Below, piece after piece: positions 1 through 64,000 of a stretch of 64,000 bases of DNA; the stretch's first letter is position 1; every line of letters begins with the position of its first letter. The position numbers and the translations under genes were made by a program. The stretch spans positions 3,497 through 67,496 of the forward strand of contig JAZTWJ010000107.1 of the NCBI GenBank assembly GCA_045635785.1. Direction: 5' to 3'. The DNA comes from Candidatus Flemingiibacterium sp. (GTDB lineage: Bacteria > Bacillota > Clostridia > Oscillospirales > CAG-272). Under the pieces are notes generated by a model. It did not search any database and was not told where the DNA came from. It saw only the letters and a list, made by a program, of their open reading frames with translations.

Positions 1-20
1 CGCTCCGCCGCTGTGAGGAG

Positions 21-677
21 GTGGGGATCAACGCCGTGCAATCCCGCGGAAATATGCCCGTCATGGGGCTTCTCGATCGCTATCGCAAAGCGGGCGGTTC
101 CCTTCTTTGGCTTGCTCAAACGGGGAAAAATCTCGAAACCTTTGACGAAGAGCTGGACGAGATGATGAAATATTCGCCCGCCGCCATTTGCATCCACGGC
201 GAGCTGGCGGACGATCTGTATCTGACGGGAAATCTCGATAAATTATCGGTTCTGCTTGAAAAAGTCCGCCGCAAGAACGTTCCTTGCGGCATCTGCGCCC
301 ACTTTCCCGAGGTGCTCGCCTATGCGGAAGAACAAAATCTCCGCCCTGATTATTATATGGCGTCGCTTTATAACCTGACCAATCCCGACCGCTCCCATGA
401 TAAGAATCCCACAGGCGAACGGTTTGAGGAGAGTGATATTCCGCTGATGTATGATGTCATTAAAAAGCTGTCTGCCCCCACCATTGCGCTGAAGATCCTC
501 GGCGCAGGACGGCGATGCGCTTCCCAAGAGCAGGTGCGTGCCGCTTTCATCGAAGCCTTTGCCTCCATGAAGCGCGGCGACGGTGTGCTTGTGGGAATGT
601 TCGATAAGTACGTCGATCAAACAAAGCTGAACGCATCCTACACACTCGATGCCATCCGCCTCGCAGAGGGCGAATGA
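21..677 (+). CDS. hypothetical protein, family not recognised; possibly 5'-truncated by the window edge
   Basis: 218-aa ORF in track. The frame stays open back to nt 3. GTG at 21 abuts GAGGAGG with almost no spacing. A strong terminator follows. Confidence 0.5.
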   Translation: MGINAVQSRGNMPVMGLLDRYRKAGGSLLWLAQTGKNLETFDEELDEMMKYSPAAICIHGELADDLYLTGNLDKLSVLLEKVRRKNVPCGICAHFPEVLAYAEEQNLRPDYYMASLYNLTNPDRSHDKNPTGERFEESDIPLMYDVIKKLSAPTIALKILGAGRRCASQEQVRAAFIEAFASMKRGDGVLVGMFDKYVDQTKLNASYTLDAIRLAEGE

Positions 678-690
678 TTAAGCTGAAAGC

Positions 691-730
691 AAATATCCCC
701 CGACGGACAGTCGGGGGATATTTGGGTTTT
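691..730. terminator. bidirectional intrinsic terminator between convergent ORF 21-677 and glnN
   Basis: AAATATCCCCCGAC-ggaca-GTCGGGGGATATTT forms a 14-bp stem, followed by GGGTTTT. Confidence 0.75.
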
Positions 731-740
731 ATGTATGTGA

Positions 741-2834
741 TTAAATATTGTATAACAGTGCATCGTAGGTGGGGAACGGCCAATAGTCCTTGGCAACGAG
801 CAGTTCCAGAGCATCCGCGGATCTGCGAACCGCATTCATCGCGGGAATGAGGGAATCGCGGATATAGAACATACGGGGTTCCGTCTCCTCTATCGACTGC
901 ATGGTTTGGATAGAAGCATCAAGAAGGCGAATAGAGGTATGCAGTTCGTCCGCCTGTTCGGCAATGGCAGCGATCATTCCTAACTCCGCATTGCAGGTGA
1001 TCTGCAGTGCGATGGAAGCGGATGCACTTTCCGCCAATTCGCGCTTATAGTGCAGAACGGCAGGCAGGATCTCCTTCTTTGCCATATCCAGCATCGTGAG
1101 TGCTTCGATGCTGATCACCTTGCAGTAGCTTTCCATGTGGATCTCATGGCGGGAACGCATCTCTGTTTCGGTGAAAATGCGATGCTTTTCGTAAAGGTCG
1201 ATGTTCTTCTGATTGATGAAATTCGGCAGAGCATCCGGCGTTGTGCGCAAATTCAGAAGTCCGCGCTTTTCCGCTTCATCGATCCATTCATCCGCATAGT
1301 TGTTGCCGTTGAAAATGATGCGCTTATGCTCGGTGTACAGCTCCTTGATCAGCGCTCCAACAGCTTTGTTCACATCCACGCCCGCCGAAAGCTCCTGCTG
1401 TAGCTTATCCGCAATGCGCGAAAGCTCCTCTGCCACAATGGTGTTCAGCGTGAGGTTGGGGCCCGATATGGACATAGACGAACCGCAGCTGCGAAATTCG
1501 AACTTGTTGCCCGTGAAAGCAAAGGGCGAGGTGCGGTTGCGGTCGGTGGTATCCTTGGGGAACTTCGGCAGTACATTGGCGCCGATCTCCATCAGCGATT
1601 TGCAGTGTGCATCGTAGATCGTATCGCTTTCGATGGAGTCGAGGATCGCGGTCAGCTCATCGCCAAGGAAGATGGACATGATCGCAGGCGGTGCTTCCGC
1701 CGCACCGAGACGATGGTCATTTCCCGCCGAGGATACGGAAACGCGCAGCAGATCCTGATAATCATCCACCGCCGCGATTACCGCACACAAGAACAACAGG
1801 AAACGCGCATTGTCCTGCGGCGTTTCACCCGGATCAAGAAGATTTGCGCCGTCTTTAATGGAAAGCGACCAGTTATTATGCTTACCCGAGCCATTGACGC
1901 CCTCGAAGGGCTTCTCATGCAGCAGGCACACCAGATCATGGCGTGCTGCGACTTTTTTCATCATCTCCATGGTGAGCTGATTATGGTCAGTGGCAATATT
2001 GGTGGTGGTGAAGATAGGCGCCAGCTCGTGCTGTGCGGGCGCCGCCTCATTGTGCTCGGTTTTTGCCAGCACGCCAAGCTTCCAAAGCTCGGTATCAAGC
2101 TCATTCATGAACGCCTTTACACGCGGCTTGATGGACCCGAAGTAATGGTCTTCCAGTTCCTGCCCTTTAGGCGGACGTGCACCGAACAGAGTGCGTCCCG
2201 TAATGACCAGATCACGACGTTTTTCATAAAGCGCCTTATCTACAAGGAAATACTCCTGTTCGGGGCCCATGGTAGAAACCACTTGTGCATCCGTACCAAG
2301 CAAATGCAGCACACGGCTTGCCTGACGGGTAACTGTTTCCATCGAACGAAGCAACGGCGTTTTTTTGTCCAGCGCTTCGCCTCCGTAGGAGCAGAATGCT
2401 GTGGGAATGCAGAGTGTGTCATCCTTAATAAAAGCATAGGAAGTGGGATCCCATGCGGTATAGCCACGCGCTTCAAAGGTAGCGCGCAGTCCTCCCGAGG
2501 GGAACGAGGATGCATCCGGCTCGCCCTTGATAAGCTCCTTGCCCGAGAATTCCATAATGATATCGCGGCCCTTATTCACCGGCGTGATAAAGCTATCGTG
2601 CTTCTCCGCCGTCACGCCCGTCATGGGCTGGAACCAATGGGTATAATGGGTTGCACCCTTTTCGATTGCCCAGTCCTTCATCGCGTTTGCGACCACGCTT
2701 GCAACCTCAAGCTCCAGCTCCTCGCCGTTCTCGATGGTTCTCTTCAGCGATTTATAGGTCTCTCGCGGCAATTTCTCACGCATCACGGTATCATTGAATA
2801 CCATGCTGCCGAATATTTCCTGAATGTTGTTCAT
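741..2834 (-). CDS. glnN: glutamine synthetase, type III
   Basis: 697 aa, about 700-aa GS size class. N-terminal region ([13 protein letters not shown]) and central GS catalytic region are recognisable. RBS AGAAAGG lies 7 nt before ATG. Confidence 0.93.
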
Positions 2835-2870
2835 ATTTTTGCCTTTCTGGTGTTTTTATGGAAATATGGT

Positions 2871-2888
2871 CGCTTTCTTTAGAAAGCG
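2871..2888 (-). promoter_or_regulatory. CGCTTTC-N4-GAAAGCG hairpin in the HD-glnN spacer, 37 nt upstream of the glnN SD
   Basis: Sense strand reads GGCGCTTTCtaaaGAAAGCGaccatatttccat...cAGAAAGGcaaaaatATG. The 5' arm is also complementary to the real SD. Confidence 0.3.
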
Positions 2889-2929
2889 CCGTACCGTTTT
2901 CAATTTAATGATAGAATGCGACCGCCTGT

Positions 2930-3589
2930 TTACAGGATCAACTGATTGTTGATGCGAAGACGGAATGCCAGCCCCAGCTTGCGAGCTGCCGCATCGCACA
3001 GCTTCATTCTGCTGAGAAAAATATCGAAATACTCCATGACGGGGCATACCGCAGTATCAATGACGAGCGAAAGCTCGATCTCCCCCTGCTCTGCGCGAAT
3101 GTCAAGCTCTGATTTTTTTACCGAAAAATTCACTCTGTCGTGAATATCAGGATCAACGAGGCTTTCCTTACGTACGCGCGATTCGCGCACATCGGTCTTA
3201 TCGGCAAGGATCAGCGCGGCGGCGATGGCATTGACAGGAAATGCGGTGGCTTCGTCATGATTGCCGATGGCGCAGATAATATCTGCAATTTCTGCAGGAT
3301 CCATGCCCATTTTATCAAGCAAACGGAACGCCATCACGGCACCCGATTGGGCATGCTCCGCGCGATTGACAATATTTCCGATGTCATGCAGATAACCCGC
3401 AATCTCCGCAAGCTCCGCTTCTCTTTTTGAATATCCGAGCGCCAAAAGGATATCCCGCGCGGTGGCGGAAACCTTTCCCACATGGGGAAAGCTATGCTCC
3501 GTGTATCCGAGGGCAATAAGCACCTCGTCTTCTTTTTTGATGTAGGTGCGAATGGCTTCATTCGCCTTGATTTGTTCTATGGTGATCAT
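2930..3589 (-). CDS. HD-domain phosphohydrolase family protein
   Basis: 219 aa with an HD motif (GYLHDIGN ... GNHDE). Confidence 0.8.
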   Translation of the reverse strand: MITIEQIKANEAIRTYIKKEDEVLIALGYTEHSFPHVGKVSATARDILLALGYSKREAELAEIAGYLHDIGNIVNRAEHAQSGAVMAFRLLDKMGMDPAEIADIICAIGNHDEATAFPVNAIAAALILADKTDVRESRVRKESLVDPDIHDRVNFSVKKSELDIRAEQGEIELSLVIDTAVCPVMEYFDIFLSRMKLCDAAARKLGLAFRLRINNQLIL

Positions 3590-3643
3590 TATGTATCATT
3601 CCTTCGCCGTTTTTGGCGGTGTGTTTTGAGTGGGCAACATCCC

Positions 3644-4060
3644 TTACGCATCAAGGAAGCCTTCGCCGAACTGCCAAACCTGCTCCAGCATATGTCCGAT
3701 GTTGCCTTCGCCTGCAAATTTGGTCTGATCGAAATAGTCATGGTTGAAGTCCATCCATAGGAGGGGGTTTTCGTTTCCTTTGATGGGTGTTTGGGTATGC
3801 AGCTTGCCGCACCAAACCTCGACACGGCAATTTTGGTTGTAATATGTAAAGTCCATGAGATGGCGAAGCGTAACTTGCTCTCGGGTGATGGATGTTTCCT
3901 CCAAAAGCTCGCGATAGGCTGCATCCTCGCCCGATTCGCCCGATTCGATTTTCCCTCCCGGAAAGTTGTATAAGCCGAGATAGGGATCTTTGATCCTCTT
4001 GCACATCAGAATGTGCGTTTTATCGGGAGAAAAGATCATCAGACAATTATATCCCTGCAT
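3644..4060 (-). CDS. NUDIX hydrolase
   Basis: 138 aa. Nudix box GGKIESGESGEDAAYRELLEETSI. The start overlaps the nif3 stop (TGATG). Confidence 0.85.
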   Translation of the reverse strand: MQGYNCLMIFSPDKTHILMCKRIKDPYLGLYNFPGGKIESGESGEDAAYRELLEETSITREQVTLRHLMDFTYYNQNCRVEVWCGKLHTQTPIKGNENPLLWMDFNHDYFDQTKFAGEGNIGHMLEQVWQFGEGFLDA

Positions 4061-4830
4061 CAGACTGCCTTGACCAGATTGGAGCTGAAATATGCGGTTT
4101 GGACCTGCGTGTATTCCTTCAAAATCAGCAGCGTCAGATAGCTGCAGATGAAGTCCTCGGTATGGAAGTGTCCCGCTTCAAACAGATTCAATCCGATCGC
4201 ACCCGCATCCTCGAGAATGTGATAGGATAACTGCCCTGTCAGATAGCTGTCAGCGCCGGCTGCCTTTGCTGCCTTAACGAAATCCTTGCCTTCGCCGCCG
4301 CAGATCGCCACGCGGTTTACAACACCGCTTGCCTGCGCAAACAGCACGCGCTCAGCTTGCAATGTTTTCTTGACCTCCAATGCAAAATCCGAACAACCCT
4401 TTGCAATGGGAAGGGTTCCGATCCTGCCGATGTTTCCATCCTCCGATTCGAGAACGGTCACATCCGTCAGTCCAAGCAGCTTTGCAAAAATATCGTTCAG
4501 ACCGCCCGGTGCCGCGTCCATTCTGGTGTGAAAGGACATCACCGAGATCTTCTTTTCCAGACAGCGAAGCACACGCTTTGCCACAGGATCGCTCGGATTT
4601 ACCGCCGTTAACGGCTTAAAGATCATCGGATGATGGGAAACGATGACGTCAAAGTCGCCTTTGATGGCATATTCCACGGTTTCATCCGTCACGTCCAACG
4701 TGCAAAGCACGCGCACGACCTCCCGATTTTCATCCGCGCAAACCATCAATCCGTCATTGTCCCACTCGCATGAAAATTTGCGCGGGAATTTTTTGTCTAA
4801 AAATTCGTATAATTCTTTCACTTTAGGCAT
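4060..4830 (-). CDS. Nif3-like dinuclear metal centre protein (YqfO/GTP cyclohydrolase 1 type 2 homologue)
   Basis: Nif3 N-terminus (ELYEFLDKKFP...WDNDGL...VSHHPMIFKPL). Start moved to the internal ATG at 4830, which has AAGGAGA 8 nt upstream; the track start at 4896 has no RBS. Confidence 0.88.
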   Translation of the reverse strand: MPKVKELYEFLDKKFPRKFSCEWDNDGLMVCADENREVVRVLCTLDVTDETVEYAIKGDFDVIVSHHPMIFKPLTAVNPSDPVAKRVLRCLEKKISVMSFHTRMDAAPGGLNDIFAKLLGLTDVTVLESEDGNIGRIGTLPIAKGCSDFALEVKKTLQAERVLFAQASGVVNRVAICGGEGKDFVKAAKAAGADSYLTGQLSYHILEDAGAIGLNLFEAGHFHTEDFICSYLTLLILKEYTQVQTAYFSSNLVKAV

Positions 4831-4935
4831 TTTTCTGTCTCCTTGCTGTTGATCGGTCGGCGACCTTTTTTTGGAGTCTGCTGCTTTTTTGTGCATTATA
4901 GATATTGCTCTGCGGACGATATACGCAAAGCGAGT

Positions 4936-5628
4936 TCATACCTGTAATTCCTCAATCGTCTTCAAAACCTCAAGATCCATTTGCTGTTCATGCGAATCAA
5001 GTCCGGCAGATGCCCGACCGCGAATGCGCGTTTGGGTGCCGTTTCGAACAAAGTTGAGCCATGAACGGTCCGCTTCGGTAGGAGCTGTACGAACGCGGGC
5101 GAGATTCAGCGCGCCAAGTCGAAGCTCCGCTTCTGTATATGTACGCCGAATGCCGTCAAAACGCGCGGCAATGATTTGATAATGCTTGTTATGCTCTCGC
5201 ACGACAAGCTCATCTAAAATTTGATAGCCATCCGCAAGATAGCGGCGCAGTACTGCCTGCATGGACATGGGCTGAAGAACGAGCAGACATTTTGAGGTGC
5301 GCGGATAGGGGGATGCATCGAGAATGGATGCGATCATTTCACCGCCCATGCCTGCAATGATGATATTATCGGGTGCAAAGGCTTCGATGCCGTCAAGTCC
5401 CGGTCGGCATGCGACGATGATTTTGTCCGCAAGCCCATGCGCGGCAACATTGACGCGCGCACGCTCACAAGGGCCCTCATTGATATCCGAAGCCAGCGCG
5501 CTCGGTGCACCGTTTTCCACTAAATAAATCGGTAAAAGGGCGTGATCGGTGCCAATATCCGCCACACTTCCCTTTTCCACCAGCGATGCCGCGGCGGAAA
5601 GTCTCGCGTCAAGTCGAAAATTTGTCAA
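4936..5628 (-). CDS. trmK: tRNA (adenine22-N1)-methyltransferase TrmK
   Basis: 230 aa with the SAM-MTase motif ADIGTDHALLPIYL. The trmK-nif3 adjacency matches Bacillus yqfN-yqfO. TTG start. Confidence 0.85.
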   Translation of the reverse strand: MTNFRLDARLSAAASLVEKGSVADIGTDHALLPIYLVENGAPSALASDINEGPCERARVNVAAHGLADKIIVACRPGLDGIEAFAPDNIIIAGMGGEMIASILDASPYPRTSKCLLVLQPMSMQAVLRRYLADGYQILDELVVREHNKHYQIIAARFDGIRRTYTEAELRLGALNLARVRTAPTEADRSWLNFVRNGTQTRIRGRASAGLDSHEQQMDLEVLKTIEELQV

Positions 5629-5667
5629 TGATAATCATCACTTTCGCATTTGCGAAAGCTTCCTTTC
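5629..5667 (-). promoter_or_regulatory. SD / anti-SD / SD leader hairpin in front of trmK
   Basis: Sense strand: GAAAGGaaGCTTTCGCaaatGCGAAAGtgatgattatcaTTG. Confidence 0.45.
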
Positions 5668-5681
5668 AGGCTTATACCGCA

Positions 5682-5707
5682 AGCAGGCGCTGTGAACAGC
5701 GCCTGCT
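5682..5707. terminator. GC-rich hairpin just 3' of the DUF1858 gene (the T-run is on the plus-strand side only)
   Basis: AGCAGGCGCTG-tgaa-CAGCGCCTGCT forms an 11-bp stem. Plus strand continues atgCTTTTT; the minus strand has no U-tract, so it may be only a partial terminator or stabiliser. Confidence 0.45.
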
Positions 5708-5714
5708 ATGCTTT

Positions 5715-5915
5715 TTACTTGGATTCGAGGAAATCGTTGATTTTTTCGATCAACGCATCCGCATCGGTGCCATGCACCGCACAAGCCATTTCGATGGTTT
5801 CGCCGCGTGCGGAGGGACAGCCGAGGCAATGCATGCCGATTTCAAGGAAAAACTGTGCTGTTTCGCGATCGAAGTCAAGAACCTCACCGATAATAGAATC
5901 TTTTGTAACTTTCAT
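5715..5915 (-). CDS. DUF1858 / hybrid-cluster-protein-associated redox disulfide domain protein
   Basis: 66 aa with a CxxC motif (MHCLGCP); small single-domain protein of the DUF1858 type. Confidence 0.8.
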   Translation of the reverse strand: MKVTKDSIIGEVLDFDRETAQFFLEIGMHCLGCPSARGETIEMACAVHGTDADALIEKINDFLESK

Positions 5916-6011
5916 TTAATGACCATTGCTTTCACCGCAGTGAAAGCTTCCTTTCTCCCCCTCAGGGGCTTAATTTTTGTTGCAAAAGCTTGAACCTAAC
6001 AAAGTTCAAAC
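5916..6011 (-). promoter_or_regulatory. structured 5' UTR element (copy A of the conserved three-hairpin leader)
   Basis: Sense: GTTTGAACtttgttagGTTCAAGCTTTTGCAacaaaaattAAGCCCCtgagGGGGAGAAAGGaaGCTTTCACtgcgGTGAAAGCaatggtcattaaATG. Confidence 0.5.
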
Positions 6012-6045
6012 TGTAGATGCATCATATTGATTTACATACACCATT

Positions 6046-6074
6046 ATTATACTCCGAAAATGCCGTTTTGTCAA
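6046..6074 (-). promoter_or_regulatory. sigma-A type promoter for the DUF1858-trmK operon
   Basis: Perfect TTGACA-17 nt-TATAAT on the minus strand (-35 at 6074-6069, -10 at 6051-6046). Confidence 0.75.
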
Positions 6075-6128
6075 CGACTACGGGGCACAATTCCCATAAA
6101 ATTTGCGTATTTTTTACTTTTTGCTTCT

Positions 6129-6467
6129 TTATGCCATGTTTTCGGACAGCTTCTTGCCGCCGAGAATATGGAAATGCAAATGCTTGACGCTCTGACAGCC
6201 GTCTTCGCCCACATTTGTGATGATCCGATAGCCGTTAGTCAAGCCTGCTTCCGCTGCGATTGCAGGGATTTTTGCAAAGATTTTTGCAACGATTGCCGCA
6301 TTATCGGCAGCGATGGCATCGGCAGATGCAATGTGCATCTTGGGAATGACCAGAATATGCGTCGGTGCCTGCGGGTTGATATCATGAAATGCCAGCATAT
6401 CGCTGTCCTCATAGGCTTTGTTAGAGGGAATTTCCCCCGCGATAATTTTACAGAAAATGCAATCCAT
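6129..6467 (-). CDS. HIT-family (histidine triad) nucleotide hydrolase
   Basis: 112 aa with the HLHFHILGG triad; RBS AAGGAG. Confidence 0.9.
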   Translation of the reverse strand: MDCIFCKIIAGEIPSNKAYEDSDMLAFHDINPQAPTHILVIPKMHIASADAIAADNAAIVAKIFAKIPAIAAEAGLTNGYRIITNVGEDGCQSVKHLHFHILGGKKLSENMA

Positions 6468-6527
6468 TGGTGACTCCTTGATTTTATAAAAATTTGATGA
6501 AATCGTTTTTTCACATGAACCTTATCA

Positions 6528-8006
6528 TCAGCGAGCCGCGCTGATGCTTTCCACCGCGGCGAGGATCTCCTCACGCTCGTTATAATACAGATAGTCGCCG
6601 CCGATGATCTGATATTTTTCGTGACCTTTTCCCGCAAACAGGATCAGATCGCCTGCCTTTGCATGGGAGATGGCGTAGCGCACCGCTTCGCGTCGATCCA
6701 CAAAGCTGACGTATGGACAGCCACTCATATGCGCTTCGATTTCGGCGATGATCTCCTCGGGCGGCTCATGCCCGGGATTATCGGTGGTGATGATGGCAAG
6801 ATCCGCATACTTGGAAACGACCTCCGCCTGATCGGCGCGACGCTCCTTTGCGCGGTCGCCGATGGATCCGAACAGCACGATCAGCCGTTTTGGCTGATAG
6901 GCAGACAGCGTTTGCAGAGCAGCCTCCATGGATGCGCGATTGTGTGCATAGTCAATGATGGTGATGGCATCGGGCAGTGCTTCTATTGTTTCAAAGCGAC
7001 CGCTGACCGCGGCATTTTTTAGTGCGGTATGGATGGCATCGGGGTTGATCTGCATTTGCTCCGCCACCGCGATCGCCGCAAGTGCGTTGTAGATATTGAA
7101 TGCGCCCGGTATGCGAAGGCTATACGCGTGCTCCCCTGCCTTGCTTTTGCAGGAGAAATTCTCTCCGAGGGCATTTCCGCTTCGATAGCTTCCGAGCTGC
7201 CGTCCGTTTACATCACAGGTGCCTCCCTCGCGCATACCGAAGGTTACGACCAAAGCACTTGCCTGTCGCATCATCACGTCGCAATGCGGATCGTCCGCAT
7301 TGAAGATGCCACAGCGACAATGCTTGAACAGCGCGGCTTTGCACTGCATATAATGCTCAAAGGTCGGGTGTTCCACTCCACCGATATGATCGTGGGAAAG
7401 ATTGGTAAACACGCCGATATGAAAGCGGATCCCATCCACGCGGTGCATAAAGATCGCCTGGCTGGAAACCTCCATAACCACCGCCGCCATGCCGTCCTCC
7501 ACCATTTTTCGGAAAGCCTTGTGAAGCTCGTAGCTTTCGGGCGTGGTGTTTTTGGTTTGGATATATTCATCGCCGATACGAATGCCTGTGGTGCCGATGT
7601 ATGCGGTTTTGATGCCGCCCTTCTCTAAAATAGCGCGCACCAATTCTGCTGTGGTCGGCTTTCCCTTTGTTCCTGTGATTCCGATAACGACCAGCGATCT
7701 TGCAGGATGTGCAAAGAATGCCGCAGATGCATATGCCATTGCCTCGCGGGAATTTTCTACCACGATCTGCGTGGCATCGCTTGGAAGCGGAAGCTCCTTC
7801 TCCGTCAGAAAAGCTCTGCATCCGCGGGCATAGACCGCCTCTGCGTAGTCATGTCCGTCCGACCGCGCACCCTTCAGACAGACAAACAGCTTGTCGCTGA
7901 CATCCGCCGTGCGCGAATCATAGATCATATCGGCAATGTCAACGCTTTCCGCCGCCGGTCCGACGGCTTTGTAGGCAAAGTCCTCGCAAATTTTGCTTAG
8001 AATCAT
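6528..8006 (-). CDS. murE: UDP-N-acetylmuramoyl-L-alanyl-D-glutamate ligase MurE (diamino-acid specificity uncertain)
   Basis: Mur ligase P-loop GITGTKGKPTT. Start moved to ATG 8006, which has AGGAGA 7 nt upstream. The specificity motif reads DNPG rather than DNPR. Confidence 0.9.
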   Translation of the reverse strand: MILSKICEDFAYKAVGPAAESVDIADMIYDSRTADVSDKLFVCLKGARSDGHDYAEAVYARGCRAFLTEKELPLPSDATQIVVENSREAMAYASAAFFAHPARSLVVIGITGTKGKPTTAELVRAILEKGGIKTAYIGTTGIRIGDEYIQTKNTTPESYELHKAFRKMVEDGMAAVVMEVSSQAIFMHRVDGIRFHIGVFTNLSHDHIGGVEHPTFEHYMQCKAALFKHCRCGIFNADDPHCDVMMRQASALVVTFGMREGGTCDVNGRQLGSYRSGNALGENFSCKSKAGEHAYSLRIPGAFNIYNALAAIAVAEQMQINPDAIHTALKNAAVSGRFETIEALPDAITIIDYAHNRASMEAALQTLSAYQPKRLIVLFGSIGDRAKERRADQAEVVSKYADLAIITTDNPGHEPPEEIIAEIEAHMSGCPYVSFVDRREAVRYAISHAKAGDLILFAGKGHEKYQIIGGDYLYYNEREEILAAVESISAAR

Positions 8007-8130
8007 GGTTTGTCTCCTGTATGTGCGGACCACTGCCGCGTGCTTGTTGATGGAAATGCTCTTATGTGAAGATGCCTGCGCGATTTATTTTTTCGCCGTT
8101 TGCTCATAGCACCTCATGCAGAAACCATTC

Positions 8131-8856
8131 TTATCTGCGAAGCTGTTTTCCGCAGGCGAGAATGGATGAGCGTGCAAGACATTCCAGCGAATCCACAAAA
8201 AATTCGTCAAGATGACCTGATTTTTTGATCAGAGACAGTTCTGTACAGCCGAGGATCAGCCGTTCACAGCCAAGACTTCTCATGGCATCGGCGACGGCAT
8301 AAAACGACTGCAGATCGGGCGCGTTGCCCGATTTGATCTCGCCGTAGATGATCTGCATGATACGCCGCTGATCCGCTTCGGACGGCACCAAACATTCGAT
8401 GCCGTGCGATTGGCAGTACTTTTGATAGGTTTGCGAACGGACCGTTCCGTCCGTGGCGAGCAGTCCAAAGCGCTGTACCCCACAGCCCTTGAGGTATTTT
8501 ACCGATTCGTCGATGATATTGAGCATCGGCACAGGAACCGCCGCTTGCAGCTGATCATAAAAATAATGTGCCGTATTGCAGGGGATGGCGATCATATCCG
8601 CGCCAAAATCCACAAGGCGTTTTGCATCGGGAATCATGGCATCAAGTGGATCATCATCCGACTCGCCCACAATAAACGCAGTGCGATCGGGTGTCGTAGC
8701 ACGGCTGGAGATGACGATATCAAGGTGATCCTGGTCGCACGCCGCATCTGTCATCGATGTCAGCAGTTCGTAGAAATACACCGTAGACATGGGGCCGATG
8801 CCGCCCAGCACACCCAGCGTTTTATTCTTTTCCATAATATTTTTTGAATTTACCAT
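8131..8856 (-). CDS. aspartate racemase-type amino-acid racemase
   Basis: 241 aa. N-terminal GVLGGIGPMST and two catalytic Cys motifs (IPCNTAH, LGCTEL) typical of the Asp/Glu racemase family, aspartate racemase size. Alternative start at 8835. Confidence 0.8.
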   Translation of the reverse strand: MVNSKNIMEKNKTLGVLGGIGPMSTVYFYELLTSMTDAACDQDHLDIVISSRATTPDRTAFIVGESDDDPLDAMIPDAKRLVDFGADMIAIPCNTAHYFYDQLQAAVPVPMLNIIDESVKYLKGCGVQRFGLLATDGTVRSQTYQKYCQSHGIECLVPSEADQRRIMQIIYGEIKSGNAPDLQSFYAVADAMRSLGCERLILGCTELSLIKKSGHLDEFFVDSLECLARSSILACGKQLRR

Positions 8857-10054
8857 AATGATTATGCCCGTGCATTAAAAGAAATGCAGTCCTTTTAAAA
8901 TTGAAGAAAGTGTCGGGGCGATACCAAAGTGCCGCATGCGCCTTGCCTGCGCTTGCCAATTTCTTGGCGCGCGCGATATTTTCTTTATCACGGCAAAATC
9001 CGTAAACCACGCGCTTTGGAATGCTATGCCAAAAAATTTCCTCATCGCAGAAATAGGTCTCGCCGAGGTCTTTTTCCTCCACATGATCCTCTACGATATT
9101 TTGCGCCACATTGCAGCCTGCCGATGTGACGTAATGATTGGAGCGCCCAAGTCGCAGATTGATTTCGAATGTGCGGAAGCTTCCGTCACGGCTGTCGAAT
9201 TTGATGTCGAAATTCGAATAACCCACAAAGCCGATCTCTTCAAGATATGCCTTGAATTTTTCCATCAGCGGCTTATCCTTTTCCGTAATGATGGCGCAGT
9301 GATTGCCAAGTCCCTTTGGCGTATGCTCCTCTAAAAGCACATGCCCGAGGCACATCATCTTGACTTTTCCGTGTCTGTCCGAATAAGCGGTCAGCACGCG
9401 CATATTGGAGTCGTCGCCCGGGATCATATCCTGCAAAATGATCTTCTCCGGATAGCCCGAAGCGTATATACGGCGAATGATGATCTCCGCTTCTCCCTTG
9501 GTTGCGGCTGTGTAAACCTTTTTCATACCGTCAAAGGGATATTTCCAATAGATGGCGCTGGCGGAGGGCTTGATGATGACCGGATAGGAAAAACCAAGTG
9601 CGCTTTCATCCAGCACGTTTTGAAGATTTGTATCGGGCGTGATCACCGCCGTTTTGGGATACGGAATACCAAAGCGGTCACAATCCTCATAGAAGTTCGC
9701 TTTATATGCAAGTCTTTCAAACAGATCCGCGCCGATATAAGGCACGATATAGCGCGGACGCAGTTTTTCGCCATGGTGGATCAGCATTGCCGCATAGTCG
9801 TCGGTGCATCCGAATGCGATAAGTGTGGCATCCTGATGCGCCTTTGCAAAATCCAGCAGCGTTTGTACCATAACCTCCGGCTCATCCAGTTTTTCTACGG
9901 CGGTGAAGCGCAGGATACGGGTATAGCAGGATGCGCCGATGGCGTATCTGCCGAATGCCTGCGATTTTACACCGTACTTTTCATGAAAGGCGCGGGCAAC
10001 GCTGTAACAGTTGAGGTCCGCGCCGAGCAGCACGGGAATGATCGTATCTTTCAT
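8822..10054 (-). CDS. ATP-grasp carboxylate-amine ligase (D-aspartate ligase-like by context)
   Basis: 410 aa with ATP-grasp fold features (VIIKPSAS..., EINLRLGRSN). Its 3' end overlaps the racemase start. Confidence 0.65.
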   Translation of the reverse strand: MKDTIIPVLLGADLNCYSVARAFHEKYGVKSQAFGRYAIGASCYTRILRFTAVEKLDEPEVMVQTLLDFAKAHQDATLIAFGCTDDYAAMLIHHGEKLRPRYIVPYIGADLFERLAYKANFYEDCDRFGIPYPKTAVITPDTNLQNVLDESALGFSYPVIIKPSASAIYWKYPFDGMKKVYTAATKGEAEIIIRRIYASGYPEKIILQDMIPGDDSNMRVLTAYSDRHGKVKMMCLGHVLLEEHTPKGLGNHCAIITEKDKPLMEKFKAYLEEIGFVGYSNFDIKFDSRDGSFRTFEINLRLGRSNHYVTSAGCNVAQNIVEDHVEEKDLGETYFCDEEIFWHSIPKRVVYGFCRDKENIARAKKLASAGKAHAALWYRPDTFFNFKRTAFLLMHGHNHYGKFKKYYGKE

Positions 10055-10119
10055 TATATCGTTCCATTGCCCATACGGGCATCCTTATTTATGTTTTATA
10101 TGCGAGATATTTTGGCTCG

Positions 10120-11952
10120 TCAGTCTTCACAGAGGAAGAAGCGCTCGTACCATACAAGAAAAACGTATACGGTCCAAAGGCGACGACAGTTATTCTCCTT
10201 GCCGTCGCGATGTGCATCCAGCAGACGCACCAGCATATCCGTATCGAAAAATTCCTTTGCCGCGTTTGAACACAGCATCTTCCGCATGCGATTGTAATAT
10301 TTTTCTTCTTTGATCCAATACCGCATGGGAACGGGGAATCCCATCTTCTTGCGATCCGCCCATTCATCGGGCAAGGTCAGATTTGCCGCGCGCCGGAAGA
10401 TATATTTTGTATTTTTGCCGTTGATTTTGTATTCGTGGGGAAGCTTTGCGGCATGCTCCATCACCCTGCGGTCAAGGAATGGCACGCGAAGCTCCAGCGA
10501 ATGCGCCATGGACATCTTGTCCGCTTTGAGCAGAATATCGCCCGGCAGCCACAGATTGAGATCCAGATACTGCTTTTTATCAAGCTCCGATTTGCCCTTG
10601 ACACGGGCATAGATGGGCGCTGTAATCTCCTTGACAGAGGGACCGCCGCGATAGGCGGGCTTCAATACCGCCAGCGCGTCCTTTTCTTCCCAAACCTTCG
10701 CCTGACCGATGAAATAATCCTCGGGATTGCCGCTGGATTGGATGATAAAATCATGCCCCTTGAAATAGGGCAGCTTTTTTGCCAAAGCCGCCGCCGCCAC
10801 GCGAAGGGGCTTTGGGATACGTTTGTATCTTTGCATCATCGGGGTTTCATCGTACCATTCGTAGCCTGCGTAAATTTCGTCCGCGCCCTCTCCGGACAGC
10901 ACCACCGTCACATGCTCTCTTGCCAGCTTTGCAAGAAACCACAGCGGAACGGAGGAGAGATTGGAGTGCGGCTCATCCATATGATATTGGATCTCGGAAA
11001 GTGCGTCAAAGCACTCGTCTGCCGTGATCAGCTTGCGATAATTTTCCACGCCCAGCTTTTTTGAAAGCTCGGCGGCATAATCGGTCTCGTTGAATTTTTC
11101 ATAGGCAAAGCCCACGGAAAAGGTTTTATCGGGCATCAGGCAGGCGGTGATATAGGATGAATCCACGCCTCCCGACAAAAATGAGCCTACCTTCACGTCG
11201 GAAATGCGATGCGCTTCCACGGACTCGTGAACGATGTCATCAATTTGCTTGACATAGGTATCGAAATCGCCCTTTTCTTCGGTAAAATCCGCATCCCAAT
11301 AGCGCGTGATCTGCATTTCTCCTCCGATTTTCAAAAGGAAGCGATGCGCGGGCGGCAGCTTGAACACGCCCTCAAAAAAGGTTTCTTCCATCGATGAATA
11401 CTGGAAGGTGAGATAGGGACGCAAAGCGTTTCGATTGAGCTTTTTTACGAAATCGGGGTGTTCGAGGAAGGATTTGATTTCCGAACCGAACAGGTATCCA
11501 TCGTTCGTTTTATAATAATAGAACGGCTTGATGCCGAAATAATCCCTTGCGCCATAGAGGATTTGCTGCTTATTATCGTAGATGACGAACGCGAACATTC
11601 CGCGCAGCTTACTTGCCAGATCCACGCCGTATTTTTCCCAGCCATGGACAAGAATTTCCGTATCGGAGCGCGTACGGAAGGTATGTCCATCCGATTCCAG
11701 CTCCGTTTTGATTTCCATGAAATTATAAATTTCACCGTTGAAGATGACAGCGATGCTTTCATCCTCATTGAACATCGGCTGTGAGCCGCCGTCAAGGTCG
11801 ATGATGGAGAGTCTTCTGAAACCGAGCGCGACATTTTCATCCGTGAACATACCTGCGGAATCGGGGCCGCGATGGATGATGCGGTTCATCATTCGCTCCA
11901 GTATTTCTTTTTTCTTTTCCTGCTTCCCTGCGAAGCCGGCAAATCCACACAT
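10120..11952 (-). CDS. asnB: asparagine synthase (glutamine-hydrolysing) family amidotransferase
   Basis: 610 aa. N-terminal MCG nucleophile Cys, RGPD motif, PP-loop SGGVDSS. Confidence 0.9.
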   Translation of the reverse strand: MCGFAGFAGKQEKKKEILERMMNRIIHRGPDSAGMFTDENVALGFRRLSIIDLDGGSQPMFNEDESIAVIFNGEIYNFMEIKTELESDGHTFRTRSDTEILVHGWEKYGVDLASKLRGMFAFVIYDNKQQILYGARDYFGIKPFYYYKTNDGYLFGSEIKSFLEHPDFVKKLNRNALRPYLTFQYSSMEETFFEGVFKLPPAHRFLLKIGGEMQITRYWDADFTEEKGDFDTYVKQIDDIVHESVEAHRISDVKVGSFLSGGVDSSYITACLMPDKTFSVGFAYEKFNETDYAAELSKKLGVENYRKLITADECFDALSEIQYHMDEPHSNLSSVPLWFLAKLAREHVTVVLSGEGADEIYAGYEWYDETPMMQRYKRIPKPLRVAAAALAKKLPYFKGHDFIIQSSGNPEDYFIGQAKVWEEKDALAVLKPAYRGGPSVKEITAPIYARVKGKSELDKKQYLDLNLWLPGDILLKADKMSMAHSLELRVPFLDRRVMEHAAKLPHEYKINGKNTKYIFRRAANLTLPDEWADRKKMGFPVPMRYWIKEEKYYNRMRKMLCSNAAKEFFDTDMLVRLLDAHRDGKENNCRRLWTVYVFLVWYERFFLCED

Positions 11953-12144
11953 AGTTGTTCTCCATTTATACTCTTTTAGTGAAAATCACACAAGGGAGCG
12001 TGAGCTTCCCTTGCCATGAAAAATCTGCATAACATTTCAATTTTGATTTTCTTAATATTATAGCACAGTTTGTTCGAAAAATAAAGCATTTTCTGTTAAT
12101 TTTTGCTTGCTTTTTCAAGTTTTGGCCGGCTACACCGATTGCTG

Positions 12145-12894
12145 CTACTCCTCGTCGGAAAATTTCATCAGCTTCACTTCTTTGTAACCGTCGATACCGG
12201 CTTTTTGCAGAGCACCGAAAATCCGATGCCGAAGCCCCTTGTTTTGGCGTTCCAAACTCACAAGAAGTTGCTTCATGCTTTCTCGCTCGGTATTTTTATC
12301 CGCAGGGCACGGCGATGTGATAATCGGCAGCGGATGACGATTGGCAAAATAGCGCACATCCTTCTCCTGTGCATATAAGAGCGGGCGTATCATCGTCAGA
12401 TTCTTTCTCGACAGATATGTCACAGGGGAGAAGGAACCGAGCCGTCCTTCGAAAAACAAATTCAGCATGAAAGTATCCACCACATCATCGAAGTGATGGC
12501 CAAGTGCCAGCTTATTGCAATTCTGCCGCTTGCACTCGTCATGCAAAGCACCGCGCCGCATTTTTGCACAAAGTCCGCACGGATTTTTCTCCTTGCGAAC
12601 ATCAAAGACAATACGCGCAATTTGTGTTTTTGTGACGATATACGGTACGTCCAACTCTTTGCAGAGCGCTTCCACTTCACGAAAGTCCACCCCTTCAAAG
12701 CCCATGTCCACCGTTATGGCGACAAGCTCGAATTTTTTCGGATAGAATCGCCTCAGCTCCGCCAGCGCAAACAACAGCGTCAAAGAATCCTTACCGCCCG
12801 AGATTCCGACACCGATACGGTCGCCGTCCTCGATCATGTTGTAATCATCCACCGCACGTCTTGTAAATGAGAGGATGCGTTTGATTTCTTTCAT
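12145..12894 (-). CDS. ttcA: PP-loop ATPase, TtcA-like tRNA 2-thiocytidine biosynthesis family
   Basis: 249 aa. SGGKDS PP-loop plus Cys motifs (NPCGLC, SPCP). Confidence 0.82.
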   Translation of the reverse strand: MKEIKRILSFTRRAVDDYNMIEDGDRIGVGISGGKDSLTLLFALAELRRFYPKKFELVAITVDMGFEGVDFREVEALCKELDVPYIVTKTQIARIVFDVRKEKNPCGLCAKMRRGALHDECKRQNCNKLALGHHFDDVVDTFMLNLFFEGRLGSFSPVTYLSRKNLTMIRPLLYAQEKDVRYFANRHPLPIITSPCPADKNTERESMKQLLVSLERQNKGLRHRIFGALQKAGIDGYKEVKLMKFSDEE

Positions 12895-12933
12895 AATCTA
12901 TTCAAGCCTTTGTCTGACAAAGGCTCCCTTTCT
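12895..12933 (-). promoter_or_regulatory. SD / anti-SD / SD leader hairpin in front of ttcA
   Basis: Sense: AGAAAGGGaGCCTTTGtcagaCAAAGGCttgaatagattATG. Same layout as the other copies, but with a different stem sequence. Confidence 0.45.
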
Positions 12934-13021
12934 AAAAGCAAGTGATATTAAACCGCTTCATAAAAGCGGCGGGGCAAGCATATCATAAAATGAATACATA
13001 ACAGCGTTTGCGGCTTTACTT

Positions 13022-13108
13022 TGGTCAAAAACCACGATTTTGCCGTGCAAATCAAGCCCAAAGGGGCAGAAAGGTAGCTTTCGCCCGAGCGAAAGCCATG
13101 GTTATTCT
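13022..13108 (+). promoter_or_regulatory. structured 5' leader (copy D of the conserved leader)
   Basis: TGGTcaaaaACCAcgaTTTTGCcgtgcaaatcAAGCCCaaaGGGGcAGAAAGGtaGCTTTCGCccgaGCGAAAGCcatggttattctATG. Confidence 0.45.
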
Positions 13109-13669
13109 ATGCCGAAAGTTTTTATTGATCAGGGACACAATCCCGTAAATCCCAACGCGGGCGCGGAGGGAAACGGACTGCGTGAGCAGGACATCACCTA
13201 CCGTATCGGCATCCTTCTCGCGGAGATATTAAACAACAATCCGAATTTTGAGGCTCGCACATCAAGAAATTCTCCCACCGAGCAGATTGGCACGTCAAAA
13301 TCCTCGTCTCTCGCCACCCGTGTATCCGAAGCCAATGCGTGGGATGCGGATATTTTCCTCAGCCTGCACACAAATGCCTCTGCGAATCCCACCGCCACGG
13401 GAGTGGAATCCTTTTCCTATGCCAGAGGAACCAATGGCTTTCGTCTTGCCGAGGACGTGGCGGAAAATCTCGCGCTCATCACGGGACTTCCGAATCGGGG
13501 CACATTTCCCCGCCCCTCTCTGTACGTTCTCCGCCGCACCGAAATGCCGGCGGCGCTCATTGAAATGGGCTTCATCACAAATCCCGGTGATGCCGCACTC
13601 ATGGAGAACCAGCCGGATCTGTTTGCCCTTGGCATTTATAACGGAATTCTCGAATATTTCGCATTGTAG
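13109..13669 (+). CDS. N-acetylmuramoyl-L-alanine amidase (Amidase_3 family, CwlD-like size)
   Basis: FIDQGHN, SLHTNA and EMGFITN motifs. Start moved to ATG 13109; the track ORF from 13040 would read through the leader hairpin. Confidence 0.82.
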   Translation: MPKVFIDQGHNPVNPNAGAEGNGLREQDITYRIGILLAEILNNNPNFEARTSRNSPTEQIGTSKSSSLATRVSEANAWDADIFLSLHTNASANPTATGVESFSYARGTNGFRLAEDVAENLALITGLPNRGTFPRPSLYVLRRTEMPAALIEMGFITNPGDAALMENQPDLFALGIYNGILEYFAL

Positions 13670-13730
13670 CGGGACATACTAAAACCAAACGGATGCAGGC
13701 GTCATTTGCGCTTTGCATCCTCTTTGATAT

Positions 13731-15155
13731 TTGGAGATGTTCATGAAAAAATTCAGTGAAAGCTACGATGAAAATGCCGCAACGCTCGACAGCATATTCA
13801 AAATCGGAACCAATTACGATTTTATCGGGCGCGAGCGCATCATTGGCGGACGCCGCGCGCGCATGTATTTTATCGACAGCTTTGTCAATTCCAATGTGGT
13901 TGACAGACTGTTCGTGTATTTTGCCGAGCTTGATGAAATGGATTCGCCCGAGGGTGCGATGGCAGTTGCGGCGAAATACATGCCGCATACCGAGGCATCG
14001 GTATCAGATGATATGGACCAATTCGTCACCTCTGTTTTAAGCGGAACCATGGGGATCATCATTGATGGATTTGGTGCAGAAGGTATTTTGATGGATGTGC
14101 GCTTTTATCCCGCGAGGTCCGTGAGCCAATCGGAAAATGACCGCGTACTGCGCGGCGCGCACGATTCCTTTATCGAAACCGTCAAGATGAATTCCACGCT
14201 CATCCGCCGACGCATTCGCGATCCGCACCTGACCTTTGAGCGTTTTACCGTGGGCGAGGAATCGAAAACCGACGTGGTGCTTGCCTATATTGACGGAAAG
14301 GCGGAACCTTCTTATGTGGAAGAAATTCGCCGCCGATTATCCTCCATTCGCGTGCATGCGCTGACACTCGGTCAGCAAAGTCTTGCGGAATGCCTGATCC
14401 CACGCGGATTTCTGAATCCCTTCCCCAAATTCCGCTGTACGGAGCGCCCCGACAATGCGGCGGCGCATCTTTTGGAAGGCTTTGTGATCCTTTTATGCGA
14501 CACCTCGCCCGAGGCGATGATCCTGCCCACCTCCATTTTTGATTTTATGCAGGAGACGGACGACTATTATTTTCCGCCGTTTACGGGCAGTTATTTACGA
14601 CTTTTGCGATATGTGGTATTTCTTTTGACTCTGCTTCTCACGCCCACATGGTATTTGCTGATAACGCACACCGAGTGGGTTCCCGATGCCCTGAATTTCA
14701 TTCTCATCGACACCGAGGCAAATCTGCCCATTATCGTCCAGCTATTTATTATAGAATTTGCCCTTGACGGCTTGAAGCTTGCTTCTTTGAATACACCGTC
14801 CTCGCTGAACAATACCTTTGGTGTGGTCGGCGGTTTGATCCTCGGCGATTTTGCCGTTCAAATCGGATGGTTTGTGCCCGAGGTCATCGTTTATATGGCT
14901 TTTGTTGCCATTGCCAACTTCACACAGTCAAGCTATGAGCTTGGCTATGCCTTCAAGTTTATGCGGATGGTTTTGCTTGCCTGCACCGCGATCGGCGGCT
15001 TATGGGGCTATATCGGCGGACTGATTCTCAATACAGCTTGGCTCGTCACAACACCCACATTGAACGGCAAGCGGAACTATCTTTATCCACTCATTCCGTT
15101 TGATGCGCGCGCCATGCGAAATTTGCTCCTTCGCATGCGCTTAAAAACCAAATAG
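13731..15155 (+). CDS. spore germination protein, GerA / SpoVAF family (A-subunit type)
   Basis: 474 aa. Soluble N-domain plus a C-terminal multi-TM region typical of GerA-family A subunits. TTG start in track; ATG alternatives lie 2 and 4 codons in. Confidence 0.82.
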   Translation: MEMFMKKFSESYDENAATLDSIFKIGTNYDFIGRERIIGGRRARMYFIDSFVNSNVVDRLFVYFAELDEMDSPEGAMAVAAKYMPHTEASVSDDMDQFVTSVLSGTMGIIIDGFGAEGILMDVRFYPARSVSQSENDRVLRGAHDSFIETVKMNSTLIRRRIRDPHLTFERFTVGEESKTDVVLAYIDGKAEPSYVEEIRRRLSSIRVHALTLGQQSLAECLIPRGFLNPFPKFRCTERPDNAAAHLLEGFVILLCDTSPEAMILPTSIFDFMQETDDYYFPPFTGSYLRLLRYVVFLLTLLLTPTWYLLITHTEWVPDALNFILIDTEANLPIIVQLFIIEFALDGLKLASLNTPSSLNNTFGVVGGLILGDFAVQIGWFVPEVIVYMAFVAIANFTQSSYELGYAFKFMRMVLLACTAIGGLWGYIGGLILNTAWLVTTPTLNGKRNYLYPLIPFDARAMRNLLLRMRLKTK

Positions 15156-15358
15156 CCCGCAACTCTTCTTTATCCAACAAACGATTTCGATGCTCCCCGT
15201 CGCCGGAATGGTGCGGGGCCATGCAGGCGACGGCCCTCTATCGCCCGCGTTGTTCGCACAAACATCCCCCACGCAGTCGCACACTCCTCGTGCGGAGCGC
15301 TGCATATCCGAGACGGAATCACTGCCGAAGTACCGCAAAAATAGCCTCTTATTAAAGT

Positions 15359-15421
15359 CTTTGCGGAGCTTTCTTCAGAAAGCGACCGTTTCCTCTTTGC
15401 GGAGCTTTCTTCAGAAAGCGC
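15359..15421. repeat. two copies of a 27-nt unit (36-nt period), each carrying a GCTTTC-ttca-GAAAGC hairpin
   Basis: TCTTTGCGGAGCTTTCTTCAGAAAGCG occurs at 15359-15385 and 15395-15421. The second copy is followed by CTCCTTTTTT (terminator-like). Confidence 0.8.
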
Positions 15422-15451
15422 CCGCATCTCCTTTTTTCGGAATCCCTCGGA

Positions 15452-16621
15452 TTACTGAATCACTGTAGACTCCTTCATCGCAGTTGTACAAATTTGGAAG
15501 AAGGTTTTGCCGCGATTGACAAGAAGCGGCTCGCCGTTTGCGGAGAAAAGCTTCACGGGAACATCTTCCGATGCTTTTGACCAAGAGATTTCCTCGTAGC
15601 CGCCCGCGGTGAGATAATAGCCTTCGCCTTTGCCTGTGGTAATGACGTCCATGTGATTATAGCTGTCGCCCACAGATTTTGTGGGACAGTAAAGCACAAG
15701 AATATTGGTGAAAGAAAGCTGCTTATCAGCGGTATTATCCATGTGAGGAACGCCGAGAAATTGCTCGCGGTAATAGACGCCTTCTTCCGCATTATATTTG
15801 AAGTTTGGCATATGAACATTGGAATATGTGACTTGGAGGAAGGCGGCATTGCCGCCTTCGGGCACGCGCACCTCGCCATAGGGGACAAAGTCTAACGGAG
15901 AATCAAAACCGTCCTTTAACGCTGTATTATATTTGCAGAATCGGATCCCCTCAGCGATTCGTGCGCCGTCTGTCATCAGGCTATGCTCATATCCCATATT
16001 GGCGCGTCGCCATGCGTCACGGTAGAACATATTGGGCAAGTACATATTTACGCCGTCCAGATTGTCAACCTTGCGCGATTTGATCTCGACGTACGCCTGC
16101 GTGGAGCCGCCAGCATGAACATACAGCGCATTGTGATTTGCCGCAAAATCAAGGTAATACTCTCTTGAGGAGCGCACCGAACCTACAACAGGCAGACTTT
16201 CGTAATCCGACACGACCATCATCAGTCTTGTCTGCAAGCCTTCCACTACGCATTCATACATGATGTCCGCGTAGGAAACGCCCTCCTGCGGTGTTGCCAC
16301 GCGGATATTGTTGATCATAATTGCCGTCGGTCTCTGCAAGGACAAATCCTTTTGCGCTTCAAGACCTGTCAGCGGATTCAAAAATTCCGGAACTTCTATG
16401 GGAGCCGCGGTCGTTTCCGCAGGTTCTGTTGTTTCGGGCGCGCTTGTTGTTTCGGGTGGTATTGGTTCGGGAACGGTGACAATGTCGAATATCTTGGTCG
16501 CCGTGGTGGCATCGGTCGTTTCGTTTTGGCTTGCGGCAGCACCGCAGCTGTTCATAGAAATGCTCGCCGCAAGCAGCGCCGCAAACAGCAATGCCGCCGT
16601 TTTATTTGTGAAATTACGCAT
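15452..16621 (-). CDS. DUF3048 (YerB-like) lipoprotein
   Basis: 389 aa. Signal peptide with lipobox-like SMNSC, a T/E/P-rich linker, then a DUF3048-type core (PTAIMINN...YECVVEG). Confidence 0.78.
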   Translation of the reverse strand: MRNFTNKTAALLFAALLAASISMNSCGAAASQNETTDATTATKIFDIVTVPEPIPPETTSAPETTEPAETTAAPIEVPEFLNPLTGLEAQKDLSLQRPTAIMINNIRVATPQEGVSYADIMYECVVEGLQTRLMMVVSDYESLPVVGSVRSSREYYLDFAANHNALYVHAGGSTQAYVEIKSRKVDNLDGVNMYLPNMFYRDAWRRANMGYEHSLMTDGARIAEGIRFCKYNTALKDGFDSPLDFVPYGEVRVPEGGNAAFLQVTYSNVHMPNFKYNAEEGVYYREQFLGVPHMDNTADKQLSFTNILVLYCPTKSVGDSYNHMDVITTGKGEGYYLTAGGYEEISWSKASEDVPVKLFSANGEPLLVNRGKTFFQICTTAMKESTVIQ

Positions 16622-16893
16622 GTTTTTCCTCTTTGTTCAGTTCAAATATATCCGTACTATCATTGCCTTTTGCCATACATCTGCATTTTTATTCGCCAAT
16701 GTGAAAAACTGATCGTTACCCTTCTATTATAATGCAAAATCGCAAAAATGTCAATCATAAAACGCCTCTAACGGGCATTTTTTTGATATTTAAATATTGT
16801 TATCTAATATAGTTTACAATTTATATGTAGAATTTTACTTTTGTTTATGGTAAAATATATATAATAAAAATTAGATTGGAGGAATTCAGCAGA

Positions 16894-17163
16894 ATGTCTG
16901 CAAATCATATGATCTATCTCGGCAAGCCGCTTGTACGGCAAGGTGCTCAGCTCTGCTGGGGATATCCCACCGATAAATACGTGCTTGTTCTAGGTATTCT
17001 TTCTACCAAAAAAGTCGGCAATGCCGACGTCCCCGATCAAATTCTTATCCAAATTCAGAGCACTGCGGATAAGAAGGTTGTTAAATTCGGTTCCAAAAAC
17101 GGCTTTGCCGAGGCTTTTGAGTATGGCTCGGCGTGGCTTGAATCCGAGCTTCGCAAGGCTTAA
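16894..17163 (+). CDS. hypothetical small protein (89 aa)
   Basis: ATG 16894 has GGAGGA 9-10 nt upstream. Very AT-rich promoter region 16730-16880. Clean terminator downstream. Confidence 0.55.
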   Translation: MSANHMIYLGKPLVRQGAQLCWGYPTDKYVLVLGILSTKKVGNADVPDQILIQIQSTADKKVVKFGSKNGFAEAFEYGSAWLESELRKA

Positions 17164-17219
17164 TGCGTTGCTTGATGGCTAAAAGGCTCTGTTATTTATC
17201 TTAAACACTCGCACCAAGC

Positions 17220-17247
17220 AAGGGCAAATCTTCGGATTTGCCCTTTT
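17220..17247 (+). terminator. intrinsic terminator
   Basis: AAGGGCAAATC-ttcg-GATTTGCCCTT followed by TTAT. Confidence 0.8.
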
Positions 17248-17261
17248 ATCATTAAAATATA

Positions 17262-17288
17262 CACCCCAAAAGCTTCTGCTTTGGGGTG
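17262..17288 (-). terminator. intrinsic terminator for the minus-strand small ORF
   Basis: CACCCCAAA-N9-TTTGGGGTG; the minus strand continues tatatttt. Confidence 0.55.
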
Positions 17289-17317
17289 CATACAATTTTC
17301 AGATGATATTTTTGCGA

Positions 17318-17562
17318 TTATTCTGCAGAATCTTCGTTTGCTTCATCTACGGGAGTCCGCTTTGCGTAGAGCTTGAAGCCCTTGCGCGTTTCGCGAACGG
17401 TGGAGAAATCGTAGAGCGTTGTCAGCTCGGGATCTAATTGAGGAAGAATGCGAAGAGTCCATCGTTCTTCTTTTCATCGGCTTTGAACATTGCGATGAAC
17501 GTGGTGTCTTCGTCAATTTCCATCTTTGAAAGATCCGGATGCTTATTCGTCAGATCTGACAT
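17318..17562 (-). pseudogene. small ORF split by a 1-nt frame change (42-aa head plus about 46-aa tail); pseudogene or sequencing indel
   Basis: ATG 17562 (GGGGAG upstream) reads MSDLTNKHPDLSKMEIDEDTTFIAMFKADEKKNDG... and stops at TAG 17434. A second frame continues ...LRILPQLDPELTTLYDFSTVRETRKGFKLYAKRTPVDEANEDSAE* with no start codon of its own. Total length is 245 nt. Confidence 0.35.
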
Positions 17563-17711
17563 AACTCCCCATTCAACATAAAAAAGGCTATAACATAACA
17601 AAGTCTATTCTGTAAATAATATAAATAAAATTTACGTTAATTGCAAGAGTTATTTCAAAGGAACTGTCGGAAAATATAAAATTTTTTATGCTTTTTCAGA
17701 AAAAACAACAA

Positions 17712-17752
17712 AAAGAGATACCGGCTGCATTTTGCTTTTGCCTGTATCTCTT
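17712..17752 (-). terminator. terminator after ppiB
   Basis: AGAGATACCGGC...GCCTGTATCTCT stem; T-run on the minus strand (plus-strand A-run 17701-17714). Confidence 0.6.
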
Positions 17753-17798
17753 TCTATTTGCAGAGTTTGACCGTCTGTCAATTTTTACCGAGAAGGAG

Positions 17799-18269
17799 TT
17801 AGATCAGAGTTACCTTCTTCATTCTCTGTTCCTTGATGGGTCTGTCACGGAAGTCCGTATCCACCGATGCAATTCTGTCCACAACATCCATACCTTCAAC
17901 CACGCAGCCGAATGCCGCATAATCGCCGTCAAGATATGCCACGTCCGCGTGACAGATGAAGAACTGTGAGCTTGCGCTGTCCTTCTTTTGGGAGCGTGCC
18001 ATGGAAACGGTGCCGCGGGTATGGCTGAGATTATTGGTCACGCCATTGGATTGGAACTCGCCCTTGATGGTTTCTCCGGAGCCGCTCATACCCGTTCCGA
18101 TGGGATCGCCGCCCTGAATCATAAAGCCCGCGATAACACGGTGGAAAATCAGCCCGTCATAGAATCCCTGCTTAACAAGCTTTTCAAAATTTGCGCATGT
18201 AATGGGAGCAACGGCGGGATAAAGCTCAATTTTGATAATACCGCCGGTTTCCATTTCAATCTGTACCAT
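17799..18269 (-). CDS. ppiB: peptidyl-prolyl cis-trans isomerase, cyclophilin type
   Basis: FHRVIAGFMIQGGDP cyclophilin signature. Start moved to ATG 18269, which has AGGAGA 7 nt upstream. Confidence 0.9.
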   Translation of the reverse strand: MVQIEMETGGIIKIELYPAVAPITCANFEKLVKQGFYDGLIFHRVIAGFMIQGGDPIGTGMSGSGETIKGEFQSNGVTNNLSHTRGTVSMARSQKKDSASSQFFICHADVAYLDGDYAAFGCVVEGMDVVDRIASVDTDFRDRPIKEQRMKKVTLI

Positions 18270-18300
18270 AATACTGTCTCCTTTTTTATTAAAAATATTT

Positions 18301-18957
18301 TTATTGATCAAAGCAGCGGCGCAGCAGGTCTTCCTGCATTCTTGTTCCCCCTGCATTTCCAATACGCTGTAATACCTCGGTGTGCATTGCGATTTTTGCG
18401 ATCTTTTCCATTGCGATCATGCGCTCTGCGGCGTATACGGGTGAATCTGCCATCGCAACCGTACCGCCGTCATGAATGAGCATGCAACCGATTTTTGTGA
18501 TGAAGTTGTCACATTCACTTGCCGTTTGTGCAATCAAAGCACCGAGATTTGCGGCATAATCACCCTCGATCTCGCTTGGGTTCAGCTGTCTTGTGCATGG
18601 AATGGGGCCACCAAAATATTTTGCGTGCAGCATTCCGTAGGGCTTGATTTGCCGCCCTGCCTGTGCAAACGCGGTGGCGCATTCCGGATATCCCGAAGCG
18701 ATGGCTCTCGCTTCGCTATTTTCAAAAATCGCCGCGTACATGGCAAATTCCGCAGGCAGTGTTCCCTGCCCGAACAGGATCTGCCCATCGGGCAATGCCA
18801 CCAGCATATTGTCCTTGTCCGCTTCCACGGCGGCGATCTCTTTTGGCTTGACAACGATCACGCCTGCGGTCCTATCGAAAAGGCTGACCGAGCCGAAGTC
18901 TATTTGGCATAGGAGAAGGTTCGCTTCTGCCGTCTGCTGTCGCAATTTTTCGTGCAT
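18301..18957 (-). CDS. class II aldolase/adducin-fold protein, AraD-like but lacking most metal ligands
   Basis: 218 aa, collinear by eye with L-ribulose-5-P 4-epimerase (EANL..., VKP, AQAG, IPCTR). The HTHS position reads SGYP. Confidence 0.72.
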   Translation of the reverse strand: MHEKLRQQTAEANLLLCQIDFGSVSLFDRTAGVIVVKPKEIAAVEADKDNMLVALPDGQILFGQGTLPAEFAMYAAIFENSEARAIASGYPECATAFAQAGRQIKPYGMLHAKYFGGPIPCTRQLNPSEIEGDYAANLGALIAQTASECDNFITKIGCMLIHDGGTVAMADSPVYAAERMIAMEKIAKIAMHTEVLQRIGNAGGTRMQEDLLRRCFDQ

Positions 18958-19029
18958 ATGGACTCCTTTCGGCGACAGATGCCGCCTTCATCTTTCAAAA
19001 ATAAACGATTTTGATGATACTGTTACCCT

Positions 19030-19692
19030 CTATACATGAAAGCGTTTCGCCAACTCCACGCGTGTGCGACGGTGTGAAAACACCAGCATTGCAATGAAGC
19101 ACAGGATAGATACGCATGCCGCAGTTACGATCGGCCATTCCACATCGCTGACGCCAAATACCCATAGGAAGAAGGAGAGGACGCCCAGAACGGCTATGAC
19201 CAGCTGATAGATGGTATAGGCACGGAAGCGATAGGGACTGATGAGGATCATCAGCATAATCGCCAAGGCGGCTGCTACGATGAGGCCGGGAATGACCCAT
19301 GTAATGGACCAATGATACCAGCCTGTCAGCCAATCTATGAGGACCGTCAAGCCGCTTACGCAAAACAGCTGCATGAGCAGCATGGATGCGGGATTGGGAG
19401 CAGAGCGCAACACGCTGATTGCGCTCAGCCAAACATATATAATTGCGCCTGCTGTAATAAACGCCCACGGATTATCGGTGGGAACCAGATGATTGATCAG
19501 CAAACCGGTTGCAACGAAAACCACCGCAATGAAGCTGATCAGCTTTAACAGCAATGCGCGGGAGAATCTGCTTTTTACATAGGGATAGTCTTCATCGAAG
19601 TCGTCCCCTATTTTTTCTGCCTCCATGTCACACAGTGGGCAGGTCGGCAGATCCCCGCGCAACGTTACGCGGCAATGTCTGCAATATCTCAT
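19030..19692 (-). CDS. zinc-ribbon / multi-pass membrane protein
   Basis: 220 aa. N-terminal CRHC...CPLC motif followed by about 5 hydrophobic helices. The start overlaps the upstream gene by 4 nt. Confidence 0.7.
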   Translation of the reverse strand: MRYCRHCRVTLRGDLPTCPLCDMEAEKIGDDFDEDYPYVKSRFSRALLLKLISFIAVVFVATGLLINHLVPTDNPWAFITAGAIIYVWLSAISVLRSAPNPASMLLMQLFCVSGLTVLIDWLTGWYHWSITWVIPGLIVAAALAIMLMILISPYRFRAYTIYQLVIAVLGVLSFFLWVFGVSDVEWPIVTAACVSILCFIAMLVFSHRRTRVELAKRFHV

Positions 19693-21080
19693 ACCTTGCC
19701 CTCCTTTGCAGTCTTTTTAGGCTTCTTTGGCTTTTTTTCTTTGACGGGCTCGGGCGTTTCATTGCAGGACAGCTCCACAGACAGCCCTTCGTTTGCCAAA
19801 AAGCTGAGCATAAACTGTTCCATGGAATTATCGTCTGTTGTGGACGAAAAACCGATGGTTGCCACGTCGTCGTAGGACATCATCGTAACCTTTTTCGGAT
19901 GCGATTCCGATGCGCCGATGATAAGCTCCGCCCGCTCCACCAGATGTGCGATCATCGGCGACAGCGCAAAACGGCCTAAATTTGAAAATGTCAGCGTATA
20001 TCGTTTCAGCGCGCGGCGGAAGATGATCTGCATGACGAGATCCTTGAGAAAGATCGGCACAAATTTGATGCCCGGAATGCGCTCAATCGCCGCATGTTCC
20101 GCGATCTGCCGTTCGAAATTCTCCCGCGTCAGATTGGCGCGAAAGCTTTCCTTTGTCTTGGCAAGAATCGTTTCGAAGGTTTCTCCGCGCACGGGATAGA
20201 CCGCAATGTTCATATGCCCGAAGAAGTTTCGCAGAGTAATGGAATCGAACATGGACCGAAGATTCACAGGCACGCTGATGACGATGGGGTTTTTGGATTT
20301 GCCGCGCCGCCATGCGGTATTGTAAATTGACCAAATGAGCAATGCCGATATGTATTCGGACATGCTCGCCCCCTTCGATTTTGCAAGCCCCAGCAGCTCC
20401 TTAACGGAAACCATCGCATGCATCACGCCGAGTCGGCTTCCGTCATAGCGATAGCCGTTTAGCCGAAAGGCATCGGGTTGGCTCTGCTTTTTTTTAGGCT
20501 TTGCTGTACTTTCGGTCTCTCTCGGAACGCCCGCATCCGCTGTTTGTCGGAAGGAGTCCTCGTCAAAATCGCGGGCGATCTCATCGACCTCGCGGCGGAT
20601 ATATTCCTCGGGAACCGTTTCGTTTCCGCACTTGATGTTGTAATAGCAATACACGATCAGCCGCAGGAAATTTGTCGCGCCCATGCCGTCGGACAGCGCA
20701 TGATAGATCTCGCAGTTGATGCGTTTTTTGTAATATAGCACGCGAAAAAGGAAGCCCCTCTCCCGTCCGCGATAAATGGGTGCGCAGGGATAGCCGCGCT
20801 CCTCACGAACCACGGGCTTTTCGCGGTTCATATCAAAATAATACCAGAATAAGCCCCGATGCAGCTTCAATGCGAAGGCAGGCATGATCGCCAGCGCCTT
20901 TTCCACCGCCTGCTGTAAGATCTCGGGCTCCACATTTTCCCGCAGGACCACACTCAAGCGGAACACATTGGGGGACCTGGTGCTCGTTACTGCGGGCATC
21001 ATCTTGGCGGTCAGATCCAAACCGTCCCAATACCCGTCATCCATGCCGCTGTGTACGGCTCTTTTCACTCTATACTGCAT
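19689..21080 (-). CDS. condensation / alcohol-acetyltransferase-like HxxxD acyltransferase
   Basis: 463 aa. HALSDGMG (HxxxDG) motif and a Lys-rich C-terminal tail. Confidence 0.68.
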   Translation of the reverse strand: MQYRVKRAVHSGMDDGYWDGLDLTAKMMPAVTSTRSPNVFRLSVVLRENVEPEILQQAVEKALAIMPAFALKLHRGLFWYYFDMNREKPVVREERGYPCAPIYRGRERGFLFRVLYYKKRINCEIYHALSDGMGATNFLRLIVYCYYNIKCGNETVPEEYIRREVDEIARDFDEDSFRQTADAGVPRETESTAKPKKKQSQPDAFRLNGYRYDGSRLGVMHAMVSVKELLGLAKSKGASMSEYISALLIWSIYNTAWRRGKSKNPIVISVPVNLRSMFDSITLRNFFGHMNIAVYPVRGETFETILAKTKESFRANLTRENFERQIAEHAAIERIPGIKFVPIFLKDLVMQIIFRRALKRYTLTFSNLGRFALSPMIAHLVERAELIIGASESHPKKVTMMSYDDVATIGFSSTTDDNSMEQFMLSFLANEGLSVELSCNETPEPVKEKKPKKPKKTAKEGKV

Positions 21081-21081
21081 A

Positions 21082-22269
21082 TCACAAAAGGGAGGTCAGA
21101 TGCCCCACCGACACGTCGGGATCCACGTCCGCGGCGTAATCCACGCCCTCTGTTTCAAAGCCGAACAGTCGCAGAAATTCCTTTTGATATTCGGCAAAAT
21201 CCGCATATTCGCTTACATTTTCGTCGGTGAGGTTATCCCAGAGCGCGGCAATGTCAGCCTGAAGCTGTTCTTCCATCTCATAATCGTCCATGCGAAGCAT
21301 TCCTTCGGCATCAAAGGGCGTACGCTCTGTGCCGTACAGCTTCTCCATCATGCGGACCATCTGCTCGATCACGCCCTCGTGAGTACCGAGCGCCTTCATT
21401 TTTCTAAACAAGATCGAAATGTACAGCGGAACCACGGGGATCGCCGCGCTGGACTGCGTTACCAGCGCTTTGTTCACCGAAATGAATGCCCTACAGGAGA
21501 AATCCTTCGCCATCGCCTTTGCCGTTGCGGCAAGATGCGCCTTTGCCTTGCCGATGGTGCCGTCCTTATAGATGGCGTGGGTAAGCGCGGGACCGATGTA
21601 GCTGTATGCGGTGGTGGTGAAGCCTTTTGCAAGCAGACCGCGCGCCGCCAGCTTTTCCACCCACGCGCGCCAATCTTCGCCGCCCATCACACGGACAGTG
21701 GCTTCGATCTCAGCCTCGGATGCGGGCTCCAATGTTACCTCGGAAAGCTTGCCCGTGCGCAGATCCACGCTCTTTCCCGTATAGGCTGTACCCACGGGCT
21801 TGAGGACGGAGGAAACGCTTGTGCCATCCGCCAGCGTTCGTCTCGGAGCCGCCAGCGAATAGATAAGCATGTCGATCTCGCCAAGCTCCTTTTCGATGAG
21901 ATCGCAAACTGCACCCTTGACCGGATCGGAGTAAGCATCACCCATCACATTGCGGGAATAAAGCCCCTCGGCTGAAGCATACTTGTCAAAAGCTGCTGTG
22001 TTATACCAGCCGGCAGAAGCGCATCGCGTACCAAAAGCGGGCTTTTCAAATGCAACGCCGACGGTGGCGGCTTTGCCGCCAAACGCCGCCGCAATGCGGG
22101 ACGCCAGACCGTAGCCGGTGGAGCTGCCGATGACGAGCACCTTTTTCGGAAGTGCGCCTTCGATGGGGTGAGAAGCGGTATATTGAATCATGCGGCGGAC
22201 ATTTTCGTCACAGCCGATGGGATGTGCGGTGGTACAGATAAAACCTCTGACCTTCGGTTCAATGAGCAT
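21082..22269 (-). CDS. fabV: trans-2-enoyl-CoA/ACP reductase (FabV/TER family)
   Basis: 395 aa. N-terminus MLIEPKVRGFICTTAHP and GSSTGYG dinucleotide motif, characteristic of FabV/TER. Confidence 0.9.
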   Translation of the reverse strand: MLIEPKVRGFICTTAHPIGCDENVRRMIQYTASHPIEGALPKKVLVIGSSTGYGLASRIAAAFGGKAATVGVAFEKPAFGTRCASAGWYNTAAFDKYASAEGLYSRNVMGDAYSDPVKGAVCDLIEKELGEIDMLIYSLAAPRRTLADGTSVSSVLKPVGTAYTGKSVDLRTGKLSEVTLEPASEAEIEATVRVMGGEDWRAWVEKLAARGLLAKGFTTTAYSYIGPALTHAIYKDGTIGKAKAHLAATAKAMAKDFSCRAFISVNKALVTQSSAAIPVVPLYISILFRKMKALGTHEGVIEQMVRMMEKLYGTERTPFDAEGMLRMDDYEMEEQLQADIAALWDNLTDENVSEYADFAEYQKEFLRLFGFETEGVDYAADVDPDVSVGHLTSLL

Positions 22270-22341
22270 TTTTGCAATTCGTCCTTTCTATGAATGCACA
22301 GATCATCTGCACAAATCACGGTGAAATTCTCATTCAAAATA

Positions 22342-22370
22342 ATTATACCGCAAATCTCGCCCCGATACAA
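22342..22370 (-). promoter_or_regulatory. sigma-A type promoter for the fabV operon
   Basis: TTGTAT-17 nt-TATAAT on the minus strand. Confidence 0.6.
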
Positions 22371-22408
22371 GTAGAATTTGTGAATTTTTGTGTCATCGAA
22401 TACAAAAA

Positions 22409-22434
22409 GCGGCGGCGGGAAATCCCGCCGCCGC
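22409..22434 (-). terminator. intrinsic terminator after the M23 peptidase gene
   Basis: GCGGCGGCGGGA-aa-TCCCGCCGCCGC; T-run on the minus strand. Confidence 0.8.
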
Positions 22435-22484
22435 CAAAGCTTCGGCAATGCAAAAAAAGCATCCTGCACGCCTCATGCGCGCTA

Positions 22485-23204
22485 TTATTGATCGGCAGAC
22501 GAAATAAACGTCAGCGGATCCACATATTTGCCGTTTGCCTGCATCTCAAAGTGAACATGCGGTTCTTCCGCGATCTCGATCAGCGCGCTTTCGCCAACGT
22601 ATCCGATGACCTGCCCCACACCGACGCCAACACCGACCTCGATTCCATCGGCAAGCTCGTCCGCCAGATTCTTATAGGTGCTGTAGATTTCCTCGCCGTG
22701 GTCGATGGTCAGCGATTTTCCCATCAGCGGATCCGTCCATATGCGACAGATCACACCGCCCGATGCGGAAAGCACTTCACTGCCCATATCCGCCGAAAGA
22801 TCCACGCCCGTATGCGCCCGATAATCGCTCATCGTCAACGAATAGACAGGGACGTCAATCTCATATTCCTTCGCCACGCTTCCCTCCACGGGAAGCACGA
22901 ACCAGCGAGCCGATGCGGACGCGGGAAGCTCCTTTGTTTCCGCGGGTTTTGCCGTGGTTTCCCCAGCTGAAGTCTGGGCAGCAGATGTGGTCTGGGCAGT
23001 CGTTTCGGTTGTGGTTTCGGTGGGTTTCGAGGTGACGTTACTTGTTGTTTTAGTGACGCTGCCCTCTGCGGGAGGCAGATTTGCCTGCTCCCTTCGGCGA
23101 AGGGATACGGTAAAAACCGATACGCCGACGATGCTTGCCAGCATTGTTGCCAGCAAAAGATAGATGATCGTGTTGATTGAACGCTTTTTACTTTTGTTAT
23201 CCAT
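22485..23204 (-). CDS. M23 (LytM-type) peptidase with N-terminal membrane anchor
   Basis: HTGVD and HVHFE metal motifs, T/S/A/E-rich linker. Start moved to ATG 23204 (GAAAGG 12 nt upstream); the track TTG is at 23216. Confidence 0.82.
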   Translation of the reverse strand: MDNKSKKRSINTIIYLLLATMLASIVGVSVFTVSLRRREQANLPPAEGSVTKTTSNVTSKPTETTTETTAQTTSAAQTSAGETTAKPAETKELPASASARWFVLPVEGSVAKEYEIDVPVYSLTMSDYRAHTGVDLSADMGSEVLSASGGVICRIWTDPLMGKSLTIDHGEEIYSTYKNLADELADGIEVGVGVGVGQVIGYVGESALIEIAEEPHVHFEMQANGKYVDPLTFISSADQ

Positions 23205-23367
23205 GTATGGTACCAACCTTTCATGATTTTCTGATCGGTACTATTTTTGCCGCCGTCAGGGGAATTTATACATGCAGCAGAAGCTAAAATTTCAAGTACA
23301 GCAAAAAAGATGAACGGAAAGAGGACGCTTCCATTCATCTTTGCTTCAAAGTTCGTGTTTTGGGGTT

Positions 23368-24576
23368 TCAAACTTCCTCTACCGCGATGTTCAAAAGCTT
23401 CAAATGCTCAAAAAAGTCGGGGTAGCTCTTTGCAACCGCCTCCGCTCCGTCCAGCTCGCCGCCTGTCAGCGTTAGGAGCACCGAAAGTGCCATCACGATC
23501 CGATGGTCGCCATGCCCGAAAAGACATGCGTTCGGTGTATGGAATGCGGTCGGCTCGATCACCACGGAATCTTCGTAAACGTGGACCGTTGTTCCGAATT
23601 TTCGCAGTTCCTTTGCCATCACCTCTGCTCGGTCGCTTTCCTTGATCTTCAGCCGCTTGGTTCCGTGAAAGATGCCGCCCTGCTTTGCCGCCGCCACCGC
23701 AAAAAGGATGGGCGCAAGGTCGGGGCAGTTTCCAAGTTGAAGTGTCGGTGTCCCGCCGTTTAACTGTACAAAATAATCGCGGTAGACGGCGTCTCCCTGA
23801 AGGCTGTCTTGATTTAGACCGCTTATTTGCACGTCTCCGCCGAAAAGATTCAGCGCATCGGGGAAAGCCGCTCCCGAGGCATCGCCCTCCACAACCACGT
23901 CGGCAGCTTTGTATGCCTGACCGCCGCTGATTTTTAAGGTATTCTCATCCTTCCACTTGACAGAAACGCCAAAGCTGTCAAGTGCAGAGACGGTCATATT
24001 CAAGTAGGAACGGCTTTCCACCGGAGGAAGAATATGAACAGTGCTGTCCTCCTCCGCCAAAGGAAGGGCAAACAGCAAGCCGCTGATAAACTGACTGCTG
24101 ATATTGCCGTCCAGCGTATAATCGCCGCTCTTTAAGGGGCCGCAAACCGTGATCTGCCACCCATTTGATGTATATACAAGCCCTTTTTCTCGGAACAGCT
24201 TTTCAAAAACGGTCATCGGTCGCCGCATCAATCCCCTGGCACCTTGAAATACAGCGGTGTTGCCCGACAGCATCGCAGCGGGAACTAAAAAACGAAGTGT
24301 GCTTCCGCTTTCGCGGCAATAGAGAGGCGTCTGCGGCGTTGCTTTTTTGATATTGCATCCGTATACCGTGATGTCATCGCCTTGCAGTTTTGTCTTTACC
24401 CCCAAGGCATGCAGACAGTCCAGCGTTGCCAGCACGTCATCGCATTTCGAAATTCCGCGAATGACGCTGATCCCATCAGCAAAAGCCGCCGCGATCAGCA
24501 ATCTGTGCGCCATGCTTTTGGATGGCGGTGCCGCGATTTTTCCCTTGGCAATTCCGGGGGTGATCCTTATTCTCAT
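23368..24576 (-). CDS. aroA: 3-phosphoshikimate 1-carboxyvinyltransferase (EPSP synthase)
   Basis: 402 aa with the PSKSMAHR N-terminal motif. Confidence 0.93.
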   Translation of the reverse strand: MRIRITPGIAKGKIAAPPSKSMAHRLLIAAAFADGISVIRGISKCDDVLATLDCLHALGVKTKLQGDDITVYGCNIKKATPQTPLYCRESGSTLRFLVPAAMLSGNTAVFQGARGLMRRPMTVFEKLFREKGLVYTSNGWQITVCGPLKSGDYTLDGNISSQFISGLLFALPLAEEDSTVHILPPVESRSYLNMTVSALDSFGVSVKWKDENTLKISGGQAYKAADVVVEGDASGAAFPDALNLFGGDVQISGLNQDSLQGDAVYRDYFVQLNGGTPTLQLGNCPDLAPILFAVAAAKQGGIFHGTKRLKIKESDRAEVMAKELRKFGTTVHVYEDSVVIEPTAFHTPNACLFGHGDHRIVMALSVLLTLTGGELDGAEAVAKSYPDFFEHLKLLNIAVEEV

Positions 24577-25811
24577 GACTCAAATTCTCCGATGATTTTA
24601 TTTGCATATTCCTGCGCGCCACCCTCTGCGGTGATCATCACATCCGCTGCGGATGCATAAATTTTACGCCGTTCGTTATAACGCGCGGCAAGCGCCTCAT
24701 TGGTGCTTGAAAGAGGGCGGTCATCCGTCGGGATCAGCTCATCAAGCGGTCGGTCGATCAAGTAGATACGGCCGTTCTTTTTCAGCGCATCCACGTTATC
24801 CTCGCGCAGCGGAACGCCGCCGCCCGTGGCAATCACCGCGCCCGTTTTTGCCGCCACCTCACGTATGACCTCGCATTCGATGGCGCGGAACTCCGCCTTG
24901 CCCTCTTTTTCAAAAATTGCGGGGATGCTCATGCCGACTTTTTCTTCAATGAGGCTGTCCGTGTCGATAAATTCGCGGTCAAAATGCTCGGCAATCAGCC
25001 TTCCCACGGTGCTTTTTCCCGATGCGGGCATGCCGATCAGCACGATGTTCTCTTTTTGCCGCTTGATCTTTTCAAAAACCGCATCCAAAACTTCGGGAGC
25101 GAAGGTGCTGTCCGTGAAAATTTCCGATGCCTTCACGCCCTGGGCAACCAGCATATACAGACCGCCTTCCGCGGCAATTCCCCTCGCTTTCGCATTTGCA
25201 ACAAGCGATGTCCGCAGAGAATTGTAGACCGCATCGATCACGCCGATCAGCTTCGGGAACGCGGTCACATCCGCCGCTTCGCCGTATATATTCGGGAACA
25301 TTCCCACGGGAGTCGTATTGATGATGATCTCCGCATCCGTGTGGTTTTGATACAGCTCCTCGTAGCTCACCGCACCATCCTTGCCGCTTCTGGAAACTGT
25401 AACGATCTCGCGCGCAAGCAGCGCCTTTGAAACGGCATACGCCGTCTTGGAGGTTCCACCCGTGCCGAGAATAACTGCTTTTTTACCCTTCATATCAATG
25501 CCTGCATGGGATAAAAGCGCACACATGCCAAAGAAATCCGTATTGTATCCGTACAGCTTGCCCTCGCGATTGACGATGGTGTTGACCGCGCCGATGGATC
25601 TTGCATGCTCATCAATGAAATGCAGATAGGGTATCACAAGCTCCTTATAGGGAATGGTCACATTGATCGCCAGAAAATCACGCGCTGTCATAAAATCGTG
25701 CAGACCGTCCCGCGGAATTTCCTTGATCTCATATTCATAATCCGCCAGAGCATTGTGGATTTCCTTTGAAAAGCTGTGCTTCAAATGCTCTCCGATGCAA
25801 CCGTATTTCAT
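24573..25811 (-). CDS. aroE: fused shikimate dehydrogenase / shikimate kinase
   Basis: N-terminal AroE part (NVTIPYK, NTD, GTGGTSK) and C-terminal AroK P-loop (GMPASGKST). ATG 25811 overlaps the aroB stop (ATGA). Confidence 0.88.
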   Translation of the reverse strand: MKYGCIGEHLKHSFSKEIHNALADYEYEIKEIPRDGLHDFMTARDFLAINVTIPYKELVIPYLHFIDEHARSIGAVNTIVNREGKLYGYNTDFFGMCALLSHAGIDMKGKKAVILGTGGTSKTAYAVSKALLAREIVTVSRSGKDGAVSYEELYQNHTDAEIIINTTPVGMFPNIYGEAADVTAFPKLIGVIDAVYNSLRTSLVANAKARGIAAEGGLYMLVAQGVKASEIFTDSTFAPEVLDAVFEKIKRQKENIVLIGMPASGKSTVGRLIAEHFDREFIDTDSLIEEKVGMSIPAIFEKEGKAEFRAIECEVIREVAAKTGAVIATGGGVPLREDNVDALKKNGRIYLIDRPLDELIPTDDRPLSSTNEALAARYNERRKIYASAADVMITAEGGAQEYANKIIGEFES

Positions 25812-26827
25812 ATAATCGTTTCCTTTTTGACGTGCTGACCAAATGCTTCTATGGTCATCTTTTCGATCCGATATGTGCCGACCGTATCGACAAAGATCGC
25901 GTCCACCATGCCGTTTGCACATTTTTTATCGTGAATGACAAATTCCAACGCCTTATCCGTATCATAGGAGGTTTGCACGGGCAGACCGAGCTTTTCAAGA
26001 ACGGAGAGCAATCTGCCTCGTACCGCCGCCGAGCACATCGGAAGCATGCCAAGCGCCACGCACTCGCCGTGATATAAGTCCGCCATGCCCATCTGCGCCT
26101 CAATTCCATGGCCGAGTGTGTGACCGAAGTTCAGAATTTTGCGCAAATCGCTTTCCCTCTCATCCGCTTCCACAACGGATTTTTTAATCATCAGAGAGCG
26201 CAGAATGATGTCCTCTAAATTTTCTTTGGTCATGCCTTCCCTTTCGAATACGGAAAACAGCGCCGCATCCGAGGTAAGCGACATTTTAACCGACTCGGCA
26301 AGTCCTGCCGCGATCTGTCTTTTCTGAAGCGTAGCAAGCGTTTCTGTGTCGATCAAAACACATTTCGGCTGATAAAACGCGCCGATGATATTTTTCGTAC
26401 CACCAAGATTGATCGCGCATTTGCCGCCGATGGAGGAATCCACCTGAGCAAGAAGCGTGGTGGGGACCTGATAAAAATCAATGCCGCGCATATAGGTTGC
26501 CGCCGCAAATCCGCCAAGATCGCCCACAACACCGCCGCCCACCGATACAAGTGCATCGAAGCGTGTGATGTCAAATTCCATCATCGCCTGCAGTACCGTT
26601 TCCAGCGTTTTCATGCTCTTTGAACCTTCTCCTTCCGCAACGGTAAAGATCATGCTGTCACGAGCCTTTTTTTGAATGCACGCGGCATATTCTTTCGGAA
26701 CGCCGGCATCGGTGAGGATGAATACCCTTCTATTTAAGTTCAGCAATTCTCCCGCGCGGGCAAGCAGACCTTTGCCCACATGGATGTCGTAGCTTCTATT
26801 GCCGAGATCCATTCTCAGACTGTTCAT
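25808..26827 (-). CDS. aroB: 3-dehydroquinate synthase
   Basis: 339 aa with GGGVVGDLGGFAAATYMRG and the DxxxxGGK motif. Confidence 0.93.
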   Translation of the reverse strand: MNSLRMDLGNRSYDIHVGKGLLARAGELLNLNRRVFILTDAGVPKEYAACIQKKARDSMIFTVAEGEGSKSMKTLETVLQAMMEFDITRFDALVSVGGGVVGDLGGFAAATYMRGIDFYQVPTTLLAQVDSSIGGKCAINLGGTKNIIGAFYQPKCVLIDTETLATLQKRQIAAGLAESVKMSLTSDAALFSVFEREGMTKENLEDIILRSLMIKKSVVEADERESDLRKILNFGHTLGHGIEAQMGMADLYHGECVALGMLPMCSAAVRGRLLSVLEKLGLPVQTSYDTDKALEFVIHDKKCANGMVDAIFVDTVGTYRIEKMTIEAFGQHVKKETII

Positions 26828-27918
26828 ACTGCCGTCTCCTTTTTGAATATGCCCGCTGTTTTCAGCTTATCGCAGCAGGATTTTAGCTCCATTAACATTT
26901 CGCTGCCGCTTTCGGTGGCGATGTTGCCCTCCACCTCAACATAGAAATAATACTGCCAAAGCAGCTCCTTCATGGGGCGGCTTCGCAGGGAGATCATGTT
27001 GAATCCGTGCTTTCCGATGATGTCAATGGCTTTTGCAAGCGCGCCCGCCTCGTTGCGAACGGTGAACATTAAGATCGTGTGAACGTCTTTTTCATCGGTG
27101 AGATCGGTGTTTTGAGCCCTTGAGAGCACCGCAAATCGGGTAGTATTGTTTTTGCTGGTATTGATATTCTTTTCCAGCACGCAAAGCCCGAATAATTCCG
27201 CGGCTTCTGCGCTGGCGATGGCAGCAACCGATCGGTCTCCAAGCTTTGCCACATGCTTTGCCGCCAATGCGGTATTGACGTACTCGTGCCCAATAAATCC
27301 CTTATCCTTCAAATAATCCGCGCACTGTCCGAGTGCCTGCGGATGGCTGATCACCTCTTTGATGTCAGAAAGCTTGGCTCCGGGAACAGCAAGCAGGTCC
27401 TGCGATACCGCAAGGTCCATCATGCTATTGACATAAAGCGAACCGGAAAAGATGGAATCCGTAACCTGCGCCACCTCTCCGTTGCAGCTGTTCTCCACGG
27501 GGAGAACAACACAGTCGCATTCTCCGTCAACCACCGAAGCATACGCGGCGGCAAAATCGGGATAAGCGATCTTGCGCGCAGAGGGAAACAGCTTTCCCGT
27601 GGCGATGTGAGCAAAAGCGCCCTCCGTGCCGGAGTAGGCAACCTTCATGCCCGACATCAGCCGATCCTGATATGCCTTTGACAAAGACATGCATCCGTTG
27701 AGAAATTCCACATAATATTCGCGAAGGATCTTGTCCTCCACCAGCTCGGAATTCCGTCGGATCACTTCTTCCTCTCTCGCCGGATCATGAATCTTTAGCC
27801 CATGCTCCTTTTTATATGCACCGACAATCTCTGCCGCGCGCATGCGCTTGCAGAACAGCTCTGCCATTTTTGCGTCGGCTTCGTTGATTATTTTTCGTGC
27901 TTCTTCCAGTGAACTCAT
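26824..27918 (-). CDS. pheA: bifunctional chorismate mutase / prephenate dehydratase
   Basis: N-terminal CM_2 helix bundle, PDT domain (VAYSGTEGAFAH) and a C-terminal ACT-like region. Confidence 0.88.
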   Translation of the reverse strand: MSSLEEARKIINEADAKMAELFCKRMRAAEIVGAYKKEHGLKIHDPAREEEVIRRNSELVEDKILREYYVEFLNGCMSLSKAYQDRLMSGMKVAYSGTEGAFAHIATGKLFPSARKIAYPDFAAAYASVVDGECDCVVLPVENSCNGEVAQVTDSIFSGSLYVNSMMDLAVSQDLLAVPGAKLSDIKEVISHPQALGQCADYLKDKGFIGHEYVNTALAAKHVAKLGDRSVAAIASAEAAELFGLCVLEKNINTSKNNTTRFAVLSRAQNTDLTDEKDVHTILMFTVRNEAGALAKAIDIIGKHGFNMISLRSRPMKELLWQYYFYVEVEGNIATESGSEMLMELKSCCDKLKTAGIFKKETAV

Positions 27919-27940
27919 ACCGTATGCATGCTCCTTGATT

Positions 27941-28969
27941 TTACTTATTTAATGATTCCGCAATTTCGTAGATCAGCGCTTCTGTCTTTTCCCATCCGAG
28001 GCAGGGGTCTGTGATAGACTGACCGTATACTGTACCGTCGGTTTTCTGCGCGCCGTCTACCAGATAGCTTTCGATCATGATGCCCTTGACCATCTTCTTG
28101 ATCTCCGCATTCTGACGGCAGCTGTAAAGGATGTCTCTTGTGATTCGCACCTGCTCAAGGTAATGCTTACCCGAATTTGCGTGGTTGACATCCACGATAA
28201 CGGCGGGATTGGACAAATTGGTGCCGTTATATGCGTCAAGCAAATTGATCAGATTCTCATAATGGTAGTTGGACACCGCACGACCGCCGAAATCCTGATA
28301 GCCGCGGAGAATGGCATGGGCATAGGGATTGCCTTCGCTATCCACTTCCCAACCGCGGTAAATGAAGGTGTGCTTATGCTGTGCCGCCGTGATGGCGTTC
28401 ATCATGATCGAAAGATCGCCGCTGGTGGGATTCTTCATGCCTACGGGAATATCCAAACCGGAGGCGGTCAGTCTGTGCTGCTGATTTTCCACAGAACGCG
28501 CGCCGACAGACACATAGGAAAGCAGATCGGAAAGGTAGCGGTAATTATCGGGGTACAGCATCTCATCCGCACAGCTGAAGTCATAATCACGCAGTGCAGA
28601 CATATGCAGATCACGAATGGCGATGATGCCCTGCAGCATATCGGGCTTTTCGGTGGGATTGGGCTGATGAAGCATGCCCTTGTATCCGTCACCCGTGGTT
28701 CTGGGCTTGTTGGTATAGATGCGCGGAATGATCAGAATGCTGTCCGATACCTTGTCCTGCACCGTACGAAGCTTGCCGATATATTCCAAAACCGATTCCT
28801 TATGGTCGGCGGAGCAGGGACCGATGATCAGAAGCAGCTTGTCCGATTCACCGCGAAATACGCGCTTGATCTCTTCGTCTCTTTCTTCCTTGACCTTTGC
28901 CATTTTTTCGGTAACAGGATATTGTGCCTTGATATCCTGGGGAATGGGAAGCTTGTGATGGAAATTCAT
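27941..28969 (-). CDS. aroF: 3-deoxy-7-phosphoheptulonate (DAHP) synthase, class I
   Basis: LLLIIGPCS ... KPRTT motifs. Start moved to ATG 28969; the track's 49-aa N-terminal extension looks non-coding. Confidence 0.88.
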   Translation of the reverse strand: MNFHHKLPIPQDIKAQYPVTEKMAKVKEERDEEIKRVFRGESDKLLLIIGPCSADHKESVLEYIGKLRTVQDKVSDSILIIPRIYTNKPRTTGDGYKGMLHQPNPTEKPDMLQGIIAIRDLHMSALRDYDFSCADEMLYPDNYRYLSDLLSYVSVGARSVENQQHRLTASGLDIPVGMKNPTSGDLSIMMNAITAAQHKHTFIYRGWEVDSEGNPYAHAILRGYQDFGGRAVSNYHYENLINLLDAYNGTNLSNPAVIVDVNHANSGKHYLEQVRITRDILYSCRQNAEIKKMVKGIMIESYLVDGAQKTDGTVYGQSITDPCLGWEKTEALIYEIAESLNK

Positions 28970-29038
28970 GTTCACGACTAAATACCTCGTCTTTAATAAA
29001 ATATCTGTTAGATAACAAAAAACCGCTGCTAAATAACA

Positions 29039-29087
29039 AAAATCCGCATGGAATTTGATGTTCATCAAATTTTTGTGCGGATTTTTC
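29039..29087. terminator. long palindromic terminator/attenuator hairpin between the SGNH gene and the aro operon
   Basis: AAAAATCCGCA...AATTTGATG..CATCAAATT...TGCGGATTTTT, with T-runs on both strands. Confidence 0.6.
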
Positions 29088-29204
29088 TTTATTCCCTTAT
29101 AACTGCTGTTCACCACCGAGCCGACGGCGAAAAAACCATCGAATTCAGCGGACTTCGGCTAAAGCAGAAAAACCGCACGGATATTAACAGTTTATTCATA
29201 TTTG

Positions 29205-29849
29205 TTACATTGCCAACAGCGCCGCTTCTATGACCTCTGCTAACTTCACATGTCCCGCATCATTGGGATGCAAGCCGTCGGGACAGAATTTCGCTTTGAT
29301 GATGTCAACCCTTGGCTGTATACCCGAAAGGCTCCACAGATCAATGATCGGAAGCGAATAATGCGCCGCCACCTCTTTGATCTTTTCCACATATTCTCTG
29401 AGTACCCTTCCGTTGCGGTTGGGTACGTCTTCGGAAATTCTGTGCATGGGTGTCATCACCACGATTTTTGCATCGGGGAACCGTTCCAGCGCATTTCTAA
29501 ACAGATAGTGGCACGCGCCGATAAAGGTGTCCGGCGTGCGGTCACCATCCTCTCCAAAGGGAGCATCGCCGTGACCGAAGTCGTTCGTACCGCCGAAGAT
29601 CACCACCAGCTCAGCGCCTTCTTTCAGGGCGATAATACGCATGCAATAATCCTTGTCGTGATCCGGCTTTCCCTCGGTGGGAACGATCTGTCTGGCGAAT
29701 CTGGTTCCGCTGATGCCGTCAATTTCTGCATCCATGTGATATTTTTTCGCGAGAATGCGTGCAAAGGTCTTACTTTGTTTATCCGACGTTCCCGCGCCTT
29801 CGGTGATGCTGTCGCCCAAAAACGCGGCTTTGATATTTTCAAGTTTCAT
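29205..29849 (-). CDS. SGNH/GDSL hydrolase family protein
   Basis: GDSITEG, GTND and DGLHPN blocks; start at ATG 29849. Confidence 0.85.
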   Translation of the reverse strand: MKLENIKAAFLGDSITEGAGTSDKQSKTFARILAKKYHMDAEIDGISGTRFARQIVPTEGKPDHDKDYCMRIIALKEGAELVVIFGGTNDFGHGDAPFGEDGDRTPDTFIGACHYLFRNALERFPDAKIVVMTPMHRISEDVPNRNGRVLREYVEKIKEVAAHYSLPIIDLWSLSGIQPRVDIIKAKFCPDGLHPNDAGHVKLAEVIEAALLAM

Positions 29850-29871
29850 ATTAACCCCCAAAATAAAGTTC

Positions 29872-29899
29872 GCCGAGCCTCATGCTTCGGAGGCTCGGC
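29872..29899 (-). terminator. terminator after the response regulator gene
   Basis: GCCGAGCCTC-N8-GAGGCTCGGC; the minus strand continues gaactttatttt. Confidence 0.7.
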
Positions 29900-29950
29900 T
29901 GTCATGTTTTTAATCGCTTCCGATCGGTCTATAGTGTCCTAACCTACGGA

Positions 29951-30640
29951 CTACTGCAAAAGCTCAAACTTATATCCTACGCCCCAAACGGTTTTGAGTA
30001 CCCATTTGTCGCTGACGCCCTCGAGCTTTTCGCGCAGACGCTTAACATGCACATCCACGGTGCGCGAGTCGCCCAGATAATCGAAGCCCCAAACCTTGTC
30101 CAGCAACTGATCACGGGTAAATACGCGGTTATAGTTGGATGCGAGGAAATAAAGCAGCTCCAGCTCTTTCGGGGGAATATCCACGGATTTGCCCTTCAGC
30201 TTGAGCTCATACTTTTGACGGGAAATCTCGATATTGTCAAATTTAATGGTCTCGTCATCATTCTGTGTATCATGGGCGGAATAACGGCGAAGCACCGCCT
30301 TCACTCTGGCAGAAAGCTCCTTTGTTTCAAAGGGCTTTACCATAAAGTCATCCGCGCCGAGCTCGAGTCCCAGCACCTTGTCAAAAACCTCACCCTTTGC
30401 GGTCAGCATGATGATGGGCTTAGAAGATACCTCGCGAATCTCGCGGCATACCTGCCAACCGTCCTTTTTCGGCAGCATGATGTCGAGCAGAACCAGATCC
30501 GGCTCGCACATTTTGAAAAAGCTTACGCCCTCTGCACCATCGTTGGCGGTCTTGACCTCATAGCCCTCGTTTTCGAAGTACAGGCGAAGCAGGTCGCAGA
30601 TGTTAAGATCGTCGTCCACAACTAAAATTTTTGTTGCCAT
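29951..30640 (-). CDS. OmpR/PhoB-family response regulator (no adjacent kinase)
   Basis: Receiver domain (ILVVDDD...DLVLLD...TAKG) plus a winged-helix C-terminus (TVWGVGYKF). ATG 30640 has AAGGAGG 8 nt upstream. Confidence 0.9.
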   Translation of the reverse strand: MATKILVVDDDLNICDLLRLYFENEGYEVKTANDGAEGVSFFKMCEPDLVLLDIMLPKKDGWQVCREIREVSSKPIIMLTAKGEVFDKVLGLELGADDFMVKPFETKELSARVKAVLRRYSAHDTQNDDETIKFDNIEISRQKYELKLKGKSVDIPPKELELLYFLASNYNRVFTRDQLLDKVWGFDYLGDSRTVDVHVKRLREKLEGVSDKWVLKTVWGVGYKFELLQ

Positions 30641-30784
30641 TGATATATCCTCCTTATACTTTTGATCGTTTTTCATTATTAAATATTCCTGTCCGAAAGA
30701 CAGATTTTCCGCGCCAACCATACAATACCATAGGTTTGTGACGGCTATATGATGGCAATCTGTTCGCAAACCGAACAATTTTCC

Positions 30785-30818
30785 GTTAACAATTTGACGA
30801 ACATCACAAATTGTTAAC
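30785..30818. promoter_or_regulatory. 12-bp perfect inverted repeat, candidate operator
   Basis: GTTAACAATTTG-N10-CAAATTGTTAAC in the RR / secreted-protein intergenic region. Confidence 0.4.
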
Positions 30819-30957
30819 ATTGTCAAAGGTTTGTCACTATTCATAATTATAAACCATCGCAAACCGAAAGTGGTGAATTTTTTTTGAATAATCTTACACT
30901 ATTTATTGAATTTCGCGCATAAAATCCTGAAGATAGTGCGAAAAGATGCGATTTCTC

Positions 30958-30986
30958 TTGACAAGCGGCACAATTTGTGCTATACT
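30958..30986 (+). promoter_or_regulatory. sigma-A type promoter
   Basis: TTGACA-17 nt-(TGc)TATACT. Confidence 0.68.
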
Positions 30987-31053
30987 CTATCGTGGATTTT
31001 TGTGCAATCCCAATTTTTTACAAACGATTGCTTATAATGAAAGGAACCCTCTC

Positions 31054-32172
31054 ATGAAAGCTTTACGGTTATTGAGCACGGCGTTTATCTGTGTGCTGTT
31101 GCTTACCTGTGCGCTGTCGGCAAGTGAAGTCTCTGTGATATTAGACGAAAAACCGCTTGCTTTTACATCGCCGGCGATGCTGTATGATAATCGCACCCAT
31201 GTGCAGGCGCAGACACTCTTTTCTGCCGCAAATTGCCTCGTCCTCGCAGACGGGGATTCCATCAGTGCATGGAAGGGCGAGAACGCATTTATATTTAATG
31301 AAAACGGGCTGTTTCAAAACGGAAAGCTTGTAAGCGGTACCGAGCCGACAAACGGCTTGCTTCCGCTTCGTGCGGCAGCAGAAGCAATGGGTATGCGCGT
31401 GAATTGGTGTGCAAAAACTCTCACCGCCACGCTCACGACACCTCGCGGACAGCGGACGTACGAGACCATCATAAACGGCTCTGCTGTCTATCCGTATTTC
31501 GAGGGTGAAACAGCGGTGAACGCACAAATCGAAGCCTTCGTCGCAGATTATTGCCAGCGAAGTGACTTGCGCCTCACATTTGAGATCACTTGCAATCGCA
31601 AAAATTATCTTTCGATGCTGTTTTATGAGCACAGAGCAAGCGGTATTCGCCGCCATGCCATGAGCTTTGACATGGCATCCGACGGAAAGCTGCTTGCAAT
31701 CAGCGATGTACTGTGTGCGGACATGCTGGAAACGATGCCGCTTTCCGAGGACAGCGCATGGCATCTGACATGCGATGGCGTGAAGATTTTTGACGACAAG
31801 CGCGGCATCAGCGCGGAGCTGCCGTATCAAAGCGGCGTGCTTCTCATTGATCTGTCGGGCGCAGGGCTGAAAACACTGACAGCATCTTTGGAAGGCAACA
31901 GCACTACGGGCTATCTTTGGCAGTCTGAACTGCCGGAAGAACTTGTTTCGGCAGTGTATGAATATGAGCTCACCAAACCGTCAGACGGCGGGATCATGAG
32001 TGTAGGCGGTATCTCCCGTTTCCATATCACGGGATTGTCCGAGGGCTATGGCGAGCTGATTTTCCGTTATCTGCGTCCGTGGCAGGCGGATTCGGTGCAA
32101 AAAACCATCACCTACTGTATTTATGTGGAAGCGGATCACACCATCACGCTTCTTGATATTCGAGAAAGCTGA
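31054..32172 (+). CDS. secreted multidomain protein: Cu-amine-oxidase-N-like stalk + DUF3298/RsiV-like + chagasin-type (I42) peptidase-inhibitor domain
   Basis: Signal peptide. LPLRAAAEAMGMRVNW stalk motif. C-terminal NSTTGYLW / VGG / RPW motifs of the I42 family. The track start at 30946 would include the promoter. Confidence 0.7.
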   Translation: MKALRLLSTAFICVLLLTCALSASEVSVILDEKPLAFTSPAMLYDNRTHVQAQTLFSAANCLVLADGDSISAWKGENAFIFNENGLFQNGKLVSGTEPTNGLLPLRAAAEAMGMRVNWCAKTLTATLTTPRGQRTYETIINGSAVYPYFEGETAVNAQIEAFVADYCQRSDLRLTFEITCNRKNYLSMLFYEHRASGIRRHAMSFDMASDGKLLAISDVLCADMLETMPLSEDSAWHLTCDGVKIFDDKRGISAELPYQSGVLLIDLSGAGLKTLTASLEGNSTTGYLWQSELPEELVSAVYEYELTKPSDGGIMSVGGISRFHITGLSEGYGELIFRYLRPWQADSVQKTITYCIYVEADHTITLLDIRES

Positions 32173-32246
32173 CCGCTTTGGTCGATATAAACAGAATTAT
32201 ACGACATATATCGACGAAATTTTCACTTAAAACATGAAATTTACAC

Positions 32247-32275
32247 TTGAAATAAACCGCATTTTGCGTTACAAT
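32247..32275 (+). promoter_or_regulatory. sigma-A type promoter for pgi
   Basis: TTGAAA-17 nt-TACAAT. Confidence 0.6.
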
Positions 32276-32420
32276 ATTATTATGTAAATTTTTCTCGATT
32301 ATAAATCGGCGTATTCTGCCTATCATAAATTCGTCGGTTCTAAGAAAGCCGTCTTCGGCGGTTTTGATCGCAAAGCAAAGATTTTCAATCGGCATTTTTC
32401 GATATTTAAGGAGACATAAC

Positions 32421-33761
32421 ATGGCACTTCAGTTAAAAGATCAATATATTGCGGATTTCCTAACGTCCGAGGATCTGGTCGGCATTGAACCCGCCATCAA
32501 GACGGCAATGGCACAGCTTAGAAACAAAACCGGACTTGGCAGCGATTTCCTCGGTTGGGTTGATCTTCCCGTTTTATACGACAGGGATGAATTCGCACGC
32601 ATCAAGCTTGCGGCGGCAAAGATTCAAAAGAACTGCGATATTCTTGTGGTCATCGGCATCGGCGGCTCTTATCTGGGCGCACGTGCCGCCATCGAATTCG
32701 TCAAATCTCCCTTGTACAACGAGAAGAAAAAGGACACACCTTCCGTTTATTTTGCGGGCAACAATATCTGTTCCTCCGCATTGGCAGAGCTGCTGGAGAT
32801 CTGCGAGGGCAAGGATATCTGCGTCAATGTGATCTCAAAATCGGGTACCACCACAGAGCCTGCGATTGCTTTCCGCATTTTCCGCGATATGCTGGAAAAG
32901 AAGTACGGCGAGGAGGGCGCTCGCGAGCGCATTTTTGTCACCACCGACAAGGCACGCGGCACACTCAAATCCTTTGCCACCGACAAAGGCTATGAAACCT
33001 TTGTCGTGCCGGATGATGTGGGTGGACGTTATTCTGTTCTGACGGCTGTGGGACTTCTTCCCATTGCGGCGGCAGGCTGTAATATCGACGCCATGATGGC
33101 AGGTGCGGCGGCGGCGCGCGAGGCATATTCCTCCGATGTGCTTGCGGAGAATGATGCGGCAAAATATGCGGCACTCCGTAACATCCTATACCGCAAGGGG
33201 ATGACCACGGAGATCCTCGTTTCCTACGAATCGGCAATGCTGATGATGAATGAGTGGTGGAAACAGCTTTACGGCGAATCCGAGGGCAAGGCAAACATGG
33301 GTATCTTCCCCGCCTCGGTCATTTTCTCCACCGATCTTCACTCCCTCGGTCAGTATATCCAAGAGGGCAGACGCAATCTTTTCGAAACGGTCGTGGCAAT
33401 CGAAAAATCCAACGATACCGTTATTATCCCGAATGATCCCGCAAATATTGACGGGTTGAACTTCCTCACGGGCGAGGAGCTGCAAATGGTAAACAATGCG
33501 GCAATGAATGCAACGCTGCTTGCTCATATGGACGGCGGCGTGCCAAACATTCTGCTTCAGCTGCGCGACCGCTCGGAGTATTCCTTCGGTTGGCTCGTGT
33601 ACTTCTTTGAGCTTGCCTGTGCAATTTCCGGCTATACTCTCGGCGTGAATCCATTCAATCAGCCCGGTGTGGAAGCATACAAAAAGAATATGTACGCTCT
33701 GCTCGGCAAGCCGGGATATGAAGCGGAAAAGGCGGCTCTTGAGGCAAGAATGGCAAAATAA
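32421..33761 (+). CDS. pgi: glucose-6-phosphate isomerase
   Basis: 446 aa. [11 protein letters not shown] and SKSGTTTEP motifs. AAGGAGA 7 nt upstream of ATG 32421. Confidence 0.93.
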
Positions 33762-33867
33762 TCCACTTCGGTGATTTAATTTTTGTTGCCTTCTCACAAG
33801 TATAACGTCAAGTTTTGTACAACTTGTAAAAACTTTGCGAAATCGTATATTTTGTTGATAAATCCTC

Positions 33868-33896
33868 TTGAAATTTTTGCTGATTTAGTGTAAAAT
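33868..33896 (+). promoter_or_regulatory. sigma-A type promoter
   Basis: TTGAAA-17 nt-TAAAAT. Confidence 0.6.
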
Positions 33897-33953
33897 ATAA
33901 ATACGGAGATAGACCTCGGTTGTATCGCCTGAAATTCAAGGAGGATTACTCAC

Positions 33954-34361
33954 ATGTTAAAGTTAATTATCGGCGTAAAGGGCACAGGCAAAACCAAGCA
34001 GTTGATCGACATGGTCAACGAAGCTTCTGAAAAGTCGCTCGGTTCGGTAGTCTGCATCGAAAAGGGTACCAAGTTGACCTATGACATCAAGCATACTGCC
34101 CGTTTGATCGATACGGAACAGTACGGTGTCTGTGATGCACAGTCTCTGTTCGGTTTTATCGCAGGTATCAGCGCCTCCAATCACGACGTTACTGATATAT
34201 ATATCGACTCCGCGCTTAAGATTTGCGGCAACGATCTGGCAAGCTTTGAAAAGCTTTTGGACGAAGTCAACGTTCTCGCTACAAAGCTTGAGCTTCACTG
34301 CACCATGACCTCTTCGATCGCAGCAGATGAGGCTACAGACACGATCAAGAAATATCTTTAA
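33954..34361 (+). CDS. small stand-alone P-loop NTPase (135 aa), family not recognised
   Basis: Walker A GVKGTGKT at residues 7-14; possible Walker B DIYIDS; AAGGAGG RBS. Confidence 0.6.
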   Translation: MLKLIIGVKGTGKTKQLIDMVNEASEKSLGSVVCIEKGTKLTYDIKHTARLIDTEQYGVCDAQSLFGFIAGISASNHDVTDIYIDSALKICGNDLASFEKLLDEVNVLATKLELHCTMTSSIAADEATDTIKKYL

Positions 34362-34379
34362 GGCTGACTGAAAAACAGA

Positions 34380-34411
34380 TTCTGCCGCAAATAGCTTTAT
34401 TTGCGGCAGAA
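34380..34411 (+). terminator. terminator-like hairpin
   Basis: TTCTGCCGCAAAT-agcttt-ATTTGCGGCAGAA forms a 13-bp stem; weak U-tract. Confidence 0.6.
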
Positions 34412-34470
34412 TTCATGTGTTATGACATCTTGTCCGTGCGCGGAATTCTTATTATAATTTGGAGTTAGAA

Positions 34471-35157
34471 ATGAAGAAAACGATTAGAATTGCGGCATTT
34501 GCCGCTGCGCTTCTGTCTCTTGCCGTCATGTCGGCAGGCTGTCGGAACGAAAAGCAGATTTCCGAGGATCTTTCAGCCGTTGTTTCGGCGAGCGAGCAGC
34601 TTATTGCGCTGGAAGCAGGCGAAATCATGCTTCACGAATCTGTCAAGCTTGACAATGATGTAGAGGGACATGCGGTGAACAGCATCACCGAATTATATGT
34701 GAAATATGTGCAAAAGGACAATGTTCTCGATTACGATCTCGGCGTAACGGTGACTCGCGTGGTCGGCGGTGACATCACCAGCTACGACGCGCGCCATGAA
34801 AACGGAAAATTCGAGCAGTATCTCAACGGCGAGGAAGTATCCGTTGACCAGATCCCCGAGCCGGATCTGTTTGATCGCTTCCGCATTGATATAACCGCCG
34901 CAGATATTGAAAATATCGAAGTTTTCACAAAAGAGGGCTTGACCTGTTATGCTATGTCGATGATGGATACTTATGCCGACAGCTTTGATTATGAGAAGGA
35001 CGGCGTGAAATACGATTGCACGCAGGTTGTTTATAATTATAACATAGATGCTGAGGGTGTACTTCGTCAGGTTTTGGCAGAAAAGACCGCAACCTTGACA
35101 GATGCTTCAGGCGCATCGCAATCCGTGGTGGAATTTTCACAGGCAATTTCCGAATAG
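34471..35157 (+). CDS. hypothetical lipoprotein
   Basis: Signal peptide with lipobox MSAGC. GGAG 6 nt upstream of ATG 34471. Confidence 0.7.
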   Translation: MKKTIRIAAFAAALLSLAVMSAGCRNEKQISEDLSAVVSASEQLIALEAGEIMLHESVKLDNDVEGHAVNSITELYVKYVQKDNVLDYDLGVTVTRVVGGDITSYDARHENGKFEQYLNGEEVSVDQIPEPDLFDRFRIDITAADIENIEVFTKEGLTCYAMSMMDTYADSFDYEKDGVKYDCTQVVYNYNIDAEGVLRQVLAEKTATLTDASGASQSVVEFSQAISE

Positions 35158-35163
35158 TTTTAA

Positions 35164-35189
35164 GGGGACGCATCCGCGCCCCCTTTTTT
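35164..35189 (+). terminator. intrinsic terminator
   Basis: GGGGaCGC-atcc-GCGCCCC followed by TTTTTT. Confidence 0.8.
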
Positions 35190-35321
35190 GATGCATCAGG
35201 CAATGCCCTTTCGCGTTGCGAGGCGCACGGTGGGCACGCTCCATTTTTGTCAAAATATAGTCGCACATCACAATTTGTACAAGTTTTTCCGATCCATTTT
35301 GTTAATTTCTTTGAAAATCTA

Positions 35322-35350
35322 TTGACTTTGCTTGGATTTTATGATATACT
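35322..35350 (+). promoter_or_regulatory. sigma-A type promoter
   Basis: TTGACT-17 nt-(TGa)TATACT. Confidence 0.68.
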
Positions 35351-35400
35351 CTTATATGTAAACATAAGGCGCAATTTCTTTGGAAAGGTCGAGTTAGCGT

Positions 35401-35724
35401 ATGAAAACACAAGTACCGCATAATGTTCTAACCATTTCAGAAATGACCAAAAGACCCAATCGTATGAATGCGGAGGTCATTGACATCGAAAATGTTATCC
35501 TTACCGAGGAGTTAATAAAAAAACTGCGCGCAAGCCGCAGTATGTTTAATAAAAGTACATATGTGCAGATCCTCTGCGGCGGCGTTCGCTACAATGTAGA
35601 AGGGCTTGATCGACTGAAAAACGATCGCTATCGTTTGACACTCATCTCACCGGAATTTCACGCAACGCTTCACGGATACAAAGACGGTGCCGTACATCTG
35701 ACAAAAATTTCTGCCATTTCTTAA
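35401..35724 (+). CDS. hypothetical protein (107 aa)
   Basis: ORF with GGAAAGG 12 nt upstream of ATG, plus its own promoter and terminator. Confidence 0.5.
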   Translation: MKTQVPHNVLTISEMTKRPNRMNAEVIDIENVILTEELIKKLRASRSMFNKSTYVQILCGGVRYNVEGLDRLKNDRYRLTLISPEFHATLHGYKDGAVHLTKISAIS

Positions 35725-35786
35725 GCAAATATCCCATCTTTGTATACAGCAACGAAAATCCGTTAAAATGAAATATCATCTTAAAC

Positions 35787-35818
35787 GCGCGCTTTCTTTC
35801 CGGGAAGCGCGCTTTTTT
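35787..35818 (+). terminator. intrinsic terminator
   Basis: GCGCGCTT-N10-AAGCGCGC followed by TTTTTT. Confidence 0.8.
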
Positions 35819-35853
35819 ACGGTTTTTACAAATTATACACATTACAAAACAAT

Positions 35854-35877
35854 TTGTTAACAATTCTGTGATATACT
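35854..35877 (+). promoter_or_regulatory. extended -10 promoter overlapped by a 10-bp perfect palindrome (candidate operator)
   Basis: TTGTTAACAA (35854-35863), then ttctgTGaTATACT (-10 at 35872-35877); no good -35. Confidence 0.45.
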
Positions 35878-36005
35878 GTATTCAAATCAATGTATCATCA
35901 CAGACGGATGCAAAGAAAAGATGCAGCTTTGCGCGAAGCGACCTGATCCCCATCAACATGCAGAGAGGCATGATCCATACTTTTTATTAAACGGAGGACG
36001 TGTAC

Positions 36006-37283
36006 ATGACACCCAATTCCAACACCCGCAGTGAAAAACTCAAGCTTTTTGTATGCACGGACATTGTCAGCTTGACGCCCGGCTACATGGAGCCCGATGA
36101 TTCCCAGTCGCTGATTCGACTGCTTTGCTTTTCCGATTTGTTCGATATTCGCGGAATCGTAGCCACCGCGCACAAGACCATTGGAACCCATATGCACATC
36201 GTTGACGAAATTCTCGACGCATATGAAAAGGTTTATGATAAATTCTGCGTACATTCGTCCGAATTCCCGACTCCTGCATATTTGCGAAGCATCTCCTTCT
36301 CCGGAAGCGAGCAGAACGGCCTTGAAAATATGGGCGAGGGCAAGGATACGGAAGGTTCCATGCATATCGTTCGCGCGATCAACGAATCCGATACACCCAT
36401 TTGGTTTGTACTGTGGGGCGGCGCGCTGGATCTGGCGCAGGCTATCTGGTATGTTGATAAAAACTATTCCGAGGAAGATGCAAAGGCTTGGCGTGCAAAG
36501 ATCCGCATTTATTCCATCGGCGACCAGTACGATAATGCAGGTCCTTGGATCCGCGAGCATTATCCGGATATTCATTATCTCTCCAGCTACGGCGCATACC
36601 GTGGCGTATACCGCGATGGCGATGTTTCCCTTTCGAGCAGCGAATGGGTGGAAGAAAACATCAAAGGGAACGGACATCCCCTTGCCACCATTTATCCCAA
36701 TTACAACGGCGGCGACCCTTGGGGCGAGGTCAAGGGCATCAAAGAGGGTGACACACCTTCCTTCCTGTTCCTGATCCCCAACGGCTTGTGCTTCCCCAAT
36801 CAACCCGAGCTTGGCGGCTGGGGCGGACGCTTCCAGACTCAAAACGGCATTCGCTACACGGACGACGTGGATAATTGGGAGGGCGAAGCTGCGCCGCGTT
36901 CCAACGTATTCCGTTGGCGTGAAGCCTTCAACAGCGAATTTGTGGCAAGACTGCGTTGGGTAAACTGCACGCCCGCAGAAGCGATCTATCCGCCGATCAT
37001 CGAGGGCGCACAGCAGCCTGAAGTGCTGAATGTCCGCGCAGGCGAGAGCATCAGCTTGAAGGCGCCTGTTGTACATGTAACCAACGGCAACGAAAAGTTC
37101 TCCTACCGTTGGTTTGTATATCCCGAAGTGGAAAACATGCCCGAGCTTGTCACCGAAGGCAATGATGTGCGCTTCACCGTTCCCGCAGACACCAAACAGC
37201 TCGTGGTAAACTTTGCTGTCAAAAACGGCGATTTTCCCTCGATTACGCGCTACAAGCGTTGGATCCTCCACGTTGACGCATAA
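36006..37283 (+). CDS. DUF1593 (nucleoside-hydrolase-like N-domain) family protein, no signal peptide
   Basis: EPDDSQSLIRLL...IRGIV N-domain motif typical of DUF1593. GGAGGA 8 nt upstream of ATG 36006. The 457-aa antisense ORF is rejected. Confidence 0.78.
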   Translation: MTPNSNTRSEKLKLFVCTDIVSLTPGYMEPDDSQSLIRLLCFSDLFDIRGIVATAHKTIGTHMHIVDEILDAYEKVYDKFCVHSSEFPTPAYLRSISFSGSEQNGLENMGEGKDTEGSMHIVRAINESDTPIWFVLWGGALDLAQAIWYVDKNYSEEDAKAWRAKIRIYSIGDQYDNAGPWIREHYPDIHYLSSYGAYRGVYRDGDVSLSSSEWVEENIKGNGHPLATIYPNYNGGDPWGEVKGIKEGDTPSFLFLIPNGLCFPNQPELGGWGGRFQTQNGIRYTDDVDNWEGEAAPRSNVFRWREAFNSEFVARLRWVNCTPAEAIYPPIIEGAQQPEVLNVRAGESISLKAPVVHVTNGNEKFSYRWFVYPEVENMPELVTEGNDVRFTVPADTKQLVVNFAVKNGDFPSITRYKRWILHVDA

Positions 37284-37323
37284 TTGACGAACGATTCATC
37301 TGTTTAGACAAAAGCACAAATTT

Positions 37324-38706
37324 ATGAAGCCAAATATTTTATTCATATCCTGTGATCAACAGCGTTGGGACTGCCTCGGTTTCAATCACAGATATCCTGT
37401 CAAAACGCCGCATCTCGACCGACTTGCGGAGGAGGGCGTGTGCTTTGATCAAAGCTTCACTCCGCTCCCCACCTGCTGCCCTGCCCGACAGGCGCTCATC
37501 TGTGGCAGACGCCCCGAGCGTTACGGCGCGCTGTTAAACTACGATCAGGGGATCCCCGTGCACTCCCTCACCCCCGATGCCTTCTCTTGGGCAAGAGAGC
37601 TCAACGCAGACGGCTACAAAACCGCCTATGTGGGCAAATGGCACGTCAGCCCCAAATATACGCCCCTTGACTTCGGTTACGATGTGTATATCAGCGAATG
37701 GGATCTGAGTGCGCCCATGAAGAAGAAGCATCCAAACTGCAAGTTTGAGAAGAGCTTTTTCGGTGAAAAAAGCCCATTCCCGCTTGAAGATTCGCCCACC
37801 CATCAGAATGCCGCCCATGTGATCAGGCTCATTGATGAGTATGAAAACGGGCCGTGGCATATCAAGATGGATTTTGCGGAGCCGCATCTGCCGTGCCGCC
37901 CATCCGAGCCGTTCGCCTCCATGTACGATCATGAGGATATTCCCCGTTGGCACGCCTTCGACGATCCGCTGACAGACAAACCGTACATTCAAAAGCAAAT
38001 GCTTTTGAATTGGAAGACAGAGGCAATGGGTTGGGAGGATTTCGAAGAAACAGTCAAATTGTATTACGGCTATATCTCTCAGGTCGATGATGCCATCGGC
38101 CGTGTAATCGAGCATCTTCGGAAGAAGAATATGCTTGACAACACCATCATCATCTATACCGCCGATCATGGCGATATGTGTGGTGATCGGCATATGATGG
38201 ACAAGCATTATATCATGTATGAAGAGGTTATACATGTGCCGCTGGTCATCCGTGCGCCCATGCTTTCTGAGGGCGGACGCCGTTGCGATGCCATTGTCAC
38301 GAATATGCTGGATCTGGTTCCGACCATATTGGAAATGGCAGGTCTGGAAGCCCCCGAAAATTCTGACGCGATCTCTCTGATGCCCTATTTGAAGGGCGAA
38401 GAACATCCGTCTCCGCGTCGGTATGCGCTGACCACCTACAACGGTCAGCAGTTCGGATTGTATCTGCAACGCATGATCCGCGACAAACGGTGGAAATACA
38501 CATGGAATCCCACCGATGTAGATGAGCTGTACGATTTGGAAAAGGATCCGTATGAGCTGCAAAATCTTGTGCATGATCCATCTCACGCCGAAATTTTGCA
38601 AAAGCTGCGCATTGATCTGTTCAACGAACTGTTGGCTGTGAACGATTTTACGACTCACGGCAGACAATGGATGAAGGATCAACTGCTGCTCGGACGAAAG
38701 ATCTGA
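37324..38706 (+). CDS. Cys-type sulfatase (formylglycine-dependent), cytoplasmic
   Basis: N-terminus NILFISCDQ, sulfatase signature CCPARQALICG (C-x-P-x-R), YTADHGD. No signal peptide. Confidence 0.9.
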   Translation: MKPNILFISCDQQRWDCLGFNHRYPVKTPHLDRLAEEGVCFDQSFTPLPTCCPARQALICGRRPERYGALLNYDQGIPVHSLTPDAFSWARELNADGYKTAYVGKWHVSPKYTPLDFGYDVYISEWDLSAPMKKKHPNCKFEKSFFGEKSPFPLEDSPTHQNAAHVIRLIDEYENGPWHIKMDFAEPHLPCRPSEPFASMYDHEDIPRWHAFDDPLTDKPYIQKQMLLNWKTEAMGWEDFEETVKLYYGYISQVDDAIGRVIEHLRKKNMLDNTIIIYTADHGDMCGDRHMMDKHYIMYEEVIHVPLVIRAPMLSEGGRRCDAIVTNMLDLVPTILEMAGLEAPENSDAISLMPYLKGEEHPSPRRYALTTYNGQQFGLYLQRMIRDKRWKYTWNPTDVDELYDLEKDPYELQNLVHDPSHAEILQKLRIDLFNELLAVNDFTTHGRQWMKDQLLLGRKI

Positions 38707-38710
38707 TACA

Positions 38711-38743
38711 AAAAGCCGCCAAGGCAAAACCTTGGCGGCTTTT
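38711..38743. terminator. bidirectional intrinsic terminator
   Basis: AAAAGCCGCCAAGG-caaaa-CCTTGGCGGCTTTT forms a 14-bp stem. Confidence 0.82.
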
Positions 38744-38766
38744 GTTATGCAATTTTGGAACGACTT

Positions 38767-39882
38767 TTAGAATGCCATGCGTCCCCATCCGCGATTTTTG
38801 CCGGAAATGGGTTCGAGATTCAAAAGCTCGCGCGCGGTATTTACATAATAGCGGTAATTTTCCAGCGGAGTGCCGTTGGGGATTCTGTGGTCCAAACCAA
38901 AGGCAACGCCACCCTCCTGCATCAGAGGCTGCATCTTATACTCCAGCTCCTTGCGGATATCTTCCTTGGAAGAACGAAGGATATGCTTGTCAATGCCGCC
39001 CTTGAACTTGATGGCATTGCCGTACTTTTTACGCAGCGCGACAATATCCATTCCCGCAGCAGGCTCGCAAGGATAGAAGATGTTGACGCCTGCTTCCATA
39101 AACGGTTCGATGACCGATTCCACGTTGCCGTCGCTGTCCTGCGAGAACAGGCGCGTTCCTCTTTCCTGCAAAAGATCCCAAATTCTTCTGTAATAAGGCG
39201 AGATAAACTCTCTGACCTGCTTCGGGCCGACCAGCGGACCCGATTTGCCCGCCAAGTCTTCATGAACAGCCAGGTTGTCGATGGTAAGCTCGCGGGTGAT
39301 CGCTTCATAAACCTTGAAGGTGGTATCGGACACGGTGTTGATGATGTCCATCATCAGCTCCGGATCCTCGTAATAGCAGATACACGCACCCTCATCGCCC
39401 ATCAGCTCACGCGGAAGGTCATATCCGCCGGGCATGCCGGCAATGATCAGTACGCCCTCCGACTGCAGCTTCTTTGCGCGCTCAAGTCTCTCGCGGTCGA
39501 TGCGGTCGGGAGTAAAGGTGAACATGTGCTTGATCTTCAGCCAGCTGTCCATATCCTTGACCGGATAATCGAGGGGCAGCGGAATGCTGGCGGTCGACTT
39601 GATCAGCTTCATGGTTCTGCCGTAGCCGTCTTTTGTGATACGGTATTCGTCAGTTTCCTCCAAAACCTCGGATTTGAAGGTGTTGCGCGCGCCTGTGCCG
39701 CCGATCCAAAAATTCGGAATGTAGTCAAATTCAAACGCCTCAAGCGAAATTTCCTCGGGGGTTGCGCCCTGCTCTGCCCATTCCTTTTCAAGTCCCACAA
39801 GCGGACCGAAAAGCTCACAGAACATCTGCCGTTCGGGCTTTCCCGTCATCAACTCAATGTATTGCGTTCTTGTCCATTTCAT
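38767..39882 (-). CDS. URO-D/MtaA-like (uroporphyrinogen decarboxylase family) putative corrinoid methyltransferase, paralogue 1
   Basis: 371 aa. AGGAG 9 nt upstream of ATG 39882. SQDSDG at the position where other paralogues have HxCG. GLDHRIPNG near the C-terminus. Confidence 0.78.
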   Translation of the reverse strand: MKWTRTQYIELMTGKPERQMFCELFGPLVGLEKEWAEQGATPEEISLEAFEFDYIPNFWIGGTGARNTFKSEVLEETDEYRITKDGYGRTMKLIKSTASIPLPLDYPVKDMDSWLKIKHMFTFTPDRIDRERLERAKKLQSEGVLIIAGMPGGYDLPRELMGDEGACICYYEDPELMMDIINTVSDTTFKVYEAITRELTIDNLAVHEDLAGKSGPLVGPKQVREFISPYYRRIWDLLQERGTRLFSQDSDGNVESVIEPFMEAGVNIFYPCEPAAGMDIVALRKKYGNAIKFKGGIDKHILRSSKEDIRKELEYKMQPLMQEGGVAFGLDHRIPNGTPLENYRYYVNTARELLNLEPISGKNRGWGRMAF

Positions 39883-39977
39883 AGCAGTAACTCCTGTAAT
39901 AAATATAATTTTACTTTGGGTTTTGCGCCGTTCAAATCCGGTAATAATCGTCTCAAAATTTTTCGTTTTCCAAACCA

Positions 39978-40006
39978 ATCATAACATATTTCCGCTGAAA
40001 AATCAA
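39978..40006 (-). promoter_or_regulatory. sigma-A type promoter for paralogue 1
   Basis: TTGATT-17 nt-(TGt)TATGAT on the minus strand. Confidence 0.6.
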
Positions 40007-40044
40007 CCCTTTTTGCCAAACATACCGAAAATCTAACAGGTGAC

Positions 40045-40088
40045 CTAAAATTTGGTCGTTTTTTTTCTAAAGATTGGTCGTTTTTTTT
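40045..40088. repeat. tandem 22-bp direct repeat immediately upstream of the corrinoid-operon -35
   Basis: CTAAAATTTGGTCGTTTTTTTT / CTAAAGATTGGTCGTTTTTTTT (20/22 identical). Confidence 0.8.
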
Positions 40089-40099
40089 GGAAATATCTC

Positions 40100-40128
40100 T
40101 TGAAAAACAAATCAAATCATGTTATAAT
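40100..40128 (+). promoter_or_regulatory. sigma-A type promoter for the corrinoid protein operon
   Basis: TTGAAA-17 nt-(TGt)TATAAT. Confidence 0.72.
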
Positions 40129-40211
40129 GGTGATAGGGCATTGTACCCTTACTACCCTAATAAATTAGGGAATATTTTACAAAAACTAAAACAAAGACAG
40201 GAGACTGCACC

Positions 40212-40856
40212 ATGAGCATTTTGAATGAAATTTCGACTAATCTTCAGGCAGGCAAGGCAAAGATCGTTAAGGAGCTTGTACAGCAGGCACTCGACGAAGG
40301 CATCAACGCCAAAACGATTCTTGAAGAAGGTCTGATCGCCGGCATGAACGTTATCGGCGAAAAGTTCAAGAACAACGAGGTTTATATTCCCGAGGTTCTG
40401 GTGGCTGCAAGAGCGCTGAACATGGGAACCACCCTTCTCAAGCCCTACTTCAGCGAAGCAGGTATTGAGTCTGTTGGCCGTGTATGCATCGGTACCGTTC
40501 AGGGCGACCTGCACGACATCGGTAAGAATCTGGTTAAGATGATGATGGAAGGCAAGCAGCTGGAAGTTGTTGATCTTGGCACCGACGTTTCCGCAGAAAA
40601 GTTTGTACAGGCTGCTGTTGAGCAGAACTGCCAGATCATCTGCTGCTCCGCACTTCTGACCACCACCATGGACGTTATGAAGGACGTTGTTGAGGCAGCT
40701 AAGGCAGCAGGTATTCGCGATAAGGTTAAGATCATGATCGGCGGCGCTCCCGTTAACGAGGATTACTGCAACAAGATCGGCGCGGACGTTTACACCATTG
40801 ATGCAGCAAGCGCAGCAGATGCAGCACTTGAGCTCTGCAAGGCAATGAACGCGTAA
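40212..40856 (+). CDS. corrinoid (B12-binding) protein, MtaC/MtbC-like
   Basis: 214 aa. N-terminal helical cap plus a Rossmann B12-binding domain with DxHxxG (GDLHDIGKN). AGGAGA RBS. Confidence 0.9.
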   Translation: MSILNEISTNLQAGKAKIVKELVQQALDEGINAKTILEEGLIAGMNVIGEKFKNNEVYIPEVLVAARALNMGTTLLKPYFSEAGIESVGRVCIGTVQGDLHDIGKNLVKMMMEGKQLEVVDLGTDVSAEKFVQAAVEQNCQIICCSALLTTTMDVMKDVVEAAKAAGIRDKVKIMIGGAPVNEDYCNKIGADVYTIDAASAADAALELCKAMNA

Positions 40857-40934
40857 GGCATTACATAAGCGATAACGAGCTTTTTTCTGCCTCGCGCACT
40901 GTCTAATTTGAAAACATATTCAAGGAGAAACACG

Positions 40935-42008
40935 ATGCAAAAATTGACTTCCAGAGAGCGCATATTACGTGCGATCCGTCATCAGGAAATCGACCGTATC
41001 CCGATGGTTGACTCCGCTTGGAGAGGTACCATCGAGCGTTGGAGACGCGAAGGCCTTCCTGCCGGCACCAATTGGGAAGATTATTTTGGATACGATAAGG
41101 TTGTCCGCATTTTCCCCGACACTTCCCCTCGCTTTGAGAAAAAGGTTTTGGAAGAAACCGACCGCTATCAGATCGTAACCACCTCGTGGGGTATGACACA
41201 GAAGAAATTCTTTGAGCTTGACTCCACGCCCGAGCCCCTCGGCTCCTACTACTCCTCGTCCGATAAGTGGGAGGAGTGCAAGGCGCGCATTCTCACCGAT
41301 TATGAAGACCGTATTCCGTGGGACCACATCAAGAAGAACTATGCATATTGGAAAGAAAACGGCTATCTGCTGCAGTTAGGCTTCTTCTTCGGCTTTGACA
41401 TCACCCACTCCCATCTCGTTGGAACGGAAAACGTTCTGATCGGTATGTATGAGGAGCCGGAATGGATCGAGGACATCTTCGATACCTGTCTGGGCGTCGC
41501 GCTGAGACTTTCCGAAAAGCTGCTTGATGCAGGCTACGAGTTTGACGGCATCTTCTGGTATGACGATATGGGCTACAAGGGCTCCACCTTCTTCTCCCCC
41601 TCGCTGTACCGCTCGCTGCTCAAGCCCTACCACAAGCGCGCTGTTGATTGGGCGCATGCTCGCGGCATGATCGCTGAGCTTCATTCCTGCGGCTTCATTG
41701 AGCCTCTGATGGATGACCTTATCGACATCGGCGTTGATATGCTCAACCCCCTTGAGGTTAAGGCAGGCATGGATCCCTTCAAGATGAAGGAGAAGTACGG
41801 CGACAAGATCGCATTCCGCGGCGGTATCAATGCTCAGCTGTGGGATAAGCCCGATGAAGTGCTTGACGAGATCTCGCGCCTCATCCCCGTACTGAAGGAA
41901 GGCGGCGGATATGTATTCGCTTCTGACCACTCCATCCCCAACTGCGTAACCTTCGATACCATGAAGAAGATCGTCGCGCTGGTTAACGAGCTCGGCAAGT
42001 ACAACTGA
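40935..42008 (+). CDS. URO-D/MtaA-like putative methyltransferase, paralogue 2 (HSCG class)
   Basis: 357 aa. AAGGAGA 7 nt upstream of ATG 40935. LHSCG ... SDHSIPNC. Confidence 0.78.
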   Translation: MQKLTSRERILRAIRHQEIDRIPMVDSAWRGTIERWRREGLPAGTNWEDYFGYDKVVRIFPDTSPRFEKKVLEETDRYQIVTTSWGMTQKKFFELDSTPEPLGSYYSSSDKWEECKARILTDYEDRIPWDHIKKNYAYWKENGYLLQLGFFFGFDITHSHLVGTENVLIGMYEEPEWIEDIFDTCLGVALRLSEKLLDAGYEFDGIFWYDDMGYKGSTFFSPSLYRSLLKPYHKRAVDWAHARGMIAELHSCGFIEPLMDDLIDIGVDMLNPLEVKAGMDPFKMKEKYGDKIAFRGGINAQLWDKPDEVLDEISRLIPVLKEGGGYVFASDHSIPNCVTFDTMKKIVALVNELGKYN

Positions 42009-42250
42009 TTTGATATCATCATAAATCTATAACCGATTGCCAAACGCTGTTTTGCAATCGAACCGCTGCAGGCGGAGCCATCGGGCGATTTGTATACCAA
42101 ACGCCCGATGGACACCTGTTGCATTTTCTACAGTGTCTTTTCCGGCGATCAATCTGCCCGAAAAGACTCTTTCATTACAACCGTAATTTCACATCTGTTA
42201 TCGCTTCTTTTGCGGTAACAAATGACGACAAACAATCGATAGGGATTATT

Positions 42251-42808
42251 ATGGAAAATCAAAAACTTTTTGATACCTTAAAAGACATTGCAGCGGAGCT
42301 TGGAGCCTTCCGTTCCGCAATTCTTCCCGCAAGCGAAGTGGTGACAGACCGCGTCTTCCGCGAGCTCTGCAAAAACAATTCCTGCGGTGTTTATGGCAAA
42401 TGCTACACCTGTCCACCCGATGTGGGCGAAATTGACGATCTGATCGCCGATTTGTACAAGAGACAGTATATGTTTTTCTATCAGACCGTCACCGAGCTGG
42501 AGGACAGCTTCGATATTGAAGGTATGCAGCTTGCCAAAAAGAAGCATGTCAAGCTTGCCCTCGCACTGCGCGAGCGTTGCAATGCACTCGAGCTGAAAAA
42601 TGCACTGCATCTGCAAGGCGGCGGTTGCGGCGTATGCAAGGTCTGCGCCAAGAGAACAGACGAGCCCTGCCGTTTCCCCGATAAGGCGATTTCTTCGCTG
42701 GAAGCATACGGCATTTATGTCTCCAAAACTGCCGAAAAAACGGACATGAAATATATTAACGGTCAGGACACCGTTACATATTTCGGTGCGGTTTTCTTCG
42801 ATTTTTGA
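42251..42808 (+). CDS. DUF2284-type predicted metal-binding protein
   Basis: 185 aa. Cys-rich motifs CGVYGKCYTCPP and GGGCGVCKVC. Start chosen at ATG 42251; the track extension upstream is not convincing. Confidence 0.72.
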   Translation: MENQKLFDTLKDIAAELGAFRSAILPASEVVTDRVFRELCKNNSCGVYGKCYTCPPDVGEIDDLIADLYKRQYMFFYQTVTELEDSFDIEGMQLAKKKHVKLALALRERCNALELKNALHLQGGGCGVCKVCAKRTDEPCRFPDKAISSLEAYGIYVSKTAEKTDMKYINGQDTVTYFGAVFFDF

Positions 42809-42837
42809 GATAACTTGAAATTACGAAAGGGACTATC

Positions 42838-43845
42838 ATGAGAAAGCCTGATTTTGATAATCTGCTGATGGTGTTGAACCGTGAAAAGCCAAGCAGAAAG
42901 ACGCTCTTTGAATTTGCCATTTCACCTAAAATGGTAGAGCATATCACATCCCCTGCTCCCAGATCCAACGGGGATCTCGCTTATCGGCAATGGTTTGCGG
43001 ATGGCGTTGCAAAGCTCGGATATGATTTCGTTTGTTTTCATCCCACGAAATTCTATTTCAAGCGCAAATCATCCGAATCGCACGAAAAGAAAAGCAGCCG
43101 TTCGCTCAACGAAACTGCGACCATCACCGACTGGGATTCGTTCGAACAATACAAATGGAACGAGCCGGAGGACTTCCCTTGCTCTCTTGACGGCTTGAAG
43201 CTTCCGGATGGCATGAAGGTGATCCTTTTTTCATCAGACGGCGTACTTGAAAATACCATTGGTCTTTTTGGATATGACAATCTCTGCTATGCCTTGTATG
43301 AAGACGAAGAGCTGGTAAGCACTGTATTCCAGAACGTCGGTGAGCGTCTCTACCGTTATTATGCAGAGTATGTGCATGACGAAAGAGTCGGCGCCCTTCT
43401 CATAAACGATGACCTCGGCTTCAATACGCAGACGCTCCTTTCGCCTGAGCTGCTCAGAAAATATGTATTCCCTTGGCATAAGCGTTTTGCTGAGCTGGCG
43501 CATCGCGAGGGTAAGCCCGCGCTGCTTCACTCCTGCGGCAATTTGAGCAAGGTATACGATGATATCATCGATGTACAGAAATTCGACGGCAAGCATTCTT
43601 ATGAGGATGGCATTCAGCCCGTCGAGGAGGCATATAAGATGCTGCACAAGAGAATTGCGGTTCTCGGTGGCATTGACGTAGACTTCCTCTGCCGTCGCAC
43701 GCCCGAGGAAATTGAAAAACGTTGCCGTGAAATGCTCGATTTAGCAGAAGCGGACGGCGGATATGCACTCGGAACGGGTAACAGCGTTCCCACATATATG
43801 CCGGTCGAAAATTATTTCGCAATGCTGAAAGCAATCGAAGACTAA
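42838..43845 (+). CDS. URO-D/MtaA-like putative methyltransferase, paralogue 3 (HSCG class)
   Basis: 335 aa. GAAAGGGA 7 nt upstream. LLHSCGN. Confidence 0.78.
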   Translation: MRKPDFDNLLMVLNREKPSRKTLFEFAISPKMVEHITSPAPRSNGDLAYRQWFADGVAKLGYDFVCFHPTKFYFKRKSSESHEKKSSRSLNETATITDWDSFEQYKWNEPEDFPCSLDGLKLPDGMKVILFSSDGVLENTIGLFGYDNLCYALYEDEELVSTVFQNVGERLYRYYAEYVHDERVGALLINDDLGFNTQTLLSPELLRKYVFPWHKRFAELAHREGKPALLHSCGNLSKVYDDIIDVQKFDGKHSYEDGIQPVEEAYKMLHKRIAVLGGIDVDFLCRRTPEEIEKRCREMLDLAEADGGYALGTGNSVPTYMPVENYFAMLKAIED

Positions 43846-43864
43846 TTCATAATCATATCGAAAT

Positions 43865-43908
43865 GGGAGGGCCCTCGCGGTGCAAACCGCGAGGGCATGA
43901 TAACCAAA
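43865..43908 (+). promoter_or_regulatory. SD / anti-SD / SD leader hairpin in front of paralogue 4
   Basis: GGGAGG-GCCCTCGCGG-tgcaaa-CCGCGAGGGC-atgataaccaaa-ATG, with a perfect 10-bp stem. Confidence 0.5.
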
Positions 43909-45033
43909 ATGACAAACAGAGAACGCGCCATGAATATTTTGCACTATCGGGATGTGGATCGCATGCCGGCAGTGCATTTTGGCTATTGGAAAGAGCTTCT
44001 TGAAGAATGGGCTGTGCAGGGAAAGATCCCACAGCACATTGCGGATAACGCAAAAACATCCCATGCGGCGGAGGTTGAGCTGGACAAGCTGATCGGATGG
44101 GATTTCGGTTGGAGCAATACCTTCAGCGCAAGGAGCGGACTTCGTCCGGCCTTTGAACGCAAGGTGCTGGAAACTTTGCCCGACGGTACCCAGAGAATCC
44201 AGAACGGCAGCGGCTTGATCGAAAGGATCCGTCCCGGTGTGGTTTCCATTCCGTCGGAGGACGACTATCTTCTCAAGGACAGAGAGGCTTTTGAGACACT
44301 GTATCGTCCAAAAATGCAGTTTTCGTCCGATCGCGTCGATACGGAATATTTCAAAGCTTTTAACGAGAATGTTTATAATAAGACGGATTATCCCATTGCC
44401 ATCTTCTTAGGAAGCGTGCTCGGAACCATCCGCAACATGGTCTCCGTCGTTGGCATGAGCTATTTGGTTTACGATGAGGATGAAGATCTGTTTGCCGATG
44501 TAGTGGATACCTTCGCCGAGATGCAATGCAAATGCGTGGAGGAAATTCTGAAAACCGGCGCTAAATTCGACTACGGTCACTATTGGGAGGATGTCTGCTT
44601 CAAGAACGGTCCGCTGATCGCTCCCGAGTTGTTCGACGAGCTCTGCGCGAGACATTACAAGCGCAGAAACGATCTCTGCCGCAAATACGGCATTGATATC
44701 ATTTCCCTCGACTGTGACGGTGTGACCGATAAGCTTTTGCCCACATGGTACGAGAACGGCGTTAACACCATGTTTCCCATCGAGGTTGGCGTATGGGGCG
44801 ATCAGTTTGAAGCTGCCAGAGAGAAATTCGGCAAGGGCATGCTTGGCGTCGGCGGCATGGACAAGACCGCATTCCGCAAGGATAAGGCGGCTGTGGACGC
44901 AGAACTTCGCCGCATGGAGCGATTGGCATCCATGGGTGGCTTTATTCCCTGCCCCGATCACAGACTGATGCCCGGCTCCAAGTTTGAGCTAGTTCAGTAT
45001 TACGCAGAAGAAATCAAAAAAATCAAGCTTTGA
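43909..45033 (+). CDS. URO-D/MtaA-like putative methyltransferase, paralogue 4 (DCDG class)
   Basis: N-terminus MTNRERAMNILHYRDVDRMP aligns with paralogue 2 (TSRERILRAIRHQEIDRIP). An in-frame alternative ATG at 43897 abuts the hairpin. Confidence 0.78.
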   Translation: MTNRERAMNILHYRDVDRMPAVHFGYWKELLEEWAVQGKIPQHIADNAKTSHAAEVELDKLIGWDFGWSNTFSARSGLRPAFERKVLETLPDGTQRIQNGSGLIERIRPGVVSIPSEDDYLLKDREAFETLYRPKMQFSSDRVDTEYFKAFNENVYNKTDYPIAIFLGSVLGTIRNMVSVVGMSYLVYDEDEDLFADVVDTFAEMQCKCVEEILKTGAKFDYGHYWEDVCFKNGPLIAPELFDELCARHYKRRNDLCRKYGIDIISLDCDGVTDKLLPTWYENGVNTMFPIEVGVWGDQFEAAREKFGKGMLGVGGMDKTAFRKDKAAVDAELRRMERLASMGGFIPCPDHRLMPGSKFELVQYYAEEIKKIKL

Positions 45034-46574
45034 TCATAGCATCAAAGCACCGGAGAGGAGAAACTACCATTTCTGCTTCTATTTTAATTACAGTTAACGG
45101 AGAAAAGCGCACGGTCGAGGCAGGCACGCGGCTTTCGGAGCTATTTTTGACAGAGCTTCCCTGCGGCGCGCACGGCAAATGCGGCAAGTGCAAGGTTCGG
45201 GCAAGCGGCGAACTCTCGCCGCTGACAAGCGCCGAGCAAAAATTGTTGGACGCGAAGGAGATCTCTGACGGCATCCGCCTCGCCTGCTGCACGGACATTC
45301 TCGGCGAATGCACGGTGGAAACAGCGTTCGAAAAAAGCAAGGACGACGCGGTTTTGACGGCAGGCAGAGCCAAGAATATCACGCTGAACGCATCCTTCAA
45401 GCAGATCGGTGCCGCCATAGACATCGGCACGACCACCCTTGCCATCAGACTGCTTTCCCCCTTAGGGGAGATCCTCGCGGAGGGCGGTATGGCAAATCCC
45501 CAAGCATCCTTCGGCGCAGATGTTATTTCCCGCATGGAATCCCATCTGGCGGGCAATGGTGCGGAACTGGCTGATACCATTCGAAGTGCCATCGACCGCA
45601 TGCTTGCGGATCTTTGCAAGGGCATCGGACGGGATCCTTCGGAAATTGACGGGTTGGTCATCACAGGCAATACGGTCATGCTTTATCTGCTCACAAATAC
45701 CACACCCGAGCCACTCTCCCATGCGCCCTTCACGCTCACCCGCGATTTTGGCGAAGCCATGTCTGCCAAGACGCTCGGCTTATCATCTGCCGCGCCTGAC
45801 GCAGAGGTCTATCTTGCCCCCTGCATCTCCGCATTTGTAGGCGGCGATACGATCTGCGCGATCCTTTGCGGCGAGCTTGTCGGCAAGGAAAATGCAATGC
45901 TGGTTGACATCGGCACAAACGGCGAAATGGCGCTTTACTGCAAAAATTCGCTGTACACCTGCTCCACCGCCGCAGGCCCTGCCTTTGAAGGCGTTGGCAT
46001 TTCCATGGGTATGCGCGGCGCACCGGGTGCCATCGACAAGGTTTACTTGACCGAAAACGGCATCTCCGCCCATGTTATCGGCGAAACAAAGCCCGTCGGC
46101 ATCTGCGGAAGCGGCATTGTGGATGCCATGGCAGCACTGCTCGAAAACGGAACGGTGGATGAAACCGGCTTCATTGAGGAAGACGAAGTGATGATTCTGC
46201 CGCCGGTCGCACTCACGGGGCAGGATATTCGCATGATACAGCTTGCAAAGTCTGCCATTTACTCGGGTCTAAAAACGCTGATGCATGCGGCAAATATCGA
46301 CGAGAGTGAGGTCACAACGCTCATGATCGCAGGCGGATTCGGAAGCTATCTGAACACCGTCAGCGCGGGCAGGATCGGCTTGCTTCCGAAATCTTTGGTC
46401 AGCAAGGTTGCCGTTATCGGCAATGCGGCGCTGGGCGGCGCAGAGCTTCTGCTTTTGAACACCGCCATGCGAAAGGATGCCTATGCGCTGGCAAAATCGG
46501 CGCAATCCATTGATTTGGCGAGCGATCCCTATTTCGCAGATACCTACATCGAAGCGATGATGTTTGAAGAATAA
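45030..46574 (+). CDS. corrinoid reductive activase (RACE/RamA-like: [2Fe-2S] ferredoxin domain + ASKHA ATPase)
   Basis: CGAHGKCGKC...LACC ferredoxin-type Cys pattern, then DIGTTT and DIGTNGE ASKHA phosphate motifs. Start uncertain (TTG 45030 or ATT 45069). Confidence 0.85.
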   Translation: MIIASKHRRGETTISASILITVNGEKRTVEAGTRLSELFLTELPCGAHGKCGKCKVRASGELSPLTSAEQKLLDAKEISDGIRLACCTDILGECTVETAFEKSKDDAVLTAGRAKNITLNASFKQIGAAIDIGTTTLAIRLLSPLGEILAEGGMANPQASFGADVISRMESHLAGNGAELADTIRSAIDRMLADLCKGIGRDPSEIDGLVITGNTVMLYLLTNTTPEPLSHAPFTLTRDFGEAMSAKTLGLSSAAPDAEVYLAPCISAFVGGDTICAILCGELVGKENAMLVDIGTNGEMALYCKNSLYTCSTAAGPAFEGVGISMGMRGAPGAIDKVYLTENGISAHVIGETKPVGICGSGIVDAMAALLENGTVDETGFIEEDEVMILPPVALTGQDIRMIQLAKSAIYSGLKTLMHAANIDESEVTTLMIAGGFGSYLNTVSAGRIGLLPKSLVSKVAVIGNAALGGAELLLLNTAMRKDAYALAKSAQSIDLASDPYFADTYIEAMMFEE

Positions 46575-46597
46575 ACTTAAGAATTGTATTCTTTTTT

Positions 46598-46636
46598 TAA
46601 GAAAGCTTTCGCCGATGCGAAAGTCATGGTGATTTT
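46598..46636 (+). promoter_or_regulatory. anti-SD / SD leader hairpin in front of paralogue 5
   Basis: AAGAAAGCTTTCGC-cgat-GCGAAAGtcatggtgattttATG. Confidence 0.45.
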
Positions 46637-47695
46637 ATGATTTCACTTCAAAAAGAGACTCTCGCTCTGCTGGAGGACATTGAAAACCGTATCGACCCCG
46701 AAACCGAGGAAGATTTTCGCAATCAATGGAGGGGCTTCTTATACGGCGAATTCAAAGGCGATCTATTCCACCCCGAACGCAAGAAATTGTCCCCACCCAA
46801 ATACGAGCCTCCCTTTGTTCCCATCAACGATGCCCTTAGCAGTGTTGAGCTGATGCTCAGAGCACAGCTTTCCTCGGTTTCGGTCGCGCTCAATACCCCC
46901 CATCGGAATCTTTGCATGCGCGCGAATTACGGAACGGGTATTATGACATCGCTGTTTGGCGCAGAGATTTTCGTGATGCCCTATGCCACCAATACGCTTC
47001 CGACCACCCGTCCCATCAACGACACTGAATGGATCCGCCGCATGGTGGATAAGGGCGAGCCGAATCTGATGGGTGGCTTTGGTAGCGATGTGTTTGCATT
47101 TGGCGAGCTTTGTGCGGAAGTATTCGAAAAATATCCGCGCATTCGCTCCTATGTATCGGTCTATCACCCCGATTTACAGGGTGCGCTCGATATTTGCGAA
47201 ATGCTGTGGGGAGCCGAAATGTTCTATGCCATGTATGACGAGCCGGAGCTTGTCCATAGTGCCCTGCAGCTTTCCGCCGACACGTTCACATCCTTTATGC
47301 ACAAATGGCATCGAATCTTCCCTCGCAACGATGAGATGAATGTCCATTGGGAGTTTCTCTGCCACCGCGGCTCCATTTTGATACGCGACGACAGCGCGAT
47401 GAATCTCACGCCCGAATTTTACAAGGAATACGCGGCTCCCTATGATGCGCTCCTTTTAGAACGCTTTGGCGGCGGCGCGGTGCATTTCTGCGGACGCGGA
47501 GATCATTATATCGAAACCATGTCCGAAATCCCCTATCTTTACGGCATCAATCTCTCGCAACCCTCATACAACGATATGGAAAAGATCTATCGCAATACCG
47601 TTGACAAGGGTATTCCGATCTTTAATTTGAGTGCGCGTCAAGCAAAAGCGGACATCGGCCGCGAGGGCGGTTTCCATCATCTTGTCAGCATCTGA
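46637..47695 (+). CDS. URO-D/MtaA-like family protein, paralogue 5 (HFCG class, divergent)
   Basis: 352 aa. AVHFCGRGDH. Last gene of the plus-strand operon. Confidence 0.72.
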   Translation: MISLQKETLALLEDIENRIDPETEEDFRNQWRGFLYGEFKGDLFHPERKKLSPPKYEPPFVPINDALSSVELMLRAQLSSVSVALNTPHRNLCMRANYGTGIMTSLFGAEIFVMPYATNTLPTTRPINDTEWIRRMVDKGEPNLMGGFGSDVFAFGELCAEVFEKYPRIRSYVSVYHPDLQGALDICEMLWGAEMFYAMYDEPELVHSALQLSADTFTSFMHKWHRIFPRNDEMNVHWEFLCHRGSILIRDDSAMNLTPEFYKEYAAPYDALLLERFGGGAVHFCGRGDHYIETMSEIPYLYGINLSQPSYNDMEKIYRNTVDKGIPIFNLSARQAKADIGREGGFHHLVSI

Positions 47696-47715
47696 TTCCT
47701 GTTTTAATACAAAAA

Positions 47716-47745
47716 GCCGCACATTCTTCTATGAGAATGTGCGGC
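47716..47745. terminator. bidirectional terminator
   Basis: GCCGCACATTCT-tctatg-AGAATGTGCGGC, flanked by an A-run and a T-rich tail. Confidence 0.75.
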
Positions 47746-47767
47746 GTATTAAATTTTATACGAAATT

Positions 47768-48886
47768 TTATCGTCTTTGCGGACCGCGCATGCAGATCTG
47801 CGCGATCTGCTGCAGACGCTCTATCGCATAGGGAAAGAACGCTTTGTATGCCTCGCAGTGGACATTGATGTCCGGCTTTCCATCCGCAAATGGCTCGCGA
47901 TCCCGTCGGCATCCGCCGCGGCAAATGGGATACCATTGGCATCCGTCACACTGTGCATGAACCGCTGTTGATGGCTCCGTAAACCGCTTCGCCTGCTCCG
48001 AACCTCGCATATCCGCAAAACTGTCGGTGGCAACATTTCCAAGCCTAAATTCATCCAACACATAAAAATCGCAGGGATAAACGCTGCCATCGCCTTCGAT
48101 AACAAAATAGCAGGTGCAAAAGCCGCTCATACCGCAGGCTTCGGGCGGCTGTCCGCAAAGCATACTTACATAGTTGTCAAAGTTTCGCACGCTGACAAAG
48201 TGTCCGCTCATGAAGTCCTGATAATAACAGTCAAAGGTGGTTTTCAAAAACTCCGCGTAACGCTTCCCATCCAACGAATAAAGCTGTTTCTCGCCATCAA
48301 AGCCGTCAATGCAGGGGATAAACTGAATATATCCAAACTTTTTCAGCGCATTGTAAACCTTCTGCGGATGCCTTGCCACCAGATTGTTCACCACACACAA
48401 CACATTGTATTCCACATGATAACGGTCAAACAGCGCGGCGGTTTTCATAATACGGGCATAGGTTCCCTCTCCCGCTCCATCAATGCGCATGCTGTCGTGA
48501 AGCTCGCGGTATCCGTCCACCGACAATCCAACGAGAAAATGATTCTCCGCGAAAAATTTCGCCCATTCTTCATCAATGATATATCCGTTGGTTTGGATGG
48601 CATTGCGAATTTGCAGATGCTTCGTATTATATTTTTTTTGCAGGTCGATGAGCAGGCGGAAATAATCTAAGCCCGCCAGCGTAGGCTCGCCCCCTTGGAA
48701 GGAAAAGCTGCACAAGCCCTCTGCCTCATCAAGCGCGCGTTTGACCATCGTTTCGAGCAAAGCGTGGCTCATGATGCCGTAGGATTTCACCTCCCGATGG
48801 TCGGTAACATCGGCGTAAAAGCAATATTTGCATCGCATGTTACAAAGTGAGGACGCAGGTTTGATGAGCATGGTAATGGGTGGCAT
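47768..48886 (-). CDS. anaerobic sulfatase-maturating enzyme (radical SAM / SPASM)
   Basis: CNMRCKYC radical-SAM cluster motif plus C-terminal SPASM Cys clusters (CGMSGFCTC, CDGCQWYPICRGGC). ATG 48886 has GGGAGAA upstream. Confidence 0.88.
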   Translation of the reverse strand: MPPITMLIKPASSLCNMRCKYCFYADVTDHREVKSYGIMSHALLETMVKRALDEAEGLCSFSFQGGEPTLAGLDYFRLLIDLQKKYNTKHLQIRNAIQTNGYIIDEEWAKFFAENHFLVGLSVDGYRELHDSMRIDGAGEGTYARIMKTAALFDRYHVEYNVLCVVNNLVARHPQKVYNALKKFGYIQFIPCIDGFDGEKQLYSLDGKRYAEFLKTTFDCYYQDFMSGHFVSVRNFDNYVSMLCGQPPEACGMSGFCTCYFVIEGDGSVYPCDFYVLDEFRLGNVATDSFADMRGSEQAKRFTEPSTAVHAQCDGCQWYPICRGGCRRDREPFADGKPDINVHCEAYKAFFPYAIERLQQIAQICMRGPQRR

Positions 48887-48934
48887 AATTTTCTCCCGTA
48901 TATGAAAATAATATTCGCGCTCACGCGCCAAAAT

Positions 48935-50098
48935 CTACTTTGCCAAATACAGCGACATGACGACCGTCAAAATCGCCAGAAATGCAAAATTGATCGCAAG
49001 GAACAGCAGAATGTAAGATTTGGTTCGCGCAGGATAATTTTTTGTGAATTCGCGGAAGGTGATCAGACTCGCCAGCGATGCAATGAGTGTTCCCACGCCG
49101 CCAATATTCACGCCGATCAACAGCGCACGGTAATTCTCTGTAAACTGCGAAAGTAAAATTGCCGACGGAACATTGGATATAAACTGACAGGATAAAATGG
49201 AAGTAATGAGCGTATTGCGTTCAAGAAGCCCCGAAACGAATGCCCGCACCGCCTCAATGCGCGCCATATTGCCGCTGAATACAAAAAAGGCGACAAAGGT
49301 TCCAAGAAGCGGATAATCCACCATTGCCAGCGCCTTTCTATCAAGAAAAAGCAGTGCAGGAACAATTAAAAATCCGAACTGATAGGGAATTCCGCGGAAC
49401 ACAATGGCAATCGCAAACACAAACAACACCGCCAACAGTATCGCCTGTTTTTTAGGCAATGGCGGCGTGTCGTCCGACGGAATTTCAACTTTAACAGACT
49501 TCACAAAGAAACAGCAAAGTGTAATGATCACAATGGAAATCACAAAGGGGAGAGCCATGATTGCCATAAATTCGCCGGTGGGAATGTTGAATTTCGTATA
49601 AAGGTAAAGATTCTGCGGATTGCCGAAGGGTGTGAGCATGCCGCCGAGATTTGCCGCCACATTCTGCAAAATGAAGGTAAGTGCGGTATATTTGGTATGC
49701 CCCGTCACATTGAGGACGAAGTATCCAAGCGGTAAAAAGGTCAGAAGCGCCATGTCATTGGCGATCAGCATGGATCCGATGAAGGTGATATAGACCACCG
49801 CAATGACCGACAGTCGAATGCTGCCGCACCGCCGTACCACTTCCCTTGCGAGAATGTAAAAAAAGTTGATGTTTTTTAGTCCGCAGACCACCGCCAATAC
49901 AGAAAACAGACAAGTTAGTGTCTTGAAGTCGAAATAATGAAGATACGCCGCATCGGGCGGAACGATGCACATGGTGACAAGCGCCGCCACACAGGCGATG
50001 AGAAATACCGCGTTTTTCTTAACAAAAGCAATTATAGGGTTAGCATGCACCGTTTCAGCGGCGCCGATCCGTTTATTTGAAAAGCCAAAAAATCGCAA
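48935..50098 (-). CDS. ArsB/NhaD-superfamily (citrate-transporter-like) anion permease
   Basis: 387 aa, polytopic, with the GGMLTPFGNPQN motif. TTG start with AAGGA 11 nt upstream. Confidence 0.72.
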   Translation of the reverse strand: MRFFGFSNKRIGAAETVHANPIIAFVKKNAVFLIACVAALVTMCIVPPDAAYLHYFDFKTLTCLFSVLAVVCGLKNINFFYILAREVVRRCGSIRLSVIAVVYITFIGSMLIANDMALLTFLPLGYFVLNVTGHTKYTALTFILQNVAANLGGMLTPFGNPQNLYLYTKFNIPTGEFMAIMALPFVISIVIITLCCFFVKSVKVEIPSDDTPPLPKKQAILLAVLFVFAIAIVFRGIPYQFGFLIVPALLFLDRKALAMVDYPLLGTFVAFFVFSGNMARIEAVRAFVSGLLERNTLITSILSCQFISNVPSAILLSQFTENYRALLIGVNIGGVGTLIASLASLITFREFTKNYPARTKSYILLFLAINFAFLAILTVVMSLYLAK

Positions 50099-50249
50099 AA
50101 TTGTTGCCGTCCTTTACTCGCCCACTGCGAAACCATCGACATGTTCATGCTTCGCCGACTTGTCTTTTTCTGCAGAGGCTCATATTGTCGATTTTGTATG
50201 TGGAATGATTGTTGTATATTCGTATAACCAAAAGTTACCGACGTTGTTT

Positions 50250-52484
50250 TTATCGTGTTTCCCTAAGCTGTTTTAACAATGTGATAGCTGCATCCGCATC
50301 CGATTGTGCAAGTCGGCGAAACTTCGCTGCGGTTTCGGCAATTGATGCACGGAGGCCCTCTTGATCGGTCATAATATCGTCTATCTTCTGACGCAGATTA
50401 CCTTCCTTGATGGTGCGAATATCCAGCGTTTTTGCTTCCTGCCCGATATAGGAAAGAAATGCATCAATTTTCGGGTCATAGGAAATGCCTGTCATCGGCA
50501 CACCCATGGCTGCGGCATAAATCAGCGTATGCAGTCTTGTTCCCACCACAAACTCTGCGTCTGCAATCAGACCGCAAAGTTCGGATGCGGAAAGTCCGCT
50601 CACCACAATACCCACGCCGCATTTTTCGCGCAATGTCAACGAGACCGCCATGTCACGGCTTGCATGCATGGGCACGATTATAGGCAACAGCCCATAGTTG
50701 CTTGCCACCAAAGCAAGATCGGCAGCGATCACGTCCACCGTCTTCATGCTTGATTTTTCGCCGAAATTATTGCCATCCTTGACACTGACAATGAAGTATT
50801 TACCGTTAATTTTTTCCCGTGTGCGGATGTGTTCGCACCAGCTCGCGTCGGATGCTCGGATGAGAAAAGCAGGGTCTGCGGTAACATGAAGCGCCGTCCT
50901 ACAACCAATCTCTCGCGCGGTTTTCTCTGAAGATGGCTCACGGAAGCTGACATAATCCGCACTTTCCATGACAGCCACCGCTTTTTCGCGGCCGCTTTTA
51001 GAAACAAGCGGCCCGAGTCCGTTGGCATACAGCATGGTTTTCAATCCGCGTTTTTTTGCCATGCGCAGAATGGTGAGATAATAAAACAGGCTTTTTTTAC
51101 TGGTGCCATCCTGCAGAAGACTGCCGCCGCCCGAAATGAGCAGCTTCGCATGCCGCATTTCAGTGGCGATGGCAAACAGATTGAATCGATGGATAGCACG
51201 GACGCCGACGGCTCGAGTCAGCCTGCGAGGATTCTTTGCCAACACCGTAATGCGCGTATCGGGCTGACGCTCTCTTATGCCGCTCACAATGGCATCAAGC
51301 AGCGAATCATCGCCGATATTGTGAAAGCCATAGTAGCCGGAAATAATGACATCTCCGCGCTTATAATGACGCCGCGGTTTCAGCCTTTCATAAACGGCGA
51401 TATGATCATCCGCCATTTTCGCAACGGAATAGCTTTCCATTACCACTTGTCTGCCAAGTCTGCCGCAGGCTGCGCGAGCATCCTCCGACATATGGAATAT
51501 TTCAAGCAGATCGCGCTCCACGTCCGCCGTTTCGGCAAGACGGGAACCTCTAAAACAGAAGTTGGTGGCACGGGCAAAAGGAAGAATTTCCTCTCTTACC
51601 ACGCCACTATAGCCAAGAGGGCCCACCAGAACCGTGGGGCGTTCGCTGCTCATTGCTTCCAACGCCGCTCGAGAAACGCCCACAAAGGCATCACAGGTCG
51701 CCACAAGCTCCGCAATATCGGTGCGCGGGCCCGTCAGACGTATAACCTCTCGTCCGATGGCGGCATTTGCCTCCGACGCCTTTGCTGAAAGCGCCGCAAA
51801 GGCATTGCCACCGCCAACGATGAGAATTTCCAGATTGGGAATTTCCGCCGCAAGCTTCACCGCCGCTTCGCAAAGAAGCAATGCGGGACGAACGGTGGAA
51901 TCATCGATGCGGCTGACGGACAGCACGCGAAATTTGCCATCCTCCAGCGCAAGCTCTGCCTTCAAAGCTGCATTGTCGATGGATTTATGGAAACGCACCG
52001 TGTCAATGCCATTGATGGTCACTGTGATGGTGTCGTTCGGCACACCATACTTGTCTATTAGATACTGTTTGATATCGCAGCTTACCGCAAACGTATGCTC
52101 GCCCCAATCGGACAGCCTCGCCCACAGCGCGTTTACGGAGAATACAAAATGGGTAGAAGTTACAAAACGAAAGCCCAATTTTTTTGCCAGAATGCCACAT
52201 ACAAAAGCAGGAATGCGCGAATGCGCATGCACAATGTCAAAATTCTCCGCTTTGATGAACGCACCCAGTTTATTAAGACTTTCCATCACCGCAACGGGCT
52301 TTTTGGTATGCAGCGGCACCTTGAAGTGCTTGACGCCCGACTGCTCCAGCGCATTCACATAAACGCCGCCGTTGGATGCAACGGTAACATCATGCCCTCT
52401 CGCCGCCAGCTCTCTTGCCAATTCCACTACATGCGTCTCCGCGCCGCCGATGACCATCCACATATGGCAGATTAGTATTTTCAT
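50250..52484 (-). CDS. fusion protein: GT4 glycosyltransferase + polysaccharide pyruvyl transferase (CsaB-like)
   Basis: 744 aa. N-terminal GT4 part (GGAETHVVELAREL) and C-terminal CsaB-type part (ISGYYGFHNIGDDSLL...LISGGGSLLQD). Confidence 0.82.
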   Translation of the reverse strand: MKILICHMWMVIGGAETHVVELARELAARGHDVTVASNGGVYVNALEQSGVKHFKVPLHTKKPVAVMESLNKLGAFIKAENFDIVHAHSRIPAFVCGILAKKLGFRFVTSTHFVFSVNALWARLSDWGEHTFAVSCDIKQYLIDKYGVPNDTITVTINGIDTVRFHKSIDNAALKAELALEDGKFRVLSVSRIDDSTVRPALLLCEAAVKLAAEIPNLEILIVGGGNAFAALSAKASEANAAIGREVIRLTGPRTDIAELVATCDAFVGVSRAALEAMSSERPTVLVGPLGYSGVVREEILPFARATNFCFRGSRLAETADVERDLLEIFHMSEDARAACGRLGRQVVMESYSVAKMADDHIAVYERLKPRRHYKRGDVIISGYYGFHNIGDDSLLDAIVSGIRERQPDTRITVLAKNPRRLTRAVGVRAIHRFNLFAIATEMRHAKLLISGGGSLLQDGTSKKSLFYYLTILRMAKKRGLKTMLYANGLGPLVSKSGREKAVAVMESADYVSFREPSSEKTAREIGCRTALHVTADPAFLIRASDASWCEHIRTREKINGKYFIVSVKDGNNFGEKSSMKTVDVIAADLALVASNYGLLPIIVPMHASRDMAVSLTLREKCGVGIVVSGLSASELCGLIADAEFVVGTRLHTLIYAAAMGVPMTGISYDPKIDAFLSYIGQEAKTLDIRTIKEGNLRQKIDDIMTDQEGLRASIAETAAKFRRLAQSDADAAITLLKQLRETR

Positions 52485-52582
52485 GGAATACCATGACCTT
52501 CGCCGCAGCGAAAGCCGCCTTTCTCCCCTATTGGGGCTTGGTTTTCATGCAAAAGCATCCGTTTGAAACCGGATCTTCAAAC
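52485..52582 (-). promoter_or_regulatory. structured 5' UTR element (copy B of the conserved three-hairpin leader)
   Basis: Sense: GTTTGAAgatccggTTTCAAACggatGCTTTTGCAtgaaaaccAAGCCCCaataGGGGAGAAAGGcgGCTTTCGCtgcgGCGAAGGtcatggtattccATG. Confidence 0.5.
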
Positions 52583-52643
52583 TTTTTCTATCAGGTCTGA
52601 TTGCAAAATCAGACAGCGATGCCTGTTCGATATTCTACTTTAT

Positions 52644-52672
52644 AGTATACCACATTGTCCCCTATTCGTCAA
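52644..52672 (-). promoter_or_regulatory. sigma-A type promoter for the GT4-CsaB gene
   Basis: TTGACG-17 nt-(TGg)TATACT on the minus strand. Confidence 0.72.
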
Positions 52673-52847
52673 CCGCATACGGGAATTTTCCACACAAAGA
52701 CGGTGAGATAGGCAATCTTACTATACAAAAAACATCTATATGGTTTACGGCGTCAGGGCTCCAATTGCCCCATGCGGTTCAAACCATTATAGATGTTAAA
52801 GAAAGTATTGCACACGATGAGGGATTTGTCAACACCCAAAATAAAAA

Positions 52848-52872
52848 ACCGCTTTCCTCGATGGGAAGCGGT
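52848..52872 (-). terminator. terminator after tRNA-Leu
   Basis: ACCGCTTTCC-tcgat-GGGAAGCGGT, flanked by A- and T-runs. Confidence 0.7.
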
Positions 52873-52881
52873 TTTTTTGAT

Positions 52882-52968
52882 TGGTGCCGGTGGCGGGGGT
52901 CGAACCCGCACGATGTTGCCATCAATGGATTTTGAGTCCACCTCGTCTGCCAATTCCAACACACCGGC
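52882..52968 (-). tRNA. tRNA-Leu (anticodon CAA), CCA encoded
   Basis: 87 nt. Acceptor GCCGGTG/CACCGGC, anticodon loop CTCAAAA, long variable arm, T-arm GCGGGTTCGACCCCCGC. Confidence 0.93.
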
Positions 52969-52976
52969 GGAAAAAA

Positions 52977-52995
52977 ATCGCCGCATTGCGGCGAT
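52977..52995 (-). terminator. terminator-like hairpin between the two tRNAs
   Basis: ATCGCCGC-att-GCGGCGAT, flanked by A- and T-runs. Next to it is the 16-nt palindrome GGTTCGCGCGCGAACC (53004-53019). Confidence 0.5.
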
Positions 52996-53024
52996 TTTTA
53001 GGTGGTTCGCGCGCGAACCAAACG

Positions 53025-53100
<76 letters not shown>

Positions 53101-53116
53101 ATCAAACACGCTTATA

Positions 53117-53145
53117 ATTATACCACAGCTTCCCCTATTTGTCAA
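53117..53145 (-). promoter_or_regulatory. sigma-A type promoter for tRNA-Thr
   Basis: Perfect TTGACA-17 nt-(TGg)TATAAT, with an A/T-rich UP-like tract upstream. Confidence 0.8.
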
Positions 53146-53197
53146 GAGATTCGGCGAATTTTCAAAAAAACTTTTGCGCGCGCGCCGGGCAGACGGG

Positions 53198-54856
53198 TTA
53201 TTCCTCTTTTGACAGCGGCATTTGAACAACGCTATTTCGAACCTTCTCGCGCACCTTCAGCACAAAGGATGGCGACACCGAAAGCTCGTCGATTCCCATA
53301 CGGAGAAAATCCGCCGTCAGCGATGTATCTGCCGCCAGTTCGCCGCAGATGCCGATCCATTTACCCGATCGGTGTGCATTTTCTGCCGCCAATGCAATCA
53401 ACCGAAGCACAGCCGCATGATGAGAATCCGCGTAAGACTCCACTGCTTGATTCTGCCGGTCGCATGCCAGCGTATATTGTGTCAGATCATTGGTGCCGAC
53501 GCTGAAAAAATCCACCATCGGTGCCAGCCTGTCGCTGATGATGGCGGCAGCCGGCGTTTCGATCATAATGCCGCGCTCCACCTGCTCGCCCATGGGAATA
53601 TCTGCCGCCGCAAGCTCCGCTTTGATCTGCTCGCAGAGGCTGAGAATCTCCGCCACCTCCCCTTCGGAGGTGATCATGGGAAACATGATGCCTAATTTTC
53701 CATAGGCAGACGCGCGGTACAAGGCACGAAGCTGTGTTCGGAAAATTTCGGGGCGACTCAGGCATAGTCGGATGCCGCGAAGCCCCAAAGCGGGGTTCTC
53801 TTCCCTTTCGAGCTTAAAATACGCCGACTGTTTATCCGCGCCGATATCAAGCGTGCGGATGATGACGCGCTTTCCCGCCATTTTTGAAAGCACGCGCCTA
53901 TATACTGCGAACTGTTCCTCTTCCGATGGGAAGTCGCGCCCATCCAAATAAAGAAATTCGCTGCGAAAAAGCCCGATCCCGCCCGCATCATTGCGAAGCA
54001 CCTCACCGATCTCCACCTCACTGCCTATATTGGCAAGGATCTCGATTTTGTGTCCGTCCCGCGTCACATTTTCCTTGCCACGAAGCTTTTCAAGTAGCCG
54101 AGCATGTGCCTGCTGTTCGCAAATCTCCTGCTTGGCACAAGCGATGGCATCTTCATCCGGCGAAAGCTCTATCTCTCCCGTTCCACCATTGACGATCGCC
54201 TGCATGCCATCCTTCACCGCGTTAAGAAATGCGCTCCCCACCCCTACAACCGCAGGAATGTTCATACTCCGTGCCAAAATCGCCGTGTGTGAGTTGACCG
54301 AGCCGTGGGCGGTGACAAAGGCAAGCACCTGCGTTTTATCGAGTGCCACCGTTTCTCCCGGCGCAAGATCATCCGCCGCCAGAATATAGCTGCCTGATGA
54401 CATTTCCGCTTCTTCGCCGTCGGAAAGACAGCGGATCAGCCTGCCTGCGATGTCATGCACATCCGCCGCCCTCGCCTGCATGTAGCCATCCTCCATATCG
54501 GAGAAGATCGCCGCAAAATTGTCCGCCGTCATTGCCGTCGCCCACTCCGCATTCACCGATTGATCGCGGATCATGCTCTCCACCGATTTCCCGAAATCCT
54601 CGTCATCCAACATCATACGGTGGATCTCAAAAATCTGCGCTCCCGACTCGCCTACCTCGCGAAGCGCTTTTTCGCGAACGGCAAGCAATTCATCCTTCGC
54701 CGTCTCCTTCGCCCGTTCCCATCGGCAAAGCTCCGCTTCGATGTTGTCAATACGCCGCCTCACAACGGGCGCATTCTGCCGCTTTAACACGCGGATCTGC
54801 CCGACGGCAATGGCGGCGGCTACACCCTTCCCCACAAACTTCACAGACTCGCTCAT
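53198..54856 (-). CDS. ptsI: phosphoenolpyruvate-protein phosphotransferase (PTS Enzyme I)
   Basis: 552 aa. Active-site region SHTAILARS. Overlaps the ptsH stop. Confidence 0.94.
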   Translation of the reverse strand: MSESVKFVGKGVAAAIAVGQIRVLKRQNAPVVRRRIDNIEAELCRWERAKETAKDELLAVREKALREVGESGAQIFEIHRMMLDDEDFGKSVESMIRDQSVNAEWATAMTADNFAAIFSDMEDGYMQARAADVHDIAGRLIRCLSDGEEAEMSSGSYILAADDLAPGETVALDKTQVLAFVTAHGSVNSHTAILARSMNIPAVVGVGSAFLNAVKDGMQAIVNGGTGEIELSPDEDAIACAKQEICEQQAHARLLEKLRGKENVTRDGHKIEILANIGSEVEIGEVLRNDAGGIGLFRSEFLYLDGRDFPSEEEQFAVYRRVLSKMAGKRVIIRTLDIGADKQSAYFKLEREENPALGLRGIRLCLSRPEIFRTQLRALYRASAYGKLGIMFPMITSEGEVAEILSLCEQIKAELAAADIPMGEQVERGIMIETPAAAIISDRLAPMVDFFSVGTNDLTQYTLACDRQNQAVESYADSHHAAVLRLIALAAENAHRSGKWIGICGELAADTSLTADFLRMGIDELSVSPSFVLKVREKVRNSVVQMPLSKEE

Positions 54857-55110
54857 AAATTCTCCTCAAAAAATGCCACCAGCTCAGCTAACGCCGCCTC
54901 TTCATTTTCGCCCTCAACTCGCACCTCTATGGTATCGCCGCATCGCACGCCAAGACCCATGACGGCAAACAACCGCGACGCATTCGCCGACTGCTCTCCT
55001 TTGATAAGCGTCACCGATACGCCCATCGACTTTACTTTATTGACCAGCATTCCTGCGGGGCGGGCATGAATGCCCGCCTCGTCCTTAATCTGATATTCAA
55101 ATTTTTTCAT
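54853..55110 (-). CDS. ptsH: phosphocarrier protein HPr
   Basis: 85 aa. His-15 motif GIHARPA and Ser-46 region. Confidence 0.94.
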   Translation of the reverse strand: MKKFEYQIKDEAGIHARPAGMLVNKVKSMGVSVTLIKGEQSANASRLFAVMGLGVRCGDTIEVRVEGENEEAALAELVAFFEENL

Positions 55111-55113
55111 CGT

Positions 55114-57228
55114 CTACCTCACAAGTTTCAAAAGATCCCGCGTGGGCGTGACGTCGCCCTCGGCAAGCGCCTTTATTTCGGAAAATTCGTCGCTGTTGCA
55201 AACGACCATCGGTGTCGTCAGCGCATACCCCTCGTTTTTGATGCCCTCCATATCAAAGGAAACCAGCACCTCGCCTTTTTTTACTGTCTGCCCCTTGGTG
55301 ACATGGGTGGTGAAATATTTGCCGCCCAGCTTCACCGTATCAATGCCAATATGCAGCAGAATTTCACAACCCTCTGCCGTAAGATTCACGGCGTGCCCCG
55401 TATCGAACACATCTGCGACCACAGCATCGCAGGGTGCATACAGCCTGCCATCGGACGGTTCAACGGCAATGCCGTCACCAAGCATTTTCTTTGCGAAAAC
55501 ATCATCGGGAACCTCGGCAAGCGGCACGATCCTTCCTGCCATATGGGCAGAGAGCATCCTATCTTCGCCACCGGAAGGTGCCACTTTTTCCACCTGCGCC
55601 GATGCGGTATGCGCGCCGATAATTTCATCCGTGCGTACCGCATCGGGCGAATCCATGAAGTCCTCAAGCTGTGATTTCACCACAGAAACCTGCGGTCCGT
55701 AAATGATTTGCACACCCTCTCCCTTTCGGATGACACCGGATGCGCCGCTCTGTCGCAGGAGCGAATCGCTGACATGTGCGGGATTTTTCACCGTGACACG
55801 CAGTCGTGTGGCACAGGCATCCAGATCGGAGATATTAGTCTTTCCGCCGAGCCCTTTCAAAATGAGCGCAGGTACGAGAAGCGAGGCATCGTCGGCTTTA
55901 TCCTTGCGGGCATTATAGTCTGCGCGGGTGTAAAGCTTGGTTTCCTCGTCATCCGCCTCTCTGCCGGGCGTTTTGAGATTCAGTCCGCGAATCATGAGAC
56001 TAAACAGGAAATAATATACCACCGCGTAAACCGCGCCGATGATCACGATCCATATCCAATTGGTCTTGGCATTTCCCTGCAAAATACCAAACAGCGTCAA
56101 GTCGATCAGACCGCCCGAAAAGGTCATTCCCACACCCACGCCGAAGATATGCGTCAGCATGTAGGAAAGTCCCGCAAGCACGCAATGGATGGCATAAAGG
56201 ATGGGAGAAACAAAGAGGAAGGTGAATTCAATGGGCTCGGTGATACCGGTAAGCATGGCAGTCAGCGCCGCCGATAATAAAAGGCCGCCCACGATTTTTC
56301 TTTTTTCAGGACGTGCCGCACGGTACATGGCAAATGCGGCGGCGGGCGAGCCGAAGATCATAAAGGGGAATTTTCCCGACATAAAGCGGGTTGCGGATAC
56401 GGAAAAGCGTTCGGTCGCTTTGGATGCAAGCTCGGCGAAATAGATATTTTGCGCGCCTTGTACGAGCACGCCGTCGATGACCGCAGAGCCGCCCACCTCC
56501 GTCTGCCAGAAGGGCATATAAAAGACATGGTGCAATCCAAAGGGGATGAGCGCACGCTCTATGATGCCGTAGATCCATGTGCCCGCATACCCCGATGCCA
56601 GCACCAAATTGCCAAGCGAAGCGATCAGCCGCTGTACGATCGGCCAAAGATAGAACATCAAAACGCCTACAAACAAAAAGACAAGGCTTGAAATGATCGG
56701 AACAAATCGCGTACCGCCAAAAAAAGCGAGCACCTGTGGAAGCCTTATTTTATAGAAGCGGTTATGCAAAGCCGCCACACCAAGTCCCACGATGATGCCG
56801 CCAAATACGCCCATTTGGAGCGTTGGAATACCAAGCGCCGTGGTAGTAGAGTTGGCGGGTAAGCTTTCCACACCGCCGCCCATGTGGATGAGCGCGCTGA
56901 TGGCGGTATTCATAACCAGATAGGCGACTGCGCCGGAAAGCGCCGCCACCTCCTTCTCCTTTTTCGCCATACCAATGGCAACACCCATGGCAAAAAGTAA
57001 CGCAAGATTGTCAAAAACGACGCTGCCGGTTTTGCTCATAATATCGAGGATGGTGTAAAGGATACCTCCCTCATATATAATCCCCGTTAATCCATAGGTT
57101 TCGAGGGTGGTGGCGTTGGTGAAGGAGCTGCCGATGCCAAGCAGCAAGCCCGCCACCGGCAGAATCGCGATCGGAAGCATAAAGGAACGACCGACGCGCT
57201 GCAATACGCCAAAAAAGCCGGATTTCAT
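55114..57228 (-). CDS. PTS glucose/GlcNAc-family transporter, fused EIIC-EIIB-EIIA
   Basis: 704 aa. EIIC membrane domain, EIIB ACATRLR motif, EIIA(Glc) HIGIDTV motif. Confidence 0.9.
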   Translation of the reverse strand: MKSGFFGVLQRVGRSFMLPIAILPVAGLLLGIGSSFTNATTLETYGLTGIIYEGGILYTILDIMSKTGSVVFDNLALLFAMGVAIGMAKKEKEVAALSGAVAYLVMNTAISALIHMGGGVESLPANSTTTALGIPTLQMGVFGGIIVGLGVAALHNRFYKIRLPQVLAFFGGTRFVPIISSLVFLFVGVLMFYLWPIVQRLIASLGNLVLASGYAGTWIYGIIERALIPFGLHHVFYMPFWQTEVGGSAVIDGVLVQGAQNIYFAELASKATERFSVSATRFMSGKFPFMIFGSPAAAFAMYRAARPEKRKIVGGLLLSAALTAMLTGITEPIEFTFLFVSPILYAIHCVLAGLSYMLTHIFGVGVGMTFSGGLIDLTLFGILQGNAKTNWIWIVIIGAVYAVVYYFLFSLMIRGLNLKTPGREADDEETKLYTRADYNARKDKADDASLLVPALILKGLGGKTNISDLDACATRLRVTVKNPAHVSDSLLRQSGASGVIRKGEGVQIIYGPQVSVVKSQLEDFMDSPDAVRTDEIIGAHTASAQVEKVAPSGGEDRMLSAHMAGRIVPLAEVPDDVFAKKMLGDGIAVEPSDGRLYAPCDAVVADVFDTGHAVNLTAEGCEILLHIGIDTVKLGGKYFTTHVTKGQTVKKGEVLVSFDMEGIKNEGYALTTPMVVCNSDEFSEIKALAEGDVTPTRDLLKLVR

Positions 57229-57324
57229 AATGATATTTCCTTTCCTATATAAAGATTCACGCCGTTATTATCGCCCAAAAAGAAAACAATCATACCAAAC
57301 GCGAATATTTCTCATTCCACAAAA

Positions 57325-57351
57325 AAAGCCGCCACATAGCGTGACGGCTTT
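57325..57351 (-). terminator. terminator in the ptsG leader (possible antitermination target)
   Basis: Sense: AGCAAGGCAAAAGCCGTCACgctatGTGGCGGCTTTTTTT, about 95 nt upstream of ptsG ATG. Confidence 0.6.
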
Positions 57352-57566
57352 TGCCTTGCTCTCACTTGGAAAAAAGCGCAGACTGCATAAAAAATTCCCA
57401 AACATATTCGGACGGCATGCGGTGATAATAATAGCAGAGTCGGGCGGAAACGCCTTGACTCCCCTTAACAGATCGTCTCCGCCCGACAATTTCGGTTTCG
57501 TGAAATTTTGCGAAAAACGCGGATGCGGTCGATCATATAGATAGTTTGGGTAAAAGGAGAATAATT

Positions 57567-57827
57567 ATGTCTAACAACACAAACAAGATCGTTGTCCCCG
57601 AAGCAAAGGCTGCCATGGAGCAGTTCAAGATGCAGGCGGCTAATGAAGTGGGCGTCAATCTGAAGCAGGGCTACAACGGCGAACTCACATCCCGTCAGGC
57701 TGGCTCTATCGGCGGGCAGATGGTCAATAATATGAATCCCATACGAACCGAGGTTTTTGAGCGAAAGAGCAGAACTGCAAGGGGACATAAGCTTACGGTG
57801 CGGTACATAGTCAAGCTGGCATTGTAA
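57567..57827 (+). CDS. alpha/beta-type small acid-soluble spore protein with an atypical C-terminus
   Basis: VPEAKAAMEQFKMQAANEVGVNL...LTSRQAGSIGGQMV core. AAAGGAGA RBS. Confidence 0.8.
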   Translation: MSNNTNKIVVPEAKAAMEQFKMQAANEVGVNLKQGYNGELTSRQAGSIGGQMVNNMNPIRTEVFERKSRTARGHKLTVRYIVKLAL

Positions 57828-57828
57828 A

Positions 57829-57852
57829 AGAGGGGATCAGAAGATCCCCTCT
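57829..57852 (+). terminator. intrinsic terminator
   Basis: AGAGGGGATC-agaa-GATCCCCTCT followed by TTAT. Confidence 0.8.
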
Positions 57853-57887
57853 TTATAGTTTGCGCTTACGTGTAATAGGTATATACC

Positions 57888-59966
57888 TTATTTCAGATAT
57901 TGATACAGCGAATCAAAGGCACCAACCGTTTGTGCACGGAATATGGGAGAGTATCCGATCAGCACGATCTCGCCCTTGCCATAGCTTGTGCGAATAATGG
58001 CAGGCGTACCGTCGGGAATGATGCTGTTGCCTTGAAAGGTACCCTCAATTTGATATTTTTCGGCATAATAGGTTTCATGAATGTGCATCACGGGCATGAA
58101 CCATCCTACTGCATGAAAATCTTTGCCGTGCGCATTGACTCTATTCAGACGCATCTGAACGCCGGGATATTTTGCACCTACATCCTGAATATCCAGCCCG
58201 AACGTTTCGATTGCATAGGGCACCGCTCCGCCAAAGGCAATGAGACGACCGCCTTGCTCCACAAATGTCCGCAGTCCCTTCCTACCCGCCTCACGCAGTC
58301 CACTGCGATACTTTTGAGGCTGGTTGCCGAGGTACTCACTTTTGCAAAGAGATTCATCGCCGTCCATATACTGCTTGGTATCCTCCGGAAGGATCAAAAT
58401 GTCTGCGTTCACATTACCGGAGATGATGTCATCATCCAAAACAGAACGGAAGGGACACTGATGCTGATCCAAAACGCAACGAAGCCAACCTTCATCCGTA
58501 TTTCCGGAGTAGTAACGCTTGTAGATGGCGATCTTTTTATCAGTCTTCCAGCTGTAGGAAGCGGAGGTGTGGTGATAAACATCAAAATGTTCCTGATCAA
58601 ATTCTGCGGAAGAAATCACATCTGCCGTAACATAGCCCGCAACAGACGACGATGGTATTTTACCGGGTGTGGTGTTGATCAGCGCATTGAGTATGAAAGC
58701 ATAGGCACTCTGTGCTGTTGGGATGGCGATGGTTCCCTTGGGATATACCCTTGCATCTGCCACGAAGGATTCCTTTGCTTGATACATGGCAATACGGTGA
58801 TGAGAAAGCGCTTCAAAAATCTTATCCGTGGACTCGCCTGCGGGAATCACATATAATGCGGCAATGCCGCTGTCGATCGCCTTTTGCTTTTGCTCTGCTG
58901 TTTTGTGACACATGGCATCCATCACACGCGCAGGATTGCGCCCCATGGTATCAAGGACTGCCATAGCGGCGACCTTCTGCTGTTTTACAATATCACCGAG
59001 CTTCCACAGACCGCCCTTCCAAGGGTTGGGGAAAAAGGGCGTGGGCTTCATGGGATCCTCATGAACACCAAAGGGCTTCAGCTGTTCTTTGTAGATCAAA
59101 CGGGGGCTCGCCATTTTGGCATGGGAAGATTCGGTCAAAAGACCGACAATATTGTGTACACCGGCTACAGATCCAAAGCTGGCGGTGCCTGACGCGCCGA
59201 ACATTTCGCTGACGACACCTTGAACTCCTTCTGCCTCCAGCGCGTAGCCCATATCCGAGCCAAAGAAGTTTTGCTCACGCAAAACCATGGCGCTGATGCC
59301 GTTCGTGATGGGGCCTTTATATGGCGGGATAAACATTCGGCTTGTATAGCTTCCCATCTGATGGTGGTCCACAAACAGCTGGGGGCACCATTCCTCGTAC
59401 ATCGCCTTGGACAGATATTTGGATTCGACCAAATTGCAGAATGCCGCATCGCGGTTGTTATCATGACCTGCATAGTGATGGTACAGATAGGGATAGGTCG
59501 TTGCCTCGTGCTCCGTTCCCAAATACTCGTTGTAGAAATCAGTGATCATGATCTGACCGTCGGGATTGGCGCTGGGGATCATCACCAAAACCACATTATC
59601 CAAAATGTGCGAATGATCGCCGCTTAAAAGCTCATATGCAAGCAGCGGAGACATTTGGGTGCCGCCAAGTTCCTTTGCGTGCAAGCTCATAGACTGCATG
59701 CAAATGCATACGTTGCCGTTGTGACGCCCCTCGTACATCGCCATGCGAGAGTCAGCCTTGATCTGTTCCAGATTTGCCATGTTTTTTTCGGAGGTGATGA
59801 CCACCTGAATAAAGGGATTGCCGAGGGTGGTTTTGCCGATCTCTGTAACTTGTATACAGGGGCTTTCCTTTGCCAACAATTTGTAATATTCGCACAAGCG
59901 ATCCCAACGGGCGATCTTATAATCATCGCCGGGGCAGAATCCAAAAAAGCTTTGTGGTGAGGTCAT
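57888..59966 (-). CDS. M14-family zinc carboxypeptidase-like protein (692 aa, no signal peptide)
   Basis: HAKE (HxxE), NPDG and DHHQ motifs. Confidence 0.82.
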   Translation of the reverse strand: MTSPQSFFGFCPGDDYKIARWDRLCEYYKLLAKESPCIQVTEIGKTTLGNPFIQVVITSEKNMANLEQIKADSRMAMYEGRHNGNVCICMQSMSLHAKELGGTQMSPLLAYELLSGDHSHILDNVVLVMIPSANPDGQIMITDFYNEYLGTEHEATTYPYLYHHYAGHDNNRDAAFCNLVESKYLSKAMYEEWCPQLFVDHHQMGSYTSRMFIPPYKGPITNGISAMVLREQNFFGSDMGYALEAEGVQGVVSEMFGASGTASFGSVAGVHNIVGLLTESSHAKMASPRLIYKEQLKPFGVHEDPMKPTPFFPNPWKGGLWKLGDIVKQQKVAAMAVLDTMGRNPARVMDAMCHKTAEQKQKAIDSGIAALYVIPAGESTDKIFEALSHHRIAMYQAKESFVADARVYPKGTIAIPTAQSAYAFILNALINTTPGKIPSSSVAGYVTADVISSAEFDQEHFDVYHHTSASYSWKTDKKIAIYKRYYSGNTDEGWLRCVLDQHQCPFRSVLDDDIISGNVNADILILPEDTKQYMDGDESLCKSEYLGNQPQKYRSGLREAGRKGLRTFVEQGGRLIAFGGAVPYAIETFGLDIQDVGAKYPGVQMRLNRVNAHGKDFHAVGWFMPVMHIHETYYAEKYQIEGTFQGNSIIPDGTPAIIRTSYGKGEIVLIGYSPIFRAQTVGAFDSLYQYLK

Positions 59967-60007
59967 GAGGGTCTCCTTTCAAAAATGGTTTATATTATTT
60001 TGTTACG

Positions 60008-61120
60008 TCAGTTCATTTTGCCGTATTTAAGACCGGCATCAATAAAGCGGAGATAATTGTTCACCGCGTGGGGGGAGAGGGTGTTTTCATAGGGGCCGGC
60101 GGTGGGAGACAGAATAAACTTTCCGTCACTTGCCTGCGCGAAGGCATCCTTTACCTGCTCCTCGATCTCCTCGGGGGAAAGGCGAATCATATCGTCATAC
60201 TGCACCGGTCCGATCAATGCCATATCGCGGCCGAGGATCTCGCGCGCCTGCGTTAAGGTGCAGTCGCCGACGGGTGGCGCTTCGATAGTGTGAAGACCGT
60301 CGGGATTGATCTCCTTCATGCCTTCTCTGACATGGAAAAGATTGCCGTGATAATGAACGATGGAAAGCTTTCCGTAGGAGCGGATCAGATCCACGATCTT
60401 CTTCACATAGCGAACCGACAGCTCGTTGAAGCGGCTCGGTGAAACCAGCGGAGGCCCCGCAAATTCCGCACCAACGATAAAATAGCAATCCGCCACATCG
60501 TTTTCCAGCAAATAGCGATACAAAGGAAGCACGCGCTCACACATGCAGTCCAAAAACTCGATCAGCAAATCATAATCGGTGGCTGTAAAAAGTGAGAAGT
60601 TTTCGGCACTCATCAGGTTGTACAGCACGCCAAGCGGATCGCCGATGTCCATCATGAACAAGCCCTTGTCACCAAACTCAAGTCTTTCCTCGCGCAGCTT
60701 ATCCAAATTCGGCGTAGGAGCAACATAGGGGATCGCCATGACATCGCGAAGCTGTTCCGGCTCGTCGATGAAGAATTTTACCCTTGTCGGATCTCCGCCG
60801 CGGGATGTATGTCTGGTCAGCGTGCATCCGGGGGCATGGAGAATGGTCTCATGGACGGTATTCTGCCCTTCGGTACGCGTCACATGCTCAAATTTGATGT
60901 CGGGATTGGCGTTGTAGGCAAATCCGCAATTCAAATTGCGTCTGTCAAAGCTATCCACATCGCCCGCGAGGATTCGCTGCATGATAGGAGCATATGCGGG
61001 CTGATTCCATACATCGGTATAATAGCTCACACGGTGCCACGGGAACAACAGCCAAATGGGAAAACGATCCACCGGCTCACCGGCAAAATGCCGTAATAAT
61101 CGTTCGCGGCTTGTTAACAT
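60008..61120 (-). CDS. URO-D/MtaA-like family protein, paralogue 6 (HYHG variant)
   Basis: 370 aa. N-terminus MLTSRERLLRHFAGEPVDRFP parallels paralogues 2 and 4. IVHYHGN. Confidence 0.72.
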   Translation of the reverse strand: MLTSRERLLRHFAGEPVDRFPIWLLFPWHRVSYYTDVWNQPAYAPIMQRILAGDVDSFDRRNLNCGFAYNANPDIKFEHVTRTEGQNTVHETILHAPGCTLTRHTSRGGDPTRVKFFIDEPEQLRDVMAIPYVAPTPNLDKLREERLEFGDKGLFMMDIGDPLGVLYNLMSAENFSLFTATDYDLLIEFLDCMCERVLPLYRYLLENDVADCYFIVGAEFAGPPLVSPSRFNELSVRYVKKIVDLIRSYGKLSIVHYHGNLFHVREGMKEINPDGLHTIEAPPVGDCTLTQAREILGRDMALIGPVQYDDMIRLSPEEIEEQVKDAFAQASDGKFILSPTAGPYENTLSPHAVNNYLRFIDAGLKYGKMN

Positions 61121-61256
61121 AACATTCTCCTGTTATTTATAGGATTGGTAAGTCAGCCTCAATTATCCATAAACATTATATCGCATAGGATCTCAAATGT
61201 CAAGACGTTTTTCTGAAAGCAGGAAATTTACGGCAGAGGATTTTTGTTCAAACCAC

Positions 61257-61285
61257 TTGTAATTCATCCGCAAATGTGCTATAAT
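61257..61285 (+). promoter_or_regulatory. sigma-A type promoter for the histidine kinase gene
   Basis: TTGTAA-17 nt-(TGc)TATAAT. Confidence 0.6.
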
Positions 61286-61407
61286 CAAAAAAGAGAAATC
61301 GCCATGCGCATAAGATCATCGCTTCTTCATCGGCTGATTTTACGTTTCAACCATTTTCGAATGATAACCCATTCCTGCCGATCGGCAGCGGAAATGAAAT
61401 ACTGACC

Positions 61408-62874
61408 ATGTTCAAATCGCTATTTACAAAATATATTACGGCATTTATGCTGATCATTGGCATCAGCTTTCTGATCGTGTCGTTCATCGTCCACCAAATG
61501 GCACATTCCTACTCCCGCACCGCCAAGCAGGACATGCTCGACCGTACCGCGGATACTCTCACGACCACCGTAACCGAAAGCTTCCGCGAAAGCAACAGCT
61601 CCGATTTTAATCAGTTCATTTATTTCAACCGCAAGCAGCTCATCTTTGTTTTGGAAGCACTGTCAAGCAGCAATGAGGATATCTTCATCCTGGTTTCCGA
61701 TTCCAATGGCGCGATCCTGCTTGCCGATGAGCGCATGTCTGCCGAACAAATTCAAAACAACATCCCTCTTGACGTGGTTTCCGACCTCGCCTCGAACGGC
61801 GAAAAATCGCTTACGGGCAATCTTGGCGGCGCGCTTTCGGGACAGCATCTCATCAAGGCGGCACCCATATCCGCAGAAGACGGCAGCTTTGTCGGAGCCG
61901 TGTTCGTATGCTCCGCTACAGAGCAGATCGAAGCCTTTGTCGAAACCATGGTCAAAACCATCATTATGGCATGCCTTTGGGTCATGCTCGCTGCGCTTGT
62001 TGCCGTCTATTTTATCAGCGAGCGCATCATCGCGCCGCTCAAAAATATGTCCAAAGCGGCAAAAAGCTTCGCGCAAGGAAAATTTGATGTTCGCGTTCCC
62101 GTCACAGGCAGAGACGAGGTCGCAGAGCTTGCCACCGCTTTCAACAACATGGCATCGGGCATGGCGCATATCGAAGATACCAGACGCACCTTCCTTTCCA
62201 GCGTCAGCCATGATCTGCGAACACCCATGACGTCCATATCCGGCTTCATCGACGGCATCCTCGACGGAACCATCCCTCCGGATAAGCATGAATATTATTT
62301 GGGTGTCATCCGCACGGAGATCCGCCGACTCTCACGCCTTGTCATCAATCTTCTCGACATTACAAGAATCCAGGCAGGCGAGCGAAAATTCACTATGGAA
62401 GCCTTTGATATCTGCGAAATGGGCAGATTGATCCTCATCGGCTTCGAACAAAAGTTAGAGGCAAAAAAGCTGGATGTGGAATTTGACTGCGCCCGCGATA
62501 AAATGATGGTCTATGCGGACCGCGACGCCATCTATCAGATTTTCTACAACATCTGCGACAATGCCGTCAAATTCTCACGCGAGGGCGGCAAATACAAAAT
62601 CAGCATTCTTGAAAAGGATAAAAAAGTCTATGTCAGCGTTTTTAACGAGGGGGCAGGCATTCCCGCGGACGAGCTTCCCTTCGTATTTGAACGGTTTTAT
62701 AAGAGCGACAAATCCCGCGGTCTCGATAAAAGCGGCGTAGGTTTAGGACTGTTCATCGCAAAGACCATCATCGACGCCCATGAGCAGGAGATCTGGGTAA
62801 AATCCGTCCACGGTGAAAACTGCGAATTCGTCTTTACCCTTTCCGCTTCCGATATGCTGATCCCAAAGGATTAA
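61408..62874 (+). CDS. HAMP-domain sensor histidine kinase (no adjacent response regulator)
   Basis: Two TM segments, HAMP domain, H-box SHDLRTP, N/G boxes. Confidence 0.9.
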   Translation: MFKSLFTKYITAFMLIIGISFLIVSFIVHQMAHSYSRTAKQDMLDRTADTLTTTVTESFRESNSSDFNQFIYFNRKQLIFVLEALSSSNEDIFILVSDSNGAILLADERMSAEQIQNNIPLDVVSDLASNGEKSLTGNLGGALSGQHLIKAAPISAEDGSFVGAVFVCSATEQIEAFVETMVKTIIMACLWVMLAALVAVYFISERIIAPLKNMSKAAKSFAQGKFDVRVPVTGRDEVAELATAFNNMASGMAHIEDTRRTFLSSVSHDLRTPMTSISGFIDGILDGTIPPDKHEYYLGVIRTEIRRLSRLVINLLDITRIQAGERKFTMEAFDICEMGRLILIGFEQKLEAKKLDVEFDCARDKMMVYADRDAIYQIFYNICDNAVKFSREGGKYKISILEKDKKVYVSVFNEGAGIPADELPFVFERFYKSDKSRGLDKSGVGLGLFIAKTIIDAHEQEIWVKSVHGENCEFVFTLSASDMLIPKD

Positions 62875-62940
62875 ATTGCGACGCTAAGTTTCATACAAAC
62901 GCCATCTGAACGCCGATTGCGCGCACCGAATGGCGTGCAA

Positions 62941-62965
62941 AAAGGGGACGCATTGCGTCCCCTTT
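62941..62965. terminator. bidirectional terminator
   Basis: AAAGGGGACGC-att-GCGTCCCCTTT. Confidence 0.75.
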
Positions 62966-63554
62966 ATTCTGTCCAAAGAATGGTATGATACCGATTATCA
63001 CGAAAAACCTTCAACTCCACAGATCCTGTCGCCGCATGGATCAATCGATCCAATGAAGCGATATCCGAAATTTCAACACTGTTCACAGCGACGATAATAT
63101 CGCCCGATTCCATGCCGGCAAGTCCTGCCGCGGAAGTAGGCTCCACCTCGCTGATCATCACACCGATCGGAATTCGGTAGCGACGGGAAATCTCTGCTGT
63201 CACGTTCTGTATATTGCCGGAGGATACGGTCTCGCCAATCAAGAAAACACTTCCGTTAGAAGAAGCGCTCTCCTGCTCTTGCAAAGTCTCATCCGGCATG
63301 GATCCGCGCGGAAAATACAAAAAGCGGTTTTCATCGATCATTTCATAGATCATCATACCGCCGATCACGCCCGTGACACCGAATGCGATCACAAGACATC
63401 CTGTCGCAAGTGCCCGCGAAGCCTTTGCGAGACGGGAGCCGTTGCGCTCGCGTCTGAATCTCTCATAATCCAAATGTCCGCCGTAGCCGCCGTAAACAGA
63501 CTCCCCGACATTCTTTTTTTCTTCAGTTTTTGCTTCGTTGAATATGCCGAACAT
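62964..63554 (-). CDS. membrane-anchored PDZ-domain protein
   Basis: TM helix, then a PDZ domain (GVMISEVEPTSAAGLAGMESGDIIVAVN). Start moved to ATG 63554. Confidence 0.72.
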   Translation of the reverse strand: MFGIFNEAKTEEKKNVGESVYGGYGGHLDYERFRRERNGSRLAKASRALATGCLVIAFGVTGVIGGMMIYEMIDENRFLYFPRGSMPDETLQEQESASSNGSVFLIGETVSSGNIQNVTAEISRRYRIPIGVMISEVEPTSAAGLAGMESGDIIVAVNSVEISDIASLDRLIHAATGSVELKVFRDNRYHTILWTE

Positions 63555-63861
63555 AAAACCCCCGAAAGTGCCTATTGAACATCTCCGAAAATCATAAACG
63601 AAAAAAGCGATGCATTCTTCTTCCGCGAAAATATTTTCAGAGAACGACTTCTTATGTGATACCATTATATCAGACAAATATGAATATTTTTCGGGCAATT
63701 TATGCACAAAGGTAAATTAAATTTGAAGTTTTACGACAATTCCTGTAAAGATTTTTCACATGGCAATGATCGGCTAAAAAACAAGCACTTTTTTAATCGT
63801 ATTCTCTCGAACGCCCTTTTCCAAAACGGTGTTTATGGATGATGGCATGTGGGATGGGGAT

Positions 63862-64000
63862 TCATTCCCCGATATAAGTAAACCGCTGATAAACCGCGCC
63901 GTCGCGCTCTACGGTTTCATTCCACATGGACGCAGGGCGCACCCAAAGCTCGCCCTCGCCGTACAGCGCACGATAGATCACCATTTCTTCTAAGGTTTCG
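63862..64000 (-). CDS. DUF1653-like protein, C-terminal fragment (runs off the window)
   Basis: Hand translation gives ...ETLEEMVIYRALYGEGELWVRPASMWNETVERDGAVYQRFTYIGE*. Not in the ORF track because it is open-ended. Confidence 0.55.
   Translation of the reverse strand, partial: ETLEEMVIYRALYGEGELWVRPASMWNETVERDGAVYQRFTYIGE

Follow-up and report, generated by a model that had tools for sequence, protein, structure and literature searches.

The four genes asnB, asl, racD and murE described here form what is quite probably an operon dedicating its host to an A4-alpha peptidoglycan, with L-Lys in the stem peptide and a single D-Asx residue as the bridge. They lie as consecutive, tightly spaced open reading frames between positions 6528 and 11952, on the minus strand of a 64,000-nucleotide stretch of DNA from Candidatus Flemingiibacterium sp. 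(hereafter, the window), and all four were recovered at the coordinates given in an initial annotation and assigned to their families by profile matches or, for the ligase, by fold and homologues (Table 1). Which genes are present, the ligase fold, the sequence motifs and the synteny are shown; from these we infer each catalytic step by homology to the pathway of Enterococcus faecium and Lactococcus lactis. MurE would add L-Lys instead of meso-DAP to UDP-MurNAc-L-Ala-D-Glu; the racemase would turn L-Asp into D-Asp; the ATP-grasp ligase would activate D-Asp at its beta-carboxyl, forming an acyl phosphate; the AsnB-type enzyme, with glutamine and ATP as substrates, would convert the alpha-carboxyl left free into an amide and so yield D-isoAsn; and, after export, the amino group of D-Asx would be the acceptor in cross-linking by transpeptidases. 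The roles of AslA, RacD and AsnH are taken from previous work (PMC4155827, PMC13631041). The same A4-alpha module had been proposed in the initial annotation, and homology, fold, the catalytic cysteines and the loss of an arginine in MurE support it.

Table 1. Features of the gene block and its borders; positions are counted from the first nucleotide of the window.
Feature	Position	Strand	Basis and remarks
AsnB/AsnH-type glutamine amidotransferase, 610 aa	10120..11952	-	PF00733, GATase_6/7, TIGR01536
ATP-grasp ligase, D-aspartate-ligase (Aslfm/AslA) family (most likely), 410 aa	8822..10054	-	AF2 fold, homologues
Two-Cys aspartate-type racemase, 241 aa	8131..8856	-	PF01177, TIGR00035
MurE, 492 aa, DNPG for DNPR	6528..8006	-	Mur_ligase_M, Mur_ligase_C, TIGR01085
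HIT-family gene	6129..6467	-	PF01230 (E 3e-25); 61 nt downstream of murE
Putative promoter, extended -10 element TGTGCTATAAT	12057..12067	-	consensus match only; ~105 nt before the start of asnB

The spacing between genes is 65 nt from asnB to the ligase and 124 nt from the racemase to murE, and the start of the racemase overlaps the 3' end of the ligase by 35 nt. The G+C content of the block (0.48-0.54) is the same as that of its surroundings, and so gives no sign of recent import. The operon probably begins at the putative promoter upstream of asnB, and a TGTG-TATAAT/TACAAT element aligns at the corresponding place in three relatives (L001, L088 and L005). No Rfam match to a regulatory RNA was found before asnB in positions 1-20000, and a hairpin in the leader (~12015-11985) was discarded as a regulatory element, with a z of -2.0 and no conservation in relatives. 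At the other end, the HIT-family gene may share the murE transcript while standing outside the pathway; it is absent 3' of murE in relatives L001, L005 and L087. A TtcA-like gene upstream of the block was left out of the module because its conservation does not extend beyond L001, the closest relative.

The nature of the stem residue depends on MurE. Its ATG at 8006 is preceded by an AGGAG ribosome-binding site and gives the 492-aa form on record, with a possible extension of the reading frame to a GTG at 8033. The protein has both Mur ligase domains (TIGR01085, 403 bits), and its DNPG aligns with the DNPR of the Escherichia coli (1E8C) and Mycobacterium tuberculosis (2WTZ) enzymes, placing Gly at the position of the Arg that binds the distal carboxylate of DAP. 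Among the 120 closest homologues listed, 118 had a readable motif and none of these carried the Arg; all read DNP[D/N/G], with Asp, which suits a cationic side chain, at that position in 72. The eight ligase-linked MurE proteins found elsewhere likewise lack it (8/8), those of Pediococcus and Vagococcus reading DDPG. On these grounds the enzyme is predicted to add L-Lys, not meso-DAP, at stem position 3, although what the missing Arg shows is no more than a substrate other than DAP, and the motif by itself suits Lys and Orn alike. No second murE or dcw cluster was found in the window.

An ordinary meso-DAP wall would offer another explanation for the block: MurE would add DAP, AsnB would amidate it as AsnB1 of L. 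plantarum does, and the ATP-grasp protein, together with the racemase, would act in the synthesis of something unrelated, for example a small peptide containing D-amino acids. Enzymes of the AsnB type that amidate mDAP do exist, the ligase has no Pfam assignment, close homologues of this MurE are named DAP ligase in public sources, and the window protein itself reaches 442 bits (cutoff 373) in NCBIfam NF001126, a model of that name. However, the Lys-type organism Pediococcus has a MurE that also passes a DAP-ligase model, and we therefore give the name little weight and dropped NCBIfam product names as proof of specificity. As the Arg is missing from the window MurE and all of its nearest readable homologues listed, and the ligase, racemase and AsnB occur together across three orders in varied gene orders, we regard a meso-DAP wall as highly improbable, and the Clostridia MurE clade without the DAP-binding Arg is probably misnamed. 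The window protein falls below the cutoff (349.5 bits against 536) of the Lys-ligase equivalog NF010628/PRK14022 of Staphylococcus and lactic acid bacteria; belonging to the NF001126 lineage and standing outside NF010628, it would have acquired any Lys specificity separately.

The ligase has no Pfam match and only weak matches to PRK12767 (E 1e-4), and nothing in the PDB matches it by sequence, even with E allowed to rise to 1. Its AF2 model (pLDDT 96.8, pTM 0.93) has an ATP-grasp fold, with PurK, an L-amino-acid ligase, CPS and PylC as the best Foldseek matches in the PDB (E down to 6e-16). The family comprises 3332 representatives, relatives being named D-aspartate ligase in IMG, and homologues, usually beside a racemase, are found in Enterococcus, Vagococcus, Pediococcus, Lacticaseibacillus, Companilactobacillus and Lysinibacillus. 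Homology is full-length, at 35-37% identity, to single racemase-adjacent genes of Enterococcus and Vagococcus (~410 aa), including the orthologues of E. villorum, E. avium and E. dispar (36-37%) and Vagococcus salmoninarum (E 3e-69), and identity to the ligase of the Pediococcus and Apilactobacillus asnB-murE-ligase-racemase blocks is 37-38%; the relationship to the characterised Aslfm and AslA runs through such genus-level orthologues. The protein is thus most likely a member of the D-aspartate-ligase family, with a predicted activity on D-Asp.

The adjacent racemase (PF01177, E 3e-42; TIGR00035, 217 bits) has the aspartate racemase of P. horikoshii (1JFL, E 7e-48) as its best solved relative and keeps both catalytic cysteines (PCNTAH and GCTE) and the PDRT motif when aligned to it; it is predicted to make D-Asp from L-Asp. 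It also exceeds the cutoff of the CuyB cysteate-racemase model NCBIfam NF052483 (205.9 against 190). Since ligase-linked racemases of Viridibacillus, Planococcus and Anaeromassilibacillus pass the same cutoff, we read this as a probable clade-wide cross-match to an over-inclusive model and set the cysteate-racemase assignment aside; the annotated open reading frames of the window showed no cuyA-like gene that would point to a sulfonate-degradation context. The AsnB protein (PF00733, E 1e-95; TIGR01536, 537 bits against a cutoff of 267) carries an N-terminal MCGF with the Cys2 nucleophile and an SGGVDSS PP-loop. Its predicted role is to turn precursor-bound D-Asp of the bridge into D-isoAsn by amidation at the alpha-carboxyl, a substrate suggested by the position of the gene. 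The precedent for this step is the amidation of D-Asp by AsnH-type enzymes (PMC4155827, PMC3885529).

Genomic linkage brings these assignments together. Among 83 distinct loci with a ligase homologue, counting neighbours within 3.5 kb on the same strand, an aspartate-type racemase is found in 53 and AsnB in 40, the latter 41-67% identical to that of the window and including the copies of Pediococcus, Vagococcus and Viridibacillus; all four genes, MurE included, occur together in eight. A further four-gene Clostridia locus beyond this count (L087) has the gene order of the window. The linkage of ligase, racemase and AsnB is far beyond chance, and their co-occurrence across the three orders argues for one shared pathway and not for accidental neighbours.

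The identity of the bridge residue is less firmly set. The same machinery could handle other amino acids, giving a D-Glu bridge (L-Lys-D-Glu, still A4-alpha) or an L-Orn stem (A4-beta); the ligase would then attach some D-dicarboxylic acid different from D-Asp, which AsnB would amidate. Planococcus antioxidans Y74 (L012), whose wall has been measured as L-Lys-D-Glu, has a ligase and a racemase gene side by side whose products share 42% and 45% identity, respectively, with their counterparts in the window. A neighbour-joining tree groups the window ligase with a Caryophanales and Clostridia branch, apart from the branch of Lactobacillales, to which the characterised enzymes belong. No diagnostic column was found in the alignment of ligases from putative D-Glu taxa (L012, L022 and L032) with those from D-Asp taxa, and the substrate motifs of the racemases are identical across the two sets; sequence comparison does not separate D-Asp from D-Glu as the ligase substrate, just as the MurE motif points to a non-DAP substrate without naming it. 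Yet where a wall type is on record for organisms that carry the family, it contains D-Asp in most cases: Enterococcus, Vagococcus and Pediococcus have L-Lys-D-Asp walls, such walls are documented for lactococci and lactobacilli, and the measured wall type of Lysinibacillus is the same. Moreover, MurI already makes the D-Glu of the stem, so a dedicated aspartate-type racemase better fits a need for D-Asp, and the adjacency of AsnB follows the AsnH precedent, whereas the Planococcus loci lack AsnB. We consider a D-Glu or L-Orn variant rather unlikely. D-Asp, the residue named in the initial annotation, stands as the most likely one, with the Planococcus pair as a limit on that claim.

The preferred reading, an L-Lys stem with a D-Asx bridge, amounts to a concrete prediction of wall chemotype for this uncultured lineage of Clostridia and for related taxa, among them Ruthenibacterium, Anaeromassilibacillus, Acutalibacteraceae, Neglecta and Merdivicinus. 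It also bears on annotation: automated pipelines call a MurE clade without the DAP-binding Arg DAP ligase, and the paired racemase is open to misnaming as a cysteate racemase. The muropeptides shed by gut bacteria depend on wall type, and Lys-type fragments are not known to be NOD1 agonists. The peptidoglycan types of the five relatives named above are blank in the table of a recent review, records of wall type are largely lacking for Ruminococcaceae and Oscillospiraceae, a literature search on Ruminococcaceae or Acutalibacter found none, and a survey of mouse gut peptidoglycan included Lys-Asn and Lys-Asp muropeptides in its targeted set. A bolder proposal, which we think unlikely, is that the DNP[D/N/G] enzyme may be the sole MurE of these Clostridia, the spore cortex then also being built on L-Lys stems. 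In Lys-walled spore formers, as reported from work on B. sphaericus, the cortex has a DAP-adding enzyme of its own. With a sole MurE that pattern would be broken, and a sizeable group of gut Clostridia would be without DAP-type muropeptides and invisible to NOD1.

The window block invites comparison with the Aslfm and aspartate racemase of E. faecium, reportedly described by Bellais et al. in 2006, and with the AslA and RacD of L. lactis, attributed to Veiga et al. in 2006. As in those systems, an ATP-grasp ligase of ~410-420 aa lies directly beside a two-Cys aspartate-type racemase on the same strand, in a host whose MurE lacks the Arg of DNPR. The ligases differ in lineage, that of the window belonging to a Caryophanales/Clostridia subclade and theirs to Lactobacillales, and none of the enterococcal loci examined has an adjacent AsnB or MurE. 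The AsnB protein resembles AsnH of L. lactis and Lacticaseibacillus casei in being of the glutamine-dependent family and in having the Cys2 nucleophile and PP-loop. With the ligase-adjacent AsnB of Vagococcus, Pediococcus, Apilactobacillus, Companilactobacillus and Lactobacillus equicursoris it shares 41-52% identity; it is shorter than the copies of lactic acid bacteria (610 against ~626 aa), and closer (56-57%) to those of Viridibacillus and Rummeliibacillus.

The same four families, tightly packed on one strand, are found in Pediococcus acidilactici DSM 20284, Apilactobacillus micheneri, Vagococcus humatus and V. fessus, where murE lies between asnB and the ligase, whereas in the window it comes last. 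The MurE proteins of these lactic acid bacteria fit NF001130/PRK14022 and are 33-35% identical to that of the window (NF001126), so that loss of the Arg appears to have occurred separately in the two lineages. Lysinibacillus and related Caryophanales are, like the window host, spore-forming Bacillota; their ligases are ~41% identical to that of the window and often lie beside a racemase 42-45% identical to its own. They are aerobic Bacilli, however, while the window host is an anaerobic member of the Clostridia, and AsnB is adjacent in only 3 of 19 Caryophanales loci and MurE in none. The presence of the whole pathway in one block of a spore former had been put forward as notable in itself, a claim that now seems overstated, since such blocks also occur in lactic acid bacteria and several Clostridia MAGs, and L-Lys-D-Asp walls in spore formers, Lysinibacillus among them, are textbook knowledge. 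Because the pathway is familiar from enterococci and lactic acid bacteria, the window block is most likely an ordinary further case of it.

The asnB-asl-racD-murE block, recovered in the ORF listing of the window as the four consecutive minus-strand ORFs (6528-11952) described in the initial annotation, very probably encodes a non-DAP module for a single-D-amino-acid bridge, judging from the predicted proteins; that its product is specifically L-Lys with D-Asp/D-isoAsn is a likely, somewhat less secure, reading by analogy. Support for this A4-alpha reading, proposed earlier, comes from the ATP-grasp fold model, the racemase motifs, a MurE lacking the DAP-binding Arg, and synteny. The MurE start is preceded by an AGGAG site, and the recorded protein has the same 492-aa length; the 5' end of the racemase gene shares 35 nt with the 3' end of the ligase gene. 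An extended -10 element upstream of asnB aligns with its equivalents in three relatives, which probably puts asnB at the head of the operon. The G+C content of the block (0.48-0.54) is similar to that of the remainder of the window. The stem-loop in the asnB leader had no counterpart in the leaders of relatives and no Rfam match.

Features of the block and its surroundings, in window coordinates
Feature	Position	Strand	Details
AsnB-type amidotransferase	10120-11952	minus	610 aa; Asn_synthase + GATase_6/7 + TIGR01536
ATP-grasp protein	8822-10054	minus	410 aa
Racemase	8131-8856	minus	241 aa; PF01177, TIGR00035
MurE	6528-8006	minus	492 aa; ATG at 8006
Extended -10 element	12067-12057		TGTGCTATAAT, 5' of asnB
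asnB leader stem-loop	11985-12015	minus	CAAGGGAAGC-TCAC-GCTCCCTTG, then short T-run; fold z-score -2.0
Perfect sigma-70 consensus	6046-6074	minus	TTGACA, 17 nt, TATAAT (matches 12/12); between HIT gene and trmK-NIF3-NUDIX-HD gene run
Amidase_3 (CwlD-like), then GerA-family germinant receptor subunit	13040-15155	plus	just upstream of block
463-aa ORF	19689-21080	minus	no Pfam match; adjoins DUF6320 gene
744-aa fusion	50250-52484	minus	GT4 glycosyltransferase + polysaccharide pyruvyl transferase

The ATP-grasp protein matches no Pfam family and gives just E~1e-4 matches to PRK12767 "carbamoyl-phosphate-synthase-like" models, and a structure model built from 69 family members (pLDDT 96.8) retrieved only ATP-grasp enzymes from the PDB with Foldseek (PurK, L-amino-acid ligase, carbamoyl-phosphate synthetase and PylC). 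Its family comprises 3332 representatives (50% clustering, E up to 1e-3), one of them from Vagococcus salmoninarum, and several relatives at 34-36% identity carry the IMG name "D-aspartate ligase". AslA/Aslfm is an ATP-grasp enzyme that joins D-Asp to L-Lys via beta-aspartyl phosphate, with racD in the same operon and AsnH amidating the D-Asp at a later step (reviews PMC4155827, PMC13631041). When a single genome was searched for each species, members of the family turned up in Enterococcus (villorum, avium, dispar and others), Vagococcus, Lacticaseibacillus, Companilactobacillus and Pediococcus acidilactici, in Lysinibacillus, Ureibacillus, Viridibacillus, Sporosarcina and Planomicrobium, in Raoultibacter, and in many Clostridia (Acutalibacteraceae, Ruminococcaceae, Anaeromassilibacillus, Neglecta, Merdivicinus, Peptococcaceae). 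In a neighbour-joining tree the window ligase falls inside a Ruthenibacterium-like clade that adjoins Caryophanales and other Clostridia, with Lactobacillales on a separate branch. The family also includes fusions (P0198, P0214, P0259, P0260, P0264, P0134, P0178), some of which (812-1235 aa) carry the ligase domain internally or at the C terminus, while others (649-677 aa) have an additional region C-terminal to it.

The neighbouring enzymes fit the same scheme. The racemase matches PF01177 and TIGR00035 (217 bits), and its best solved relative is the aspartate racemase of P. horikoshii (E 7e-48), whose two catalytic cysteines and PDRT motif are matched in the alignment. It also exceeds the cutoff of the NCBIfam CuyB cysteate-racemase model (205.9 vs 190), but the model appears over-inclusive, since ligase-linked racemases from Viridibacillus, Planococcus and Anaeromassilibacillus (set L023:7210-7911 / L012:7213-7914 / L070:7221-7937) pass it too; those of Pediococcus and Enterococcus score below it. 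AsnB matches Asn_synthase (E 1e-95) and TIGR01536 (537 bits), begins MCGF with the Cys2 nucleophile, contains SGGVDSS, and is 41-67% identical to ligase-linked AsnB proteins elsewhere.

The stem residue was approached through the motif in which the Arg of DAP-adding MurE binds DAP. The window enzyme reads TTDNPGHE, against TDDNPRTE in E. coli (1E8C) and DDNPRDE in M. tuberculosis, and all eight ligase-adjoining MurE proteins elsewhere lack the Arg (DNPN, DNPD or DNPK in Clostridia; DDPG or DDPA in Vagococcus, Pediococcus and Apilactobacillus). By this motif DAP is ruled out as the predicted substrate, Lys and Orn being indistinguishable. Among the 120 closest homologues (45-67% identity), none of the 118 with a readable motif has the Arg (Asp 72, Asn 27, Gly 19). 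The window MurE nevertheless scores 442 bits against an NCBIfam model that bears the name DAP ligase (cutoff 373), a name ruled out as a guide to the added amino acid because the Pediococcus enzyme passes another such model (849, cutoff 715). It scores below the Lys-ligase model of Staphylococcus and lactic acid bacteria (349, cutoff 536) and shares just 33-35% identity with MurE of the latter, so the loss of the Arg in this Clostridia lineage was probably an independent event. The Clostridia MurE clade (window 6528-8006, P0290-P0408), with DNP[D/N/G] for DNPR in 118/118 readable sequences, passes an NCBIfam DAP-ligase equivalog; NCBI and JGI sources call it 2,6-diaminopimelate ligase, probably a systematic mis-annotation.

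That the bridge residue would be D-Asp rests on the weight of precedent only, because the wall of strain Y74 (Planomicrobium sp. Y74 = Planococcus antioxidans Y74T) was measured as L-Lys-D-Glu (PMC7294307) and no column in the ligase or racemase alignments separates putative D-Glu from D-Asp taxa. The Y74 locus (L012:5977-7914) carries a D-aspartate-ligase-family gene followed directly by an Asp-type racemase, 42% and 45% identical to those of the window; either some members of the family are D-Glu ligases or the chemotaxonomic assignment should be reconsidered. With this homologous pair it is conceivable that the same machinery builds a D-Glu bridge, and the stem might carry Orn, but we consider both unlikely. 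For the bridge, most family members of known wall type have D-Asp, and the dedicated Asp-type racemase and AsnH-like neighbour also favour D-Asp.

For synteny, the window proteins were compared by tblastn with 83 distinct loci that carry a ligase homologue.

Number of loci in which each gene shares the strand of the ligase and lies no more than 3.5 kb away
Group	Loci	Racemase	AsnB	All four genes
Clostridia and others	35	25	29	4
Lactobacillales	29	12	8	4
Caryophanales and other Bacilli	19	16	3	0
Total	83	53	40	8

Among Clostridia, the window order is common to L001, an 80%-identical relative, and the more distant L087; Ruthenibacterium has ligase-racemase-asnB without murE, and L088 has asnB-ligase-murE. 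The same gene set in differing orders argues for one shared pathway. In Anaeromassilibacillus senegalensis (L070:4082-9805), AsnB paralogues of 625 and 615 aa stand on either side of the ligase-racemase pair, hinting at two distinct amidation steps or a recent duplication. Directly 3' of murE, two loci (L005:11497-14128, L088:8492-11103) carry a small cluster, resembling a peptide-maturation set, that encodes one ScmC-like protein, one PqqD-like protein and two without known function.

The window lies on an unannotated 81.6-kb NCBI contig, and its nearest named relatives are Clostridia and Clostridiales MAGs, with Ruthenibacterium sp. at 56%. The Amidase_3 and GerA-family genes, a pair that also flanks the block in L001, together with CotH or YpeB beside murE in relatives, are consistent with a spore-forming host. 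Neither a dcw cluster nor a second murE lies within the 64-kb window; B. sphaericus has a DAP-type MurE paralogue for the cortex.

Our results predict a wall chemotype for gut Clostridia that are so far poorly characterised, and they caution against the automated names of MurE and racemase. The single-block arrangement, which the initial annotation considered notable, is not special to this organism, as the same gene set occurs elsewhere: half of the eight full blocks belong to lactic acid bacteria (Pediococcus acidilactici, Apilactobacillus micheneri, Vagococcus humatus and V. fessus), in which the order is asnB-murE-ligase-racemase rather than asnB-ligase-racemase-murE. The pathway itself, the four-gene block in lactic acid bacteria genomes and spore formers with A4-alpha walls are already known.

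Follow-up and report, generated by a model that had tools for sequence, protein, structure and literature searches.

Recurrent structured leaders in gut Clostridia: a probable portable ribosome-binding site carried by an interspersed repeat

Eight leaders of a common layout end at the start codons of long ORFs in the window (the whole stretch of DNA analysed here, 64 kb in length), and we consider them probably to be a portable, structure-insulated ribosome-binding site (RBS) carried by an interspersed repeat, not a sensor. Their recurrence is that of a multi-copy repeat family common to many genomes and not that of seven independent regulatory leaders. Seven of them had been quoted in an earlier note as a three-part translation-initiation layout; all seven are present in the window at the start codons named, their gene identities are borne out by Pfam search, and the layout is indeed a real, non-random, structured translation-initiation region. 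A covariance model built on 73 copies and run over the window returned exactly these seven leaders and one more. The core consensus of ~59 nt comprises a AGAAAGGA block resembling a Shine-Dalgarno (SD) sequence, an 8-bp hairpin (GCUUUCGC-N3-4-GCGAAAGC) and then (A)UGGUNAU, with 12-13 nt between the end of the hairpin and the AUG. Within the window the 3' arm lies 10-14 nt from the start codon (12 nt in five copies), and the palindromic core sequence GCTTTCRC-N4-GYGAAAG is found at 5 sites (11 matches on both strands versus 0.87 matches expected), a count reached in 0 of 100 shuffles. The window copies and their parts are as follows.

5626-5667, minus strand: core copy of trmK (Pfam; model score 49.3 bits); GAAAGG 5662-5667, 5' arm 5652-5659, 3' arm 5641-5647, TTG start 5626-5628.
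5913-5956, minus strand: core copy of a DUF1858 gene (Pfam; 60.6 bits); AGAAAGG 5950-5956, 5' arm 5940-5947 (GCTTTCAC), 3' arm 5928-5935 (GTGAAAGC), ATG 5913-5915.
10052-10088 (model match 10049-10100), minus strand: eighth copy, absent from the earlier note, 5' of a 410-aa ORF at 8822-10054 (17.1 bits, E 0.56); ATAAGGA 10082-10088, GCCC 10077-10080 and GGGC 10069-10072, ATGG, ATG 10052-10054.
12892-12933, minus strand: variant core copy of ttcA (Pfam; 31.9 bits); AGAAAGGG 12926-12933, 5' arm 12917-12925 (AGCCTTTGT), 3' arm 12905-12913 (ACAAAGGCT), ATG 12892-12894.
13002-13067, plus strand: degenerate upstream module of the long repeat form (cagcgtttgcggctttac...gattttgccgtgcaaatcaagccc) 5' of the amidase core, by comparison with the module B consensus; followed by a small GCCC-aaa-GGGGC hairpin that abuts the amidase SD block.
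13068-13111, plus strand: core copy of an amidase gene (Amidase_3, Pfam; 52.2 bits); AGAAAGG 13068-13074, 5' arm 13077-13084, loop 13085-13088, 3' arm 13089-13096, AUGGU 13098-13102, ATG 13109-13111.
43865-43911, plus strand: variant core copy of a URO-D family gene (Pfam; 19.2 bits); GGGAGG 43865-43870, 11-bp hairpin 43871-43881 and 43886-43896 (GCCCTCGCGGT/ACCGCGAGGGC), ATGAT, ATG 43909-43911.
46599-46639, plus strand: core copy of a second URO-D family gene (Pfam; 46.5 bits); AAGAAAG fused to the 5' arm 46605-46612, 3' arm 46617-46623, ATGGT, ATG 46637-46639.
52482-52524, minus strand: core copy of a GT4 / pyruvyl-transferase gene (Pfam; 47.6 bits); AGAAAGG 52518-52524, 5' arm 52508-52515, 3' arm 52497-52503 (GCGAAGG), ATGGT, ATG 52482-52484.

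The eighth copy carries a short hairpin and reads ATAAGGA-t-GCCC-gtat-GGGC-a-ATGG-N9-ATG, the ttcA copy is without an upstream ATG, and a CCCC-aata-GGGG hairpin lies 5' of the GT4 copy; no conserved domain precedes six of the eight window copies. The A-T to G-C swap reported between the copies at 5915 and 52484 is real, and stem pairing is preserved through a few compensatory changes. Two further places put forward as relatives of the layout, at 2871-2888 and 15359-15421, do contain hairpins, but neither is matched by the model and they have only a 6-bp GCTTTC/GAAAGC stem in common with it. As to gene models, the public annotation places the trmK start 21 codons too late, and in-frame codons farther 5' would allow longer amidase and URO-D ORFs.

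Beyond the window, the core recurs in many Oscillospiraceae-like metagenome-assembled genomes (MAGs), where it precedes over 100 unrelated genes. One genome per species was scanned by pattern, giving at least 111 stretches, and about 75 of the matches listed are the same element in Clostridia MAGs, with flanks conserved beyond what the pattern specified. The host records are labelled 'Candidatus Flemingiibacterium', 'Acutalibacter sp. HAN004', Ruminococcus and Massiliimalia massiliensis, besides human-gut and animal-gut contigs; the Acutalibacter sp. HAN004 record (JAFLRP) has 13 pattern matches among those listed and further model-only matches at the same loci. M. massiliensis Marseille-P2963 and the JAZNUF and CAZXAU MAGs are also among the carriers. 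An ORF of at least 50 codons follows the copy in 72 of 75 cases, and the 72 downstream proteins match 112 Pfam families, mostly housekeeping and including pheT, purA, gyrA, dnaE and ispG. Single samples contain 4 to 14 near-identical copies at different genes on contigs of similar coverage, and genome-specific sequence variants are common to all copies of one genome. No matches were found in IMG/VR, INPHARED or PLSDB, which disfavours a phage or plasmid origin, and the full-text literature searched yielded no published description of such an element. Rfam offered no relevant family: at gathering level only tRNAs were recovered from the window and from 18 loci with good copies, and at E<=10 the best sub-threshold matches to one full copy (E>=0.5) were to unrelated families.

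Outside the window the core generally forms the 3' terminus of a modular repeat of 122-173 nt, in which two other hairpin modules, hairpin A and module B, come first. Modules combine variously, as the core alone in the window, as A, B and core in other genomes, and as A and B with a plain SD at two loci (L130, L163); an extra nested hairpin is present at four (L128, L141, L170, L173). Compensatory changes affect 12 of the 39 consensus pairs of the long form, all of them in A and B. The core stem is 98% paired with only 4 cells holding double changes, and its sequence is conserved far beyond pairing needs, which may mean that the copies are young or that a protein, for instance a transposase, recognises the stem. 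The SD block, the hairpin and a spacer of 11-14 nt persist in variants even where the 3' arm is not SD-like, while in most variants that arm is purine-rich and SD-like (CAAAGGC, CGAGGGC, GCGGGAG) at 12-13 nt from the AUG. The long form has no conserved reading frame. Its frame relative to the main ATG is uniform over 0, 1 and 2 (14/16/16) and its stops are scattered, so that it is neither a small protein nor an N-terminal extension, and the same frame and stop data dispose of a leader peptide initiated at TTG, GTG or CTG in hairpin A.

The repeat occupies the few nucleotides between the SD of a gene and its start codon, ends 1-4 nt 5' of the ATG and is always in the same orientation. An SD-like block lies within 14 nt 5' of the element in 84% of 57 long copies, as against 11% of control windows. 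Insertion is indicated by a clean pair of sites at ispG, where the empty site (L179/L180/L181) reads aagaggaAAAACATGAGC and the filled site (L123) reads aagagga[~147 nt]AAACATGAGC; the IspG proteins are 98% identical and the ~147-nt insertion falls inside a 5-nt SD-to-ATG spacer, its 5' and 3' limits being ambiguous within an A run. The tsaB site is likewise filled in L178 and empty in L179. For genes of the window, the ttcA, amidase, orf410, trmK and DUF1858 leaders of relatives have a plain SD and no model match, and orthologues of the 410-aa ORF read ATAAAGGA-N7-ATG with the hairpin absent; trmK homologues, at most 69% identical, are too divergent for a clean comparison of empty with filled site at a canonical window copy. 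There are no terminal inverted repeats, the 5' end (GTTTGAAAG...) and the 3' end (...ATGGTCAT(AAA)) not being complementary. No target duplication is visible at the ispG pair, whose junction lies in an A run and whose strains differ at other bases, and the last 4 nt of the left flank vary (ggaa, agaa, aaaa, agga, gcat and others) with no fixed 4-5-nt target.

In many of these properties the repeat is reminiscent of BOX, RUP and SPRITE of Streptococcus pneumoniae, Correia of Neisseria, ERIC/REP-BIME and bcr1 of Bacillus cereus, which are likewise 60-170 nt long, multi-copy, intergenic and co-transcribed. As in BOX/RUP/Correia/ERIC-type repeats, hairpin modules occur in varied combinations, both separately and together, in intergenic DNA (transcription of the present element is presumed), with presence or absence among strains and genome-specific variants. 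Those repeats, however, are scattered over 5' and 3' UTRs, whereas the new one is found only in the SD-to-start spacer, in sense orientation, ending 1-4 nt before the ATG and with an SD of its own, and no sequence relationship to them is detected in that there is no Rfam match. Correia and RUP also differ in their terminal inverted repeats or target duplication; here the former are absent and no duplication is visible at the ispG pair. The element resembles a MITE in being short, non-coding, multi-copy and insertion-polymorphic, and departs from one in its lack of terminal inverted repeats.

A repeat inserted in this spacer pushes the native SD up to ~150 nt away and would therefore have to supply a working RBS, which we infer to be the core. 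Which of three SD-like segments the ribosome would use is judged here from energies and geometry. The upstream block is predicted to bind the anti-SD at -8.4 to -11.3 kcal/mol, roughly twice as strongly as the 3' arm (-4.1 to -4.6 kcal/mol), and is single-stranded in the consensus core and, when 60 nt of upstream sequence are included in the fold, in the minimum free energy (MFE) structures of most copies. The core hairpin has no mismatches and a predicted energy of ~-12.7 kcal/mol. We posit that the AGAAAGGA block, an 8-nt complement of the 16S 3' end lying single-stranded between two hairpins, would be where the 30S subunit docks, and that the 8-bp GCUUUCGC/GCGAAAGC hairpin would be constitutively folded and project as a side arm. 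With the hairpin folded in this way the docked SD would be effectively ~14 nt from the AUG, compared with 6-14 nt in natural window leaders. The hairpin may in addition hide a conserved upstream AUG, 2-3 nt past the stem, from the ribosome and shield the initiation site from sequence farther 5'; should it melt, the 3' arm would become a second, weaker SD at roughly equal distance. Against this explanation speak an effective spacing of ~14 nt, which is at the long end of the workable range, an SD-like 3' arm at the canonical 12-13 nt in most variants, as would be expected if that arm were used as the SD, and the conservation of the stem sequence beyond pairing needs. Synthetic insulated RBS parts (bicistronic designs, RiboJ) are similarly standardised, context-independent initiation regions reused before unrelated genes; the repeat differs from them in being natural and mobile and in having no conserved leader cistron, as the frame and stop of upstream ORFs vary.

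The earlier note had proposed that the 3' arm is the real SD, sequestered by a 5' arm that mimics the 16S tail, and that the upstream block acts as an anti-anti-SD in a toggle of the thermometer or riboswitch-platform kind. Parts of this stand, since the 5' arm does resemble the 16S 3' tail (CUUUC being part of it), the 3' arm GAAAG does lie 12-13 nt from the AUG, the upstream block is able to pair with the 5' arm in a 5-bp hairpin (-4.3 kcal/mol), and in the URO-D copy at 43865-43911 the GGGAGG block and both arms (CCCTC/GAGGG) have changed together. ROSE and fourU thermometers and riboswitch platforms likewise pair an SD-like purine tract with an anti-SD-like pyrimidine tract immediately 5' of the start. 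The spacing of the 3' arm had been equated with that of unstructured leaders, which does not hold exactly, the distance from GG to the start in ordinary window leaders being 6-14 nt and mostly 7-8. Assignment of the SD to the 3' arm is not supported, given the twofold stronger upstream block and family members whose 3' arm is not SD-like (GGGC; GCCGCAAAAAC). The two structures are far from comparable in stability (~-12.7 versus -4.3 kcal/mol), and on refolding at several temperatures from 25 to 65 C the 3' arm of the seven quoted copies was still 84-98% paired, with a probability of being unpaired of 0.02-0.16. On account of these energies and this melting behaviour we reject a thermometer or toggle, and a metabolite riboswitch is rejected because the downstream genes are unrelated. 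In contrast to ROSE, fourU and riboswitch platforms, the repeat has a perfect stem predicted to be stable to above 65 C, a second and stronger SD exposed 5', no conserved aptamer and no Rfam match; its genes have no common function, include essential housekeeping genes and show no heat-shock, cold-shock or virulence association. The toggle reading, with the 3' arm as functional SD, appears very improbable. Standby binding beside stable RBS hairpins is established for the MS2 coat and tisB mRNAs, and the core is similar to such sites, as to bicistronic designs and RiboJ, in offering a single-stranded docking region by a stable structure. The upstream block might then only tether the 30S, with ribosome-assisted opening of the hairpin, a shift of the anti-SD to the 3' arm and entry of the AUG into the P site, a course for which the strength and accessibility of the block and the SD-like 3' arm at canonical distance in most variants both speak. 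We nevertheless regard it as unlikely, as the shift would forgo ~-10 (upstream block) and -12.7 kcal/mol (hairpin) for a gain of ~-4.3 and -4.3 kcal/mol, and would be impossible for those members with GGGC or GCCGCAAAAAC as 3' arm.

A folded hairpin could instead serve as in the split RBSs of phage T4 genes 25 and 38, where a stable intervening hairpin likewise shortens the effective distance of a remote SD. The upstream block would then be set ~2-3 nt plus the helix end from the first ATG (ATG1, in cATGG), which would be the true start and add about four residues (MVIx); in roughly two copies out of three ATG1 lies 12 nt from the main ATG and in frame with it. It is out of frame, on the other hand, in six of the seven window copies that have it and in the whole offset-13 subfamily, is ATA, ACG or missing in copies found without requiring it, and should be blocked from the P site by a stable stem 2-3 nt 5', while the native ATG is always retained. 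The T4 cases also concern single genes, not a repeated cassette, and the hairpin there leaves the SD ~5 nt from the AUG, whereas the repeat leaves 12-13 unpaired nt, so that only ATG1, often out of frame or absent, would come within 5-9 nt of the SD; initiation there is highly unlikely. The core might alternatively be the site of an RNA-binding protein or small RNA co-regulating the repeat-bearing genes, a regulon made by spread of the repeat. The stem and flanks are very highly conserved in primary sequence between genes and between species, with genome-specific variants, which would fit; a loop that varies and a stem that can be replaced speak against recognition of the hairpin by its sequence, the genes are functionally unrelated and no candidate partner was found, making such a factor improbable. 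A DNA-level reading, in which the main role of the hairpins and of the (A)TGGTNAT end is to signal mobility (possibly to an HUH-type or other transposase acting in trans on ssDNA) and the SD block alone matters for translation, is somewhat unlikely, and it is compatible with a portable RBS, not exclusive of it. The repeat shares with IS200/IS605-derived palindrome-associated elements a strict orientation and a subterminal hairpin near either end (A at the 5' end, C at 9-12 nt from the 3' end); like them it is free of terminal inverted repeats, and no target duplication is obvious. Stem conservation past pairing needs, the variants shared by all copies of a genome and the ATGGT kept in the hairpin-less copy L130 point the same way. 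Against it, the left end shows a variable SD-like purine block at 1-6 nt in place of the constant tetra- or pentanucleotide of IS200/IS605 elements, the two end hairpins are unlike each other, no TnpA partner or other transposase is as yet linked to the element, and a constant 12-13 nt between hairpin and AUG, with arms polarised into purines and pyrimidines, has the look of a translation constraint.

Three other readings were discarded. Reasoned from sequence, the spacing of ATGGTNAT to the ATG appears unsuitable for an extended -10 promoter giving a leaderless mRNA; hairpin C is not followed by the U tract of an intrinsic terminator; and a DNA operator for a dimeric repressor is disfavoured by the compensatory stem variants and by a distance fixed to the ATG and not to a promoter.

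If the portable-RBS explanation is correct, initiation at a sizeable fraction of genes in abundant uncultured gut Clostridia (8 of roughly 55 in the window, and elsewhere including essential ispG, pheT, gyrA and dnaE) would be driven by a mobile standardised cassette and not by the RBS of the gene itself. The family would be the first known repeat specialised for the SD-to-start spacer, would raise the question of how that target is found, and would represent a naturally evolved, context-insulated RBS design whose effect on translation is directly testable with the natural empty and filled alleles. In annotation, start codons beside the element are miscalled (trmK, amidase, URO-D). We speculate, as a tentative and rather doubtful extension, that the repeat is a non-autonomous mobile element homing specifically between SD and start codon, perhaps guided by base-pairing between the target SD and the anti-SD-like CUUUC segments that it carries, and that it swaps each native RBS for one standard cassette whose hairpin reproduces the SD:anti-SD duplex within one molecule, at the place where that duplex normally sits on the 30S. 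Such homing, if true, would open a new ecological niche to bacterial repeats, and the cassette would be a natural 'standard RBS part' that has rewired initiation at several percent of the genes in a clade of gut Clostridia.

All seven leaders quoted in the earlier note are present in the window exactly as quoted, and Pfam agrees with the gene names assigned there (TrmK, DUF1858, a PP-loop TtcA-like protein, Amidase_3, two URO-D family proteins and a GT4/pyruvyl-transferase fusion). Each carries a copy, variant in some, of a core made up of a Shine-Dalgarno (SD) block, a hairpin (hairpin C) and an ATGGT tail, with 10–14 nt between the end of the 3' arm and the start codon (12 nt in five window copies). 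The palindrome GCTTTCRC-N4-GYGAAAG occurs at five window sites, equal to 11 matches over both strands versus 0.87 expected, a count equalled in 0 of 100 shuffles. R1, a covariance model of the core with 59 positions made from 73 copies, recovered the seven leaders and one more (ATAAGGA-t-GCCC-gtat-GGGC-a-ATGG-N9-ATG) when the window was searched with filters off, and 8/8 copies terminate where a long ORF starts. The layout is thus confirmed as far from chance. Window copies other than that of the amidase comprise the core only.

Features of the window
10049-10100 (-): eighth core copy, an R1 match upstream of a 410-aa ORF (8822-10054)
13002-13059: degenerate module B of the amidase copy, the sole window copy with this module left
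2871-2888: GCGCTTTC-taaa-GAAAGCGC hairpin, 29 nt upstream of the ordinary SD of glnN
15359-15421: tandem pair of 32-nt units between convergent genes, both containing a GCTTTC-ttca-GAAAGC hairpin

The last two sites had been read as variants of the same leader hairpin; the hairpins are there, but neither is matched by R1. Together with a similar GCTTTCTT-tc-AAGAAAGC hairpin within the amidase leader of a relative (L115, about 9830-9850), they look like copies of another hairpin repeat, related to the first, of the form GC(G)CTTTCT-nn-AGAAAGCG with a CC-rich tail after it. Seen from the other strand, the units at 15359-15421 have the appearance of an SD-like block plus hairpin with no gene attached. 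A loose likeness to the core is also seen at 8857-8895 (-), in the leader of the longest ORF at 8131-8856 (AAAGGA-ct-GCATT-tctttt-AATGC-acGGGCATAATcatt-ATG), which lies within the 3' end of the upstream ORF 8822-10054; the real start of ORF 8131-8856 is probably further downstream.

The window leaders are very probably copies of a single repeat family. When one genome per bacterial species was scanned with the pattern GCTTTCNCNNNNGNGAAAGNNATGRT, at least 111 stretches matched. Among the matches listed, about 36 are scattered chance matches in unrelated phyla and about 75 come from Clostridia MAGs labelled Candidatus Flemingiibacterium, Acutalibacter sp. HAN004, Ruminococcus, Oscillospiraceae or 'Lachnospiraceae'; the cultured Massiliimalia massiliensis is also among the repeat-bearing records listed. 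The Clostridia copies share features absent from the search pattern, namely AGAAAGGA adjoining the stem, AAUUCC more 5', a (A)UGGUNAU(A)A tail and a second ATG 12±1 nt past the first. The JAFLRP genome alone holds at least 13 pattern matches, with extra matches to R1 only at the same loci, and genome-specific variants recur among the copies of one genome. Of the 75 copies among the matches listed, 72 have an ORF of 50 or more codons in the right position downstream, and the encoded proteins fall into 112 distinct Pfam families, including pheT, purA, gyrA, dnaE, Hsp33 and the sporulation protein YqfD, which rules out a metabolite-specific leader. IstB_IS21 ATPases account for two of the 72 downstream proteins, which places the repeat ahead of a gene within IS21-type insertion sequences as well. 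The pheT copy is common to three Ruminococcus species representatives (L027, L065, L078) and is stably inherited. Rfam searches of the window, of 18 loci bearing good copies and of one full copy (E ≤ 10) gave no family match to the repeat, and neither did the phage and plasmid databases IMG/VR, INPHARED and PLSDB contain it.

In most cases outside the window, the core forms the 3' end of a 122–173-nt element comprising hairpin A (GTCTGAAAAAT...ATTTTTCAGAC, GCGTGAAAAAT... or GTTTGAAAGAT...), module B (CGTTTTGTGGCTTTCGCC, a variable stem-loop, GGCGATTTTGCTnnGCAAAACCAGCCCC), AAUUCC, the SD block, hairpin C and the ATGGT tail. RNAalifold predicts 39 pairs across 16 diverse copies, with compensatory double changes in 12, all within A and B. 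Hairpin C is almost invariant in sequence; in a model-derived alignment for which the stem was not a selection criterion, 98.3% of cells pair and double changes occur in just 3 pairs (4 cells). A metagenome scan anchored on module B alone gave 60 stretches, about 47 of them true copies, and the core follows nearly all. The exceptions indicate that modules combine as in BOX-type repeats: L130 carries A and B, then AAAGGAGG-tt-ATGGTT-ATG, without hairpin C; in L156 and L175 an unrelated 11-bp hairpin (GTTTTTGCGGC/GCCGCAAAAAC) comes after the SD block, then 11 nt and ATG; and L131 is a 26-nt deletion derivative. Extra hairpins nested in module B (L128, L141, L170, L173) and a duplicated half of hairpin A (L082, 4512-4560) suggest nested insertion or slippage inside the repeat. 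Possible ORFs from the TTG/GTG/CTG of hairpin A showed no conserved frame (14/16/16) and no conserved stop position.

Copies of the repeat very probably behave as insertions into the SD-to-start spacer. The empty ispG allele (L179, L180, L181) reads ...cgtctaagaaaaagaggaAAAACATGAGC and the filled allele (L123) ...cgtctaagaaaaagagga[GTTTGAAAG...GCGAAAGCCATGGTCAT]AAACATGAGC, an insertion of ~147 nt within a 5-nt SD-to-ATG spacer between genes whose IspG proteins are 98% identical. Neither terminal inverted repeats nor an evident duplication accompany the insertion, and its junction is ambiguous inside an A run. In L178 (9936-10000; IspG 82% identical) only the core is present, as a variant whose stem, GCTTTCGC-tct-GCGGGAG, is rich in G.U pairs and places GGGAG of the 3' arm 14 nt ahead of ATG; the ispG leader therefore exists in three states, empty, long form and decayed core. 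At tsaB the element is present in L178 and absent in L179. The 14-nt stretch directly ahead of hairpin A pairs with the anti-SD at a mean of -8.3 kcal/mol across 57 non-redundant long copies, and 84% reach -6 kcal/mol or lower versus 11% in two control windows, indicating that the native SD is stranded upstream. In relatives of the window organism (TtcA 87–89% identical), the ttcA, amidase, orf410, trmK and DUF1858 leaders are plain (e.g. GGAGGTG-N5-ATG, AAGGAGG-N7-ATG, ATAAAGGA-N7-ATG), the ttcA–amidase spacer is 57–60 nt in two of them versus 214 nt in the window, and R1 found no matches in ~60 kb of their DNA; the relative JAZNMQ, labelled Flemingiibacterium, carries the repeat, but elsewhere in its genome. 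Single-sample contigs of similar coverage hold 4 (ERZ857757) to 14 (ERZ1643251) copies, each at different genes, with A and B near-identical within a sample. Hairpins and the ATGGT end could possibly be DNA-level mobility signals, a reading compatible with the others: subterminal hairpins without inverted repeats or duplication resemble IS200/IS605 derivatives, but the left flank has no fixed short motif and no partner gene was found.

An inserted element would displace the native SD of essential genes, and so would have to supply a working ribosome-binding site of its own. The earlier note saw a toggle or thermometer in which the 3' arm, the real SD, is sequestered. Energies, melting profile, the absence of an aptamer and the unrelated genes all speak against this: the alternative hairpin between upstream block and 5' arm reaches -4.3 kcal/mol versus about -12.7 for hairpin C, and the 3' arm stays 84–98% paired at 25–65 °C in the seven quoted copies. 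Minimum-free-energy folds of the consensus core and of most copies with 60 nt upstream leave AGAAAGGA unpaired, often flanked by two hairpins. Against a Firmicute-type 16S tail, GAUCACCUCCUUUCU, duplex energies are -8.4 to -11.3 kcal/mol for the upstream block, -4.1 to -4.6 for the 3' arm and -2.7 to -5.1 for the UGGU region. On these models we lean slightly towards docking of the 30S subunit at the exposed upstream block with hairpin C kept folded as the side arm of a three-way junction, which would give an effective SD-to-AUG gap of ~14 nt. Natural leaders rarely need go further than that: in ordinary window leaders the GG-to-start gap is 6–14 nt, so this value would stand at the long end. 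Were hairpin C to melt, its 3' arm would be a weaker SD at a similar distance from the AUG.

The 30S may instead stand by and then shift to the 3' arm, which is purine-rich and SD-like in most variants (CAAAGGC, CGAGGGC, GCGGGAG, GCGAAGG); some 3' arms, however, are GGGC or GCCGCAAAAAC, and the shift is costly in energy. Initiation at ATG1, the ATG just 3' of hairpin C, in the manner of T4 gene 25 is contradicted by its disagreeing reading frames: it is out of frame in 6 of the 7 window copies that have it and in the entire offset-13 subfamily, and becomes ATA or ACG in copies retrieved without requiring it. With docking at the upstream block, the stem 2–3 nt ahead of ATG1 would block initiation there. 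Action of a trans-acting regulator on the repeat is a further, less probable reading.

The repeat can mislead start-codon prediction. Mechanical ORF calls extended the amidase (13040-13669, +) to a TTG at 13040 and a URO-D gene (43897-45033, +) to the in-frame ATG 43897, which is ATG1. For TrmK (4936-5628, -), the publicly annotated form of the gene (100% identical) has 209 aa, 21 codons short of the ORF from TTG 5628, and homologues of 231–238 aa cover 99% of the 230-aa form; automatic annotation thus seems to have missed the repeat-associated TTG start. The core also precedes two genes of a cluster (40900-47700) with three URO-D family (MtaA/CmuA-like methyltransferase) genes and a RACo corrinoid-activation gene (Fer2, Raco_middle and RACo_C_ter domains), which suggests a corrinoid-dependent methyl-transfer system.

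In its working the element is partly like a standby or split ribosome-binding site and in its spread like BOX, Correia and ERIC-type repeats; none of the specific families it was tested against matches it in defining features. A full-text literature search found no description of such an element. We regard it as an interspersed repeat that occupies the SD-to-start spacer and probably carries a ribosome-binding site as cargo.

Follow-up and report, generated by a model that had tools for sequence, protein, structure and literature searches.

Gene content of the 14-kb block

The window, i.e. the whole analysed stretch of 64,000 nucleotides, carries a 14-kb block in which an island of genes for corrinoid-dependent methyl transfer is flanked on one side by genes for a DUF1593 protein and a sulfatase and on the other by genes for an anion permease and an anaerobic sulfatase maturase (anSME). 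The source is an uncultured, spore-forming Clostridia bacterium whose closest relatives are Oscillospiraceae MAGs. The predicted genes and signals of the block were as follows.

35787..35812, plus strand: intrinsic terminator of the upstream unit (GC-rich stem of 11 bp, then a T-run; dG -18.8 kcal/mol, z -3.8)
36006..37283, plus strand: DUF1593/Sde182 nucleoside-hydrolase-like protein, predicted cytoplasmic, 425 aa (PF07632 240 bits, PF21027 28.6 bits)
37324..38706, plus strand: Cys-type S1 sulfatase, predicted cytoplasmic, 460 aa, with the motif CCPAR (PF00884 151 bits, SGSH_C 80 bits)
38711..38745, both strands: bidirectional terminator hairpin between the sulfatase and UROD_m genes (dG -25.7 (+)/-26.6 (-) kcal/mol, z -5.7/-7.1; U-tracts on both strands)
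38767..39882, minus strand: UROD_m, URO-D-like methyltransferase in a unit of its own, divergent from the corrinoid operon (PF01208 51.6 bits; weak MtaA/CmuA matches)
40052..40128, plus strand: island promoter region (direct repeat TTGGTCGTTTTTT twice, then TTGAAA-17-TGtTATAAT)
40212..47695, plus strand: the whole corrinoid operon (Pfam and NCBIfam), consisting of the next seven genes
40212-40856, plus strand: corrinoid protein (PF02310 and PF02607)
40935-42008, plus strand: URO-D protein (PF01208)
42119-42808, plus strand: DUF2284 protein (Pfam/NCBIfam)
42838-43845, plus strand: URO-D protein (PF01208)
43897-45033, plus strand: URO-D protein (PF01208)
45030-46574, plus strand: RACo activase (RACo domains)
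46637-47695, plus strand: weakly matching URO-D-like protein (PF01208)
47716..47745, minus strand: terminator of the permease-anSME unit at its convergent junction with the island (12-bp stem, then TTTTT; dG -21.6 (-)/-22.8 (+) kcal/mol, z about -6)
47768..48886, minus strand: anSME, radical SAM/SPASM protein, 372 aa (NF010321 494.9 bits, TIGR03942 387.5 bits)
48935..50098, minus strand: IT-superfamily (CitMHS/ArsB-NhaD/SLC13-like) anion permease, about eight TM-like segments predicted (PF03600 CitMHS 85.6 bits)

The sulfatase combines the features of family S1, namely a C/S-x-P-x-R motif, an N-terminal metal-binding Asp and the sulfatase fold (PF00884). Its motif reads C51-C52-P53-A54-R55 with Cys51 as the formylglycine site, and in an alignment of 23 orthologs C51, P53, A54 and R55 as well as D11/Q12 were invariant. 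The best solved relatives were carbohydrate and choline sulfatases (6PT4, an exo-2S-iota-carrageenan sulfatase and the nearest of them, 187 bits; 7OZ8, 162 bits), and the protein scored below the cut-off of every NCBIfam equivalog model searched. The sulfatase start used here corrects the one given in the source annotation. A choline-O-sulfate route, considered on account of weak choline-sulfatase and MtgC-like matches, was rejected because the block encodes no MttB-family methyltransferase and these matches scored far below the cut-offs.

The DUF1593 reading frame opens at a GTG at 36000, and the 425 aa protein of the source annotation matches a start at 36006. The closest database homologs of this protein share just 40-43% identity with it, and its sole PDB relative was 2YHG (Sde_0182). 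Neither the DUF1593 protein nor the sulfatase has a signal peptide or a hydrophobic N-terminal segment, and their Pfam domains begin at residues 16 and 3, respectively.

On the opposite flank, the anSME exceeded both curated equivalog cut-offs (441 bits for NF010321 and 349.45 bits for TIGR03942). It contains the radical-SAM CxxxCxxC motif in the form CNMRCKYC (residues 15-22) and the domains PF04055 and PF13186 (SPASM). The permease gene is transcribed before the anSME gene within one minus-strand unit; a 56% identical homolog from Vescimonas is annotated as 'SLC13 family permease'. Export of sulfate would be at least as plausible a function as import of an anionic substrate.

The island encodes an MT I (UroD superfamily), a corrinoid protein and an activating enzyme together, and Pfam revealed no pterin-binding methyltransferase (MT II) in the block; one of the URO-D paralogs could act in the manner of MtqA. 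The five URO-D paralogs, all matching PF01208, are mutually just 19-24% identical. When they were aligned to MtaA (4AY7) and among themselves, their zinc-ligand patterns were H-C-H, H-C-N, H-C-?, D-D-H and D-D-H, with Asp-x-Asp in UROD_m and UROD3 at the positions of the MtaA His-x-Cys. The UROD_m reading frame extends to a TTG at 39978 with a likely ATG start at 39882. A plus-strand ORF at 38755-39984 was discarded as a shadow of this gene.

The sequence-only reading had placed the same DUF1593 and sulfatase genes, the CCPAR signature and the missing signal peptides here, and Pfam and the ORFs confirmed them to within a few bases; NF010321, TIGR03942 and PF03600 did the same for its anSME and anion permease on the minus strand. 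The methyltransferase block that it had drawn between these flanks is present as well, with one correction: it also includes a fifth URO-D-like gene, which is read from the minus strand (38767-39882/39978).

Transcription units and regulatory signals

The terminator at 35787..35812 closes the preceding unit, and the DUF1593-sulfatase unit therefore begins after it. Altogether the 14-kb region comprises four predicted transcription units, with terminators between them whose dG ranges from -19 to -27 kcal/mol. The island is served by a promoter of its own, an 11/12 match that scored highest in the 19 kb scanned. The upstream repeat TTGGTCGTTTTTT was the sole operator-like motif found; it is not common to the other units and occurs nowhere else within the window. 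No regulator gene was found within the block, and an Rfam scan of the block returned no riboswitch or other RNA, just two tRNAs downstream. Four units, strong terminators and a separate island promoter speak against the earlier proposal that the whole 14 kb forms one catabolic locus.

Sulfatase and anSME genes are partners in related genomes

For the sulfatase family 83 loci with 1.43 Mb of flanks were compared, and for UROD2, the central URO-D gene of the island, 83 loci with 0.72 Mb. These sets contained no close relative of the source genome, the nearest sulfatase being 69% and the nearest UROD2 65% identical. Exact-sequence look-ups, among them those with the sulfatase and the corrinoid protein of the block, returned no match.

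An anSME gene directly precedes the sulfatase gene, in the same operon, at seven of the 11 closest sulfatase loci. These loci (L001-L006 and L009) combine sulfatase orthologs of 63-68% identity with an anSME ortholog of 55-60% identity; both genes lie on one strand and adjoin with gaps of 0-45 bp or an overlap. A clustering and scan of the genes around the closest sulfatase orthologs, meant to yield substrate hints, showed anSME as the only recurrent neighbour; the others were unrelated, including a SAM methyltransferase, MBL, GH32, GH42, a GFO/IDH/MocA oxidoreductase, SDR, ChrA and an amidase. In Subdoligranulum variabile, anSME homologs adjoin one to four sulfatases. The functional link between the two flanks that had been drawn from general knowledge of sulfatase maturation is thus borne out by operons of orthologs, and it is well supported that the sulfatase and the anSME belong together.

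Alternatively, the two genes may be close together purely by chance, and the anSME may serve to mature a peptide or further sulfatases whose genes lie elsewhere in the genome. Unlinked arrangements do exist, since the sulfatase orthologs of L007, L008, L010 and L011 had no anSME within the stretch retrieved. However, the relatives that provide the best match for one protein of the block also do so for the other, and there the two genes share an operon. Furthermore, any two given genes of a genome of a few Mb should lie less than 10 kb apart in well under 1% of cases by our estimate, and the anSME passes sulfatase-maturase equivalog cut-offs and not peptide-maturase ones. We therefore regard chance proximity as very improbable.

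No shared synteny of the flanks and the corrinoid island among the relatives compared

No locus combined the sulfatase unit with the corrinoid island, neither among the 83 sulfatase loci nor among the 83 UROD2 loci. The sulfatase loci contained anSME in ten cases and no corrinoid protein, RACo, DUF2284, DUF1593 or permease homolog; the UROD2 loci contained no anSME and no RACo, three of them had a corrinoid protein and two a distant sulfatase. Stand-alone genes encode the closest UROD2 homologs (57-65% identity). In S. variabile different records carry the sulfatase/anSME clusters on the one hand and the RACo/URO-D cluster on the other: the RACo locus contains DUF2284 and URO-D genes without a sulfatase, and the anSME loci lack corrinoid genes. 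DUF1593 homologs were found in unrelated contexts, with no sulfatase or corrinoid neighbours in the loci examined, and the 56% identical Vescimonas permease had no anSME or sulfatase neighbour. Conserved synteny of the flanks with the island, the lack of which the sequence-only reading had named as refuting its proposal, was thus not observed.

Composition is uniform across the block, which is flanked by housekeeping genes, and GC and GC3 of the individual genes gave no sign of a recent foreign origin for either the sulfatase or the corrinoid genes. A search for an 'empty site' without the block, in which the flanking PGI, CsaB-GT and PTS genes were compared with all retrieved loci, yielded no syntenic locus.

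As a separate observation, URO-D-like genes recur inside sugar/sulfatase operons without a corrinoid protein nearby. Such stand-alone genes lie beside sulfatases in sugar operons at L020, L103 and L141 and in the vicinity of sulfatases at L023 and L028.

Interpretation of the locus

The 14 kb probably represent two separate modules, each familiar by itself, that have become interleaved in this lineage, and not a new combined pathway, because no relative ties the sulfatase and its maturase to the corrinoid block. In one module, anSME would activate the sulfatase by oxidising its Cys51 to formylglycine, enabling the enzyme to hydrolyse a sulfate ester inside the cell. What the module acts on, in which direction it transports and what DUF1593 contributes we infer as follows: the co-transcribed DUF1593 protein is a probable glycoside- or furanoside-binding or hydrolysing partner acting on the same imported compound, and the SLC13/IT-type permease, co-transcribed with anSME, may move released sulfate outward or the sulfated substrate inward. 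In the other module, the divergent URO-D-like methyltransferases would transfer methyl groups to or from a single corrinoid protein, with RACo maintaining its reduced state. The interleaving would have arisen by rearrangement rather than by selection for a joint pathway.

Selection for a joint arrangement nevertheless keeps some plausibility, because the sulfatase and anSME genes are only 9 kb apart with nothing but the island between them, and all genes concerned form a single accessory block amid housekeeping genes. The permease could then import a sulfated and O-methylated anion, e.g. a sulfated methoxy-aromatic, a phase-II conjugate or a sulfated O-methyl sugar; the anSME-matured sulfatase would desulfate it, URO-D proteins would transfer its methyl group to the corrinoid protein and DUF1593 would deglycosylate it. 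The Asp-x-Asp of UROD_m and UROD3 corresponds to an O-methyltransferase-like pattern described in PMC10418091, and the URO-D/sulfatase neighbourhoods elsewhere can be read in the same direction. Against this, the modules were kept together in no relative examined, and the operator-like repeat of the island is not shared by the other strongly terminated units. Moreover, the adjacencies elsewhere involve non-orthologous proteins (24-33% identity), and their occurrence in 2/83 and 3/83 loci is about what chance would give for two expanded families, by our rough estimate. On balance, a single catabolic locus of this kind appears unlikely. Likewise unlikely is its extended form, in which a gut bacterium uses one cytoplasmic locus to strip both sulfate and O-methyl groups from a compound, for instance a sugar that is sulfated and O-methylated or a sulfated methoxy-phenolic conjugate. 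The Asp-x-Asp URO-D proteins would then be O-demethylases feeding the shared corrinoid protein, and the stand-alone URO-D-like genes in the sulfatase neighbourhoods of other Clostridia (L020, L103, L141, L023 and L028) would encode demethylases of O-methyl sugars that rely on a corrinoid protein from another locus.

The same genes might serve sulfur scavenging, with sulfatase and anSME freeing sulfate, the permease taking it up and the corrinoid methyltransferases demethylating methyl-sulfur or methyl-selenium compounds. The IT superfamily includes sulfate carriers, and the SLC13 annotation of the permease homolog would fit. This is nonetheless very unlikely, given that none of the five URO-D proteins has a His-Cys-Cys zinc triad, that genes for sulfate assimilation or sulfur metabolism are absent from the window, and that the comparison of related loci counts against it in the same way as against the single catabolic locus.

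If, against our preferred reading of two interleaved modules, the modules were coupled, they would constitute the first case of an anaerobic pathway that links desulfation with corrinoid-dependent demethylation, which would be relevant to the processing of host phase-II conjugates or of methylated, sulfated glycans by gut bacteria. The sequence-only reading knew of no described system combining these modules, and the literature searched on DUF1593 and on sulfatases with corrinoid or O-demethylase systems yielded none. The evidence points against coupling, and the practical value is therefore more modest: the locus offers a clean example of a sulfatase-anSME pair that was probably split by rearrangement, and the URO-D-like genes that occur repeatedly within sugar and sulfatase operons, with no corrinoid protein nearby, provide a lead.

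Comparison with known systems

Corrinoid O-demethylase and Cdm-type systems of acetogens consist of MT I (UroD superfamily), a corrinoid protein, MT II and an activating enzyme (PMC13222342). The island likewise pairs UroD-superfamily methyltransferases with a B12-binding corrinoid protein and a RACo-type activase, but it has five very divergent URO-D paralogs, no pterin-binding MT II and a non-acetogen context; matches of its URO-D proteins to MtaA (4AY7) and CdmB (9RUI) were weak, with E-values of 1e-3 to 1e-7 at best. For type 1 mlp clusters, Kountz and Balskus proposed demethylation of methyl-sulfur or methyl-selenium compounds, and a His-Cys-Cys zinc triad is reported to be near-invariant in type 1 Mlps (PMC10418091). 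In contrast, the five paralogs of the island lack this triad and no sulfur or selenium genes lie alongside.

The DUF1593 protein matches the NH-like and C-terminal domains of Sde_0182 (2YHG; PF07632) over its full length. Unlike Sde_0182 it is a stand-alone, predicted cytoplasmic protein without carbohydrate-binding modules. Sde_0182 showed no activity towards nucleosides and is presumed to bind furanoses, and no activity is known for the family (PMC8910321).

The closest parallel to the flanks is the clostridial Cys-type sulfatase with its anSME (anSMEcpe type; NF010321/TIGR03942), to which the genes described here correspond in maturase scores, the C-x-P-x-R motif, the missing signal peptide and the operon found in relatives. 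They differ from these systems in that the two genes lie 9 kb apart on opposite strands, each with a new partner, DUF1593 for the sulfatase and the SLC13-type permease for the maturase.

Gene content and transcription units of the block

The block at 36006-50098 was mapped from the ORF listing and profile searches of the window. The profile searches recovered all four flanking genes named in the sequence-only reading, i.e. those for the DUF1593 protein, the sulfatase, the anaerobic sulfatase maturase (anSME) and the permease. As a correction, one URO-D gene of the block sits on the minus strand (38767-39882); a plus-strand ORF at 38755-39984 was rejected as a mere shadow of it. The components are new members of already known kinds.

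Genes and hairpins of the block and its upstream border
35787-35812, terminator ending the upstream unit
36006-37283, plus strand, DUF1593/Sde182 nucleoside-hydrolase-like protein (PF07632, 240 bits)
37324-38706, plus strand, S1 sulfatase (PF00884, 151 bits; SGSH_C, 80 bits)
38711-38745, perfect hairpin with U-tracts on both strands (dG -25.7 and -26.6 kcal/mol)
38767-39882, minus strand, URO-D-like protein
40212-40856, plus strand, corrinoid protein (CP)
40935-42008, plus strand, URO-D-like protein
42119-42808, plus strand, DUF2284
42838-43845, plus strand, URO-D-like protein (UROD2)
43897-45033, plus strand, URO-D-like protein
45030-46574, plus strand, corrinoid activase (RACo)
46637-47695, plus strand, weak URO-D-like protein
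47716-47745, second hairpin (dG about -22 kcal/mol)
47768-48886, minus strand, anSME (NF010321, TIGR03942)
48935-50098, minus strand, CitMHS/IT-superfamily permease

The first hairpin stands between the sulfatase and the convergent URO-D gene, the second between the last island gene and the convergent anSME gene. Over 19 kb, no other promoter match is as good as TTGAAA-17-TGtTATAAT (40100-40128), which precedes the CP gene. The terminator, the hairpins and the island promoter divide the 14 kb into four units: DUF1593 with the sulfatase, the URO-D gene on the minus strand, the corrinoid operon, and the permease with anSME. Just 5' of the -35 box in front of the corrinoid operon, TTGGTCGTTTTTT occurs as a direct repeat, two copies 22 bp apart (40052-40086, plus strand); the window has no further copy, and the repeat is a possible operator. 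Neither a riboswitch nor a regulator gene was found inside the block.

Outside the block the window carries housekeeping genes, upstream for type III glutamine synthetase, Mur ligase, asparagine synthase, GerA, the shikimate pathway and PGI, downstream for a CsaB-type pyruvyl transferase, two tRNAs, PTS enzyme I and EIICBA. Base composition and GC3 are even over the block and its flanks. The stretch 33954-35724 (plus strand), which ends at the upstream terminator, has lower GC (0.42-0.48) and three small genes without a family match, encoding a P-loop-like 135-aa protein, a predicted 232-aa lipoprotein (signal ending ...SAGC) and a 107-aa protein. About 3 kb off the block, the two tRNA genes (52885-53100, minus strand) lie between the genes for the CsaB-type glycosyl/pyruvyl transferase and PTS enzyme I; no integrase or repeat marking an integration site was seen there. 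A further URO-D-like gene (60008-61120, minus strand; PF01208, 65 bits) stands alone beside an M14-like peptidase gene (57888-59966) and brings the URO-D paralogs in the 64-kb window to six.

Sulfatase and maturase

In an alignment of 23 orthologs, C51, P53, A54 and R55 of the sulfatase motif C51-C52-P53-A54-R55 were invariant, as were the N-terminal D11/Q12. The sulfatase as annotated in the source genome (P0001, 422 aa) begins 38 residues late (window 37324-37437); this start is probably wrong, since it cuts off the D11/Q12 metal-site motif. The absence of signal peptides claimed previously was borne out, because the domains begin at residues 3 (sulfatase) and 16 (DUF1593) and leave no room for one. 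The anSME scored above two curated equivalog thresholds (NF010321, 494.9 vs 441; TIGR03942, 387.5 vs 349.45).

Sulfatase contexts were collected by two look-ups and by scanning a single genome for each GTDB species, with tblastn against all window proteins. The closest relatives come from Oscillospiraceae and Clostridia MAGs of animal guts, the nearest non-self homolog having 69% identity. In the comparison loci L001-L006 and L009 (sulfatase identity 63-68%), the sulfatase gene is immediately preceded by a codirectional anSME ortholog (55-60%), and the two genes often overlap. Neighbour clustering gave anSME as the sole conserved neighbour, the remaining ones being unrelated. Because Cys-type sulfatases need formylglycine, made in anaerobes by anSME, and because both proteins have their closest relatives in common, with the two genes joined in one operon there, the proposed sulfatase-anSME link is supported, and the partnership is, judged from sequence, ancestral and functional. 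Particular to this lineage is that the island splits the pair, whose genes lie on opposite strands, each beside a new partner.

One pathway or two modules

The 14 kb had been read as a single catabolic locus. In the test preset to refute this, the flanks showed no synteny with the island in relatives, and the model is not borne out. In 83 sulfatase loci (1.43 Mb of flanking DNA), homologs of CP, RACo, DUF2284, DUF1593 and the permease were found in none, anSME in 10 and a URO-D-like gene in three. UROD2, the central URO-D gene of the island, belongs to a very large family; its nearest homologs (57-65% identity) are stand-alone in unrelated contexts, several just 3' of lexA. Among 83 metagenomic UROD2 loci (0.72 Mb), three had a CP and two a distant sulfatase, and RACo and anSME were found in none. 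Of the two anSME loci of Subdoligranulum variabile, one has a single sulfatase and the other four, neither with corrinoid genes; its RACo locus has DUF2284 and several URO-D genes and no sulfatase. In Vescimonas RACo stands alone. No anSME or sulfatase was found beside the Vescimonas fastidiosa permease (56% identity), nor were sulfatase or corrinoid genes near DUF1593 homologs in three contexts; the window's DUF1593 protein has no close relatives (best 40-43%).

The linkage of the closest UROD2 homologs (57-60% identity) to lexA is recurrent, directly downstream in three metagenomic contigs and nearby in a fourth (L085 9303-10990; L086 9357-10990; L171 9359-11005; L084 8362-10990).

That sulfatase unit and island nevertheless form one desulfation/demethylation pathway could be argued from the entire accessory block lying in one piece among housekeeping genes, and from the relatives compared reaching only 69% sulfatase identity. 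Furthermore, URO-D-like genes without a nearby CP occur inside sulfatase/sugar operons elsewhere:

URO-D-like genes in sulfatase/sugar operons of comparison loci
L020 7652-16761, AraC, URO-D, sulfatase, SBP, GH106
L103 1545-7114, sugar ABC transporter, sulfatase, URO-D
L141 225-7195, URO-D, two sulfatases, GH2
L023 1801-14136 and L028 4937-18208, looser forms of the arrangement

Also encoded across these operons are ABC sugar transporters, GH106, GH2, fucose isomerase and an apiosidase-like protein. No CP or RACo is within reach of the URO-D-like genes, which stand alone and may be O-methyl-sugar demethylases using a CP encoded elsewhere. However, the proteins in these adjacencies are non-orthologous, and by a rough estimate their frequency is close to chance for two expanded families. 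With the 83 loci of each kind and the separate loci of S. variabile, the coupled pathway is not supported and we regard it as improbable. The lack of synteny in relatives instead makes it likely that the region is two known modules, interleaved.

Comparison with known systems

In L001 (1239-4838), two ChrA-family (chromate/oxyanion transporter) genes lie directly 5' of the anSME-sulfatase operon, with a divergent LysR regulator. They match the SLC13-type permease ahead of anSME in the window, which makes two instances of an oxyanion-type transporter linked to anSME; the arrangement would fit export of sulfate no less than import of a substrate.

The five island URO-D paralogs share only 19-24% pairwise identity. 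Aligned to MtaA (4AY7; His-x-Cys...Cys), their putative zinc-ligand positions read H-C-H in 40935-42008, H-C-N in 42838-43845, H-C-? in 46637-47695, which also lacks the C-terminal segment, and D-D-H in 38767-39882 and 43897-45033; His-Cys-Cys was found in none of the five. These predicted patterns differ from type 1 mlp clusters, where His-Cys-Cys is reported as near-invariant (PMC10418091), and appear closer to those of UroD-superfamily O-methyltransferases (PMC10418091; PMC13222342).
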